Assembly (NCBI GenBank): GCA_028705415.1
Contig: JAQWDO010000001.1
Location: 1 to 38,492, forward strand
Direction: 5' to 3'
From: Dehalococcoidales bacterium
GTDB taxonomy: Bacteria; Chloroflexota; Dehalococcoidia; Dehalococcoidales; CSSed11-197
Length of the DNA: 38,492 bases
Each line of letters starts with the position of its first letter. Positions within the stretch are counted from its first letter, which is position 1. Of this stretch, positions 1 to 38,492 are shown one piece after another. The notes under the pieces are model-generated. The model was not told the origin of the DNA. It worked only from the letters and a program-made list of their open reading frames with translations, and did not search any database. The translations under genes and the position numbers were made by a program.

Positions 1-1
1 G

Positions 2-526
2 GTCAGCCAGATAGTTGGGGATATGCCTGAGGAAGACAAGACAACCCTTCACCATTCAGAGAACCAGGCAACCCGGGCAACCCACGAATCATCCCTGGCA
101 GCAGACTGGACCAGGGCAGCGGGCGTGATTAACGTCTCCGTGGGCGGAGACCTCGAACTGGTCGGCAATGACTATTATGCCAGCATCGAGCAGATACTGC
201 TCTGGAACCCGGAGGTTATCATCGTAAATGAAAGCACCGCTTACAGCCTTATAACAGGCCACCCGCAATGGTCGGGGATCTCTGCCGTACAAAACGAAAA
301 GGTATACCAGCTGCCCAATGGTATATCCAGATGGGGGCACCCCGGTTCGGTTGAAACTCCACTGGCGCTCTTGTGGACAGCCAAAACCGTTTACCCGGAT
401 CTTTTTACCCATGTTGATATGGAGCAGGAAGTTCATGACTTCTATAAAACCTTTTTTGGTATGGAACTGGATGATGAAATGATAGCCACCGTTTTAAGGG
501 GTGGAGACCTTCGGGAAGATAAATAA
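2..526 (+). CDS. ABC-transporter periplasmic substrate-binding protein, C-terminal fragment (iron-siderophore/cobalamin type); 5' end outside window
   Basis: The frame of ORF 23..526 stays open back to nt 2. The C-terminal half looks like class III (FecB/BtuF-like) binding proteins: YASIEQILLWNPEVIIVNES and VYQLPNGISRWGHPGSVETPLALLWTAKTVYPDLF. Family call from motif recollection only. Confidence 0.55.
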   Translation, partial: VSQIVGDMPEEDKTTLHHSENQATRATHESSLAADWTRAAGVINVSVGGDLELVGNDYYASIEQILLWNPEVIIVNESTAYSLITGHPQWSGISAVQNEKVYQLPNGISRWGHPGSVETPLALLWTAKTVYPDLFTHVDMEQEVHDFYKTFFGMELDDEMIATVLRGGDLREDK

Positions 527-551
527 AATAAAACCGGGAAGGGAAATATTA

Positions 552-1298
552 GTGAAGAGAATTATTTTTATCGGCATAGACGATACCGACATTCTGGAAG
601 GACCGGGTACCGGAAAAGTAGCCAGAGGAGTAGCCACCCGGCTGGAAGAACTGGGTATGGGGCGGCACAGGGGAGTAATTCGCCACCAACTGCTGGTAGA
701 CCCCAGAATACCGTACACCTCGCACAACAGCGCCAAGTGCGTGCTGTTTGAAACCGCCCTCCCGGCTGATACTTTCCGCCAGCCCTGCATAGATTATCTT
801 GCCGAGCATTTCCAGCCAGGCTCGGACCCGGGTCTTTGCATATGTGAGCCTGGACAGGTCAACCAGGAGCTTGAAGATTACGGTGCTTCAGCCCAAAGAG
901 AATACCTTTCCAAGAAGCAGGCTTATGAGCTGGCTCGCAAGCTTGGAGTCTTCCTGATTGAACTGGGAGGCACCGGTGACGGAGTTATCGGCGCACTTGC
1001 GGCAGCGGGGCTCAGCGCTGCCGGGAACGACGGCAGGTACGTCCATCTGAGAGGGATAAAGGAAATAGACGGGATGATAACCGCCGGCCAGGTAAAGGAA
1101 AGAACAGACACGGTTTGTATAGTGGATGACAGGGGACAGATGGTTCCGGACACTGCCCTGATAGACAGCCTGGGTTGGTTAAGGCCTTCCCGGATAAATG
1201 GTGAGCCGAAGCTGAGGGTATGCCTGGAGAGAGACGGCGATGGCAGAGAAGTGTGGAGGCCGATTGAGCGCAAGCTAAGGGCGCACTCCGGCAAGTAG
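552..1298 (+). CDS. Uncharacterised protein with TiaS-like N-terminal IGIDDTD motif
   Basis: ORF 501..1298. I prefer the in-frame GTG at 552 (VKRIIFIGIDDTD...). It removes the 26-nt overlap with the upstream gene and follows GGGAAGGGA by about 10 nt. IFIGIDDTDILEGPGTGKVARG recalls the N-terminal domain of archaeal agmatidine synthetase TiaS (IGIDDTDS). The rest is not recognised. Confidence 0.5.
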   Translation: MKRIIFIGIDDTDILEGPGTGKVARGVATRLEELGMGRHRGVIRHQLLVDPRIPYTSHNSAKCVLFETALPADTFRQPCIDYLAEHFQPGSDPGLCICEPGQVNQELEDYGASAQREYLSKKQAYELARKLGVFLIELGGTGDGVIGALAAAGLSAAGNDGRYVHLRGIKEIDGMITAGQVKERTDTVCIVDDRGQMVPDTALIDSLGWLRPSRINGEPKLRVCLERDGDGREVWRPIERKLRAHSGK

Positions 1299-1320
1299 GT
1301 TTTAAAGTGGCTGGTGGCAA

Positions 1321-1545
1321 CGGGCGCTATTACGGGGAAGATCCTTCTTCGCACTAAAGTGCTCATCGAGGATGACACAAGTAATGGGACGCCCTCCTCT
1401 AAAAAGCCACAATAGGGGTGTCATTCTGAGTGTAAACGAAGAATCTTATAAGATTAGAGCTCGTTCATACGGGAACACTGCCATGTTAAGGCGGGCGCTA
1501 TTACGGGGAAGATCCTTCGGCAGTAAATTGCCTTGAAGATGACTC
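1321..1545 (+). repeat. Composite structured intergenic repeat, locus 1: flank unit U1 (1321-1378), core (1420-1477), flank unit U2 (1492-1545)
   Basis: The 27-nt perfect direct repeat CGGGCGCTATTACGGGGAAGATCCTTC occurs at 1321-1347 and 1492-1518. Each copy is followed by a short variable hairpin and GA(G/A)GATGAC. The core GTCATTCTGAG-N7-CGAAGAATCTTATAAGATT...CTCGTTCATACGGGAACA recurs at 13797-13854 (minus) and 28962-29019. Confidence 0.85.
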
Positions 1546-1619
1546 AAATAAACTGCACTTGTGCGCCTATTTTTTGTGATATCATTGTAAGGTTTAAATA
1601 AGAACAAGGATGGAAACAC

Positions 1620-2456
1620 ATGGGATTAAAGCGTGATAAGAGCGGTAAACTGCATATAGAATCACCCTTGATGGGCGAATCGCTAATGGATAAGGAGTTA
1701 CTGGCAAAAACCGGTACCGGACCGGTTTTCAGAATCATGCCAAACCTTATCGTGATTAAAATCGGAGGTCAGAGCATCATCGACCGCGGTAAAAATGCCC
1801 TTATCCCCATTCTGGAAGAATTGGTAGAGGTCAGAAAGCAAAACGATATATTGATAACCACCGGGGGTGGAACAAGAGCCCGCCACGTATATGCGATCGC
1901 CACCGAATTGGGCATGCCTGCGGGTGTGCTGTCTTCACTGGCATCAAGCATTAGTGAACAAAATGCCCTTATGGTAGCTATGGTTCTGGGGCCTTCCGGG
2001 GGAATAAAAATAGGCCATGACGATATAACTAAACTGTCTCATTACCTCAGGCTTGGATGTCTCCCTGTTACGCACGCCATGCCGCCCTATGGGCTTTTTG
2101 AAATCCCGCCAGAACTGGGGCGCATCCCACCCCATCGTACGGATGCCGGTGTTTTCCTGCTTTCCGAGGTCCTCGGGGCACGAAGGTGCATCCTGATAAA
2201 AGACGAACAGGGACTTTATTCAGCTGACCCGAAAAAGGACGAAAAAGCTAAATTCATCGGCACCAAAATTGAAGTAAACGAGCTGATTTCTTTAAACCTG
2301 AACGATTTACCGGTTGAACGCAGCATGCTCCAATGCCTGAAAAATTCATGCAACATGCATGAATTCAGTATTGTCAACGGTCTGGTTCGTGGCAATATAA
2401 CCCGGGCTATAGCAGGTGAGGAAGTTGGGACAACTGTCTATAAAGCCTGCAGCTAG
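1620..2456 (+). CDS. Molybdenum-storage-protein (MosA/MosB)-like amino acid kinase family protein
   Basis: Blocks VIKIGGQSIIDRG, TTGGGTRARHVYAIATELGMPAGVL, SISEQNA, MPPYG, IPPHRTDAGVFLLSE, ILIKDEQGLYSADPKKD and IVNGLVRGNITRAIAGEEVGTTVY run collinear with my recollection of Azotobacter vinelandii MosB (VIKIGGQSVIDRG, GTGAGTRARHLYSIAAGLGLPAGVL, IPPYRTDAGCFLLAE, FVKDEDGLYTANPK, VNGLVPGNLTRALAGEHVGT). AAGGA lies 9 nt before the ATG. Confidence 0.75.
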   Translation: MGLKRDKSGKLHIESPLMGESLMDKELLAKTGTGPVFRIMPNLIVIKIGGQSIIDRGKNALIPILEELVEVRKQNDILITTGGGTRARHVYAIATELGMPAGVLSSLASSISEQNALMVAMVLGPSGGIKIGHDDITKLSHYLRLGCLPVTHAMPPYGLFEIPPELGRIPPHRTDAGVFLLSEVLGARRCILIKDEQGLYSADPKKDEKAKFIGTKIEVNELISLNLNDLPVERSMLQCLKNSCNMHEFSIVNGLVRGNITRAIAGEEVGTTVYKACS

Positions 2457-2477
2457 CCGCCCCGTATAACATGGTTA

Positions 2478-2909
2478 TTACTGTCGGCGGTGCCGTCTTG
2501 TTTGGGCTTCCCGTATCATGTGGCTTGCACAATACGGGCACTCTTCCGGTTCCTTATAATCGTTGCGGTACAGTACTCGCCAGCTTTCACCGCAATTACA
2601 GCATTTCCAGCGAACCCTTATGCCTCGCACGTCTCCGGCAGAAACCACAATTATCATGTCTTCGCTCAAAGCAACAGCAACCTTGCGCCTTGCCTCTGCC
2701 AATATTCGCTGGAAGGTAGATCTGGCAACATCCATCGTCTCACACGCCTGGGTTTGATACTGGCCTTCAACCTCAACCAGCCTGAGTGCTTCCAGCTCTT
2801 CCGGCAGCAAGACAACCGTTTGACAGCTGGACAACCTGACACCGACTGGCTTGAATATCTTAACCTGGTGGTGTTTCCTCAAGCGCCGATTCTTGCGGGG
2901 TCTCGGCAT
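2478..2909 (-). CDS. DUF134 (UPF0251) family putative DNA-binding protein with C-terminal CxxC...CxxC zinc ribbon
   Basis: The N-terminus MPRPRKNRRL..FKPVGV..VVLLPEELEALRLVEVEGQYQTQACETMDVARSTFQRILAEARRKVAVAL is the typical DUF134 pattern. The C-terminal extension carries KCCNCGESW...ECPYCASH. The start overlaps the stop of the upstream ORF (TAATG). Confidence 0.8.
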   Translation of the reverse strand: MPRPRKNRRLRKHHQVKIFKPVGVRLSSCQTVVLLPEELEALRLVEVEGQYQTQACETMDVARSTFQRILAEARRKVAVALSEDMIIVVSAGDVRGIRVRWKCCNCGESWRVLYRNDYKEPEECPYCASHMIREAQTRRHRRQ

Positions 2910-3172
2910 TATTCACTCTCAGCATGCCTTCTGTGCGGATGCCTTCTTCTGCCGCCGGCTGCGACCTGTGGCTTGTTTTCGCCCCCACCGCATGGCAGCC
3001 AGACCAGTTCAGCTCCAGTACTTTTGGCAATCGCTTCCAGCTCGGCTTTCCTCAAATGGGTCTTGTAAAACTTCAGCTTGCTATCATCACCATTAACACA
3101 TACAACGGCAAAACGGGGCTCCCCGTCACCTGCGGTAACAGCACTGCGCTCTCTAACAAAAATCTGCTTCAT
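2909..3172 (-). CDS. Small hypothetical protein (87 aa) with basic Arg/His-rich C-terminal tail, first gene of the DUF134 operon
   Basis: AAAGGAGGAAGCC precedes the ATG at 3172. A near-consensus promoter lies upstream and the gene is translationally coupled to the DUF134 gene. The tail reads GGRRRHPHRRHAESE. No family recognised. Confidence 0.6.
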   Translation of the reverse strand: MKQIFVRERSAVTAGDGEPRFAVVCVNGDDSKLKFYKTHLRKAELEAIAKSTGAELVWLPCGGGENKPQVAAGGRRRHPHRRHAESE

Positions 3173-3205
3173 GGCTTCCTCCTTTGTATATCATTTAGTT
3201 CGTAG

Positions 3206-3225
3206 TTATGGGTATATACCCATAA
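3206..3225. promoter_or_regulatory. Perfect 20-bp palindrome TTATGGGTATATACCCATAA, candidate operator
   Basis: I checked by hand that the sequence equals its own reverse complement. It overlaps the -10/TSS region of the minus-strand promoter at 3224-3252. Confidence 0.6.
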
Positions 3226-3252
3226 TATAATACCATATAATGCCGCTGTCAA
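3224..3252 (-). promoter_or_regulatory. sigma70-type promoter of the 87-aa/DUF134 operon (TTGACA-N17-TATATT)
   Basis: The minus strand reads cTTGACAgcggcattatatggtatTATATTatggg. The -35 is at 3247-3252 and the -10 at 3224-3229, about 50 nt upstream of the ATG at 3172. Confidence 0.6.
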
Positions 3253-3324
3253 GATGTTGGAGGCCTTTCAAGCGGTGTAATTTTTTTACAAGCCAGGGCT
3301 TGCCAGCAGCTTTTTCAGCTTTGT

Positions 3325-3353
3325 TTGACTCTTAATAACATTTGAACTAGAAT
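3325..3353 (+). promoter_or_regulatory. sigma70-type promoter upstream of the Hyf-like operon (TTGACT-N17-TAGAAT)
   Basis: TTGACT at 3325-3330, a 17-nt spacer, then TAGAAT at 3348-3353. Confidence 0.45.
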
Positions 3354-3392
3354 AACTGACATACGAACATAGACCCTTATTTTTTACAAGAC

Positions 3393-3424
3393 AGGAAGCC
3401 CTGACGGGGCTTCCTTTGCTTTTG
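3393..3424 (+). terminator. Intrinsic-terminator-like hairpin inside the leader of the Hyf-like operon (possible attenuator)
   Basis: AGGAAGCCC-tgacg-GGGCTTCCT gives a 9-bp stem with a 5-nt loop (3393-3415). It is followed by TTGCTTTTGGG, and the operon ATG lies 25 nt further on at 3449. Confidence 0.5.
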
Positions 3425-3448
3425 GGCATGCTGGTTTTTAATATTTAA

Positions 3449-5386
3449 ATGATAACAACCCTGCTCCTGGTTAGTATGGCCATTATTCTGGCGGCTGGCG
3501 TTTTAGCCCTTTCAGGCTTGATTCAACCGAATATTGTCTGGCGCCGTTTGAGCCTGTTGTTGATGCTGCCCGGCCTGGCAGGAATAATTGTTGCCAGCGT
3601 TTGGGTTATGGCCGGGGATTTGCAGGTTTTGATCCCCCTTTTTGAAGTCAGTGAACTGCTGGCGGTAAATTTCTACCTGGACAGGCTATCTGCATTTTTC
3701 ATACTGATAATCTGCGTTGTCAGCGCGTGTGTAACGGTATACTCCCTGGGTTATGTCGAACACCAGCCGGAACCTGCGCAGCGCCAGTGGTCTATCGGGC
3801 TGATGGCGATATTTATCCTATCGATGATAGGGGTAGTTGCCTCAGAAAACTACTTCGCCCTCCTGCTTAACTGGGAAATCATGTCCCTGAGTTCCTTCTT
3901 CCTGGTGATTCTTGAACGTAAACAAGCCGAAAATATCAAGGCTGGGATCTACTATCTGGTGATGACTCAGCTCAGCACTGTTTTCCTGTTTTTCTCCTGC
4001 CTTGTAACCTACTCTTCAACCGGGTCCATGGCTGTAAATGCTTCTATGCCCGCCATGGCGAATCTTAGCCTGGTTCTTGCCGGCTTCCTGCTTGGCTTTG
4101 GCACCAAGGCTGGCCTTATCCCTTTGCACAAATGGCTTCCATATGCCCATTCAGCAGCCCCTTCCAATATATCTGCACTGATGTCGGGAGTTATGCTTAA
4201 GGTAGCAATATATGGGCTGGCCAGAATCACACTAAACCTGGAATCTATACCATTAGGCTGGGGTTTAGTACTACTGGGGATGGGAACGCTCTCAGCAGTC
4301 CTGGGCGTGATTTACGCGCTTAAAGAGCATGACCTTAAGAAGCTGCTTGCCTACCACAGTATTGAGAATATTGGCATTATCGTCATAGGCCTGGGGCTTT
4401 ACAGTATTTTTACATTTTACAGCCTGGAATTACTGGCGCTCGCGAGCCTGGCCGGTGCTCTTTTCCACTCCCTCAACCATGCGCTTTTTAAAGCCCTGCT
4501 TTTTATGTGCTCCGGCAACGTAATCAATGCTGTTTCAACCCGCAATATTGAACAAATGGGAGGGTTGGTCAAACGTATGCCAGCCACTGCTGGCATCTTT
4601 TTGGTGGGAGCGGCTGCCATTTCTGCCCTGCCGCCTTTAAACGGCTTTGCCAGTGAGATTTTATTATTCCAGTCATACCTGGGAGCTTTCCAGATACCCA
4701 GTTTATTTGTTGCAATCGGGGTTTTTGCCTCCCTTGCAGCATTTGCCCTGATGAGCGCCCTTGCTGCTGCCTGTTTTGTAAAGGCATTCGGGATCACCTT
4801 TCTGGCCATACCCCGTTCTGAAGCGGCCGCACAAGCTCACGAGGCAAGTCCAAGCATGATAGCCGCTCCGGCAATCCTGGCCGGCCTTTGTGTAATACTC
4901 GGTGTCGGCTCATTTCATTTCTTTAACATGATGGGGCTTAACCTGCCTGTACCCAATTTGCTTCCGGTAACCATTATAATCATCACAGTTGTGCTCATTG
5001 CGTTCTTAATGATCCGGTATCTGAAAATCCCGGTTAGAAAAATTGAAACCTGGAATTGCGGCTCAGCAAATATCGACTCCCGCACGGAATACACAGCTAC
5101 CGGGTTTTCTCAACCGATACTTAATTTTTTCAGCCCGATTTTTCGCACCAGAGAGATGGTTGAACGAAGTTTTACCGACGTTTTCAGGTCAGTTCTCCAC
5201 CATGGTAAGGCAGAAATTAAAACCATGCAGATTTTCGAAGAGCGTATCTATCTGCCTGTTGCCCGGTTTGCCATGCGTATAGGGCGCTGGGTATCCAACT
5301 GGCAAAACGGAGATCTGGATAACTTTATCCTGTACGGATTTATTGCCATTGTCATTTCTATCCTGGCAGCCGGATGGTGGTTGTAG
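3449..5386 (+). CDS. HyfB/HycC-like (NuoL/Mrp antiporter-type) membrane subunit
   Basis: 645-aa polytopic protein with the NuoL/HyfB pattern (PLHKWLPYAHSAAPSNISALMSGVMLKVAIYGLAR, AYHSIENIGII). First gene of a tightly packed six-gene operon. No clear Shine-Dalgarno before the ATG at 3449, so the start is uncertain. Confidence 0.85.
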   Translation: MITTLLLVSMAIILAAGVLALSGLIQPNIVWRRLSLLLMLPGLAGIIVASVWVMAGDLQVLIPLFEVSELLAVNFYLDRLSAFFILIICVVSACVTVYSLGYVEHQPEPAQRQWSIGLMAIFILSMIGVVASENYFALLLNWEIMSLSSFFLVILERKQAENIKAGIYYLVMTQLSTVFLFFSCLVTYSSTGSMAVNASMPAMANLSLVLAGFLLGFGTKAGLIPLHKWLPYAHSAAPSNISALMSGVMLKVAIYGLARITLNLESIPLGWGLVLLGMGTLSAVLGVIYALKEHDLKKLLAYHSIENIGIIVIGLGLYSIFTFYSLELLALASLAGALFHSLNHALFKALLFMCSGNVINAVSTRNIEQMGGLVKRMPATAGIFLVGAAAISALPPLNGFASEILLFQSYLGAFQIPSLFVAIGVFASLAAFALMSALAAACFVKAFGITFLAIPRSEAAAQAHEASPSMIAAPAILAGLCVILGVGSFHFFNMMGLNLPVPNLLPVTIIIITVVLIAFLMIRYLKIPVRKIETWNCGSANIDSRTEYTATGFSQPILNFFSPIFRTREMVERSFTDVFRSVLHHGKAEIKTMQIFEERIYLPVARFAMRIGRWVSNWQNGDLDNFILYGFIAIVISILAAGWWL

Positions 5387-5391
5387 TAATT

Positions 5392-6324
5392 ATGACAGTA
5401 ATCTACTACCTGCTAAACCCGCTTTTTATTCTTTTGATATCTCCCCTGTTTATGGGCATTATCAAAAAAATAAAGGCAATGGCCCAGGGCAGAACCGGCG
5501 CTCCGGTCTGGCAGCCATATTTTACCCTGCACAAGCTGTTTAAAAAAGAGATAATTTATTCCGATAATTCTTCGTTCATAATGAAAGTGGCTCCATACTT
5601 AAACATCGGTTTTACAATTGGGGCCGCTACCCTGGTACCGGTGCTGTTTTTACCCCCCGAAGGGTCAGTCCCGGCAAATATCATCCTGTTTTTGTACCTG
5701 TTGGTATCCGCCAAGTTCTTTATGGCGCTGGCCGGGCTTGATGCCGGCTCCGTTTTTGGCGGAATGGGCAGCTCGCGCGAGATGAGCCTTTCTGCCATTG
5801 CCGAACCGATTACCATAATCACCTTTGCAGCTATCGCCTTCGTGCTCAATACTACTGATATCACACAAATGTTTGCCACAACTGCATCAAACTCGCTGAC
5901 GGAATTTCCCACGCTCCTGCTTACCGGGGTGTCACTGTTTATTATTTTAATCATAGAGACGGCGAGGGTACCGGTAGACAACCCGGAAACCCACCTTGAG
6001 CTTACCATGGTCCATGAAGCCATGATTATTGAGCAATCCGGCCCCAACCTGGCCCTGATGGAGATCAGCCATGCTGTCAAACAGACACTGCTCATGGCTG
6101 TGCTGATAAACCTGCTCTTTCCACTGGGAATGCCTGATAGTTTTACGTTTGCAGGTGTTGCCCTGGGTATGGTCAGTTTTGCTGCTAAAGGCTCCATACT
6201 ATGCGTGATAATAGCCATTTTTGAAACCAGCCTGGCAAAAATCAGGTTTTTCCGCCTGCCAAGCTTCTTTATGGTGGCTCTTTTTCTTTCTTTTGTAACC
6301 ATTGTATTTGAGCTGATATTATGA
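5392..6324 (+). CDS. HyfC/HycD-like (NuoH-type) membrane subunit
   Basis: LISPLFMGIIKKIKAMAQGRTGAPVWQPYFTLHKLFKKE matches the HycD/NuoH N-terminal signature. The listed ORF starts at 5374. I prefer the ATG at 5392 (MTVIYY), just after the upstream stop and following GGTGG. Confidence 0.85.
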   Translation: MTVIYYLLNPLFILLISPLFMGIIKKIKAMAQGRTGAPVWQPYFTLHKLFKKEIIYSDNSSFIMKVAPYLNIGFTIGAATLVPVLFLPPEGSVPANIILFLYLLVSAKFFMALAGLDAGSVFGGMGSSREMSLSAIAEPITIITFAAIAFVLNTTDITQMFATTASNSLTEFPTLLLTGVSLFIILIIETARVPVDNPETHLELTMVHEAMIIEQSGPNLALMEISHAVKQTLLMAVLINLLFPLGMPDSFTFAGVALGMVSFAAKGSILCVIIAIFETSLAKIRFFRLPSFFMVALFLSFVTIVFELIL

Positions 6325-6998
6325 ACGACCCGCTTTTGATTGCGGTTATAATAAGGATACTGCTGGTGCTGATCCTGGGCACTGCAGTGCTTGTGATTAC
6401 CCAGCGCTCCCTGAGATCTCTTTTTACAATCTACTCGATCCAGTCTCTTTTGCTGGCATTACTGGCACTGGTTCTGTACTGGCAGGAAGGGATTTTCAGC
6501 CTGCTTTTAATCAGCTTGCTGACACTGGTCAGCAAGGCAATAGTTATCCCCCTGTTTTTACGCCGCCTTTTACGGAAAATACCTATTAAAAGAGACCTGG
6601 AATTCAGATATTTGACCCCTATCAGCTCGATACTGGTCAGCATCGGGTTACTTTTTGGTGTTTACCGGTTATTTTACAAGTTGAGCGACGAGTTGAATTT
6701 TGAGCCCCTTTTCCTGCTTGGCACCGTCATCGGAGTATCTCTTGCGCTTATGGGGATGATGGTAATTTTTAGCCGCCGCAAGGTTATCACCAAAACCGTC
6801 GGTTACCTTACCATGGAAAACGGGGTATTGCTTTTCGGTTTATTTGTGGCCGAACTGCCTTTTATTATTGAAGTACTGATTCTGGTGGACTTGCTGATGA
6901 TTCTGGTACTGGCCAGCCTGCTGGCTTTTGGTATAGATTCCACCATTGAATCTTTCCACGAACGCTTGCGTAACTTTGGAATGGAAGCAGAAGAATAA
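6321..6998 (+). CDS. HyfE-like small polytopic membrane subunit
   Basis: 225 aa with about 7 hydrophobic segments. Its size and position between the NuoH-like and NuoN-like genes match hyfE. It overlaps both neighbours (4 nt and 1 nt). Confidence 0.65.
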   Translation: MNDPLLIAVIIRILLVLILGTAVLVITQRSLRSLFTIYSIQSLLLALLALVLYWQEGIFSLLLISLLTLVSKAIVIPLFLRRLLRKIPIKRDLEFRYLTPISSILVSIGLLFGVYRLFYKLSDELNFEPLFLLGTVIGVSLALMGMMVIFSRRKVITKTVGYLTMENGVLLFGLFVAELPFIIEVLILVDLLMILVLASLLAFGIDSTIESFHERLRNFGMEAEE

Positions 6999-8473
6999 TG
7001 GCTGAGAATATTATCTGGATATCGGGCATACCAGCGCTTCTTTCATCAGGCCTGGTGCTGTTGGTTTCCCGCTGTTTCAAACGTGCCGGCAACCATCACT
7101 ACAGCTTGCTGGCCATAATACAGGCGGTAATATATATGGGGCTGAGCATCTGGATGGCCAGCTTAAACCGCCCGGTAGAATTATCCGGCAATGGTTATTT
7201 TTATATGGATACGCTGGCTGTTTTTGAAATACTGATTACGGCTGCGTTATTTTTACTGGCAGCAATATACTCCCGCGGGTATATAGACAGCCTGCTCAAG
7301 CAAGAAGAAATCGAAGAATCACTGCTTCCCGTTTTCTATGGGTCTTTCTGTTTGCTTGAGACAGTTCTTATAATGGGCTTTTTATCCAACAACCTGGCGC
7401 TTTTATGGATATTTATAGAACTCTCAACCATATTTTCAGCCGTGCTTATAGTTACTCTGAAAGCCAGGGAAAATATTACCGCTGCGCTTAAATACGTTTT
7501 CGTGGCATCTACCTCCATGCTGTTTACTTTCATGGGCATCATCATTCTGTTTAGTTTGAGCCAGGAAGCAATCAGCGGCGGGAGCCTCAACTGGAACAGC
7601 CTGATGGAAAACGCAGCCGGTTTTAACCAGAGTGCTTTCAACGTCGCCTTTATCCTGATGCTTATCGGTTTTGGAGCCAAATCGGGGATGGTCCCCTTCC
7701 ATACCTGGATGCCGCAAGCGTATGCTAAAGCTCCTTCAGCGGTATCGGTAATGTATGGCCCGGTACTTAACCTGGGGCTGTTTGCCATTATCCGCTTATT
7801 TTCTATCAGTCATCAGACGGGTGACACCGGGCTGGTGAATACAACCCTGCTTTCGATTGGAACGCTGACCATAGGTGTGGCAGCTTTTAGCCTGCTTGCC
7901 AGAACCAATACCAAAAAAGTCATTGCATTTTCTGCCATAGAACAAACAGGGCTTGCCCTGGTTGGTATGGGGCTCGCCAGCCCGCTGGCATTTTTCTGGG
8001 TGGTTTTCAACCAGCTTGCCCAACCCTTTATTAAAGCACTGCTGTTTTTTTCAGCAGGAATATGGCACCGGCAATATCTTTCCAACAAATTCAGTGCAGT
8101 TATCCAGCCGATGAGCCATCAGCCACTCGCCAGCATCGGGCTTATTGCCGGCATAGCCGCGGCTGCAGGTACGCCGCTGCTGCCGGTTTTTCTGGTCAAA
8201 TTCAATATACTCAGCGTGCTGGCAGAAAAACCACTGTTGTTCTTCGTAGTTCTTTTATTATTTATGGTTGTGGCTGCCGGCATGGGATATTACTTCCTCA
8301 GGGCTTTCAGCCAGAAGGGTGAAGCAGAAATCGGTCTGTTTAAAACACCGCTTTCAATGAAAGTGCCGATAATCGTTTGTATGGTGATTATTCTGATCCT
8401 CGGCGTGCACGTACCCTCGTGGTTAACCGGCATTATAAATACTATTTGTGCTGAACTGGGGATATGCGCATGA
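6998..8473 (+). CDS. HyfF-like (NuoN/NuoM antiporter-type) membrane subunit
   Basis: 491 aa with the antiporter-like motif GAKSGMVPFHTWMPQAYAKAPSAVSVMYGPVLNLGLFAIIR. Confidence 0.85.
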   Translation: MAENIIWISGIPALLSSGLVLLVSRCFKRAGNHHYSLLAIIQAVIYMGLSIWMASLNRPVELSGNGYFYMDTLAVFEILITAALFLLAAIYSRGYIDSLLKQEEIEESLLPVFYGSFCLLETVLIMGFLSNNLALLWIFIELSTIFSAVLIVTLKARENITAALKYVFVASTSMLFTFMGIIILFSLSQEAISGGSLNWNSLMENAAGFNQSAFNVAFILMLIGFGAKSGMVPFHTWMPQAYAKAPSAVSVMYGPVLNLGLFAIIRLFSISHQTGDTGLVNTTLLSIGTLTIGVAAFSLLARTNTKKVIAFSAIEQTGLALVGMGLASPLAFFWVVFNQLAQPFIKALLFFSAGIWHRQYLSNKFSAVIQPMSHQPLASIGLIAGIAAAAGTPLLPVFLVKFNILSVLAEKPLLFFVVLLLFMVVAAGMGYYFLRAFSQKGEAEIGLFKTPLSMKVPIIVCMVIILILGVHVPSWLTGIINTICAELGICA

Positions 8474-10038
8474 TGGATATCGTTACAACCGGGCTAATGA
8501 CTCACCTTGAATCCAGGCAAATTGGCAGCCGTTTCTCCCGGGGGGAAGGTGGGGAATACTATTTGCGCGTTCCCGGCGATGGAATCATAGAAGCTGCCGG
8601 ATGGCTGGCTAACCGGGAAGATCTTGCCCTTATCGGCATTTGGGCAGTTCCAGGCCATGAAAAAGATTGTCTTGAACTATACTATGCCTTTGAATTAAAG
8701 CAACCGTCCCCAGCCCTGGTTATGATTGCCGAGGTTAAAAACAACCAGGCGCCTTCCATATACAAAATATTCCCGGCAGCAATCAACTTTGAACGCAGAG
8801 CCAGAGACTGGTACGGCCTGGATTTTACCAGCCTGCCCGATACCCGCCGCCTGCTCCTGCACGAAGCCTACCCGGCAGATTTCCACCCAATGGTCGATTC
8901 AGATCCAGAGACACTTTCAAGTAACCTGGCCACTACCGAATACTCATTCAAGAAGTTTGAAGGCGAAGGCCTTTACCAGGTTCCGGTAGGCCCTGTGCAT
9001 GCCGGAATTATAGAACCGGGCCATTTTCGCTTCAGCGTTATCGGGGAAACCATTTTCAACCTCGAGTTAAGGCTGGGATATAAACACCGGGGCTTAAACA
9101 AACTGGCTGAAGGTAAAACCGTAGCTGAGGTAAACAAATTATCAGAGAGCATCAGCGGGGATGAAAGCGCGGTTAATGCCTGCTCTTTCTCACTGGCAGT
9201 AGAAAAGATAGCCGGCGCTGAACTCCCAAAACGAGCATGGGAGTTGCGAACGATCCTCCTTGAAATGGAGCGCCTGTACTCTCACCTTGGGGATCTGGCA
9301 GGAATGCTGGTAGATGTAGGTTACCCAATCGGGGCTTCTCCGTTCTTTATTCTTCGAGAGGAAATAATGCGCTGGAACGCCACCTTTACCGGTTCCAGAT
9401 TTCTCAAGGGTGCAATTATACCGGGTGGATTAAGCCGGGATATAGAAGATGGTATGCTCCAGAAGTTCAAGTTTTTTCTGGTTACTTTTTCCCGCCGCAT
9501 GAGAAAGGCACTGTCTGATGTTGATGAATCTGCCTGGGTAATTGACAGGTTCGAAACTACCGGAATTGTATCACCGGAACTGGTAGCGCCTCTGAGCCTC
9601 AGCGGACCGGTAGCCCGTGCTTCCGGCTATGATGGTGATACCAGGCAGTTGCACACTTACGGAGTTTATACGGGTTTAAAGTATACGATACCGGTTAAAA
9701 CCTCCGGTGACGTGCTGGCCAGGTTCAGGGTAAAAGCAGAGGAAGCGGCTTCTTCAATTGATATAATAAGTGAAACCATTGCCCGTTGCTCTCCCGGGCC
9801 GGTTTTTTCGGGTTTTGACCCGGGATCCGGCCAGGCCATAGCAATGCTTGAAGCTCCACGAGGCCGGAATATTCACTGGCTGAGAGTAAAAAACGGCACA
9901 GTTGAGCACTGGGAGGTGATCACCGCTTCCTTCTGTAACTGGCCGGCCATTGAACATGCCGTCATAAACAACATCCTGCCGGATTTTCCGGTGATAAATA
10001 AAAGCTTTAATTTATCCTACGCTGGAAACGATCTTTAA
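8464..10038 (+). CDS. HycE/HyfG-like large subunit (NuoC-NuoD fusion) lacking all [NiFe]-ligand cysteines
   Basis: The NuoC-like part has FPAAINFERRARDWYGLDF. The NuoD/HycE-like part has VGPVHAGIIEPGHFRFSVIGE and LEAPRGRNIHW. SESISGDESAVN (9142-9177) replaces the RxCGxCxxxH motif. The terminal FNLSYAGNDL (10006-10035) replaces DPCxxCxxR/H. Confidence 0.85.
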   Translation: MRMMDIVTTGLMTHLESRQIGSRFSRGEGGEYYLRVPGDGIIEAAGWLANREDLALIGIWAVPGHEKDCLELYYAFELKQPSPALVMIAEVKNNQAPSIYKIFPAAINFERRARDWYGLDFTSLPDTRRLLLHEAYPADFHPMVDSDPETLSSNLATTEYSFKKFEGEGLYQVPVGPVHAGIIEPGHFRFSVIGETIFNLELRLGYKHRGLNKLAEGKTVAEVNKLSESISGDESAVNACSFSLAVEKIAGAELPKRAWELRTILLEMERLYSHLGDLAGMLVDVGYPIGASPFFILREEIMRWNATFTGSRFLKGAIIPGGLSRDIEDGMLQKFKFFLVTFSRRMRKALSDVDESAWVIDRFETTGIVSPELVAPLSLSGPVARASGYDGDTRQLHTYGVYTGLKYTIPVKTSGDVLARFRVKAEEAASSIDIISETIARCSPGPVFSGFDPGSGQAIAMLEAPRGRNIHWLRVKNGTVEHWEVITASFCNWPAIEHAVINNILPDFPVINKSFNLSYAGNDL

Positions 10039-10040
10039 AA

Positions 10041-10562
10041 ATGCACAAAATCATAAGAAATATATTCAGTAGAAAGCTTTCATCCGTTAAAGACCCGACC
10101 ACGGAAGATTTCGAAATTACTGGCTTACAACTCAAGGAACATGTATGCAGGGTTTTTGGCCGCAGCCTGGCCATACGCGAGCTCGATTCAGGCTCGGATA
10201 ACTCTGCTGAGATCGAGCTAAACAACCTCAGCACTCCACATTATGATATCGAAAGGTTTGGAGTTAGCTTTGTTGCTTCTCCAAGGCATGCTGATGTGCT
10301 CCTTATCACCGGGGCAGTTACCCGCAACATGCAGGAAGCTGTAATGAAAACTTATGCCGCAATGCCCCGCCCCTGCTGGGTGATTGCCGTTGGGGACGAT
10401 GCCTGTGGCGAAGGGCTATTAAATGGCAGCTACGGAGTTCTTGGTGGAGCAGACAAGGTCCTGCCAGTAGATTTTAAAATCCCCGGAAACCCACCCGCTC
10501 CATTAGAAATAATGCAAGGCCTGGCTTCATTCATGGAAAGCATTCGCCAGCCGAAAGCCTGA
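10041..10562 (+). CDS. HycG/HyfI-like (NuoB-type) small subunit lacking three of four [4Fe-4S] cysteine ligands
   Basis: YDIERFGVSFVASPRHADVLLITGAVTRNM and VLPVDFKIPGNPPAP are NuoB/HycG signatures. GSDNSAE replaces GSCNGCE, and PGNPP replaces PGCPP. Only C122 (GDDACGEG) remains near a ligand position. Confidence 0.8.
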   Translation: MHKIIRNIFSRKLSSVKDPTTEDFEITGLQLKEHVCRVFGRSLAIRELDSGSDNSAEIELNNLSTPHYDIERFGVSFVASPRHADVLLITGAVTRNMQEAVMKTYAAMPRPCWVIAVGDDACGEGLLNGSYGVLGGADKVLPVDFKIPGNPPAPLEIMQGLASFMESIRQPKA

Positions 10563-10635
10563 CCGTCGCGACTTTTATCCTTTTTATGACGTTGCCCGGG
10601 AACTGCTCCCGGCACCGGAAAGAAAGCGCACCTGC

Positions 10636-11013
10636 TTATTCATTTTCCATTACTTCAAGGTGCTTTTTAAAAATTTTCGGGTGGGGCGCTTTAACGACCA
10701 TAAATTCCAGTATTTGGTCATCACGGTTACTAACATTCATTCTGGTGTTAAAGGGAATTTTCACAATCTGCCCATACTTATAAACATGGGGCTCCTGATC
10801 ATCCAGCCTGAGGGACAAATTGCCTCGCATTACGATCATATAAACATTGGAATTTGAGTAATGTTCGGGAAGAGCGGCATCTTTTGGCAGAATCATATGG
10901 TTGATCTGAGCCGCATCATCCTGAACGATCTGTTCAATTGTTTTTTCCTCTTTAGTTGAATAGTTAAATATATTCTCTATCATGGAGCACCTGCCGTTTT
11001 TAATCTGAGTCAT
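10636..11013 (-). CDS. Cupin-domain protein
   Basis: 125 aa. The segment ILPKDAALPEHYSNSNVYMIVMRGNLSLRLDD...GQIVKIPFNTRMNVSN has the two-motif cupin beta-barrel look. It lies downstream of the Crp/Fnr gene on the same strand. Confidence 0.5.
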   Translation of the reverse strand: MTQIKNGRCSMIENIFNYSTKEEKTIEQIVQDDAAQINHMILPKDAALPEHYSNSNVYMIVMRGNLSLRLDDQEPHVYKYGQIVKIPFNTRMNVSNRDDQILEFMVVKAPHPKIFKKHLEVMENE

Positions 11014-11102
11014 GGGAGCATCACCCTGCCGATAACAGCACTAGCTCAATTGCTTGATGATCCTGCTCTCCTATAATCCTTTTGTATATATACTATTATT
11101 AC

Positions 11103-11795
11103 TCACTGAATTGAATTCTCCAGCTTTAAAATATCGTTAATGGTAATATTCGAACCTTTAAACTCAATAATACCATCATCACGCATCAAGGCCATTTCTC
11201 TGGATAAAGACGGTCGCGGGATATTCAGATAATCTGCAAGCTCGTGTCTTTTCATTGCCAGAACGAAATCTTTATTACCTGTATCCAGATATAAATCAAG
11301 CAAATAGCTGCTGATCCTGCCTCTAATGTTTTTAGCCGAGATATGCTCAATTTTTTTATCTAACATTGAAGCCCGGTTGGACAAAATCTGAAGCATGTTC
11401 ATAATGAGCGTGCTGTGTGAAGTACAGATATTTGAGCAAGTCCCGGTTATCTTGTCCGGCGGCAGAAAAAGCAGGACGCAATCCTCCTGGGCTATAACCG
11501 TCATAGGCCAAATTCTGTGGTCGGAAAAGGCTACAATCTCCCCGAATATATCACCAGCTTCGAGTATCCCCATAATAATACGGTTGCCGGAATATGTTTC
11601 CTTTGTAAGCGCCAACTTGCCACAGGCAATAATGCCGATGCCTTGAAACGGCTGGCCATGGACAGCGACAATCTCCCGTTGTTTATATTCGCGCACTGCT
11701 GGCTTCAGACAGCCAAGCATAACATTCAGAGAATCGCTGGAGATATTTCGAAAAAGTAAAGCAGACTTTAAAGTATCAATCCATTCCAAATACAT
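11103..11795 (-). CDS. Crp/Fnr-family transcriptional regulator (HcpR-like by context)
   Basis: It has an N-terminal cNMP-binding-like beta-roll (GDIFGE) and a C-terminal HTH (RHELADYLNIPRPSLSREMALMRDDGII). It is divergent from hcp. Confidence 0.8.
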   Translation of the reverse strand: MYLEWIDTLKSALLFRNISSDSLNVMLGCLKPAVREYKQREIVAVHGQPFQGIGIIACGKLALTKETYSGNRIIMGILEAGDIFGEIVAFSDHRIWPMTVIAQEDCVLLFLPPDKITGTCSNICTSHSTLIMNMLQILSNRASMLDKKIEHISAKNIRGRISSYLLDLYLDTGNKDFVLAMKRHELADYLNIPRPSLSREMALMRDDGIIEFKGSNITINDILKLENSIQ

Positions 11796-11812
11796 CTAAA
11801 ACCTTCTATATG

Positions 11813-11826
11813 GTAACACACGTTAC
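11813..11826. promoter_or_regulatory. Inverted repeat GTAAC-N4-GTTAC, candidate Crp/Fnr (HcpR-type) box
   Basis: A perfect 5-N4-5 palindrome in the 110-bp crp/hcp divergent region. It has the same geometry as the FNR box TTGAT-N4-ATCAA. -10-like hexamers (TATTAG 11846-11851, GATTAT 11851-11856) lie 20-30 bp downstream toward hcp. Confidence 0.45.
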
Positions 11827-11905
11827 AGCTTTCATTTTGCCATTGTATTAGATTATATCTGACAGTGCAAATGGACTGTAAATAAAAAAAATTGGGAGGC
11901 AAATA

Positions 11906-13468
11906 ATGAATGACATGTTCTGTTTTCAATGCGAGCAGACAGCCAGGGGTACCGGCTGTACCAAAACAGGTGTCTGTGGCAAGAACCCTGATGTATCGCG
12001 AAAGCAAGACGAGTTGACCTGTTCCCTGATAGGACTGGCACGCTCTGCTGAGGGGAAAATACCGGGCAAAAACGCTGATGAACTGATGATGCAGGGCCTT
12101 TTCGCAACCCTGACCAACGTCAACTTCGATCCTGAACGCATTGATGAGCTTAAGATGCGGATTGAAACCGAAAAGGGGAAACTTGGCGGTGGCAAAGATT
12201 ATGACCCGGATAACCTCTTCCAGGGTGAAACTGATATTGTTTCTCTCCGCTCGACACTCCTTTTTGGAATGAGGGGCATGGCGGCGTATGCCTGGCATGC
12301 TCATATACTCGGTAAGGATGATTCCGAAGTTACTGCCTGGCTTTACAAAGGGATGAGAGAGATCGGCGCAGATCACGAAGTGGATAAGTGGTTATCCCTG
12401 ATTATGGAATTCGGACAGATCAATCTCAAGTGTATGGCCTTGCTGGATGAAGCCAACACTTCAGCTTACGGACACCCCGTACCTGCCACGGTAAGCATGA
12501 AAGTAGAAAAGGGGCCGTTTATCGTAGTTACTGGCCATGACCTGCTGGACCTCAAACACCTTCTCGAGCAAACAGAAGGTAAGGGAATCAATATTTACAC
12601 CCATGGCGAGATGCTGCCTGCACACGGCTACCCGGAACTGAGGAAGTATTCCCATCTGAAAGGCAATTACGGAACTGCGTGGCAAAACCAGCAGAAGGAA
12701 TTCGACCACCTGCCAGCACCAATTCTTTACACCACCAACTGTATCATGCCACCAAGGGAAACCTATGCCGAAAACATATTCACCACAGCAGTGGTTGGTT
12801 ATCCGGGGCTCAAGCATGTGCCGGACAAGGATCAAAAGAAAGACTTCACTCCGGTTATTGAAAAAGCGCTTGAGTTGGGTGGCTGGGACGAGGACAAGCA
12901 GTTCACCGGGATTAACGGGGGAACAGAACTGATGACCGGCTTTGCCAGAAATACGGTGATGGGAGTGGCAGACAAAGTTATTGAAGCGGTGAAATCAGGA
13001 GATCTCAAGCACATCTTTTTGGTGGGCGGCTGTGATGGAGCCAAACCTGGACGTAACTACTATACTGAATTCGTAAAACAGACTCCGGCCAATACGATAG
13101 TACTGACCCTTGCCTGTGGCAAATTCCGCTTTAACGACCTCAACATTGGCGAGCTTGCAGGCCTGCCACGTTTACTCGACATGGGGCAATGCAATGATGC
13201 CTATTCAGCCATCCATGTAGCTGCTGCACTGGCAAAGGCATTTGATTGCAGTGTCAACGACTTACCGCTTTCCATGGTGATCTCATGGTACGAACAAAAA
13301 GCAGTTTGTATTTTGCTTACGCTTCTGTCTCTTGGAATCAAGAACATCTACCTTGGGCCTTCATTGCCTGCTTTCATATCTTCCGCTGTGCTTAATGTCC
13401 TGGTGGAAAAGTTCGACCTTAAACCAATTTCAACTCCCGAAGCTGATATGAAGGCTATGTTAGGGTAA
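11906..13468 (+). CDS. hcp: Hybrid cluster protein (hydroxylamine reductase)
   Basis: The N-terminus MFCFQCEQTARGTGCTKTGVCGK is the Hcp cubane-cluster motif. GGGAGG lies 8 nt before the ATG. 520 aa. Confidence 0.9.
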   Translation: MNDMFCFQCEQTARGTGCTKTGVCGKNPDVSRKQDELTCSLIGLARSAEGKIPGKNADELMMQGLFATLTNVNFDPERIDELKMRIETEKGKLGGGKDYDPDNLFQGETDIVSLRSTLLFGMRGMAAYAWHAHILGKDDSEVTAWLYKGMREIGADHEVDKWLSLIMEFGQINLKCMALLDEANTSAYGHPVPATVSMKVEKGPFIVVTGHDLLDLKHLLEQTEGKGINIYTHGEMLPAHGYPELRKYSHLKGNYGTAWQNQQKEFDHLPAPILYTTNCIMPPRETYAENIFTTAVVGYPGLKHVPDKDQKKDFTPVIEKALELGGWDEDKQFTGINGGTELMTGFARNTVMGVADKVIEAVKSGDLKHIFLVGGCDGAKPGRNYYTEFVKQTPANTIVLTLACGKFRFNDLNIGELAGLPRLLDMGQCNDAYSAIHVAAALAKAFDCSVNDLPLSMVISWYEQKAVCILLTLLSLGIKNIYLGPSLPAFISSAVLNVLVEKFDLKPISTPEADMKAMLG

Positions 13469-13485
13469 ACACCATAAGGCAGACT

Positions 13486-13523
13486 TATATAAGGCAGGCT
13501 TGAGAGTAAGCCTGCCTTATATA
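13486..13523 (+). terminator. Strong hairpin terminator after hcp
   Basis: TATATAAGGCAGGCTT-gagagt-AAGCCTGCCTTATATA gives a 16-bp stem starting 18 nt after the hcp stop. The flanks are AT-rich rather than a clean U-tract. Confidence 0.65.
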
Positions 13524-13602
13524 TCAATAAAGGATTCTAATAATAAATGCATGGGCAATCAACAGGAAGTATCAAGGAAGCGCTTGAAAACAGAAGGAAA
13601 AA

Positions 13603-13678
13603 TGGTGGAGATAGGGGGATTCGAACCCCCGACCTCGGCGATGCGAACGCCGCGCTCTCCCAATTGAGCTATATCCCC
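13603..13678 (-). tRNA. tRNA-Ala (anticodon CGC)
   Basis: The reverse complement folds as a cloverleaf: GGGGATA-TA-GCTC-AATTGGGA-GAGC-G-CGGCG-TTCGCAT-CGCCG-AGGTC-GGGGG-TTCGAAT-CCCCC-TATCTCC-A-CCA. It has the G3:U70 alanine identity pair and an encoded CCA. Confidence 0.93.
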
Positions 13679-13796
13679 ACTGAGGAATTATTATAGCATA
13701 CGGCTACACCGGTTAAAATCAGCTTTACTCGTTCCGCTGATTTTCGGGGACTGCTTTCCTTGTTTGCCTTGCTCGATTATTGCTGGCGTCAAGTCA

Positions 13797-13854
13797 TGTT
13801 TCCGTATGTACGGGCACAATCCGTGTGAGATTCTTCGCTTACGCTCTGAATGAC
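13797..13854 (-). repeat. Solo inverted copy of the repeat-family core
   Basis: The minus strand reads GTCATTCAGAGCGTAAGCGAAGAATCTCACACGGATTGTGCCCGTACATACGGAAACA. At 58 nt it has the same length and end motifs as the core at 1420-1477. Confidence 0.8.
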
Positions 13855-13958
13855 ATATCAAGAGGTGATTACCCAATACGGTTAAAATCCTGCTCGGCCA
13901 GCTTGAAACCGATAAATCGGGCAATCTGGGATAATTATAATCCTGCCGGAAGCCTTTC

Positions 13959-13987
13959 TTGTAAGCTAAAAACAATGTTGTTATACT
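13959..13987 (+). promoter_or_regulatory. sigma70-type promoter of gatB (TTGTAA-N17-TATACT)
   Basis: TTGTAA at 13959-13964, a 17-nt spacer, then TATACT at 13982-13987. The -10 ends only 12 nt before the gatB ATG. Confidence 0.45.
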
Positions 13988-13999
13988 TAACAGGTTAAA

Positions 14000-15457
14000 A
14001 TGAACCCAGAATTTGAAACCGTAATTGGCCTTGAAGTACACGCCCAGCTTACCACACGCAGCAAAATGTTTTGCCGGTGCGGCTCTGATTATGCCAGCGC
14101 TGAACCCAACACTCGTACCTGCCCGGTTTGCCTTGGTATGCCCGGAGTCCTGCCGACAATTAACCGGCAGGCAGTTGAAAATACCATCCTCACCGCCCTC
14201 GCTCTTAACTGCCAGGTCCCGGAGCGCGCCAAGTTCGACCGCAAAAATTACCCTTACCCGGACCTTGTAAAAGGTTATCAGATAAGTCAGTACGATGAGC
14301 CATTCGGGTTGGGTGGCTGGATAGAAGTTGAAACCGATGGGAATTCCCGCCGTTTGGGTATTACCCGTGTACACCTTGAAGAAGATGTCTGCAAACTCCT
14401 CCACCGCGGCACCGGCAGCAATGGATACAGCCTGGTTGATGCCAATCGAAGCGGAGTTCCTCTTATGGAAATAGTAAGCGAGCCGGATATGCGCTCTCCC
14501 GCCGAAGCCCGTAACTATCTGATAAAACTCAGAAGCATTTTGCGTTATCTGGGAGTATCGCTGGCCAACATGGAAGAAGGCAGTTTCCGCTGTGATGCCA
14601 ATATTTCCATCCGGCCGAAGGGTTCGGAAGAGCTGCTTGCCAAGGTTGAAGTAAAAAACATGAACAGCCTGAAAGCCGTATACCGCGCGCTTGAATTCGA
14701 GGCTGAACGTCAGAGAAAGGCATTCATCAACGGTGAAAAAATAAACCAGGAGACTCGCGGCTGGGTAGAAGAAACCGGAAAAACCGTCAGCCAGCGCAGC
14801 AAGGAATATGCACATGATTACCGGTATTTTCCAGAGCCCGATTTGCCTCCTCTTGAAGTCAGCCGGGAATGGGTAGAAAATATCCGGTGCCGGATGCCGG
14901 AGCTTCCCGATCAGCGGTGCCAGCGTTTTATAAAAGATTATTCATTATCTGATTACGACGCCGGAATACTCACTGCAAGTAAAGAAGCGGCAGATTATTT
15001 TGAAACCGTACTCAGTGAGTCCGGGCGCTCCCCCAAAGAAGTCGCCAACTGGATAGCCGGGCCGGTTTCCGGGATTATAAATGCTCAGGGCATTGATTTT
15101 GAAGACTTTGGCAAAAAGGTTTCACCGGAAGAAATGACCGGGTTACTTAAGCTTGAAGGCAGTGGTTCAATCAATATGGCAACAGCCAAAACAGTACTGG
15201 AAGAAATGTTTAACACCGGAAAGAGCGCGGCAACCCTGGTTAATGAAAAGGGATTGACCCAGATCAGCGGTTCTGAGGAACTGGACCAATTTGCCGTTCA
15301 AGTTATTGAAGCCAATCCATCCGCAGTAGCAGATTTCAAGGCCGGCAAAGAACAGGCTCTCAAGTTTTTAATCGGGCAGATGATGCGGCTGACCAGAGGA
15401 AGAGCCAACCCGGAAATTGCTGCGGATATTTTAAAACGCAAGCTGGAGGAATATTAA
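14000..15457 (+). CDS. gatB: Asp/Glu-tRNA amidotransferase subunit B
   Basis: [55 protein letters not shown] and the C-terminal GatB/YqeY-like region. Confidence 0.95.
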
Positions 15458-15460
15458 AAT

Positions 15461-15679
15461 ATGCAAACTTACTTGTTGGTGGCCCAGATAATTATTTCAG
15501 TTGCGCTGATTGCGGTTCTGCTCCTGCAGGTACGCGGAGGTGGCCTGGGAGGGATATTTGGGCAGGCAGATACCGTTTACCGCACACGCCGCGGCATAGA
15601 GAAAACCCTTTTTAATCTGACTATCATACTAACGGTGTTATTTATCGGCGTTGCACTTCTGATTCTTGCCGTTGCCTAG
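15461..15679 (+). CDS. secG: Preprotein translocase subunit SecG
   Basis: 72 aa with two TM segments around LLLQVRGGGLGGIFGQ, the SecG glycine-rich signature. Confidence 0.8.
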   Translation: MQTYLLVAQIIISVALIAVLLLQVRGGGLGGIFGQADTVYRTRRGIEKTLFNLTIILTVLFIGVALLILAVA

Positions 15680-15723
15680 ATAAAGCCTTTCGCTGGCTTC
15701 TGCGCCACATATCAGAATTAAAC

Positions 15724-15749
15724 GGGCTCCGTGGATATCCACGGAGCCC
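15724..15749 (+). terminator. Intrinsic terminator after secG
   Basis: GGGCTCCGTGG-atat-CCACGGAGCCC gives an 11-bp stem, followed by TGTTGTTACTTATT. Confidence 0.8.
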
Positions 15750-15819
15750 TGTTGTTACTTATTCAACTGTAACTTACTGCTTCGCTCCCTACCTCTCCAA
15801 CCTGACAACAGCCAGAAGA

Positions 15820-16020
15820 CCTCCTTTACCAAACGGAGGATAATCTACTCGAGAGGCTTGGGGGCCTTCTCCCGCTCCTCACTGGTGATGCTAACCGACC
15901 TTGCCCTTCACCAGCAAGGAGCAGCAACGAGGAAATTTTCTCCGGCATAAAACGGCTATAATCTCCATCACGCCACCTCCTTTCCGGTATTGGAGGGTTA
16001 CTCTTCGTCCCCCTCCAATA
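15820..16020. ncRNA. Candidate structured RNA or lysC leader (unassigned), hairpin-dense and strand-asymmetric
   Basis: Four hairpins:
- 15820-15839: CCTCC/GGAGG.
- 15851-15871: GAGAGGC/GCCtTCTC.
- 15874-15922: GCTCCT-ca-CTGGTGA...TCACCAG-ca-AGGAGC, 13 bp.
- 15988-16020: TATTGGAGGG/CCCTCCAATA, 10 bp. An alternative partner, CCTCC, sits at 15976-15980.
The plus strand is C/T-rich and the minus strand G/A-rich. No Rfam-type motif was recognised. Confidence 0.25.
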
Positions 16021-16116
16021 TTCATTATAATGTATGCAGAGAAAATGTCAATAGTATATAAATTAATCAAATAAAATAAAAAGAATTTTAATCCAGGAGC
16101 AATTTCTCTTGCCGGA

Positions 16117-16147
16117 TTGGCAATATCCAACCTTTTGGGTATAGAAT
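16117..16147 (+). promoter_or_regulatory. Possible lysC promoter (TTGGCA-N17-TATAGA)
   Basis: TTGGCA at 16117-16122 and TATAGA at 16140-16145 (or TAGAAT at 16142-16147), in an AT-rich stretch about 50 nt before the ATG. Confidence 0.3.
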
Positions 16148-16197
16148 ATGGGTAATTTCACCCTGAAAATGGGTAGTATCACACAAGGGTAAAACTG

Positions 16198-17415
16198 ATG
16201 CCTCTAGTAATTCAAAAATACGGCGGTTCCTCCGTAGCTGACGGAGAAAAAATCATGAATGTTGCCCGCAGAATTGCAAGAACTGCAGAAAGCGGCAACC
16301 AGGTAGTTGCTGTAGTATCCGCAATGGGGGATACCACCGACGACCTGCTTAAAATCGCCTATGACGTGTGCGATAACCCCGGCAGCCGTGAACTGGACGT
16401 GCTTCTCTCTACCGGCGAAATTGTCTCTTCTACGCTGCTGGCCATGGCGCTTAAATCACTCGGCGCAAAATCTATCAGCCTGACCGGAGCCCAGGCAGGT
16501 ATCCGAACTGACAATTCCTACTCCAGGGCACGCATAACCAATATCGATCCCCGGCGCATTATCAAGGAGCTTGACAAGGGCAATATCGTCATCGTAGCCG
16601 GGTTTCAGGGAATTAACGATGAAATGGATACCACCACTCTCGGCCGTGGCGGTTCTGATACAACTGCGGTCGCTCTGGCAGCAAGCCTTAATGCAGACAA
16701 GTGTGAAATATATACCGACGTTACCGGGGTATACACGGCAGACCCGCGTATCGTCAGCCAGGCCAAAAAGCTTGATGAAATCGGGTATGAAGAAATGCTT
16801 GAAATGAGCACCTACGGAGCCAATGTTATGCACCCCAGAGCGGTGGAGCTTGGCCAAATATACAATATACCTATCCTGGTTGCTTCCAGCTTTCTGGAAA
16901 GCCCAGGAACATTAATCCATGGAGGCATACCAGTGGAAGGACGAAACAGAGTAACCGGAATAGCACAGGATTTGAACGTAGCCAAGATTACAATCGTCGG
17001 CGTGCCGGACAGGCCGGGTATAGCGGGAACGATTTTTGAAAGGCTTGCCGCTGCCGGAATCAGCGTAGATACGATAGTTCAGAATGCAAGTATTGAAAAC
17101 ATTACTGATTTGACCTTTACCATAGCTAAAAGCGATCTTGCCCCCGCCATGGAAATCGTCAAACCCATAGCTGCTGAAATTGGTGCGCGGGACTGCGTAT
17201 TTGATTCCTCAGTTGGCAAAGTCAGCATTATAGGCACCGGCATCCAGACCAGCCCGGGATATGCTGCCAGGATGTTTGCAACTCTCAGCCGGGAAAGCAT
17301 CAATATTATGCTGATCTCTACCTCGGAAATCCGTATTACCTGCATCATAAAGGAAGACCGGGTCAAGGACGCCGTGAGGGCCCTGCACCAGGCTTTCGAG
17401 CTGGAACAGGCATAA
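16198..17415 (+). CDS. lysC: Aspartate kinase
   Basis: VIQKYGGSSVADGEKI, VVSAMGDTTDDLL, VVAGFQG and TTLGRGGSDTTAVALA, plus two C-terminal ACT-like repeats. Confidence 0.93.
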   Translation: MPLVIQKYGGSSVADGEKIMNVARRIARTAESGNQVVAVVSAMGDTTDDLLKIAYDVCDNPGSRELDVLLSTGEIVSSTLLAMALKSLGAKSISLTGAQAGIRTDNSYSRARITNIDPRRIIKELDKGNIVIVAGFQGINDEMDTTTLGRGGSDTTAVALAASLNADKCEIYTDVTGVYTADPRIVSQAKKLDEIGYEEMLEMSTYGANVMHPRAVELGQIYNIPILVASSFLESPGTLIHGGIPVEGRNRVTGIAQDLNVAKITIVGVPDRPGIAGTIFERLAAAGISVDTIVQNASIENITDLTFTIAKSDLAPAMEIVKPIAAEIGARDCVFDSSVGKVSIIGTGIQTSPGYAARMFATLSRESINIMLISTSEIRITCIIKEDRVKDAVRALHQAFELEQA

Positions 17416-17416
17416 A

Positions 17417-17448
17417 AAATATGGCGGCCTTTCCCGGCCGCCATATTT
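17417..17448. terminator. Bidirectional terminator between lysC and nfu
   Basis: AAATATGGCGGCC-tttccc-GGCCGCCATATTT, flanked by an A-run on the left and a T-run on the right, so it can serve both convergent genes. Confidence 0.8.
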
Positions 17449-17469
17449 ACTTTCCCAATTCAAAATTAT

Positions 17470-17691
17470 CTATACATTAACTACTTCTTTGACCCCGGGT
17501 ACTTCCTGTTTGAGCAGGCGCTCAATACCATTTTTCAGAGTCATTGAAGACATCGGGCAACCGGCGCAGGCACCTTTCAAGCTAACCTTGACGATGCCAT
17601 CTTCGGTAACATCAACCAGTTCGACATTACCCCCATCTGCCTGCAGGCTGGGGCGGATTTTATCCAGAACCGCTGCCACTGCTTCTCGCAT
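17470..17691 (-). CDS. nfu: NifU-like (Nfu-type) Fe-S cluster carrier domain protein
   Basis: [48 protein letters not shown] is the NifU C-terminal domain with CxxC. The listed ORF starts at 17721. I prefer the ATG at 17691 (MREAV...) because AAAGGAGA lies 5 nt upstream of it. Confidence 0.85.
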
Positions 17692-17721
17692 TAATATCTC
17701 CTTTTTAAATTTCTTTACCAA

Positions 17722-17847
17722 CTATTCCCCGGATTCAGTTTGCTTGTTCTCCTGATTCCCATGACACTCCAAAACCTGCTCGGGGGAGCATTCTCCGGGT
17801 TTACCTTTCAGCCTTTCCGGGTGCTCACATCCACATTCCTGACACAT
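17722..17847 (-). CDS. Unannotated 41-aa Cys/His-rich micro-protein (MCQECGCEHPERLKGKPGECSPEQVLECHGNQENKQTESGE)
   Basis: Below the 60-aa cut-off of the ORF track. AAGGAGA lies 6 nt before the ATG at 17847. The TAG stop (17722-17724) sits 30 nt before the nfu start on the same strand, and a promoter-like element lies upstream. Cys at 2, 5, 7, 20 and 28; His at 9 and 29. Confidence 0.55.
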   Translation of the reverse strand: MCQECGCEHPERLKGKPGECSPEQVLECHGNQENKQTESGE

Positions 17848-17884
17848 TGTTGCTCTCCTTGTGTTAAAATGGTAGTTTGATAAG

Positions 17885-17905
17885 ATGATAGATTGAGATT
17901 ATCAT
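17885..17905. promoter_or_regulatory. Inverted repeat ATGATA-N9-TATCAT overlapping the -10 of the micro-ORF/nfu promoter
   Basis: Arms at 17885-17890 and 17900-17905. The minus-strand promoter is TTGACG (17920-17925), a 16-nt spacer, then GATAAT (17898-17903). Confidence 0.35.
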
Positions 17906-18055
17906 ACAGCTCATTAAAACGTCAATTTCGGACTGGAATATTTTTTCTTAAAAACACCTTGCAAAAGTATATGTTTTTCGTTTACTATTTGAAGCTTGTG
18001 TTTGGTCTCATTCCAGACACCGATTAAAAAGATTTATAAACAGAAGAGAGGATAA

Positions 18056-18862
18056 ATGGTACAAGAAACGGAAAAACCGGTTTTTGTTCTTCCATCAACC
18101 AGCCGGAAGGCTATAAACCTGGCCATGGAAGGCCGGTGGCAGGAAGCTGTGGCTGCCAACCTGTCAATCATTGAGGGTTCACCCTGTGATGTAGACGCTC
18201 ACAACCGTCTTGGCCGTGCATACATGGAACTGGGCGAATATGCCCCGGCAAGAGATGCATACAGCCGTGCTTATGAGCTTGATCCGTATAATTCAATTGC
18301 TGAAAAAAACCTCCGGCGGCTTTCACAATTGGGCGAAGGGGTCAGCCATAAGGCACCACCCCTTACCAGACTGGATCCGGAACACTTTATAGAAGAACCC
18401 GGTAAAGCCGGGGTAGTAAGCCTCCAAAGGGAAGCACCGCAAGAAACCTGGGCAAGTATTGTTGTCGGAGAAAAGGTAAACCTGGCTATCGAAGGCGCCC
18501 ACCTCAAGGTCGAAACTGAACAGGGAGAATACCTGGGAATAATAGATTCACGCCAGAGCCAGCGGCTTATAAAACTGATGAGAGGCGGCAACCATTACAG
18601 TTCCAAGGTGGTGAGCGCAACGGGCTCAAAAGCCATTATAATAAGGGAAGTATTCCAGCATCCGTCACAGCATGGGATAATTTCATTCCCTTCCCGCAAT
18701 CTTGACCGGGTCGAACGCTATACCGGAGACCAGCTCGCAGGAGCGAAAGTCAGCATAAGCACCGATTCCGGTGATGACAGCTACTACGCAGAAAGCGACG
18801 AGGAAGATGAATGGACAGACAGCAGTGATGATAATTATGACGACCAGGAAGAAACTAATTAG
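18056..18862 (+). CDS. TPR-repeat protein with strongly acidic C-terminal tail
   Basis: TPR-like segment [42 protein letters not shown]. The tail reads [28 protein letters not shown] lies before the ATG. The gene ends 11 nt before gyrA. Confidence 0.7.
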
Positions 18863-18873
18863 GAGACCTTGAT

Positions 18874-21315
18874 ATGGATTTAACCACAGGAAACATCAAC
18901 GACATCAAAATTGAAGACGAAATGCGCTCCAGCTATCTGGACTATGCCATGAGCGTGATCATCGCCCGGGCATTGCCCGACGTGAGAGACGGGCTTAAAC
19001 CGGTCCAGAGGCGTATCCTTTTTGCCATGCGGGAGCTTGGTATAACCCATAGCGGCTCCCATAAAAAGAGCGCCAGGGTCGTTGGAGAAGTACTGGGTAA
19101 ATACCATCCACACGGAGATTCTTCAGTATATGATGCAATGGTTCGCATGGCCCAGGATTTTTCCATGCGCCATACCCTGATCGATGGACAGGGCAACTTC
19201 GGAAGTGTAGATAACGATCCCCCGGCAGCTATGCGTTACACCGAGGTAAGGCTGTCTGCTATCGCAGAACATATGCTGATGGACCTTGATAAAGAAACCG
19301 TCAACTTCATGCCCAACTTCGACGACAGCCTGAAGGAGCCGGTAGTGCTGCCAAGCAGGCTGCCAAACCTTCTGGTAAACGGATCTGCCGGCATTGCTGT
19401 TGGCATGGCGACAAATATCCCGCCCCACAACCTGGGAGAGATTTGCAGTGCTATCAACTATCTGATCGATAATCCCGAAGCCTCGGTCAGTGATTTGATG
19501 CAGATAGTTAAAGGCCCGGATTTCCCCACCGGAGCGATAATTCAAGGCGTTGAGGGAATACGAAGCGCCTATGCTACCGGACACGGGCGCGTGGTGGTTA
19601 AGGCCCGGGCATTTATTGATGAAACACCAAACGGGCGTTACCAGATTATTGTAAATGAACTGCCGTACCAGGTTAACAAGGCTGCGTTGATTGAACGGAT
19701 TGCCAGCTTGATTAAAGAGAAGAAAATTACCGGCATCAGCGATCTGAGAGATGAGTCAGACCGGCAGGGAATGCGAATTGTAATTGAATTGAAAAGGGAA
19801 GGCCAGCCACAACAGGTACTCAACAACCTGTTCAAGCGCACCCCGATGCAATCGGCTTTCTTCGTCAATATGCTGGCCCTGGTCGATGGGCAGCCTCGAG
19901 TACTCAGCCTGAAAGAAGCCCTGCAGCATTTTATCAGCTTCCGCCAGGAAGTAATAACCAGAAGGACTGAATACGAGCTCAGGGGCGCCAGGGACCGCGC
20001 GCATATTCTTGAAGGTTTAAAAATTGCGCTTGATTTCATAGAAGAAGTGATTGCCACCATTCGCGCTGCCAAATCAGCTGAGGAAGCACGGGGCGAGCTG
20101 ATGGTAAAATTCGAACTGAGCCAGATACAGGCACAAGCCATCCTGGATATGCAGCTCAGGAGGCTCGCCAATCTTGAAAGGCAAAAAATCCTTGATGAAT
20201 ACACTGAGGTGCTCAAGCTCATAAGCCACCTCGAAGATTTGCTTGCAAGCCCCGGTAAAATACTTGGCGTAGTTAAAAAAGAAATCGGGGAACTCAAATC
20301 CAAAGAAGCCAATCCGCGCAAAAGTGAAATCAACGAACAGGAAGCTCTGGCATTCAGCGAAGAGGATTTGATACCTCACCAGGCTATGGTGGTGACACTC
20401 AGCGACCGCGGTTTTATTAAAAGAGTTCCGGCAGAAAGCTTCACTCCCCAGCACCGAGGGGGCAAAGGTATTATCGGAATGGTTACCCGCGAAGCTGATA
20501 CCGTCCGCTTCCTGCTGTATGCCGATACTCATGACAACCTGCTCTTTTTTACCGACCGGGGGAGGGTTTTCAGCATCAGGTGCCATGAGGTTCCCCTGGA
20601 TGTTTCACGGGTCAGTAAAGGCCTGTCAATTATCAACCTTATTCCCCTTCAGGATGGCGAACGAGTCACCGCTTTGGTAGACGTAAAGGAATTCAGCGAA
20701 GACTGGTTCATGATTCTGGCAACTCAAAAGGGAGAGATAAAGAAAGTCGATATCAACAGCTTCAGTTCGATCCGCTCGAGCGGGCTGCTGGCAATGGACC
20801 TCGATAAGGACGATTGCCTGGTTAGCGTAAGAATGGGGACAAATGAAAACGATGTCGTCCTGGTAACCAGAAACGGGCAGTCTATCCGCTTCCCGGTCAA
20901 GGATATTCGTACCAGTCTCAGAGCCAGCGGTGGAGTAAAAGCCATCAAACTCCTGGACGGCGATCAGACGGTTGCCATGGATATGGTAAATCCCGAAGCT
21001 TACCTTCTGGTGGTTACCGAACGCGGTTTCGGTAAGATTACGCCTCTTTCCAGGTACCCCGTACAAAAACGAGCCGGCAGTGGAGTTAAAACCTTCAGTC
21101 TTACCAGTAAAACCGGGCAGGTTACCGCCGCAGCGCAGGTCACAGAAACCCGCCAGGTAATGCTGATTTCAGCTCATGGTGTGGTAACCCGCACGCCGGT
21201 CAGAGAAGAAGATCCACGCAAGGGAATCACTGTTCAGGGTCGCTCTACACAGGGTGTTAAACTGATGGACATTAAACCCGAGGATGCCCTGGTCGCCATT
21301 ACCGTTTTCGACTAG
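18874..21315 (+). CDS. gyrA: DNA gyrase subunit A
   Basis: [53 protein letters not shown] and the C-terminal beta-pinwheel repeats. 813 aa. Confidence 0.96.
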
Positions 21316-21317
21316 AA

Positions 21318-21509
21318 TCAAAGCTGAGCAATAGAAATTGCGCCAGTGGGGCAAGTGCGTTCGCATCCACCGAGACGATCGCACTTGTTTTCATCCGTTA
21401 CCCGGCATATATCGGAAGCGTCGATAAAAAGGATTTTTGCCGGGCACATACTGACGCACGCGCCACAGCCGGTGCACAGATCTGAGTTTATGTTAACTAT
21501 ATGATTCAA
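21318..21509 (-). CDS. Small 2x[4Fe-4S]-type ferredoxin
   Basis: CTGCGACVSMCP (CxxCxxCxxxCP) plus C-x7-C-x5-C-x3-CP. The start overlaps the radical SAM stop by 4 nt. Confidence 0.8.
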   Translation of the reverse strand: MNHIVNINSDLCTGCGACVSMCPAKILFIDASDICRVTDENKCDRLGGCERTCPTGAISIAQL

Positions 21510-23347
21510 GCTGTTTCTGCTCCTTTAAATGGCCGGTGGCAATTACTGACACGTTTTTCAATGCCGCAGAGATTGCAGGCATTTATACGGCAATCCGGGG
21601 TAATATCCCCACGCATCGCACGGTGATACTCTTCCACCAGGAATTTGAGGCTTACTCCACTGGAAATATGCTCCCAGGGCAGTGGTTCCCCGATTCCTTT
21701 TTGCCGGTTGGCGTATTCAGCCGGGTCCAACCCGGCTTCTTCGAATGCTTCTCTCCACCGATTATAATCGAATAATTCATCCCAACCATCAAACCTTGCG
21801 CCCAACTGCCAGGCTCGGTAAATAACCCTTCCCAAACGCCGATCACCCCTAGACATTACCGCCTCCAGCAGGCTGGTTTGCGGATCGTGCCAGCTAATAC
21901 TGATTTTTCTGCGTCCAATATTATCCCTGACCAGATTTACCCGCTTTAATATTTCCTCACTGTTAATCTGCCCAAACCACTGAAATGGAGTATGCGCCTT
22001 GGGCACAAAGGTCGATAAGCTCAATCTCAATTTGGGGCGCCGCCCGGGCGAACGATAACCAAGGTCAAAAATTCTGGAAGCAAGCCTGGCTATCTCAACA
22101 ACATCTTCTTCAGTCTCGGTTGGGAGCCCCAGCATAAAATACAGCTTCAGGGATGTCCACCCTCTTTCAAAAGCCGTGGCTGCTGTCTGCAAGATATCTT
22201 CCTCCGGAATAACCTTGTTGATTACCCTCTGCAAACGGCTCGTTGCGGCTTCCGGCGCCAGCGTAATTCCACTGCGCCGTCTTTGAGAAAGCGCCTCCAC
22301 CAGCTCAAGAGTTTTTTCATCTATCCTTAAACTTGGCAGGGAAAATGTGATACCCCGGCTTTGCTCCGTCCGGCTCAGCCGGTTGATAAGCCCGGTAATA
22401 TCCGGGTAATCGCCAGAGCTCAAAGAGAGCAGAGTGATCTCATCATAACCGCAGGAACTGATGAGTTTTTGCACGGCTGAGCATATTTCTTCCTGGCTAC
22501 GGTGGCGCAGTGGGCGGTAATAAATCCCCGCATTACAAAAACGGCACCCGCGGGTACATCCGCGGCTGATTTCAACCGAACCCTTATCCTGTGCTGTCTC
22601 TATTAACGGCACAATCGGTTTTTCCGGAAAAAGCGGAAGCTCGCGGCATATTATTCGCTCAACCGGCATTGCCGCACTCTCTAACTTTTTCTCAATGCTT
22701 TTGAATCTGCCATTTATATCATATTCAACATCATAAAACGACGGCACATAAACACCACCGAGATGTGAAAGCTCCTCAAGCATTCCCCGCCGGCTGGCTT
22801 TAGCCTGCTTTAAAGCTCTGACAAGCTCTGTAATTTGGGTAATTATCTCCTCCCCGTCACCAATCACAAAGAAATCAACAAAATCTGCCAGCGGCTCGGG
22901 ATTCATAGCACCAATTCCTCCCCCCATCACCAGCGGGTGGGATTCATCTCTGTCAATGGCATTGACCGGTATACCGCCAAGATCCAGGATATTGAGAAGA
23001 TTGGTGCAATTGAGCTCATACCCCAACAGAAAACCAATAACATCAAACTCTGCCAGAGTTTTTCCTGTTTCTATTCCCTGCAGGGCCAGCCTGTTTTGCC
23101 TCAGCGCCTGCTCCATATCCGGCCAGGGAGCAAAAACCCGGTCCGCAAGCGCAAAGGAAAGGCCATTGATGGCCTGGTACAGAATCGGCAGTGTAATGCC
23201 GGACATCCCGACTTCATAAACATCGGGGTAACTCAACACCAGATGTATATCTGTCTCTTGCCACTCTTTATCGACTGAATGCCATTCTCCACCCGTATAA
23301 CGAGCGGGTTTTTGCACACCAGCAAGAATACTGTCCGGATAAGACAT
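21506..23347 (-). CDS. Large radical SAM protein with N-terminal B12-binding-like domain (TIGR03960-like, function unknown)
   Basis: The N-terminus SILAGVQKPARYTGGEW and the motif EISRGCTRGCRFCNAG (CxxxCxxC). The listed ORF extends to 23476. I prefer the ATG at 23347 (MSYPDS), preceded by AAGGAG 6 nt upstream. Confidence 0.8.
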   Translation of the reverse strand: MSYPDSILAGVQKPARYTGGEWHSVDKEWQETDIHLVLSYPDVYEVGMSGITLPILYQAINGLSFALADRVFAPWPDMEQALRQNRLALQGIETGKTLAEFDVIGFLLGYELNCTNLLNILDLGGIPVNAIDRDESHPLVMGGGIGAMNPEPLADFVDFFVIGDGEEIITQITELVRALKQAKASRRGMLEELSHLGGVYVPSFYDVEYDINGRFKSIEKKLESAAMPVERIICRELPLFPEKPIVPLIETAQDKGSVEISRGCTRGCRFCNAGIYYRPLRHRSQEEICSAVQKLISSCGYDEITLLSLSSGDYPDITGLINRLSRTEQSRGITFSLPSLRIDEKTLELVEALSQRRRSGITLAPEAATSRLQRVINKVIPEEDILQTAATAFERGWTSLKLYFMLGLPTETEEDVVEIARLASRIFDLGYRSPGRRPKLRLSLSTFVPKAHTPFQWFGQINSEEILKRVNLVRDNIGRRKISISWHDPQTSLLEAVMSRGDRRLGRVIYRAWQLGARFDGWDELFDYNRWREAFEEAGLDPAEYANRQKGIGEPLPWEHISSGVSLKFLVEEYHRAMRGDITPDCRINACNLCGIEKRVSNCHRPFKGAETA

Positions 23348-23615
23348 GCTTGCTCCTTGGTTATCTCTTAAAAGGATAAACTCTAAAAAATTATAACCTA
23401 TCAGGTGATTTGATTGCTTGTATAAACTTCTGTACCAAAACACCAGCCAATCCCGATAACCGGCTGGTATTGACAAACATAAGGCATAAAGCCTAACATA
23501 AATAAGGTACTTTTTTCCTATTCACAGCTTAATTTAGGTTTGCCAGCATGTAAATTACTGTAAATCAGAAAACACGCCTCCTGGGGCCTATTATAGTAAG
23601 AAGGGGGTTTCTTCC

Positions 23616-23789
23616 ATGAACAGGGACCACAACCAGCCATGGATTTTCTTCTGGGCTACACCGGACTCGAACTATTTTATTCATCTCGATGAGGAAAGAG
23701 AATTCAAACGTAAGGTCATGATGAGACGGGCTTTACTTAACAGGATTATCAGCGAAGTCGGGCTGGAGGAACCCCCGCAAGCCGGTTAG
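23616..23789 (+). CDS. Possible 57-aa ORF (MNRDHNQPWIFFWATPDSNYFIHLDEEREFKRKVMMRRALLNRIISEVGLEEPPQAG)
   Basis: Below the ORF-track cut-off. GAAGGGGG lies 8 nt before the ATG. The stop TAG (23787-23789) overlaps the convergent fmt stop. No family recognised. Confidence 0.3.
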   Translation: MNRDHNQPWIFFWATPDSNYFIHLDEEREFKRKVMMRRALLNRIISEVGLEEPPQAG

Positions 23790-24724
23790 CAGGGTAAGAG
23801 TGACCCAATAAAATCCTTTTGCCCCCGGATGAAGTCCGCAGTTGTCATTTCTTTTTTCCCTTCCATCTGCAGGCTTTTTATCCCCAGAATTCCTTTACCG
23901 GTAACTACACCGGCAGCCATCCCATGCTTTCCATCAAGGTGAATGACTCTCCCGGGCTCTTCAATACAATTGCTTTCAAATGGCTCAACCGTTAACAATT
24001 TAAGTACTTTCCCCTGCCAGGTTGAATAAACCCCCGGCCATGGATAATATGCCCTGGCTTTTCTCCAGATCGTAGATGAATCTTCATTCCATGATATCAA
24101 GCCATCTTCCTTGCGGATAATTCCAGAATACGTAGCGGCTTTCTCGTTCTGCTCGCGGGGAACAATTTCCTGCCTGGCCCAGGATTCCAGAACCTCCCCG
24201 ATAACACTCCCGGATACCGCGGCAAGGCGCTTGCCCAGACTCAGTGTGGTATCCCAATCAAATACCGGAACCTGGGAAACGGATAACACCGGGCCTGTAT
24301 CCATACCGGCATCCATCAGCATTATGCTTATTCCGGTAAACATTTCCCCGGCCAGAATAGCTCCGGCAACCGGTGAAGCCCCACGGTGGCGCGGCAGAAT
24401 TGAAAAATGGACATTAATACAGCCAAGCCTTGGGATTTCCAGCACTGTTTTGGGTAATATCCGCCCGTATGCTACTACAACCACAGCTTCGGGCTGAATA
24501 TCCCTGAGAAAATCGATGGAGCCGGCTTCTTTGAAATTTGATGGTTGCATGACAGGGATGCCAAGTCTTAACGCTTCTTTTTTAACGGCAGATTGTGACA
24601 TTACCCTGCCCCGGCCGGAACAGGCATCCGGCCGGGTGTATACCGCCACAACATCATGAATTGAGGAGAGGGCCTGTAATACCGGCAAAGCTGTATCCGG
24701 AGTTCCCATAAAAACCAGACGCAA
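23786..24724 (-). CDS. fmt: Methionyl-tRNA formyltransferase
   Basis: RLVFMGTPDTALPVLQAL, INVHFSILPRHRGASPV and the C-terminal Fmt domain. TTG start with AGGAGG 7 nt upstream. Confidence 0.93.
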   Translation of the reverse strand: MRLVFMGTPDTALPVLQALSSIHDVVAVYTRPDACSGRGRVMSQSAVKKEALRLGIPVMQPSNFKEAGSIDFLRDIQPEAVVVVAYGRILPKTVLEIPRLGCINVHFSILPRHRGASPVAGAILAGEMFTGISIMLMDAGMDTGPVLSVSQVPVFDWDTTLSLGKRLAAVSGSVIGEVLESWARQEIVPREQNEKAATYSGIIRKEDGLISWNEDSSTIWRKARAYYPWPGVYSTWQGKVLKLLTVEPFESNCIEEPGRVIHLDGKHGMAAGVVTGKGILGIKSLQMEGKKEMTTADFIRGQKDFIGSLLPC

Positions 24725-25030
24725 ATCATTGCCTCCTTAAGCAGAATAACAGCTGCAGTGATTTAATCAGCCTGCTAATTATTATACGCCAAGCATGCCA
24801 CCCCCCGCTCGAAGAATGAATGAGCCCGGTTCCGTTAACAAGTTGAGGAGAAAAAACGCGACGGGCTTGATTTATACGGTCTTTTACTGTATTTTTATTA
24901 CGACAGCCAAAAAAATTTTTCCTGCTTATCTAAATCACATTTCGATTGTTCAACTGGCATTTCCAAAGTGATACAATTATTGGAAGAAAATATGTAATGG
25001 CCGTCTATTCTAAATCAGGAGGCTACATGA

Positions 25031-25783
25031 ATGTCAGGTCATTCTAAGTGGCATTCCATAAAGCACCAAAAAGGTGTTGCAGATGCAAAAAGAGGCAAGC
25101 TTTTTACCAAACTTACCCGGGAAATTATCATGGCATCCAGAGAAAAGGGAAGCGACCCGGATCTTAACGCCCGTTTGCGCCTTGCCATACAAAAGGCCAA
25201 AGATGCCAATATGCCATCCGAAAACATTCAGCGCGCAATAAAGCGCGGTGAAGGGGCACTGGAAGGCGCAAATTATATCGAAACCACTTTCGAGGGTTAC
25301 GGCCCTGGTGGGGCTGCTGTCATGATCAGCGTTCAGACCGATAATCGCAACCGTACCGTACAGGAAATTCGTTCAGCTTTCACCAAAAGCGGCGGAAATC
25401 TCGGCGAAAACGGCAGTGTCGCATGGCTGTTCGACCCCAAGGGAATAATATCCATCGATACAGAAAATGCAGACCCGGATGAAATCACCTTGAAAGCGAT
25501 TGATGCCGGGGCAGAAGATGTAGTTACCGGGGAAGGTTATATTGAAATATACACCCTTCCGGAAGATATGGAGGAACTGCTCAAGTCTCTTGAATCAGCC
25601 GGCATTACCACCAGTTCTGCAGAGGTAAGCCAGGTAGCCAAAACGACACTGTCCCTGGACGAATCTACCCAGTTGCAGGTACTGCGGCTGCTGGACAGGC
25701 TGGAAGATCTGGATGACGTACAGTCGGTTGTAAGTAATGTAGATTTTGACGACGCTACTATAGAGCAGTACCATTCAACTTAA
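25031..25783 (+). CDS. yebC: YebC/PmpR-family transcriptional regulator
   Basis: MSGHSKWHSIKHQKGVADAKRGKLFTKLTREI is the family signature. AGGAGG lies upstream. Confidence 0.93.
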   Translation: MSGHSKWHSIKHQKGVADAKRGKLFTKLTREIIMASREKGSDPDLNARLRLAIQKAKDANMPSENIQRAIKRGEGALEGANYIETTFEGYGPGGAAVMISVQTDNRNRTVQEIRSAFTKSGGNLGENGSVAWLFDPKGIISIDTENADPDEITLKAIDAGAEDVVTGEGYIEIYTLPEDMEELLKSLESAGITTSSAEVSQVAKTTLSLDESTQLQVLRLLDRLEDLDDVQSVVSNVDFDDATIEQYHST

Positions 25784-25789
25784 ATTAAT

Positions 25790-26290
25790 ATGAGAATTCT
25801 GGGAATTGACCCTGGTACTATGATCCTTGGGTACGGGGTAATCGACAGTCAGGGTGACTCAATTGCATTGGTTGCTTATAATGCCCTGAAGTGCCGGAGC
25901 CGTTCTTCCATGGGGGAACGGCTTCTCTTTCTTTACTGCTCTCTTTGCGAGGTAATTAAAGAATACAAGCCGGATGAAATCGCCATAGAAACACCATTTG
26001 TGGCAGACAATGCCCGAACGGCACTGGCGATTGGCAAAGCCCAGGCTATTGCCCTGCTGGCTGCAGCATCAAACTCTGTCCCCGCATTCGAGTATTCCCC
26101 CACAGCCATAAAATACAATGCGGCCAGCTACGGCGCGAGTTCCAAAGCCCAGGTACAGGAAATGGTCAGGCTGCAGCTTAACCTGAAAGAGGTACCAACC
26201 CCTGCCGACTGCTCCGATGCCCTGGCGGCTGCCATTTGCCATTCGCGACAGTCTCATCTCAATAATCTTACCGGAGGTAAACAAAAATGA
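25790..26290 (+). CDS. ruvC: Holliday junction resolvase RuvC
   Basis: MRILGIDPGTMILGYGVID, DEIAIETPF and DCSDALAAAICH. Confidence 0.92.
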   Translation: MRILGIDPGTMILGYGVIDSQGDSIALVAYNALKCRSRSSMGERLLFLYCSLCEVIKEYKPDEIAIETPFVADNARTALAIGKAQAIALLAAASNSVPAFEYSPTAIKYNAASYGASSKAQVQEMVRLQLNLKEVPTPADCSDALAAAICHSRQSHLNNLTGGKQK

Positions 26291-26871
26291 TAGCAAGCAT
26301 TACCGGAAAACTGGAAATGGTTGGGACTGATTCAGCAATCATCAATGTTGGTGGCATCGGTTTCCAGGTATTTATCCCGCCTGTATCTCTGGCTAAACTG
26401 GGTGATACCGGCACCAGCGTCAAATTATATACTCACTTCCAGGTAAGGGATGATGGGCTGAGCCTTTACGGATTTATCAGCTCTTCCGAGCTTTCCCTGT
26501 TTAAAAACCTCCTCAGCGTTAGCGGCCTTGGTCCAAAGCTTGCACTGACCATGATATCCGAGATGGATATCGAAACACTGGCAGCGGCTATAGTATCCGG
26601 CAACCTCGATCTGCTTACAGCAATCCGCGGAATCGGCAAAAAGACCGCCAGCCGGATCGTGCTTGAGCTAAAGGACAGGCTTGCTTCCGGTGATATCCTG
26701 CTGCCTCTTTCGGAAATTTCGCAAGAGAATAACGATGTCGTAGCTGCCCTTATTTCCCTGGGGTACTCAACCTCCGAAGCTACCCGTGCGGTAAGCGGTC
26801 TCCCAACCGACAAAAACCTCGGACTTGAAGACAAAATCAAGATGGCCCTGACTCGGCTCGGGAGAGATTAG
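26287..26871 (+). CDS. ruvA: Holliday junction branch-migration complex subunit RuvA
   Basis: [31 protein letters not shown] and [18 protein letters not shown] (HhH motifs). It overlaps the ruvC stop by 4 nt. Confidence 0.92.
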
Positions 26872-26882
26872 GACGGCCTCAA

Positions 26883-28889
26883 ATGTCGGAGTTTGTAATT
26901 TATGCCGACTTCAAGCCTACTGGCGACCAGCCGCAGGCGATCGACCGGTTGGTAGAGGGAATCGAGCAGGGCTTAACCCACCAAACCCTGCTTGGAGTAA
27001 CCGGTAGCGGAAAAACATTTACCCTGGCAAACACCATCGCCAGAGCAGGAAAACCCGCCCTTGTAATCAGCCATAATAAAACCCTGGCTGCCCAGCTCTA
27101 CAGCGAGTTCAAGGAATTCCTGCCCAATAATGCGGTTGAATACTTTGTCAGCTATTACGATTATTATCAGCCTGAAGCCTACCTTCCCCAGACAGATACC
27201 TATATCGACAAGGAAACTGATATAAACGAGGAAATAGACAAGTTGCGCCACGCCGCAACCAAAGCGTTACTCAGCCAGCGCGATGTTGTCATAGTGGCCT
27301 CGGTTTCGTGCATCTATGGCCTTGGGGAGCCTGAAGAATACAAAAGCTTTATTATCAGCCTGAAAAAGGGCGGGCGATACAGCATGGACAAACTGCTGAG
27401 AAGTTTCGTCGACCAGCAGTACGAGCGTAACGACTTTGATTTTTCACGCGGGCATTTCAGAGTCAGGGGCGATACGCTGGAAATTCTTCCGTCATATGAG
27501 GATACGGCGATCCGACTGGAGTTTTTTGGAGACGAGCTGGAGCGGATTATCCGCCTGGATCCACTCACCGGAGAGTTCCTGGCCGAGCTGGAGAATATCG
27601 ACCTGTACCCTGCCAAGCATTTCGTTACTTCTCCGGAGAGAATGACAGAAGCCATGGAAAGCATACGGCAGGAACTGGAGCAAAGGCTGAAGGAGCTGGA
27701 AGGGCAAGGAAAGTTGCTGGAAGCAGCCAGGCTTAAGGCCCGCACAAATTATGACCTGGAAATGCTTGCAGAGGTGGGTTATTGCACCGGCATCGAGAAC
27801 TATTCCCGCCATCTTACCCGGCGCTCTCCGGGCAGCGCTCCCTACACTCTGATCGATTACTTCCCCAAAGACTTCCTGCTGATAATAGATGAATCCCATA
27901 TGACCATACCGCAAATACGCGGCATGTACAATGGAGACCGGGCTCGCAAGGAGGTGCTTGTTGATTATGGTTTTCGTCTTCCATCGGCAATGGACAACCG
28001 CCCTCTCGATTTCAAAGAGTTCAACCGGCATATCAATCAGGCAATTTATGTATCAGCAACTCCTAAGCCTTACGAGCTGGAAATAAGCCAGCAGGTTGTC
28101 GAACAACTGGTGCGTCCCACCGGTTTGCTTGAACCCACTATTGAGGTCAAACCTACCCGCGGACAGATTGACGACCTGGTTGGAGAAGTGCGAAAAAGAG
28201 TGGAACAGGGCGAACGGTGCCTGATTACTACACTGACCAAGAAACTGGCCGAACAGCTTTCGGAATATCTTATAGAGATGGGTATAAAAACCAATTACCT
28301 CCATTCTGAAGTTGATACCCTGGACCGCGTGGAAATCCTCCGCGATCTCCGTCTGGGAATATATGATGTGATAGTGGGAATCAACCTCCTGCGGGAAGGC
28401 CTTGACTTGCCCGAAGTAAGCCTGGTCGCCATTCTCGATGCCGACAAGGAAGGGTTCCTTCGCTCGGAGGAATCGCTGGTTCAAACCATGGGAAGGGCAG
28501 CCCGTCATATCGATGGGCATGTAATCATGTATGCTGACACAATAACCGGCTCCATGGAACGGGCAATGGCTGAAACCATGCGGCGCAGGAAAATCCAGGA
28601 AGATTACAACCTTAAACATGGCATCAGCCCGCAGAGCATCCGAAAGGCCATTAAGGACATCACTGAACGCGTTAAAATGGCTGCTCTAAGCCAGGAAAAG
28701 GGAGAAGACCAGAAACCGGCCACCCGTGAAGAAATTGCCCGGCTTATCAGAGATCTGGAAAAGCAGATGAAAGTTGCGGCCAGGAACCTGGAATTTGAAA
28801 AAGCTGCTCTGATACGTGACCGGGTCATAGAACTGAGAGTTGCCATGGAAAGCAAGGAAACCCTGTCCAAAGCCCGCAAAGGCCCATAA
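26883..28889 (+). CDS. uvrB: Excinuclease ABC subunit B
   Basis: [60 protein letters not shown] and the C-terminal UVR motif ([11 protein letters not shown]). Confidence 0.96.
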
Positions 28890-28906
28890 GAGGTATCTGG
28901 CTGCAT

Positions 28907-29121
28907 GGGGAAGATCCTTCGTCGGGCTGTCGCCCTCCTCTGGATGACAGTGTGGGTTTATGTCATTCAGAGCGCCAGCGAAGAATCTTATAAGAACCGG
29001 GCTCGTCTTATCGTAAACGCCGGGTATGTTATGAGGGGCGCTATCCGGGGAAGATCCTTCGTCGGGCTGTCGCCCTCCTCTGGATGACATTGTTGATGTA
29101 TGGCCCGTTCATACGAAAACA
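28907..29121 (+). repeat. Composite structured intergenic repeat, locus 2: flank unit (28907-28949), core (28962-29019), flank unit (29037-29089), tail motif (29104-29121)
   Basis: The 43-nt perfect direct repeat GGGGAAGATCCTTCGTCGGGCTGTCGCCCTCCTCTGGATGACA occurs at 28907-28949 and 29047-29089. The core reads GTCATTCAGAGCGCCAGCGAAGAATCTTATAAGAA. CCCGTTCATACGAAAACA at 29104-29121 matches the end of the locus 1 core. Confidence 0.85.
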
Positions 29122-29141
29122 GGAAAGGCAACCAGGGAAGA

Positions 29142-29747
29142 TTATTCCGGAATAGCAAGCTGAAGGACATGCTGGCGGACAACATGGCGGGCAATTTTTA
29201 ATACACTATGCTCGTGTATGGCAAAATCCATCAATATCGGGCCTTCCGCTATCGGCGTCTCCGACGCAGTTAAATCCAGCCAAAATTTGATAGTAATTTT
29301 TTCACCAGCCTGGCTGTCGAAATGCGGGAAATCCAAAACGGCTTTTGAATCGTTACCGCTCAATTTGTAATCGTAAGGCAGGCTTTCCCCTGTTAGCGGG
29401 TCTTCAAACCGGATGGCAGAATATATGTTGCTTACATAGAATTCCAGCTTCAGGGAATCTAAACTGTAACGGGCAGCGGGGTCCATCTCCAGGCTCATCA
29501 TCACCATTTCCTGCGAAGCATGTTTCGAAACAACAGTGAGGTTTATAACGTTAGCCTTGTATTCCTGCCAGGCGTCTTTATAGAGATAAAAAGGAATTTC
29601 CACCGAGCCATCGGAATTTTCGATGGTTTCCCCCTGGTCCAAATACAGCGTAGTAAAGAATACCTTGTCTGTGAGAGCCACCCCGAAGAGGGCTGATATT
29701 ATCAATAAAACGATTGCCGCCAGAGCAAGTTTTGCTTTTACTGTCAT
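29142..29747 (-). CDS. Hypothetical membrane-anchored or secreted protein
   Basis: 201 aa with the N-terminal hydrophobic anchor KLALAAIVLLIISALFGVAL followed by a soluble domain. No family recognised. Confidence 0.6.
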   Translation of the reverse strand: MTVKAKLALAAIVLLIISALFGVALTDKVFFTTLYLDQGETIENSDGSVEIPFYLYKDAWQEYKANVINLTVVSKHASQEMVMMSLEMDPAARYSLDSLKLEFYVSNIYSAIRFEDPLTGESLPYDYKLSGNDSKAVLDFPHFDSQAGEKITIKFWLDLTASETPIAEGPILMDFAIHEHSVLKIARHVVRQHVLQLAIPE

Positions 29748-29958
29748 TTAGTTTCTTCCTTGCAAACCCCTTGTGTCAGATATTAACGACCGAAATCCGC
29801 TCAGGATATCTTCGTATTATTAATTCGACACTTATTCTACAACATTCCACACTGTTTCCTAAAGCTTGAGGGTCAATTCCAGTGTTAATATTTGCCAAAT
29901 ACCTCGACTAGCGATATACTGCTCTTTATTCCAGAGGAATAACTCATTTAATATTCGC

Positions 29959-30792
29959 ATGAGCGTAAAAATAGTTACCGATAGTACCTCCGATATTCCG
30001 GATGCTCTGGCACAGGAACTTGATATAACCGTTGTGCCAATTTATATACTGTTCGGAATTGAATCATATCGTGATGGCCTGGACATAAGCCATGATACCT
30101 TCTATGAAAGGCTGCTGGGTGGAGAACAGCCCACTACTTCACAGCCAACACCGCAGGATTTTATTCAGGCATACCAGGAAGTAGTGGGCAAAGCAGACGG
30201 AATATGTTCCATACATATTTCAAGCGGTTTGAGCGGTACCTACAGCTCGGCTCTGCAAGCCGCAAATGCAAAACCATGGCCTTGCCCCATAAATGTGATA
30301 GATACCCACCTGTTATCCATTTCACACGGTATTCTTGCCATTAAGGCCGCCCGAATGGCAAAGGAAGGCAAAGGTCTGGAAGAAATATCCAGCTCGGTAG
30401 AAAGCATGATGAAAAAAGTACGCCTGCTGGTACTTTTTGACACCCTGAAATATCTGGAACGTGGCGGGCGCATTGGCAAAGCCAAATCACTGGTCGGGGC
30501 GGTACTCAGCGTCAAGCCTCTTCTTACCATGCGGGACGGGGAATTTATTCCGGTGGGCCAGGTGCGCAACCGTAAAAAGGGCATTGATAAATTAGCCGAC
30601 TTTGCTGCCGGCGCAGGTGATATCAAAGAAATGTGCATCCTGCACTCAACAACCCCGGATGAAGCTAATGCCCTGGCAGAACGGCTTGATCCGGTCTTCC
30701 CGCAGGAAAAAACACTGGTTGCCAGGCTTGGAGCAGGACTGGCGCCTCACGGGGGACCCGGAGTGCTGGCTATCGTAACCCTGACGGAATAA
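29959..30792 (+). CDS. degV: DegV-family fatty-acid-binding protein
   Basis: MSVKIVTDSTSDIP, GEQPTTSQPTPQDF and LKYLERGGRIGKA. The listed ORF starts at 29866 with a non-ATG start. The ATG at 29959 gives the canonical DegV N-terminus. Confidence 0.88.
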   Translation: MSVKIVTDSTSDIPDALAQELDITVVPIYILFGIESYRDGLDISHDTFYERLLGGEQPTTSQPTPQDFIQAYQEVVGKADGICSIHISSGLSGTYSSALQAANAKPWPCPINVIDTHLLSISHGILAIKAARMAKEGKGLEEISSSVESMMKKVRLLVLFDTLKYLERGGRIGKAKSLVGAVLSVKPLLTMRDGEFIPVGQVRNRKKGIDKLADFAAGAGDIKEMCILHSTTPDEANALAERLDPVFPQEKTLVARLGAGLAPHGGPGVLAIVTLTE

Positions 30793-30803
30793 ACCTTTAA
30801 GAT

Positions 30804-33263
30804 CTAATAATGGCCATCAGGCCTCTCTTTTTCTAGTTCCGCCTCGTTTTCATCCAGTTTTTCGTCATCCATTTCTTCCTGTAACTGCTCCATAATACGC
30901 GCCGCCCTCGGATAACCGATATGAAGCTTGCGCTGAAGGAAGGAAGTGGATATGTTGCCGTGTTCTTCAGCCAGTTTTCTGGCAGCAGCAATCAGAGGGT
31001 CAGAGGGAGCCGTGGTCTCCTGGATTTTGGCAGACGGTTCCAGTGAAGCAAGCTCATCAAGGTTTAGAGTAGCCGCCTGTTCCTGTTTTTGCGTACCCCA
31101 GAAATAAACCAGGCGCTCTACTTCCGGATCGGAAACAAAGCAGCCCTGCAGCCGGCGGGGTTTAGCTTCTTCCGTTGGCAAATATAGCATATCGCCTCGG
31201 CCGAGGAGCTTTTCCGCTCCGGTAGAATCCAGAATCGTGCGTGAATCAACCTGGGAAGTGACTGCAAAGCTTATGCGTGTGGGGAAGTTGGCTTTGATGA
31301 GCCCGGTTATTACATCAACCGAAGGCCGCTGGGTTGCAACAACCAGGTGAATACCCACCGCACGCGCCAGTTGCGCCAAACGGCAAAGTATATGCTCAAC
31401 CTCGGCAAACCCGGTCATCATCAAGTCAGCCAGTTCATCTATCACCAGTACCAGATTCGGGATCTTTTCCTGTCGGGAGACCTTTTTGTTGTACGCTTCG
31501 ATATTACGGGCTCCTACAGCGGACAGGGTTTTGTATCGATTATCCATTTCCTGGCTCAGCCAGCGAAGTGTGTTCAGGGCTTTGTCAGTATCTACCACTA
31601 CCTTGGTAGCCAGATGGGGAAGGCTGTTATACTGAACCATCTCCACTCTCTTGGGATCAATAAGTATAAACTTCAAATCCGCGGGCGAATTACACATAAG
31701 AAGACAGCAGACAATCGCATTTAAACAAACAGTCTTGCCGCTTCCGGTGGAACCAGCCACCAGCAAGTGCGGCATCCTGGCTAGGTCTCCGGCAATCGCT
31801 TCACCACCAGCCCCCTTGCCCAATGCCAGAGCCAGATTCGATTTGCCCAGGATTTTTTGGAAATTGGCACTTTCTATAACACTTCTGAGACTTACTACCC
31901 CAAAATTGGCATTGGGAACTTCAATACCAACCAGCGCTTTCCCCGGAATCGGAGCTTCTATACGCACACCGGGAACAGCTAATGCCAGAGCAAGGTTATT
32001 GGACAGGGCAGTAATACGCTCTACCTTTACCCTTGTGCGTGAAATTTCTTCCTGCCGGACTGTAATGTTGCCTTCTTCATCCCGGTCTTTAATTTCCCGG
32101 AATTTACGATCCCAGCCGGGCTCAATCCCGAACTGTGTAACCGTAGGCCCGGCATTGACCTGCACGACTTTTGCTTCAACTCCATAGCTTTCCAGCGCTT
32201 CCTCGATCAATCGTGCGCGCTTGCTGTTATCCGCCTGGCCAAAATCAACTTCCGGCGAAACGTCCAGAATATCTATCGGAGGCAGTTTCCAGCCATCAAC
32301 CAGCACCAGATCAGAGGATTCACCATACTTGCGCCAGACATCGCGGGCAACCTGTTTGATATCCCGCGTACTTTCACCCGACTGAGATACTGTACGGGGC
32401 ACTGCGGAGGTTTTCCCCGGCCCAGATTGTACCGGTTTTTCAACCAATTCCGGGGTGATATCCGGATACCTCTTCCCGGGAACCACTTCGGGCGCTATTA
32501 AAATTGAAGGGGCTTTTATACCCGGTCCAGCTTTCTCCGGCGAAGCAGGTTTTTCTGCCCGGTTTTCAGGCACCATTCGGCTTTCAGGCACGATCCGGCT
32601 TTCGGTAACCGTCGGCGGGTAGTTAAATTTAAACTCTTCCTGAACCGGTCTGGGAGTTTTTGGCCGCGGAGGGGGCAACCTGAACAACTCTATTATTCCT
32701 TTTACCACAGCTTTCAGGGCTCTCCAGACAAGGCGCGGGAAAAAGAGAACAAACCCGCCAAGAACAAGGCCTGCTACTATCAGGTAACCGACATATCCCC
32801 TGTCTCCGTTTATGATGGCATCGCCAACCGCACCCCCGAGTTCCAGGATACCCAGCAGTCCCCAAACGGCTGCAAACCAGGCTATTGCTCCAAGCCATTT
32901 GTTCCACTGGTACAGTTTCCAGCGCCGGGCGAAAGCGACGATTTCGTGACGGAAAACAATGGCAAGGATAATCAGGACTGCCACTCCGATCAGAATAATC
33001 CCCCAGCCAAGCAAGCTCATAGTGCTCGCCGCTGTGTCCCAGACAAAATCAACAATTTTATCCCATTGCCAGTAGATCAGACCGGCGGCAACAAGCGCCA
33101 GCAAAACTACCCAGAACCAGACTTTGGTAAATATTCTGAAAGGATTTATGCGTTTGCGCGGTTCTTTGTTTTCTGAATATTTCGTTACAGCAGTCTTTTT
33201 CCTGTCTGCTTTCTTTTTAATCGCAGCTTGTTCTTTTCTTTTGTTATCCCTTTCCCTGGACAC
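30804..33263 (-). CDS. ftsK: DNA translocase FtsK/SpoIIIE
   Basis: N-terminal TM segments, a low-complexity linker, MPHLLVAGSTGSGKTVCLN (Walker A), LVLVIDELADLMM (Walker B) and a C-terminal gamma-like winged helix (ISTSFLQRKLHIGYPRAARIME). GTG start with AGGAG upstream. Confidence 0.93.
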   Translation of the reverse strand: MSRERDNKRKEQAAIKKKADRKKTAVTKYSENKEPRKRINPFRIFTKVWFWVVLLALVAAGLIYWQWDKIVDFVWDTAASTMSLLGWGIILIGVAVLIILAIVFRHEIVAFARRWKLYQWNKWLGAIAWFAAVWGLLGILELGGAVGDAIINGDRGYVGYLIVAGLVLGGFVLFFPRLVWRALKAVVKGIIELFRLPPPRPKTPRPVQEEFKFNYPPTVTESRIVPESRMVPENRAEKPASPEKAGPGIKAPSILIAPEVVPGKRYPDITPELVEKPVQSGPGKTSAVPRTVSQSGESTRDIKQVARDVWRKYGESSDLVLVDGWKLPPIDILDVSPEVDFGQADNSKRARLIEEALESYGVEAKVVQVNAGPTVTQFGIEPGWDRKFREIKDRDEEGNITVRQEEISRTRVKVERITALSNNLALALAVPGVRIEAPIPGKALVGIEVPNANFGVVSLRSVIESANFQKILGKSNLALALGKGAGGEAIAGDLARMPHLLVAGSTGSGKTVCLNAIVCCLLMCNSPADLKFILIDPKRVEMVQYNSLPHLATKVVVDTDKALNTLRWLSQEMDNRYKTLSAVGARNIEAYNKKVSRQEKIPNLVLVIDELADLMMTGFAEVEHILCRLAQLARAVGIHLVVATQRPSVDVITGLIKANFPTRISFAVTSQVDSRTILDSTGAEKLLGRGDMLYLPTEEAKPRRLQGCFVSDPEVERLVYFWGTQKQEQAATLNLDELASLEPSAKIQETTAPSDPLIAAARKLAEEHGNISTSFLQRKLHIGYPRAARIMEQLQEEMDDEKLDENEAELEKERPDGHY
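32561..32614. repeat. About 2.5 tandem copies of an 18-nt unit inside the ftsK linker
   Basis: ggttttcaggcaccattc / ggctttcaggcacgatcc / ggctttcggtaaccgtcg. On the minus strand this encodes TESRIVPESRMVPENR. Confidence 0.7.
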
Positions 33264-33272
33264 TTCCTGCTC

Positions 33273-34955
33273 CTAGACTTTTACCAGTACTGGCAAAATC
33301 ATCGGCCGGCGCTTGGTCTTCTCAAAGAAAAAGCGGTTCAGCTCATCGCGCACCCTGGAATCTGCCGATGATAAATCAGCCTCCCGTTTGCCACGGTGGT
33401 CAACGATTGTCGCCACCAGATCCTTGCCTTCTTCTATCATATCTTTTGCTTCTACCATATCAACAAAACCGCGAGATACAATATCAGGACGGCTAACCAG
33501 TTTGCCGGTCTGCTGGTTAACAGCAATAATCACTACCACTATACCATCCTTGGATAACATGCGCCTGTTTCTGAGTACTACCCCGCCAACATCACCCACA
33601 CTCAATCCATCAACGTAGACGTGTCCGGAGGTTACCCTCCCGGCGACCCGGCCTGAATTGGCGCTCAGTTCAAGCACATCTCCATCTTCAAGACGGAATA
33701 TGTTTTTCTCTTCCACTCCGGCATCAAGAGCCAGACGGGAATGCAGGGTAAGGTGGCGGAATTCACCGTGAACAGGCACAAAAAAGCGCGGCTTGACCAG
33801 GTTTAGCACCAGTTTGAGCTCCTCCTGGGAAGCATGCCCGTGGACATGAACCTTGGAAAGCTGGTCATAGAATACTTCAGCCCCCTGTTTAAACAAACTG
33901 TCAATTGTGCGGTTAACCAGGGATTCGTTGCCGGGAATGGGAGAGGCTGACACCACAACTGTATCTCCCTTTATTATAGAAACCTGGCGATGGCCGTGGT
34001 TAGCAATACGCACCAATGCCGAAGTAGGTTCACCCTGGGAGCCGGTGGTAATCATAACTATCTTTTCCGGAGGGAGGCCTCTAAGCTCCTCCCCTTTACC
34101 GAGCACACCATCCGGAGCCTTCAGATATCCGAGTTCAAGCGCCATTTTGACGTTATCGCTCATACTGCGCCCGAAAACAAATACTTTCCGGCCATGGTTG
34201 GCAGCGGCATCGATTACCTGCTGAATACGAGAGATGAGAGAAGCAAAAGTGGCTACAATTACCCTCCCTTTAGCCCTGGAGATTATTGTATCCAGAGCTT
34301 CTCCTATAACTTTCTCCGAAGGAGTATAGCCAGGTGTTTCGGCATGAGTAGAATCAGAAAGCAGTAAAAGCACACCCTTGGAACCGACCTGGGAAAGCCG
34401 GGAAAGGCTGGTTGGTTCACCATACACTGGGGTATAGTCCAGTTTGAAATCCCCCGTGTGGACAACCAACCCCAGAGGCGTTTCAATAATCAGGCCAACC
34501 GCATCGGGTATACTGTGGCATACCGGAAAGAACTCTATTTTGAAACAACCCAGGGGAAAAGTACCCCCCGGCTCAATCACATTGATTTGAGCATCATTCA
34601 GAGCCTTGCCTTCCTTGAGCTTGACCGAAATGAGGCCTTTTGCCAGGCGAGTGCAGTATATTGGCACATTTAGTTGCGGCAATATATACGGCAAAGCCCC
34701 AATATGGTCTTCATGAGCATGTGTTATGACAATTCCCCGAATTTTGTCCTTTCTTTCCAGAAGGTAGCTGATATCCGGGATAACCAGGTCGATGCCCATC
34801 ATATCTTCTTCCGGGAACATCACACCGCAGTCAATTATGATGATATCGTTCCCGTATTCGGCAACCATCATGTTTTTCCCGATTTCTCCCAGTCCGCCCA
34901 AAGGGATTAACTTGAGTTTTGGTTTGATAGCCTTGGTTCTTTTCTTTTGCATCAT
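33273..34955 (-). CDS. rnj: Ribonuclease J
   Basis: KLIPLGGLGEIGKNMMVAEYGNDIIIIDCG, ITHAHEDHIGALPY (metallo-beta-lactamase HxHxDH) and the beta-CASP region. The second ATG (34952) may be the true start. Confidence 0.92.
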   Translation of the reverse strand: MMQKKRTKAIKPKLKLIPLGGLGEIGKNMMVAEYGNDIIIIDCGVMFPEEDMMGIDLVIPDISYLLERKDKIRGIVITHAHEDHIGALPYILPQLNVPIYCTRLAKGLISVKLKEGKALNDAQINVIEPGGTFPLGCFKIEFFPVCHSIPDAVGLIIETPLGLVVHTGDFKLDYTPVYGEPTSLSRLSQVGSKGVLLLLSDSTHAETPGYTPSEKVIGEALDTIISRAKGRVIVATFASLISRIQQVIDAAANHGRKVFVFGRSMSDNVKMALELGYLKAPDGVLGKGEELRGLPPEKIVMITTGSQGEPTSALVRIANHGHRQVSIIKGDTVVVSASPIPGNESLVNRTIDSLFKQGAEVFYDQLSKVHVHGHASQEELKLVLNLVKPRFFVPVHGEFRHLTLHSRLALDAGVEEKNIFRLEDGDVLELSANSGRVAGRVTSGHVYVDGLSVGDVGGVVLRNRRMLSKDGIVVVIIAVNQQTGKLVSRPDIVSRGFVDMVEAKDMIEEGKDLVATIVDHRGKREADLSSADSRVRDELNRFFFEKTKRRPMILPVLVKV

Positions 34956-34966
34956 ATTCCTTATAT

Positions 34967-35569
34967 TTAAAATAGTTTCAGTTGTTGTGCCGGGTCCTCA
35001 ACAGGAGCATCTTCCACGGGCTTGCTCCCCGCAAGAATGCCGGGAATCTTTTTCATATCTCCTATTATAACTTCTTTCAGGCCACCCTGGTGCAATGCAG
35101 CAGCAGGGTGGTACATCGGGAAATAAATAATACCGTTTTTGCTTGACGGGCTTCCGTGGATTTTACCAATAGCTTTACCGGGGAAATAGAGGGACATGGA
35201 AAAACGGCCGAGGGTAACAATCATACGGGGCTTTATCAGTTCGATCTGCCGGTCAAGCCAGGGTTTGCAAGCTAATATTTCATCCGGAAGAGGATCACGG
35301 TTTCCTGGAGGGCGGCATTTAATTATGTTAGCTATATAGACATCACCGCGCTTCATCCCGATTGAATACAGGAGCTCATCCAGAAATTTTCCTGCGGCGC
35401 CAACAAATGGACGCCCCTGCCGGTCTTCATTTTCTCCCGGCGCCTCACCGATGAACATAATATCTGCCTGAGGACAACCTTCACCCGGCACTGCATTGGT
35501 GCGCCCTTCCGCCAGCCTGCATGCCCGGCAGTTGGCTATGTCCCGGCCGAGTTGATTGAGTTCTATCAT
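34967..35569 (-). CDS. udg: Uracil-DNA glycosylase, family 4
   Basis: [45 protein letters not shown] and YHPAAAL. Confidence 0.88.
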
Positions 35570-35705
35570 ATAAACAGTAAGGGGCCTTCCCCTCCGGCTA
35601 TGATAACACGAGCATTGCAGCCAGTCAATTTAAGCACCACCCATCCGGTTGCGAAATAAAGCAATTAAAGAGGGCTTCTTGGTTTGCATATGCTATAATA
35701 TTTTG

Positions 35706-36683
35706 ATGATTTTACTCGGAATTGAGAGTTCCTGTGATGAAACGGCGGCTGCAGTCGTAGAGAACGGCCGGCATATTCTTTCCAACATTGTCAGCTCCCA
35801 GATCGATATACATGCCCGTTTTGGAGGAGTCGTCCCGGAAGTCGCTTCCAGACAGCATATTTTGAGCATAATTCCGGTCATCGATGAAGCTATCAAGACC
35901 GCCCGGGCGGATTGGAGCGATATCGAAGCCATCGCCGCCACCCATGGGCCGGGGCTTGCCGGCTCGTTGCTGGTAGGAGCCAATACAGCCAAGGCAATCA
36001 GTTATGCAAGAAAGCTGCCGCTGGTTGGAGTCAATCACCTAGAGGCACACATTTATGCCAATTGGTTATCCAGCCGGGAGCCCGAATTTCCACTTTTATG
36101 TTTAATTGTTTCCGGAGGGCATACCGACCTGATACTGATGAAAAACCACGGGGATTATACCTTGATTGGAAAAACCAGAGATGATGCTGCCGGAGAAGCT
36201 TTCGATAAAGCTGCCCGCATCCTGGGGCTAAGCTACCCGGGAGGGCCGGCGATTGACAAGGCAGCCAAAGGGGCAAAAGCAGATATCAAGCTTCCCCGGG
36301 CATGGCTCAAAGGTACGGCAGATTTCAGTTTCAGTGGTTTGAAAACTGCCCTCCTGCGCCTGAGCGAAGCAGGGTTGATCAACAATATTGAAAGTGCCGC
36401 TGCCAGTTTTCAGGCATCTGTTGTTGATGTTTTGGTCAAGAAAACAACTAATGCGGCTGTCAAGTATGGAGTAAAGCAAATTTTACTCTCAGGTGGAGTT
36501 GCAGCCAACAGCCTTCTGAGGAAGCAAATGGCAAGCGCTTCACCGGTGCCGGTGCTAATCCCTCCACCCGGGCTATGCACTGATAATGCGGCCATGGTAG
36601 CTGCCTGCGGCTATTTTCGTCTGCGGCTGGGCAATGTCAATGGCATCGATCTGGACGTAATTCCTTCTCTCTCACTATCATAA
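35706..36683 (+). CDS. tsaD: tRNA N6-adenosine threonylcarbamoyltransferase TsaD
   Basis: [43 protein letters not shown] and [11 protein letters not shown]. The ATG at 35706 gives the canonical N-terminus. The listed ORF 35649 adds 19 non-conserved residues. Confidence 0.93.
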
Positions 36684-36721
36684 ATATTCGTCAATTTTTA
36701 ACCGCTCGGTCAAATTTAGTG

Positions 36722-36750
36722 TTGCAAGACTTTGAGAATTGGTTTATTAT
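36722..36750 (+). promoter_or_regulatory. sigma70-type promoter of groES-groEL (TTGCAA-N17-TATTAT)
   Basis: TTGCAA at 36722-36727, a 17-nt spacer, then TATTAT at 36745-36750, directly followed by the CIRCE element. Confidence 0.6.
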
Positions 36751-36755
36751 ATTAT

Positions 36756-36782
36756 TTAGCAGTCTCCGACTGAGACTGCTAA
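36756..36782. promoter_or_regulatory. CIRCE-type HrcA operator (TTAGCAGTC-N9-GACTGCTAA)
   Basis: A perfect 9-N9-9 inverted repeat between the promoter and groES. The consensus is TTAGCACTC-N9-GAGTGCTAA. Here the C-to-G change in the left arm is mirrored in the right arm. Confidence 0.85.
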
Positions 36783-36828
36783 ATAATTGCCTTTCGAATG
36801 AAAAATACTGGGAAAAGGAGGGTTAAGA

Positions 36829-37122
36829 ATGGCAGTTAAAATCCAACCCCTGGGAGACCGTGTTCTGGTCAAACCAATCGAGGCTGAGGAGGTAACCAAA
36901 GGAGGAATAGTCCTACCGGCAACCGCCCAGGAAAAACCACTGGAGGGCAAGGTACTTGCCGCCGGCCCCGGCAAACGCAATGACAAAGGCGAACCGGTAG
37001 CGCTGGACGTAAAGGTAGGAGATGTTATTCTCTATTCCAAGTACGGCGGGACTGAAATCAAAATCGATGGCGAGGAGCTTATTATCCTTACCGAATCCAA
37101 CATTCTGGCAAAAAGGGTATAA
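36829..37122 (+). CDS. groES: Co-chaperonin GroES
   Basis: [56 protein letters not shown] lies upstream. Confidence 0.96.
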
Positions 37123-37151
37123 ATTACAATTTTAATCAAGAAAAGAAATAA

Positions 37152-38492
<1,341 letters not shown>

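What the first reader, a model, noticed from the sequence alone, without database searches (positions are those of the whole stretch)
3449..10562. Six-gene Hyf-like operon: intact ion-translocating membrane arm with a redox-dead peripheral arm and no electron-input module
**Seen in sequence**
- The gene order is HyfB-like (645 aa), HyfC/HycD-like, HyfE-like, HyfF-like, Cys-less HyfG/HycE-like, then Cys-poor HyfI/HycG-like.
- The junctions are overlaps of 4, 1 and 10 nt, a 5-nt gap (or a 13-nt overlap with the listed start) and a 2-nt gap, which implies one translationally coupled unit.
- The window has no HycF/HyfH/NuoI-type 2x[4Fe-4S] subunit, no HycB/HyfA, no formate dehydrogenase, CO dehydrogenase or ferredoxin partner, and no hyp or hycI maturation genes.
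- All six ORFs are full length with no frameshifts, so the operon does not look like a decaying pseudogene cluster.

**Established knowledge**
- Hyf/Hyc/Mbh/Ech modules couple a redox reaction at the NuoB/NuoD interface to ion translocation by the NuoH and antiporter-like subunits.

**Inference**
- With no cofactors the coupling site cannot be driven by electron transfer in the usual way.
- One possibility is a Mrp-like cation/proton antiporter that retains a structural or regulatory cap.
- Another is a membrane dock or ion-coupling module for another respiratory enzyme encoded elsewhere.
- A third is a non-redox ligand-driven or hydration-type activity at the old active site, analogous to the CO2-hydrating variants of cyanobacterial NDH-1.
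- This is the best candidate in the window for an uncharacterised system.
Basis: partly seen in the sequence, partly recalled or inferred. Interest (0 to 1): 0.8.

Follow-up and report, generated by a model that had tools for sequence, protein, structure and literature searches.

The report
Cofactor-free hydrogenase-like Ehr membrane complex
This six-gene operon encodes a membrane complex related to hydrogenases and respiratory complex I that keeps its ion-pumping part but has replaced every metal-binding cysteine with conserved acidic or polar residues; the family (Ehr) is known, databases mislabel it as a hydrogenase, and its function is still unknown.

Summary
Six tightly packed genes at 3449-10562 (+) encode HyfB-, HycD/NuoH-, HyfE-, HyfF-, HycE/NuoCD- and HycG/NuoB-like proteins. 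All four NiFe cysteines of the large subunit are gone. All four [4Fe-4S] ligands of the small subunit are also gone, not merely most of them. No ferredoxin-like, formate dehydrogenase or hyp gene is in the window.

The locus is not a new kind of system. It belongs to the known Ehr class (energy-converting hydrogenase-related complexes), whose function the literature still calls unknown. The window comes from a Dehalococcoidales genome.

- The operon falls in a distinct, 100%-bootstrap subclade. It occurs in Dehalococcoidia, several methanogens, Bathyarchaeia and Altiarchaeota.
- In this subclade the lost ligands are replaced by invariant residues: SGDE and NLSYAG in the large subunit, D53, D120 and N150 in the small subunit.
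- The small subunit is the most conserved of the six proteins.
- The ionisable residues of the membrane arm match those of real hydrogenase relatives.
- dN/dS is 0.15-0.3.

The gene order is conserved across Bacteria and Archaea, with no conserved partner gene.

Most likely mechanism (inferred, low confidence): redox-independent ion translocation, with the acid-lined former cofactor pockets acting as an ion-binding or gating site.

The parts
3325..3353 (+). Promoter-like site of the operon (TTGACT-17-TAGAAT)
   Evidence: Consensus scan, 10 of 12 matches. The -35 and -10 hexamers are conserved upstream of ehrA in two other Dehalococcoidales loci, L081 and L084. No experimental evidence.
3393..3415 (+). 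Leader hairpin (10-bp stem, 3-nt loop) followed by a T-rich tail, about 30 nt before the ehrA start codon
   Evidence: Terminator-like hit. RNA centroid -17.1 kcal/mol. The same stem sequence plus T-rich tail lies upstream of ehrA in L081, L001 and L002, with different loops. No Rfam family matches. Its role as attenuator or operator was not tested.
3449..5386 (+). ehrA: HyfB/HycC-like antiporter-type subunit, 645 aa
   Evidence: PF00662 + PF00361. NF006418 'hydrogenase membrane subunit' scores 763 bits against a cutoff of 794. Best PDB match is HycC, 7z0s_C, E=3e-66. E143, K220, H227, H234, K251, H340, H344, K348 and E403 are invariant in the subclade and in hydrogenase relatives.
5374..6324 (+). 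ehrB: HycD/NuoH-like subunit, 316 aa (310 aa if it starts at ATG 5392)
   Evidence: PF00146. Best PDB match is HycD, 7z0s_D, E=7e-35, with the alignment starting at residue 7. E144, E195, R198, D202, H207, E209, E215, E220, K236, K272, E284, K289 and R291 are conserved in all three classes.
6321..6998 (+). ehrC: HyfE-like small membrane subunit, 225 aa, no Cys
   Evidence: NF008556 'hydrogenase 4 membrane subunit', E=6e-17. A profile of orthologues weakly matches the MrpC/NuoK-like subunit MbsG (6u8y_G) at the MENG motif, E=0.019. K72, R152, E166 and D190 are conserved in all three classes, and E184 in this subclade and in hydrogenases. E178 is specific to this subclade.
6998..8473 (+). ehrD: HyfF-like antiporter-type subunit, 491 aa
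   Evidence: PF00361. NF006427 scores 498 bits against a cutoff of 511. PDB matches are MBS and MBH antiporter-like subunits and MrpD. E141, K228, H235 and K346 are invariant. TM8 carries Asn, as in genuine Hyf-type hydrogenase relatives. TM12 is Lys in 14 of 16 members of the subclade.
8464..10038 (+). ehrL: fused NuoC + NuoD/HycE-like large subunit, 524 aa, with no NiFe ligands
   Evidence: PF00329 + PF00346. HycE 7z0s_E, E=9e-62, with all four ligand Cys replaced. 120 of 120 closest homologues carry SGDE[ST] and NLSY[AS]G. AlphaFold model pLDDT 85.3; best fold match HycE, TM 0.87.
10041..10562 (+). ehrS: NuoB/HycG-like small subunit, 173 aa, with no [4Fe-4S] ligands
   Evidence: PF01058. 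Aligned to HycG, MbhJ and PSST; the four ligand positions read D53, A56, D120 and N150. Among the window protein plus its 120 closest homologues: D53 121/121, D120 121/121, N150 119/121, C122 120/121. It is the most conserved of the six subunits in the subclade.

Best explanation
**Identity (well supported)**
- The operon encodes an Ehr-type complex (energy-converting hydrogenase-related), named EhrA-D, L and S by analogy with Geobacter.
- It is a six-subunit relative of hydrogenase-4, formate hydrogenlyase and complex I.
- It belongs to a distinct subclade that has lost both the NiFe site and the proximal iron-sulfur cluster, and that has no ferredoxin-like subunit.
- It is therefore neither a hydrogenase nor an electron-transfer enzyme of the usual kind.

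**Mechanism (inferred, low confidence)**
- The complex moves ions across the membrane without redox chemistry.
- The two antiporter-like subunits (A, D), the NuoH-like subunit (B) and the NuoK/MrpC-like subunit (C) keep the full Glu/Lys/His relay used by complex I, MBH, FHL and Mrp.
- The L/S cap no longer injects energy from electrons.
- Its former cofactor pockets are lined by invariant carboxylates and amides: D233, E234 and D284 in L; D53, D119, D120 and N150 in S.
- These pockets would act as a fixed negative charge or a cation/proton-binding site that gates or loads the NuoH-type channel.
- The net activity would be a secondary cation/proton exchange, Mrp-like, or a gradient-driven ion movement.
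For: **Shown**
- Family assignment of all six proteins.
- Loss of all eight metal ligands.
- The replacements are themselves invariant across 120 large and 120 small subunits.
- The subclade is monophyletic in 100 of 100 bootstraps and is nested among Ehr that keep the FeS ligands.
- The ABCDLS gene order is conserved across Bacteria and Archaea in a scan that matched at least 594 species genomes.
- No ferredoxin-like ORF occurs in any of the 18 subclade loci, and no partner gene is conserved.
- Membrane-arm ionisable residues are invariant and identical to those of genuine hydrogenase relatives.
- The subclade has gained further invariant charges:
  - A: K228, K292.
  - B: E59, E313.
  - C: E178.
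  - L: E234, K207.
- dN/dS is 0.15-0.32.
- The small subunit is the most conserved protein (63% mean identity against 44-57% for the others).
- Loss of FeS ligands with Asp, Glu, Asn or Ser replacements recurs in other lineages. It is seen in the loci L064 (candidate-phyla-radiation Magasanikbacteria) and L072 (Firestonebacteria), and in 23 of 131 representative clusters.

**Established knowledge**
- Mrp antiporters use the same antiporter-like subunits without any redox input.

**Inference**
- The link from the acidic pockets to gating or ion loading is an inference.
Against: - No transport or binding assay exists for any Ehr.
- Mrp works without a NuoB/NuoD cap. The very strong conservation of the cap therefore argues for more than a structural lid, and fits a chemical or ligand-binding role equally well.
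- The subclade descends from Ehr that keep an FeS cluster and sometimes a 2x[4Fe-4S] subunit.
- Geobacter Ehr proteins rise on formate (PMC7894505). The ancestral function was therefore probably redox-linked.
- Complexome profiling of Dehalococcoides mccartyi found no abundant membrane complex other than the organohalide respiration complex and ATP synthase (PMC6005880). If its 'Hyc' is an orthologue, it is at low abundance there.
- A non-cysteine-ligated metal centre in the D/D/C/N pocket cannot be excluded from sequence.
Confidence: 0.4

Rival explanations
1. The complex is a membrane coupling module for a redox enzyme encoded elsewhere, for example a formate dehydrogenase, another hydrogenase or a ferredoxin-dependent enzyme. 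The partner docks on the L/S cap and drives ion translocation through conformational or electrostatic changes. Electrons do not pass through EhrS.
For: - Other authors propose FDH-Ehr complexes for FeS-containing Ehr (PMC6349859).
- Geobacter Ehr subunits are more abundant on formate (PMC7894505).
- The cap is highly conserved, as expected for a docking surface.
- The subclade is nested in Ehr that keep clusters.
Against: - No partner gene is conserved next to any of the 18 subclade loci or in the close Dehalococcoidales relatives.
- With no cluster in EhrS and no NuoI-like subunit, there is no path for electrons to the coupling site.
- The operon is also found in organisms named as DPANN archaea (Aenigmarchaeota, Woesearchaeota). 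These are not expected to have many respiratory partners; that expectation rests on general knowledge.
Confidence: 0.2
2. The former cofactor pockets now hold a different, non-cysteine-ligated centre or a substrate. An example would be a mononuclear divalent metal bound by Asp/Asp/Asn/Cys122 or by Ser/Asp/Glu. The complex would then couple a non-redox reaction, or binding of a ligand such as CO2/bicarbonate or a metal ion, to ion translocation.
For: - Residues at or beside the lost ligand positions are invariant, including D119 and a nearly invariant C122 next to D120, and S231, D233, E234, D284, S518 and Y519 in L.
- Replacement by carboxylates recurs in independent lineages.
- A beta-class carbonic anhydrase gene (PF00484, E=9e-48) lies one or two genes upstream of the operon in two Methanoregula, one Methanospirillum and one Methanocella locus.
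Against: - The carbonic anhydrase link is limited to related methanogens, is on the opposite strand, and is absent from the window and the other loci.
- No known metal-site motif was recognised by Pfam or NCBIfam.
- No coordinates were available from the model to test the geometry.
Confidence: 0.2
3. The operon encodes a genuine group 4 [NiFe] hydrogenase or formate hydrogenlyase, as public annotations say ('Ni,Fe-hydrogenase III large/small subunit', 'formate hydrogenlyase', 'hydrogenase HycE').
For: - Names given by the sources.
- A faint PF00374 match at residues 455-489.
- The Dehalococcoides literature lists 'Hyc' among the NiFe hydrogenases (PMC6383490, PMC8516407).
Against: - All four NiFe ligands and all four proximal-cluster ligands are absent here and in all 120 closest homologues of each subunit.
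- Genuine hydrogenase relatives recovered in the same scan keep RICGxC, ELCYxC and four small-subunit Cys, and form a separate clade.
- No hyp or endopeptidase genes are in the window.
Confidence: 0.01
4. The operon is a decaying relic of a hydrogenase operon with no function.
For: Loss of all cofactor ligands.
Against: - All six genes are full length.
- dN/dS is 0.15 for L and 0.32 for S against an 89%-identical relative, and below 0.1 against a 71%-identical one.
- The replacement residues are invariant across Bacteria and Archaea.
- The six-gene order is kept in most of the 80 loci fetched from genomes of many phyla.
Confidence: 0.02

Closest known systems
Ehr complexes (energy-converting / Ech-hydrogenase-related; Geobacter sulfurreducens EhrA-D, EhrS, EhrL, GSU0739-45; class defined by Marreiros et al. 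2013)
   Same: - Large subunit homologous to group 4 hydrogenases but without the CxxC pairs.
- Operon with NuoH-like, HyfE-like, two antiporter-like and NuoB-like subunits.
- Function unknown (PMC7894505, PMC6349859, PMC10284858).
- The window's L branches inside the Cys-less clade, apart from genuine hydrogenases.
   Different: - Most Ehr recovered here keep all four [4Fe-4S] ligands in the small subunit, and some carry an extra 2x[4Fe-4S] subunit between L and S.
- The window's subclade has neither. It has E at the second ligand position of L, D/D/N in S, and extra invariant membrane charges.
E. coli hydrogenase-4 (hyfABCDEFGHIJ) and formate hydrogenlyase-1 (Hyc; PDB 7Z0S)
   Same: - Gene order HyfB-C-E-F-G-I.
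- The best sequence and fold matches for four subunits are HycC, HycD, HycE and HycG.
- NuoC is fused to the large subunit.
   Different: - No HyfA/HycB, HyfD, HyfH/HycF, HyfJ or formate dehydrogenase.
- No NiFe ligands and no FeS ligands.
- L ends three residues after the former C-terminal motif, so there is no C-terminal extension beyond the motif.
- 27% identity to HycE.
Mrp multisubunit cation/proton antiporters (PDB 6Z16, 7QRU, 7D3U)
   Same: - Antiporter-like subunits with the TM5 Glu, TM7 Lys, TM8 Lys, TM11 His/Lys and TM12 Lys/Glu pattern.
- A small MrpC/NuoK-like subunit (weak match).
- No redox cofactors.
   Different: - Mrp has MrpB, E, F and G, and has no NuoH-, NuoB- or NuoD-like subunits.
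- The window has a NuoH-like subunit and a conserved cytoplasmic cap.
Pyrococcus furiosus MBH and MBS (PDB 6CFW, 6U8Y)
   Same: - Homologous L, S, NuoH-like and antiporter-like subunits.
- MBS is a precedent for a hydrogenase relative that lost the NiFe site.
   Different: MBH and MBS keep the three [4Fe-4S] clusters, have a full Mrp-type module and are ferredoxin-driven.
Respiratory complex I and photosynthetic NDH-1
   Same: - Shared module of NuoB, C, D, H and antiporter-like subunits.
- NuoD also lacks the NiFe cysteines.
   Different: - Complex I keeps cluster N2 and NuoI, and has NuoA, J and K and a quinone site.
- Here the N2 ligands are gone and NuoI is absent.
'Hyc' operon of Dehalococcoidia (six genes, listed among the hydrogenases of Dehalococcoides and Dehalogenimonas)
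   Same: - The Dehalogenimonas protein named 'hydrogenase HycE' (P0036) is 52% identical and carries the same SGDES and NLSYAGNDL motifs.
- NF006418 and NF006427 ('hydrogenase membrane subunit'), the names given to D. mccartyi hyc products (PMC8516407), score just under their cutoffs.
   Different: - Orthology to D. mccartyi DET1570-1575 itself was not tested here, because no sequence was in hand.
- The literature treats Hyc as a NiFe hydrogenase (PMC6383490), which the sequence does not support for the members seen here.

Membership tests
Group 4 [NiFe] hydrogenase (Hyc/Hyf/Ech/Mbh) | Two CxxC pairs in the large subunit that bind Ni and Fe (N-terminal RxCGxCxxxH, C-terminal DPCxxCxxH/R) | tested here: not met
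   ISGDES and NLSYAG occupy these positions. The same holds in 120 of 120 closest homologues. Genuine relatives from the same scan have RICGxC and ELCYxC.
Group 4 [NiFe] hydrogenase (Hyc/Hyf/Ech/Mbh) | Four Cys in the small subunit that bind the proximal [4Fe-4S] cluster | tested here: not met
   The four ligand positions read D53, A56, D120 and N150.
Group 4 [NiFe] hydrogenase (Hyc/Hyf/Ech/Mbh) | Ferredoxin-like 2x[4Fe-4S] subunit (HycF/HyfH/EchF/MbhN) and Hyp maturation genes in the genome | tested here: inconclusive
   Neither is in the 38.5-kb window nor within 10 kb in the 18 subclade loci. The rest of the genome was not available.
Ehr (energy-converting hydrogenase-related complex) | Large subunit homologous to group 4 hydrogenases but lacking the NiFe-binding cysteines | tested here: met
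   HycE is the best match, E=9e-62, TM 0.87. The ligands are absent. The definition is as given in PMC6349859 and PMC10284858.
Ehr (energy-converting hydrogenase-related complex) | Operon with NuoB-like, NuoH-like and antiporter-like membrane subunits | tested here: met
   the ABCDLS order is shared with the other Cys-less loci.
Ehr (energy-converting hydrogenase-related complex) | Phylogenetic placement with other Cys-less large subunits, apart from genuine hydrogenases | tested here: met
   Neighbour-joining tree of 79 large subunits. The hydrogenases form a clade in 84 of 100 bootstraps, and the window lies within the Cys-less part. This is a distance tree, and the named Geobacter reference sequence was not included.
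Respiratory complex I (Nuo/NDH-1) | Cluster N2 in NuoB, NuoI with two clusters, and NuoA, J and K | tested here: not met
   The N2 ligands are replaced. No NuoI-, NuoA- or NuoJ-like ORF is in the operon. L and S score below all the Nuo equivalog cutoffs; S just reaches the cutoff of the NuoB subfamily model NF005012 (116.6 against 116).
Mrp cation/proton antiporter | Seven (or six) subunits MrpA-G, with no NuoH, NuoB or NuoD homologues | tested here: not met
   Only MrpA/D-like and a weak MrpC-like match are found. NuoH-, NuoB- and NuoCD-like subunits are present. Failing membership does not exclude an Mrp-like activity.

The most novel reading that the evidence does not exclude
The subclade would be a naturally cofactor-free complex-I-type machine. 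Both metal centres have been replaced by selected carboxylate- and amide-lined pockets. The coupling apparatus of complex I, MBH and FHL would then be driven or gated by binding of an ion, proton or small ligand at the old active site, instead of by electron transfer. The same solution has arisen more than once: in this subclade, in the candidate-phyla-radiation and Firestonebacteria loci, and in other FeS-less NuoB-like clusters.
Probability: 0.25. Interest if true: 0.8.

Novelty: new variant of a known kind. Interest (0 to 1): 0.55.

Why it matters
**Annotation**
- Genes of this subclade are labelled in public records as Ni,Fe-hydrogenase III, formate hydrogenlyase, HycE, NuoB or NuoC.
- Metabolic reconstructions of Dehalococcoidia, methanogens and sediment archaea therefore over-count hydrogenases.

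**Mechanism**
- How chemistry at the NuoB/NuoD/NuoH junction drives the distant antiporter-like subunits is a long-standing question for complex I and its relatives.
- This is a widespread, strongly conserved relative with an intact membrane arm but no redox centre at that junction.
- It is a natural test case. If it moves ions, the coupling machinery can run on something other than electrons.

**Physiology**
- Dehalococcoides strains, relatives of the host of this window, lack quinones and cytochromes (PMC10772276).
- From general knowledge, the methanogens of the orders seen here also lack them.
- A cofactor-free ion translocator could matter for their ion and energy balance.

**Caveat**
- The Ehr class has been known since 2005/2013.
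- The two founding papers could not be read here, so the FeS-less subclade may already have been noted there.

Tried and rejected
1. Genuine hydrogenase or FHL: rejected on the ligand positions.
2. Pseudogene relic: rejected on dN/dS and on the invariance of the replacement residues.
3. CO dehydrogenase partner in the window: the Prismane-family gene is a hybrid-cluster protein with a Crp/Fnr-type regulator beside it. The pair is not conserved next to the operon in relatives.
4. Conserved partner genes:
   - Clustering of all flanking ORFs in 80 loci gave only generic families: two-component systems, ABC ATPases, and Usp in archaeal FeS-keeping Ehr.
   - It also recovered the 2x[4Fe-4S] ORF, which is restricted to FeS-keeping loci.
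5. DUF134, orf87 and the cupin as operon members: all three are conserved only in the 71%-identical relative.
6. A degenerate HyfF-like subunit: the TM8 Asn first looked like a loss, but genuine hydrogenase relatives have the same Asn.
7. Riboswitch in the leader: no Rfam match at gathering score or at E up to 10.
8. Solved structures:
   - phmmer of the HyfE-like subunit against the PDB found nothing.
   - A profile gave only a weak MrpC-like match.
   - No solved structure is closer than HycE at 27% identity.
9. Reading Marreiros et al. 2013 failed because the paper is not held. Coppi 2005 was not looked up, so neither founding paper was read.
10. Orthology to D. mccartyi Hyc could not be tested directly.
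11. The AlphaFold output gives no coordinates, so distances between the replacement residues could not be measured.

Full report
**What is there**

- The window has six co-oriented ORFs at 3449-5386, 5374-6324, 6321-6998, 6998-8473, 8464-10038 and 10041-10562.
- Pfam and NCBIfam assign them as follows:
  - a HyfB/HycC-like antiporter-type subunit;
  - a HycD/NuoH-like subunit;
  - a HyfE-like subunit;
  - a HyfF-like antiporter-type subunit;
  - a fused NuoC + NuoD/HycE-like large subunit;
  - a NuoB/HycG-like small subunit.
- The A/B junction is either a 13-nt overlap or a 5-nt gap. The alignment to HycD starts at residue 7, so ATG 5392 is the likelier start.
- I use the Geobacter names EhrA-D, L and S for the six products.

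**Cofactor sites**

- In the residue-by-residue alignment to E. coli HycE (7z0s_E, E=9e-62), the RVCGIC and DPCYSC motifs correspond to ISGDES and NLSYAG. All four NiFe ligands are gone.
- The large subunit still has four cysteines elsewhere (69, 240, 442, 491).
- Aligned to HycG, MbhJ and complex I PSST, the four ligand positions of the small subunit's proximal [4Fe-4S] cluster read D53, A56, D120 and N150.
- The one nearby cysteine, C122, sits two residues after the third ligand position. The small subunit has therefore lost all four ligands, not three of four.

**Rest of the window**

- The other ORFs are housekeeping genes, among them gatB, aspartate kinase, gyrA, ruvABC, uvrB, ftsK, RNase J and groES.
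- There is no ferredoxin-like, formate dehydrogenase or hyp gene.
- One Prismane-family gene at 11906-13468 is a hybrid-cluster protein (hydroxylamine reductase), not a CO dehydrogenase. A Crp/Fnr-type regulator lies beside it.

**Source and relatives**

- The closest proteins come from Dehalococcoidales metagenome-assembled genomes (100% and 89% identity).
- Dehalogenimonas species follow at about 52%.
- In nearly all of them the order A-B-C-D-L-S is kept, in both Bacteria and Archaea.

**Three classes among the loci**

1. Genuine group 4 hydrogenases: RICGxC, ELCYxCxDR and four Cys in the small subunit.
2. Cys-less large subunits (R[IV]SGDx, NLSY[AS]GND) whose small subunit keeps all four Cys. 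Several have an extra 2x[4Fe-4S] ORF between L and S (Pfam Fer4).
3. The window's type: SGDE[ST] in L and D / variable / D / N in S.
   - It is found in Dehalogenimonas, Dehalococcoidales, Methanosarcina, Methanoregula, Methanospirillum, Bathyarchaeia, Altiarchaeota and Moduliflexus.
   - Source names add Aenigmarchaeota and Woesearchaeota.

**Phylogeny of the large subunit**

- In a neighbour-joining tree, class 3 is monophyletic in 100 of 100 bootstraps.
- It is nested among class 2, apart from the hydrogenases, which form a clade in 84 of 100.
- Two loci, Magasanikbacteria of the candidate phyla radiation (L064) and Firestonebacteria (L072), have a separate FeS-less pattern (D, C, D, D). 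They lie in another clade, so the loss occurred at least twice.

**Is it functional?**

- The replacement residues are themselves invariant:
  - 120 of 120 closest large subunits carry SGDE[ST] and NLSY[AS]G.
  - Among the window protein plus its 120 closest small subunits, D53 and D120 are 121/121, D119 and C122 are 120/121, and N150 is 119/121.
- The small subunit is the most conserved of the six proteins within the subclade (63% mean identity to the window, against 44-57% for the others).
- dN/dS against an 89%-identical relative is 0.15 for L, 0.32 for S and 0.14 for the end of D. Against a 71%-identical relative it is below 0.1, with dS saturated.
- An AlphaFold model of L is confident (pLDDT 85.3, pTM 0.89). 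Its best solved match is HycE (TM 0.87, 27% identity). Nothing closer is in the PDB copy.

**Membrane arm**

- Alignments to HycC, MbhH, MrpA/D, MBS and complex I subunits locate the canonical relay residues.
- Class-wise conservation shows they are invariant in the subclade and identical in the genuine hydrogenase relatives:
  - EhrA: E143, K220, H227, H234, K251, H340, H344, K348, E403.
  - EhrD: E141, K228, H235, K346, plus a TM12 Lys in 14 of 16.
- The TM8 Asn of EhrD is also Asn in the genuine hydrogenases, so it is not a defect.
- The NuoH-like EhrB keeps E144, E195, R198, D202, H207, E209, E215, E220, K236, K272, E284, K289 and R291 in all classes.
- The subclade has also gained invariant charges that the other classes lack:
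  - A: K228, K292, D577, D624.
  - B: E59, E313.
  - C: E178, D206.
  - L: E234, K207, H498.
  - S: K146.
- All Ehr share D233 and D284 in L, and E47 and E71 in S.

**Neighbourhood**

- No gene is conserved next to the operon across the subclade.
- In the window:
  - A divergent DUF134 gene (2478-2909, minus) and an 87-aa ORF lie upstream.
  - A cupin gene (10636-11013, minus) lies downstream.
  - All three recur only in the 71%-identical relative.
- Another Dehalococcoidales relative has a glycine-betaine-type ABC transporter downstream.
- A beta-class carbonic anhydrase lies one or two genes upstream in four methanogen loci.

**What is known**

- Complexes of this kind are called Ehr. They are related to group 4 hydrogenases but lack the Ni and Fe ligands (PMC6349859, PMC4758237).
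- HydDB excludes them as homologues that do not metabolise H2 (PMC5037454).
- Their function 'remains unknown' (PMC10284858; similarly PMC10432482).
- Geobacter sulfurreducens Ehr proteins are detected and are more abundant on formate (PMC7894505).
- An FDH-Ehr complex has been proposed for other lineages (PMC6349859).
- Ehr were reported in Chloroflexi only in a 2021 preprint (10.1101/2021.08.23.457424).
- The Dehalococcoides literature still lists 'Hyc' as a NiFe hydrogenase (PMC6383490, PMC8516407).
- I found no accessible text describing the FeS-less subclade. The founding paper of Marreiros et al. 2013 is not held, and Coppi 2005 was not looked up.

**How it most likely works**

- Shown:
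  - There are no canonical metal sites.
  - The ion-translocating arm is intact and under selection.
  - The cap is strongly constrained.
  - The six-gene unit is self-contained.
- Inferred:
  - The complex moves ions without redox input.
  - The carboxylate- and amide-lined former cofactor pockets act as a fixed negative charge or a cation/proton site that gates or loads the NuoH-type channel.
  - The net result would be an Mrp-like exchange or a gradient-driven flux.
- I give this mechanism about 0.35-0.4.
- Two rivals remain open at about 0.2 each: a docking module for an enzyme encoded elsewhere, and a new non-cysteine metal or ligand site.
- The recurrence of FeS-ligand loss with Asp, Glu, Asn or Ser replacements fits either of the two non-docking readings. 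It is seen in 23 of 131 representative NuoB-like clusters nearest the query, with several origins on a rough tree.

**Verdict**

- The system is a member of a known but functionally unassigned class. It falls in a subclade that differs in a mechanistically important way.
- Interest is moderate to high for bioenergetics. The annotation consequences are practical and immediate.

Noticed in passing
window 3325-3448: The operon leader has a promoter-like site (3325-3353). About 40 nt downstream is a perfect 10-bp hairpin, AGGAAGCCC-tga-cGGGGCTTCCT (3393-3415), with a T-rich tail, about 30 nt before the start codon. The same stem sequence and tail lie upstream of ehrA in L081, L001 and L002, with different loops. 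No Rfam family matches. It may be an attenuator or a palindromic operator.
   Followed up: partly
window 2478-3172 (minus strand): A DUF134 protein (143 aa, with two C-terminal CxxC pairs) and an 87-aa ORF are transcribed divergently from the operon. A strong promoter-like site (TTGACA-17-TATATT, 3252-3224) lies upstream of them. The pair is conserved at 70-83% identity in the 71%-identical relative only. The longer + strand ORF 2490-3068 is probably spurious.
   Followed up: partly
window 10636-13468: A cupin gene (10636-11013, minus) sits convergent to the operon; homologues recur just downstream of ehrS in L081-L083 and about 3 kb downstream in L086. Next come a Crp/Fnr-type regulator (11103-11795, minus) and a hybrid-cluster protein / hydroxylamine reductase (11906-13468, plus), a typical regulator-plus-hcp pair.
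   Followed up: partly
L013, L016, L017, L037 (one or two genes upstream of ehrA): A beta-class carbonic anhydrase gene (PF00484, E=9e-48) lies close to the operon in two Methanoregula, one Methanospirillum and one Methanocella locus, on the opposite strand. It is absent from the window.
   Followed up: partly
proteins P0254-P0402 (representatives related to the small subunit): About a fifth of the nearest NuoB-like representative clusters (23 of 131 full-length) lack at least two of the four cluster ligands. Their patterns include DVDD, DEDS, DDDS, NEGD and SAES. A rough tree suggests several independent origins.
   Followed up: partly
L064, L072: The loci L064 (candidate-phyla-radiation Magasanikbacteria) and L072 (Firestonebacteria) carry a separate FeS-less small subunit (GSDNAC, GDDAI, GDPP). 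Its gene is placed upstream of ehrA, giving the order S-A-B-C-D-L.
   Followed up: no
public records of P0001-P0253: Source names for these proteins are inconsistent and misleading. The large subunit is named 'NADH-quinone oxidoreductase subunit C', 'Ni,Fe-hydrogenase III large subunit', 'formate hydrogenlyase subunit 5' or 'hydrogenase HycE'. The small subunit is named 'formate hydrogenlyase', 'NuoB' or '[NiFe]-hydrogenase III apoprotein, small subunit'.
   Followed up: yes
L012: An Altiarchaeales locus shows a second A-B-C-D set a few genes downstream of the first operon.
   Followed up: no
window 13603-13678 (minus) and 13691-14815 (minus): A tRNA-Ala (anticodon CGC) is present. The 374-aa minus-strand ORF with no Pfam match overlaps gatB (14000-15457, plus) and is probably not a gene.
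   Followed up: no
L084/L085 12350-15413: In another Dehalococcoidales relative, the genes right after ehrS (opposite strand) encode an OpuAC-type glycine-betaine ABC transporter. This is a single instance of an osmotic-stress neighbour.
   Followed up: no

What the first reader, a model, noticed from the sequence alone, without database searches (positions are those of the whole stretch)
8464..10038. Hydrogenase-type large subunit with both [NiFe] cysteine pairs replaced
**Seen in sequence**
- The 524-aa protein is clearly a HycE/HyfG-type NuoC-NuoD fusion (FPAAINFERRARDWYGLDF, VGPVHAGIIEPGHFRF, LEAPRGRNIHW).
- Where group 4 large subunits carry R-x-C-G-x-C-x3-H it reads SESISGDESAVN (aa 227-238, nt 9142-9177).
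- It ends FNLSYAGNDL-stop (nt 10006-10035) where D-P-C-x-x-C-x-x-R/H should be. That is C to S and C to G in an otherwise alignable context.
- There is no C-terminal extension for endopeptidase processing.
- The whole protein has four Cys (69, 240, 442, 491) and none is in a CxxC motif.

**Established knowledge**
- The Ni-Fe centre is ligated by exactly these four cysteines.

**Inference**
- The protein cannot be a hydrogenase catalytic subunit.
- It resembles the NuoD situation, or the comparative-genomics class called Ehr (energy-converting hydrogenase related). To my knowledge no Ehr function has been shown experimentally.
Basis: partly seen in the sequence, partly recalled or inferred. Interest (0 to 1): 0.75.

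Follow-up and report, generated by a model that had tools for sequence, protein, structure and literature searches.

The report
Cofactor-free hydrogenase-like (Ehr) membrane complex
This gene encodes the hydrogenase-like large subunit of a six-gene, complex-I-like membrane complex (class "Ehr") in a Dehalococcoidales bacterium; the complex has lost every cysteine that would hold nickel-iron or iron-sulfur centres, so it cannot be a hydrogenase, and the class is already known with its function still unknown.

Summary
ORF 8464-10038 is a HycE-type NuoC-NuoD fusion. The four [NiFe] cysteines of E. coli HycE (C241, C244, C531, C534) align to S231, E234, S518 and G521. The protein ends three residues later, and there is no frameshift.

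The losses go beyond the large subunit:
- The small subunit (10041-10562) has also lost all four [4Fe-4S] ligands (D53, A56, D120, N150).
- The six-gene operon (3449-10562) has no ferredoxin-like subunit.
- The complex therefore has no recognisable redox cofactor site.

It is not decaying:
- The replacement motifs (SGDE[ST]..N; NLSYAG[NT]D[LM]-stop; GSDN, GDDAC, PGNPP) are nearly invariant in about 120 relatives.
- dN/dS is 0.15 for the large subunit and 0.35 for the small one.
- The ion-channel residues of the membrane subunits are conserved.
- The same operon occurs in Dehalogenimonas, Methanomassiliicoccales and Margulisbacteria.

Related loci show three states: a 4-Cys hydrogenase, Cys-less Ehr that keeps its Fe-S chain, and this cofactor-free type.

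This matches the published Ehr class, whose function was still called unknown in 2025. My best guess, which is inference, is a redox-independent ion translocator whose peripheral arm serves as a gate. It is a new member of a known kind and of moderate interest.

The parts
3449..5386 (+). Subunit A: HyfB/HycC/NuoL-type antiporter-like membrane subunit (645 aa)
   Evidence: Pfam Proton_antipo_M/N. NCBIfam NF006418 'hydrogenase membrane subunit' scores 762.8 bits, just under its 794 cutoff. Best PDB match is 7z0s_C HycC, 3e-66. The TM5 Glu (WEIMS), TM7 Lys (GTKAG) and TM12 Lys (HALFKALLF) are conserved across related loci; the TM8 Lys (MLKVA) in most of them.
5374..6324 (+). Subunit B: HycD/NuoH-type membrane subunit (316 aa)
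   Evidence: Pfam NADHdh. Best PDB match is 7z0s_D HycD, 6.7e-35. 'GSSRE...EP' and the loop 'PVDNPETHLELTMVHE' are almost invariant across loci.
6321..6998 (+). Subunit C: HyfE-like small membrane subunit (225 aa)
   Evidence: NCBIfam NF008556 'hydrogenase 4 membrane subunit', 5.7e-17, below cutoff. No PDB relative by sequence. The Glu of 'MENG' and of 'I[IV]E' are invariant in all loci.
6998..8473 (+). Subunit D: HyfF/NuoN-type antiporter-like membrane subunit (491 aa)
   Evidence: Pfam Proton_antipo_M. NCBIfam NF006427 scores 497.9 bits against a 511 cutoff. The TM5 Glu, TM7 Lys and TM12 Lys are conserved. The TM8 position is Asn/Ser, as it also is in the 4-Cys relative L008.
8464..10038 (+). 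Subunit E (the finding): HycE-type NuoC-NuoD fusion large subunit without [NiFe] ligands (524 aa)
   Evidence: AlphaFold2 model has pLDDT 86.1 and pTM 0.89. Best Foldseek match is 7z0s_E, TM 0.87. dN/dS is 0.15 against the 89%-identical orthologue in L001.
9142..9177 (+). Relic of the L1 motif R-x-C-G-x-C-x3-H, now SESISGDESAVN (S229, S231, D233, E234, N238)
   Evidence: Alignment to HycE. E228, S231, G232, D233, E234 and N238 are invariant in 120 homologues. D233 is present in 80 of 80 'SGD' representatives and absent from the 4-Cys relatives.
10006..10035 (+). Relic of the C-terminal D-P-C-x-x-C-x-x-R motif, now FNLSYAGNDL-stop (S518, G521)
   Evidence: S518, Y519 and D523 are invariant, and G521 is at least 90% conserved.
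10041..10562 (+). Subunit F: HycG/NuoB-type small subunit without [4Fe-4S] ligands (173 aa)
   Evidence: Pfam Oxidored_q6. Best PDB match is 7z0s_G, 7e-28. AlphaFold2 pLDDT is 80.4. Foldseek matches 6cfw_J MbhJ with TMt 0.81, rmsd 2.6 A. dN/dS is 0.35.
10182..10220 (+). Small-subunit relic of 'D-x-G-S-C-N-G-C-E', now LDSGSDNSAEIEL (C->D53, C->A56)
   Evidence: Alignments to HycG and NDUFS7 and to the Cys-bearing relatives L007 and L008. D49, G51, S52, D53, N54 and E57 are invariant in 94 homologues.
10386..10418 (+). Small-subunit relic of 'G-x-C-A', now AVGDDACGEGL (C->D120)
   Evidence: G118, D119, D120 and A121 are invariant.
10479..10496 (+). Small-subunit relic of 'P-G-C-P-P', now IPGNPP (C->N150)
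   Evidence: PGNPP in 113 of 121 sequences.

Best explanation
**Shown**
- The ORF is the large subunit of an Ehr-type (energy-converting-hydrogenase-related) complex encoded by six co-directional, end-to-end genes (3449-10562).
- The genes encode two antiporter-like subunits, a NuoH-like subunit, a HyfE-like subunit, the NuoCD-like large subunit and the NuoB-like small subunit.
- This sub-type has lost the four [NiFe] cysteines, the four [4Fe-4S] cysteines of the small subunit, and the ferredoxin-like subunit or domain that its nearest relatives still carry. It has no recognisable electron path and is not a hydrogenase.
- It is nevertheless a conserved, selected, folded machine.

**Inferred (mechanism)**
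- The complex most likely works without redox chemistry, as an ion-gradient-linked H+ (or H+/Na+) translocator or antiporter.
- The transport would use the intact Lys/Glu relay of the membrane arm.
- The peripheral NuoB/C/D-like module would be kept as the cap or gate of the NuoH-like channel.
- The former metal sites were rebuilt into an invariant carboxylate/amide-rich patch: large subunit S231, D233, E234, S518, D523; small subunit D53, N54, D119, D120, N150. This patch could bind a cation or protons.
For: **Identity and loss of ligands**
- Large subunit.
- Small subunit.
- A CxxCxxCxxxC[PGA] scan finds no ferredoxin motif in or beside the operon in the window, L002 or L010.

**Not a relic**
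- The replacement motifs are invariant in about 120 large-subunit and about 120 small-subunit homologues at 50-100% identity.
- dN/dS is 0.15 for the large and 0.35 for the small subunit.
- The models are confident and keep the HycE and MbhJ folds.

**Membrane machinery intact**
- Subunits A and D keep the TM5 Glu, TM7 Lys and TM12 Lys.
- The NuoH-like loop 'PVDNPETHLELTMVHE' and the HyfE-like Glu residues are conserved across bacterial and archaeal loci.

**Autonomous module**
- The same six-gene order occurs in Dehalogenimonas, other Dehalococcoidales, Methanomassiliicoccales and Marinamargulisbacteria, with unrelated flanks.

**States seen in relatives**
- L008: four Cys, with a separate Fer4 subunit and a Cys-bearing small subunit.
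- L005, L007, L009, L011: Cys-less 'ER[IV]SGD' large subunit, with a Fer4 subunit or Fer4-NuoB fusion that keeps all cluster cysteines.
- Window, L001-L004, L006, L010: the L1 Arg is lost, there is no Fer4, and the small subunit has no cluster ligands.

**Literature**
- Ehr is defined as group-4-like without CxxC and of unknown function (PMC10284858, PMC12342949, PMC6147122, PMC6349859).
Against: **Limits on the mechanism**
- Nothing here measures transport. The mechanism rests on which residues are conserved and on analogy with complex I, MBH and Mrp.
- The Mrp-specific subunits MrpB, E, F and G, thought to carry Na+, are not encoded. An Mrp-like Na+/H+ exchange is therefore not directly supported.
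- Keeping three peripheral subunits under strong selection only as a 'cap' is not obviously economical. The invariant acidic patch could equally be a catalytic or non-cysteine metal site.

**Gaps in this work**
- I had no coordinates of the model, so I could not verify that the listed residues cluster in space.
- A partner encoded elsewhere in the genome cannot be excluded from a 38-kb window.
Confidence: 0.55

Rival explanations
1. It is still an energy-converting oxidoreductase. Electrons or a substrate would arrive from a partner encoded elsewhere (for example a formate dehydrogenase, as proposed for Margulisbacteria Ehr), or a redox metal would be bound by the invariant Asp/Glu/His/Asn residues instead of cysteines.
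For: - An FDH-Ehr partnership was proposed in PMC6349859.
- Geobacter Ehr subunits are more abundant on formate (PMC7894505).
- The Ehr relatives with the Arg retained keep a complete Fer4 plus NuoB-type cluster chain, so the ancestral Ehr was probably redox-driven.
- The replaced positions are invariant rather than drifting.
Against: - In the window type, all four small-subunit cluster ligands and the Fer4 module are gone. No wire exists from a surface partner to the large subunit.
- No redox gene is conserved next to the operon in six loci.
- No cysteine outside the lost motifs is conserved across the window-like class: C491 is C3/R3/G1 there.
Confidence: 0.2
2. It is a NuoD-like quinone- or other lipophilic-acceptor-reducing module, that is, a small complex I.
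For: - NCBIfam and Pfam score it against NuoD/49-kDa models.
- Foldseek matches NuoCD of E. coli complex I with TM about 0.8.
Against: - The residues aligned to Nqo4 Tyr87 and His38 are G232 and I183.
- There is no N2 cluster.
- The operon has no NuoA, J, I, E, F or G genes.
- All NuoD models score far below their cutoffs: 202 against 360 bits, and 153 against 459.
- Sequence is much closer to HycE (8.7e-62) than to any NuoD (at best 2.7e-35).
- From my own knowledge, not tested here: Dehalococcoidia are reported to lack quinone biosynthesis.
Confidence: 0.03
3. It is a decaying, non-functional remnant of a group 4 hydrogenase operon.
For: All metal ligands in two subunits are lost, and one subunit is missing relative to 4-Cys relatives.
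Against: - There are six intact ORFs, overlapping or separated by at most two bases.
- dN/dS is 0.15 and 0.35.
- Identical replacement motifs are kept down to about 50% identity and across Bacteria and Archaea.
- Membrane-arm catalytic residues are conserved.
Confidence: 0.02
4. It is a real hydrogenase, and the missing cysteines are an artefact of misalignment, sequencing error or frameshift.
For: None found.
Against: - The HMMER alignment to HycE is unambiguous on both sides of each motif.
- The raw DNA shows the stop at 10036-10038 and the next gene at 10041.
- 120 independent homologues share the same motifs and terminus.
- A bona fide group 4 hydrogenase beside an Ehr operon in L005 shows what intact motifs look like: ERVCGICSFHH ... 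DPCICCTDR-stop.
Confidence: 0.005

Closest known systems
Ehr, energy-converting (Ech) hydrogenase-related complexes. First described in Geobacter sulfurreducens (GSU0739-0745; Coppi 2005) and surveyed by Marreiros et al. 2013. I could not read either paper; both are cited through PMC6147122, PMC6349859 and PMC7894505.
   Same: [quoted passage not shown]
- The operon has NuoL/N-like, NuoH-like and HyfE-like membrane subunits plus large and small subunits.
- The function is unknown.
- Published trees place Ehr near group 4f (PMC10284858), consistent with my tree.
   Different: - The window's sub-type has additionally lost the small-subunit [4Fe-4S] ligands and the ferredoxin-like subunit or domain. 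Other Ehr members that I inspected keep them (L005, L007, L009, L011).
- I could not establish whether this distinction is already in the two founding papers.
E. coli formate hydrogenlyase, HycE/HycG/HycD/HycC (PDB 7z0s), and the Hyf (hydrogenase-4) operon
   Same: - These are the best sequence and fold matches for four subunits: HycE 8.7e-62 with TM 0.87, HycG 7e-28, HycD 6.7e-35, HycC 3e-66.
- The NuoC-NuoD fusion is shared.
- The HyfB/E/F-like extra membrane subunits are shared with Hyf.
   Different: - There are no [NiFe] ligands and no C-terminal processing extension.
- The HycG-type cluster is missing.
- There are no HycF, HycB or HyfA ferredoxin subunits and no FdhF partner nearby.
Unnamed 4-Cys sister group of group 4 hydrogenases (e.g. 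P0124 in L008). It is probably HydDB group 4f, but this was not classified here.
   Same: - About 41% identity.
- Same gene order (membrane subunits, then large, then small subunit) and the same 'NKSF.L.Y...D'-type C-terminus without an extension.
   Different: L008 has CG[AV]C and C..C motifs, a separate 114-aa 2x[4Fe-4S] subunit and a small subunit with all four Cys.
Mrp-type multisubunit cation/proton antiporters (PDB 6z16, 7qru, 7d3u)
   Same: Subunits A and D are homologous to MrpA/MrpD and keep the Lys/Glu relay. Like Mrp, the complex has no redox cofactor.
   Different: There are no MrpB, E, F or G homologues. The complex has a NuoH-like subunit and a three-domain peripheral arm that Mrp lacks.
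Pyrococcus MBS/MBX (MbsL, PDB 6u8y) and complex I NuoD
   Same: These are hydrogenase-derived large subunits that no longer bind NiFe.
   Different: - Both keep the NuoB-type cluster and a NuoI-type subunit, and both reduce a substrate.
- Similarity is much weaker (6u8y_L 3e-23; Nqo4 8.7e-33) than to HycE.
- The quinone-ligating residues are absent.

Membership tests
Group 4 [NiFe]-hydrogenase (catalytic large subunit) | N-terminal L1 motif R-x-C-G-x-C-x3-H supplying two Ni/Fe ligands | tested here: not met
   The motif aligns to S229-I-S231-G-D-E234-S-A-V-N238. The same residues occur in 120 homologues.
Group 4 [NiFe]-hydrogenase (catalytic large subunit) | C-terminal D-P-C-x-x-C-x-x-[HR] motif supplying the other two ligands | tested here: not met
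   The motif aligns to N516-L-S518-Y-A-G521-N-D-L-stop.
Group 4 [NiFe]-hydrogenase (catalytic large subunit) | Large-subunit fold, with the NuoC-NuoD fusion seen in HycE/HyfG | tested here: met
   Pfam domains. AlphaFold2 pTM 0.89. Foldseek 7z0s_E TM 0.87.
Group 4 [NiFe]-hydrogenase (complex) | Small subunit with four Cys ligating the proximal [4Fe-4S] cluster | tested here: not met
   The four Cys are replaced by D53, A56, D120 and N150.
Group 4 [NiFe]-hydrogenase (complex) | 2x[4Fe-4S] ferredoxin-like subunit (HycF/NuoI type) in the operon | tested here: not met
   No such ORF lies between 3449 and 10562. The only CxxCxxCxxxCP motif in the window is at 21476, inside a radical-SAM gene.
Ehr (energy-converting hydrogenase-related complex) | Large subunit homologous to group 4 hydrogenases but lacking the NiFe-binding CxxC motifs | tested here: met
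   The definition is as given in PMC10284858, PMC12342949 and PMC6349859.
Ehr (energy-converting hydrogenase-related complex) | Operon with Mrp/NuoL-type antiporter-like subunits, a NuoH-like subunit, a HyfE-like subunit, and large and small subunits | tested here: met
   The composition matches the Geobacter EhrA (NuoL-like), EhrC (HyfE-like), EhrL and EhrS subunits listed in PMC7894505.
Ehr (energy-converting hydrogenase-related complex) | Phylogenetic placement among Cys-less sequences next to group 4f hydrogenases | tested here: inconclusive
   In a neighbour-joining tree of 131 representatives, the query sits in a Cys-less 'SGD' clade that branches after the 4-Cys group. The method is rough, no HydDB reference labels were available, and the '4f' identity of the sister group is inferred from the literature.
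Complex I NuoD / 49-kDa subunit | Quinone head-group ligands (Tyr87 and His38 in T. thermophilus Nqo4) and an adjacent N2 cluster in NuoB | tested here: not met
   These align to G232 and I183. The N2 ligands are absent. NuoD models score far below their cutoffs.
MBS/MBX (MbsL/MbxL) | Closest similarity to MbsL/MbxL and a 13-gene operon with MbxA-G Mrp-like subunits | tested here: not met
   6u8y_L scores 3e-23, against 8.7e-62 for HycE. There are only six genes.
Mrp cation/proton antiporter | MrpA/D-type subunits with the conserved Lys/Glu relay | tested here: met
Mrp cation/proton antiporter | MrpB, C, E, F and G small subunits | tested here: not met
   None was detected in the operon. Only a HyfE-like subunit is present.

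The most novel reading that the evidence does not exclude
The window type would be a natural 'redox-less complex I'.

- The NiFe pocket and the [4Fe-4S] pocket were each rebuilt into invariant carboxylate/amide sites: large subunit S231, D233, E234; small subunit D53, N54, D119, D120, N150.
- Together these would form a cytoplasm-facing cation or proton binding site.
- Binding there would drive or gate the NuoH-like channel and the two antiporter-like subunits.
- The conformational coupling machinery of complex I would then run on an ion gradient or a bound ligand instead of electrons.
- Alternatively, the site could hold a non-cysteine metal centre doing new chemistry.

If either is true, it would be a previously uncharacterised class of transporter, or enzyme, spread across Dehalococcoidia, Methanomassiliicoccales and Margulisbacteria, with further homologues labelled as Aenigmarchaeota and Woesearchaeota.
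Probability: 0.25. Interest if true: 0.8.

Novelty: new member of a known kind. Interest (0 to 1): 0.45.

Why it matters
**Annotation.** Proteins of this family are named 'Ni,Fe-hydrogenase III large subunit', 'formate hydrogenlyase subunit 5', 'hydrogenase HycE' or 'NADH-quinone oxidoreductase subunit C' in public records. Metabolic reconstructions of Dehalococcoidia and other anaerobes can therefore over-count hydrogenases.

**Biology.** The function of Ehr has been open since 2005.
- The cofactor-free sub-type sharpens the question, because it removes every electron-transfer explanation.
- What remains is a complex-I-like coupling machine that must be doing something else.
- It occurs in cultured Dehalogenimonas species, so the question can be tested experimentally.
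- It could also inform the debate on how the peripheral-arm/membrane-arm interface of complex I drives ion translocation.

Tried and rejected
**Rejected readings**
- A hidden C-terminal CxxC through frameshift or sequencing error is rejected by the raw DNA and by 120 identical termini.
- I looked for a conserved redox partner next to the operon. The window's flanks (cupin-like ORF, Crp/Fnr regulator, hybrid-cluster protein, amino-acid kinase) have no homologues beside the operon in five related loci (the fragment L001 carries only the cupin-like ORF). Pfam on 18 flanking ORFs of L002, L003, L004, L006 and L010 gave unrelated functions.
- I considered a surviving Cys pair, large-subunit C491 with small-subunit C122. 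C491 is not conserved in the wider window-like class, so I dropped it.

**Searches that gave nothing**
- A Crp/HcpR-type palindrome (TTGTGA-N6-TCACAA, up to 2 mismatches) gave one hit, inside a gene, no better than chance.
- Rfam on the whole window found only a tRNA and nothing for the operon leader.
- The HyfE-like subunit has no relative in the PDB by sequence.

**Literature problems**
- My first search was swamped by 'electronic health record' papers, and the EhrL/EhrS search mostly was too.
- Marreiros 2013 and Coppi 2005 are not held. I could not check whether the Fe-S-less sub-type was already described there.

**Not verified**
- I could not verify by sequence that the Dehalococcoides mccartyi 'Hyc' operon (DET1570-1575) belongs to this sub-type.
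- Cluster look-ups gave annotations but few organism names.

Full report
**1. The observation**

Its only cysteines are at 69, 240, 442 and 491. Pfam sees a NuoC-like domain (Complex1_30kDa, residues 35-143) fused to a NuoD-like domain (Complex1_49kDa). The NiFeSe_Hases match is just below threshold.

The best solved relative is HycE of the E. coli formate hydrogenlyase (7z0s_E, E = 8.7e-62). MbhL, Aquifex NuoCD and Thermus Nqo4 follow at about 1e-33 to 1e-35.

In the HMMER alignment, HycE 'LSDRVCGICGFAHS' pairs with 'LSESISGDESAVNA', and 'SLDPCYSC' pairs with 'SFNLSYAG'. After allowing for the +12 offset of the tagged PDB chain, the mapping is:
- C241 -> S231
- C244 -> E234
- C531 -> S518
- C534 -> G521
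- the L1 Arg and His -> S229 and N238

The DNA ends ...GGA AAC GAT CTT TAA, and the next gene starts at 10041. All 120 closest database homologues (50-100% identity) carry the same xExxSxDE[ST]xxN motif (nearly always AExxSGDE[ST]xxN) and end in xNxSYxxxDx-stop. Misregister, frameshift and sequencing error are therefore excluded.

As a positive control, a genuine group 4 hydrogenase sits next to an Ehr operon in locus L005. It shows ERVCGICSFHH ... DPCICCTDR-stop.

**2. The surroundings**

The ORF is the fifth of six co-directional, end-to-end genes:

| Gene | Coordinates | Type |
|---|---|---|
| A | 3449-5386 | HyfB/HycC/NuoL-like |
| B | 5374-6324 | HycD/NuoH-like |
| C | 6321-6998 | HyfE-like |
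| D | 6998-8473 | HyfF/NuoN-like |
| E | 8464-10038 | large subunit |
| F | 10041-10562 | HycG/NuoB-like small subunit |

There is no HycF/NuoI- or HycB-type ferredoxin gene. The only CxxCxxCxxxCP motif in the whole window lies in a radical-SAM gene at 21476.

The small subunit has also lost its cluster. I aligned it to HycG and NDUFS7 and to Cys-bearing relatives:
- 'D-x-G-S-C-N-G-C-E' is 'DSGSDNSAE' (C -> D53, C -> A56).
- 'G-x-C-A' is 'GDDA' (C -> D120).
- 'PGCPP' is 'PGNPP' (C -> N150).

The complex therefore has no recognisable site for any redox cofactor. The rest of the window holds housekeeping genes (gatB, gyrA, ruvCA, uvrB, ftsK, RNase J, tsaD, groES). The operon therefore sits in the core chromosome of a Dehalococcoidales bacterium.

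**3. Is it alive?**

Yes, on four lines of evidence.
- **Conserved replacements.** E228, S231, G232, D233, E234, N238, S518, Y519 and D523 are invariant in the large subunit. D49, G51, S52, D53, N54, E57, G118, D119, D120, A121, G149, P151 and P152 are invariant in the small subunit.
- **Purifying selection.** Against the 89%-identical orthologue in L001, dN/dS is 0.15 for the large and 0.35 for the small subunit.
- **Folds retained.** The large subunit model has pLDDT 86.1 and pTM 0.89, with Foldseek TM 0.87 to HycE. The small subunit model has pLDDT 80.4, with TMt 0.81 and rmsd 2.6 A to MbhJ. The low-confidence stretch 172-209 is the highly conserved N-terminal sheet and loop region. In homologous complexes this region contacts the small and NuoH-like subunits; that point comes from my knowledge of the complex I and FHL structures.
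- **Membrane arm intact.** Subunits A and D keep the TM5 Glu, TM7 Lys and TM12 Lys, and A usually keeps the TM8 Lys. The NuoH-like subunit keeps 'GSSRE..EP' and an almost invariant 'PVDNPETHLELTMVHE' loop. The HyfE-like subunit keeps two membrane Glu.

**4. Relatives and the path of loss**

The same six-gene order occurs in Dehalogenimonas, other Dehalococcoidales, Methanomassiliicoccales archaea and a Marinamargulisbacteria MAG. The flanks are unrelated. Further homologues are labelled Aenigmarchaeota and Woesearchaeota.

An exhaustive search of 50%-identity representatives gave 689 clusters at E <= 1e-30. Of the 131 near-full-length representatives among the best 150:
- 26 have all four Cys.
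- About 80 carry the 'xGD' motif (usually SGD).
- 25 are Cys-less in other ways.

Rooted on HycE-like sequences, a neighbour-joining tree places the 4-Cys group nearest the root, with the Cys-less sequences branching after it. The query's group (no Arg, E234, N238) sits inside the 'SGD' clade. The method is rough.

Gene contexts show three states:

| State | Loci | Large subunit | Ferredoxin module | Small subunit |
|---|---|---|---|---|
| (i) | L008 | 4 Cys | separate 114-aa 2x[4Fe-4S] protein | 4 Cys |
| (ii) | L005, L007, L009, L011 | Cys-less, 'ER[IV]SGD', Arg kept | Fer4 subunit or Fer4-NuoB fusion | all cluster Cys kept |
| (iii) | window, L001-L004, L006, L010 | Cys-less, Arg replaced | none | no cluster ligands |

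Loss of the L1 Arg therefore tracks loss of the neighbouring cluster in all 11 loci examined.

**5. Comparison with what is known**

This is the class called Ehr. The papers I could read say the following:
- It was first noted in Geobacter (Coppi 2005) and surveyed by Marreiros et al. 2013.
- Geobacter Ehr has the same kinds of subunits (NuoL-like, HyfE-like, large, small), is more abundant on formate, and its role 'has never been investigated' (PMC7894505).
- An FDH-Ehr partnership was proposed for Margulisbacteria (PMC6349859).

The NuoD analogy is weak. The positions of the quinone ligands are G232 and I183, there is no N2 cluster and there is no nuo context. It is not MBS/MBX-like either (6u8y_L scores only 3e-23, and there are six genes rather than thirteen).

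I could not read the two founding papers. I therefore cannot say whether the Fe-S-less sub-type has been described before.

**6. How it most likely works**

*Shown.* There is no NiFe site, no small-subunit cluster and no ferredoxin module. The folds are intact, selection is strong and the membrane relay is conserved. The operon is autonomous, with no conserved neighbour.

*Inferred.* Without an electron path, the only energy source visible in the sequence is an ion gradient.
- I therefore favour a redox-independent H+ (or H+/cation) translocator or antiporter that uses the two antiporter-like subunits and the NuoH/HyfE-like channel.
- The NuoB/C/D-like arm would be retained as the cap or gate of that channel.
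- The former metal pockets, now an invariant carboxylate/amide patch, could be a cation or proton binding site.

This is analogy, not measurement. The Mrp-specific small subunits are absent. I could not inspect model coordinates, and a partner encoded elsewhere cannot be excluded.

The main rival, at about 0.2, is a still-catalytic complex with an external partner or a non-cysteine metal site.

**7. Verdict**

This is a new member of a known but functionally uncharacterised class.

What this analysis adds is that this widespread sub-type is entirely free of redox-cofactor sites yet strongly conserved. That rules out hydrogenase and ordinary oxidoreductase roles. It also makes the 'Ni,Fe-hydrogenase III / formate hydrogenlyase / NuoC' names in public records misleading.

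Interest is moderate. The Ehr question is real, long-standing and testable in cultured Dehalogenimonas. This locus itself is one ordinary representative.

Noticed in passing
window 3325-3449: A promoter-like site (TTGACT-17-TAGAAT, 3325-3353) is followed by a strong 10-bp GC-rich hairpin with a T-run (3393-3415, AGGAAGCCCTGACGGGGCTTCCT TTGCTTTTGG). This lies only about 30 nt upstream of the operon's ATG at 3449. It looks like a terminator or attenuator inside the leader. Rfam has no match.
   Followed up: partly
window 2457-3448: There is about 1 kb without any Pfam-supported gene between the amino-acid-kinase gene and the operon. The long ORF 2490-3068 looks low in complexity and is probably spurious; it was not searched against Pfam. 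The overlapping 82-aa ORF 2471-2719 has no Pfam hit.
   Followed up: partly
window 11103-13468: A hybrid-cluster protein / hydroxylamine reductase gene (hcp, 11906-13468, +) has a divergently transcribed Crp/Fnr-family regulator (11103-11795, -) directly downstream of the Ehr operon. This arrangement is not conserved in related loci. A TTGTGA-N6-TCACAA search found nothing in the intergenic region.
   Followed up: partly
window 501-1298: A 265-aa protein has only weak, below-cutoff NCBIfam hits, to 'methanogenesis marker protein 11' and to archaeal tRNA(Ile2) agmatidine synthetase TiaS. This is unusual for a bacterial genome.
   Followed up: no
window 1620-2456: An amino-acid-kinase-family protein has its best, below-cutoff hits to archaeal-type UMP kinase and isopentenyl phosphate kinase. 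A canonical aspartate kinase with ACT domains lies separately at 16198-17415.
   Followed up: no
L005 13702-18761 (Methanomassiliicoccaceae MAG): Directly downstream of an Fe-S-retaining Ehr operon lies a second, bona fide group 4 [NiFe] hydrogenase cluster. The large subunit has ERVCGICSFHH ... DPCICCTDR-stop, the small subunit has its Cys, and there is a 911-aa antiporter-like ORF. This served as an internal positive control.
   Followed up: partly
L010 1-11158 (GCA_053535595.1): In this window-type Ehr locus the NuoH-like gene product is 545 aa, and no separate HyfE-like gene is called between it and the next antiporter-like gene. This suggests a fusion of the two (not checked). The operon is transcribed divergently from V-type ATPase genes (subunits I, c, E).
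   Followed up: no
window 9148-9150 (S229), compared across L001-L011: Presence of the L1 Arg (R-x-C-G-x-C position) in the large subunit coincides with presence of the [4Fe-4S] ligands in the small subunit. The Arg is kept in all 5 cluster-bearing loci and replaced by S, T, A or Q in all 7 cluster-less ones, counting the window.
   Followed up: yes
database homologues P0002-P0120 and P0271-P0390: Public names for this Cys-less family are 'Ni,Fe-hydrogenase III large/small subunit', 'formate hydrogenlyase subunit 5', 'hydrogenase HycE' and 'NADH-quinone oxidoreductase subunit B/C'. This is systematic mis-annotation as active hydrogenase or complex I.
   Followed up: partly
window 13606-13678 (-): A single tRNA gene (Rfam RF00005, 69 bits) lies between hcp and gatB. 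A long antisense ORF (13691-14815, -) overlapping gatB is almost certainly spurious.
   Followed up: no
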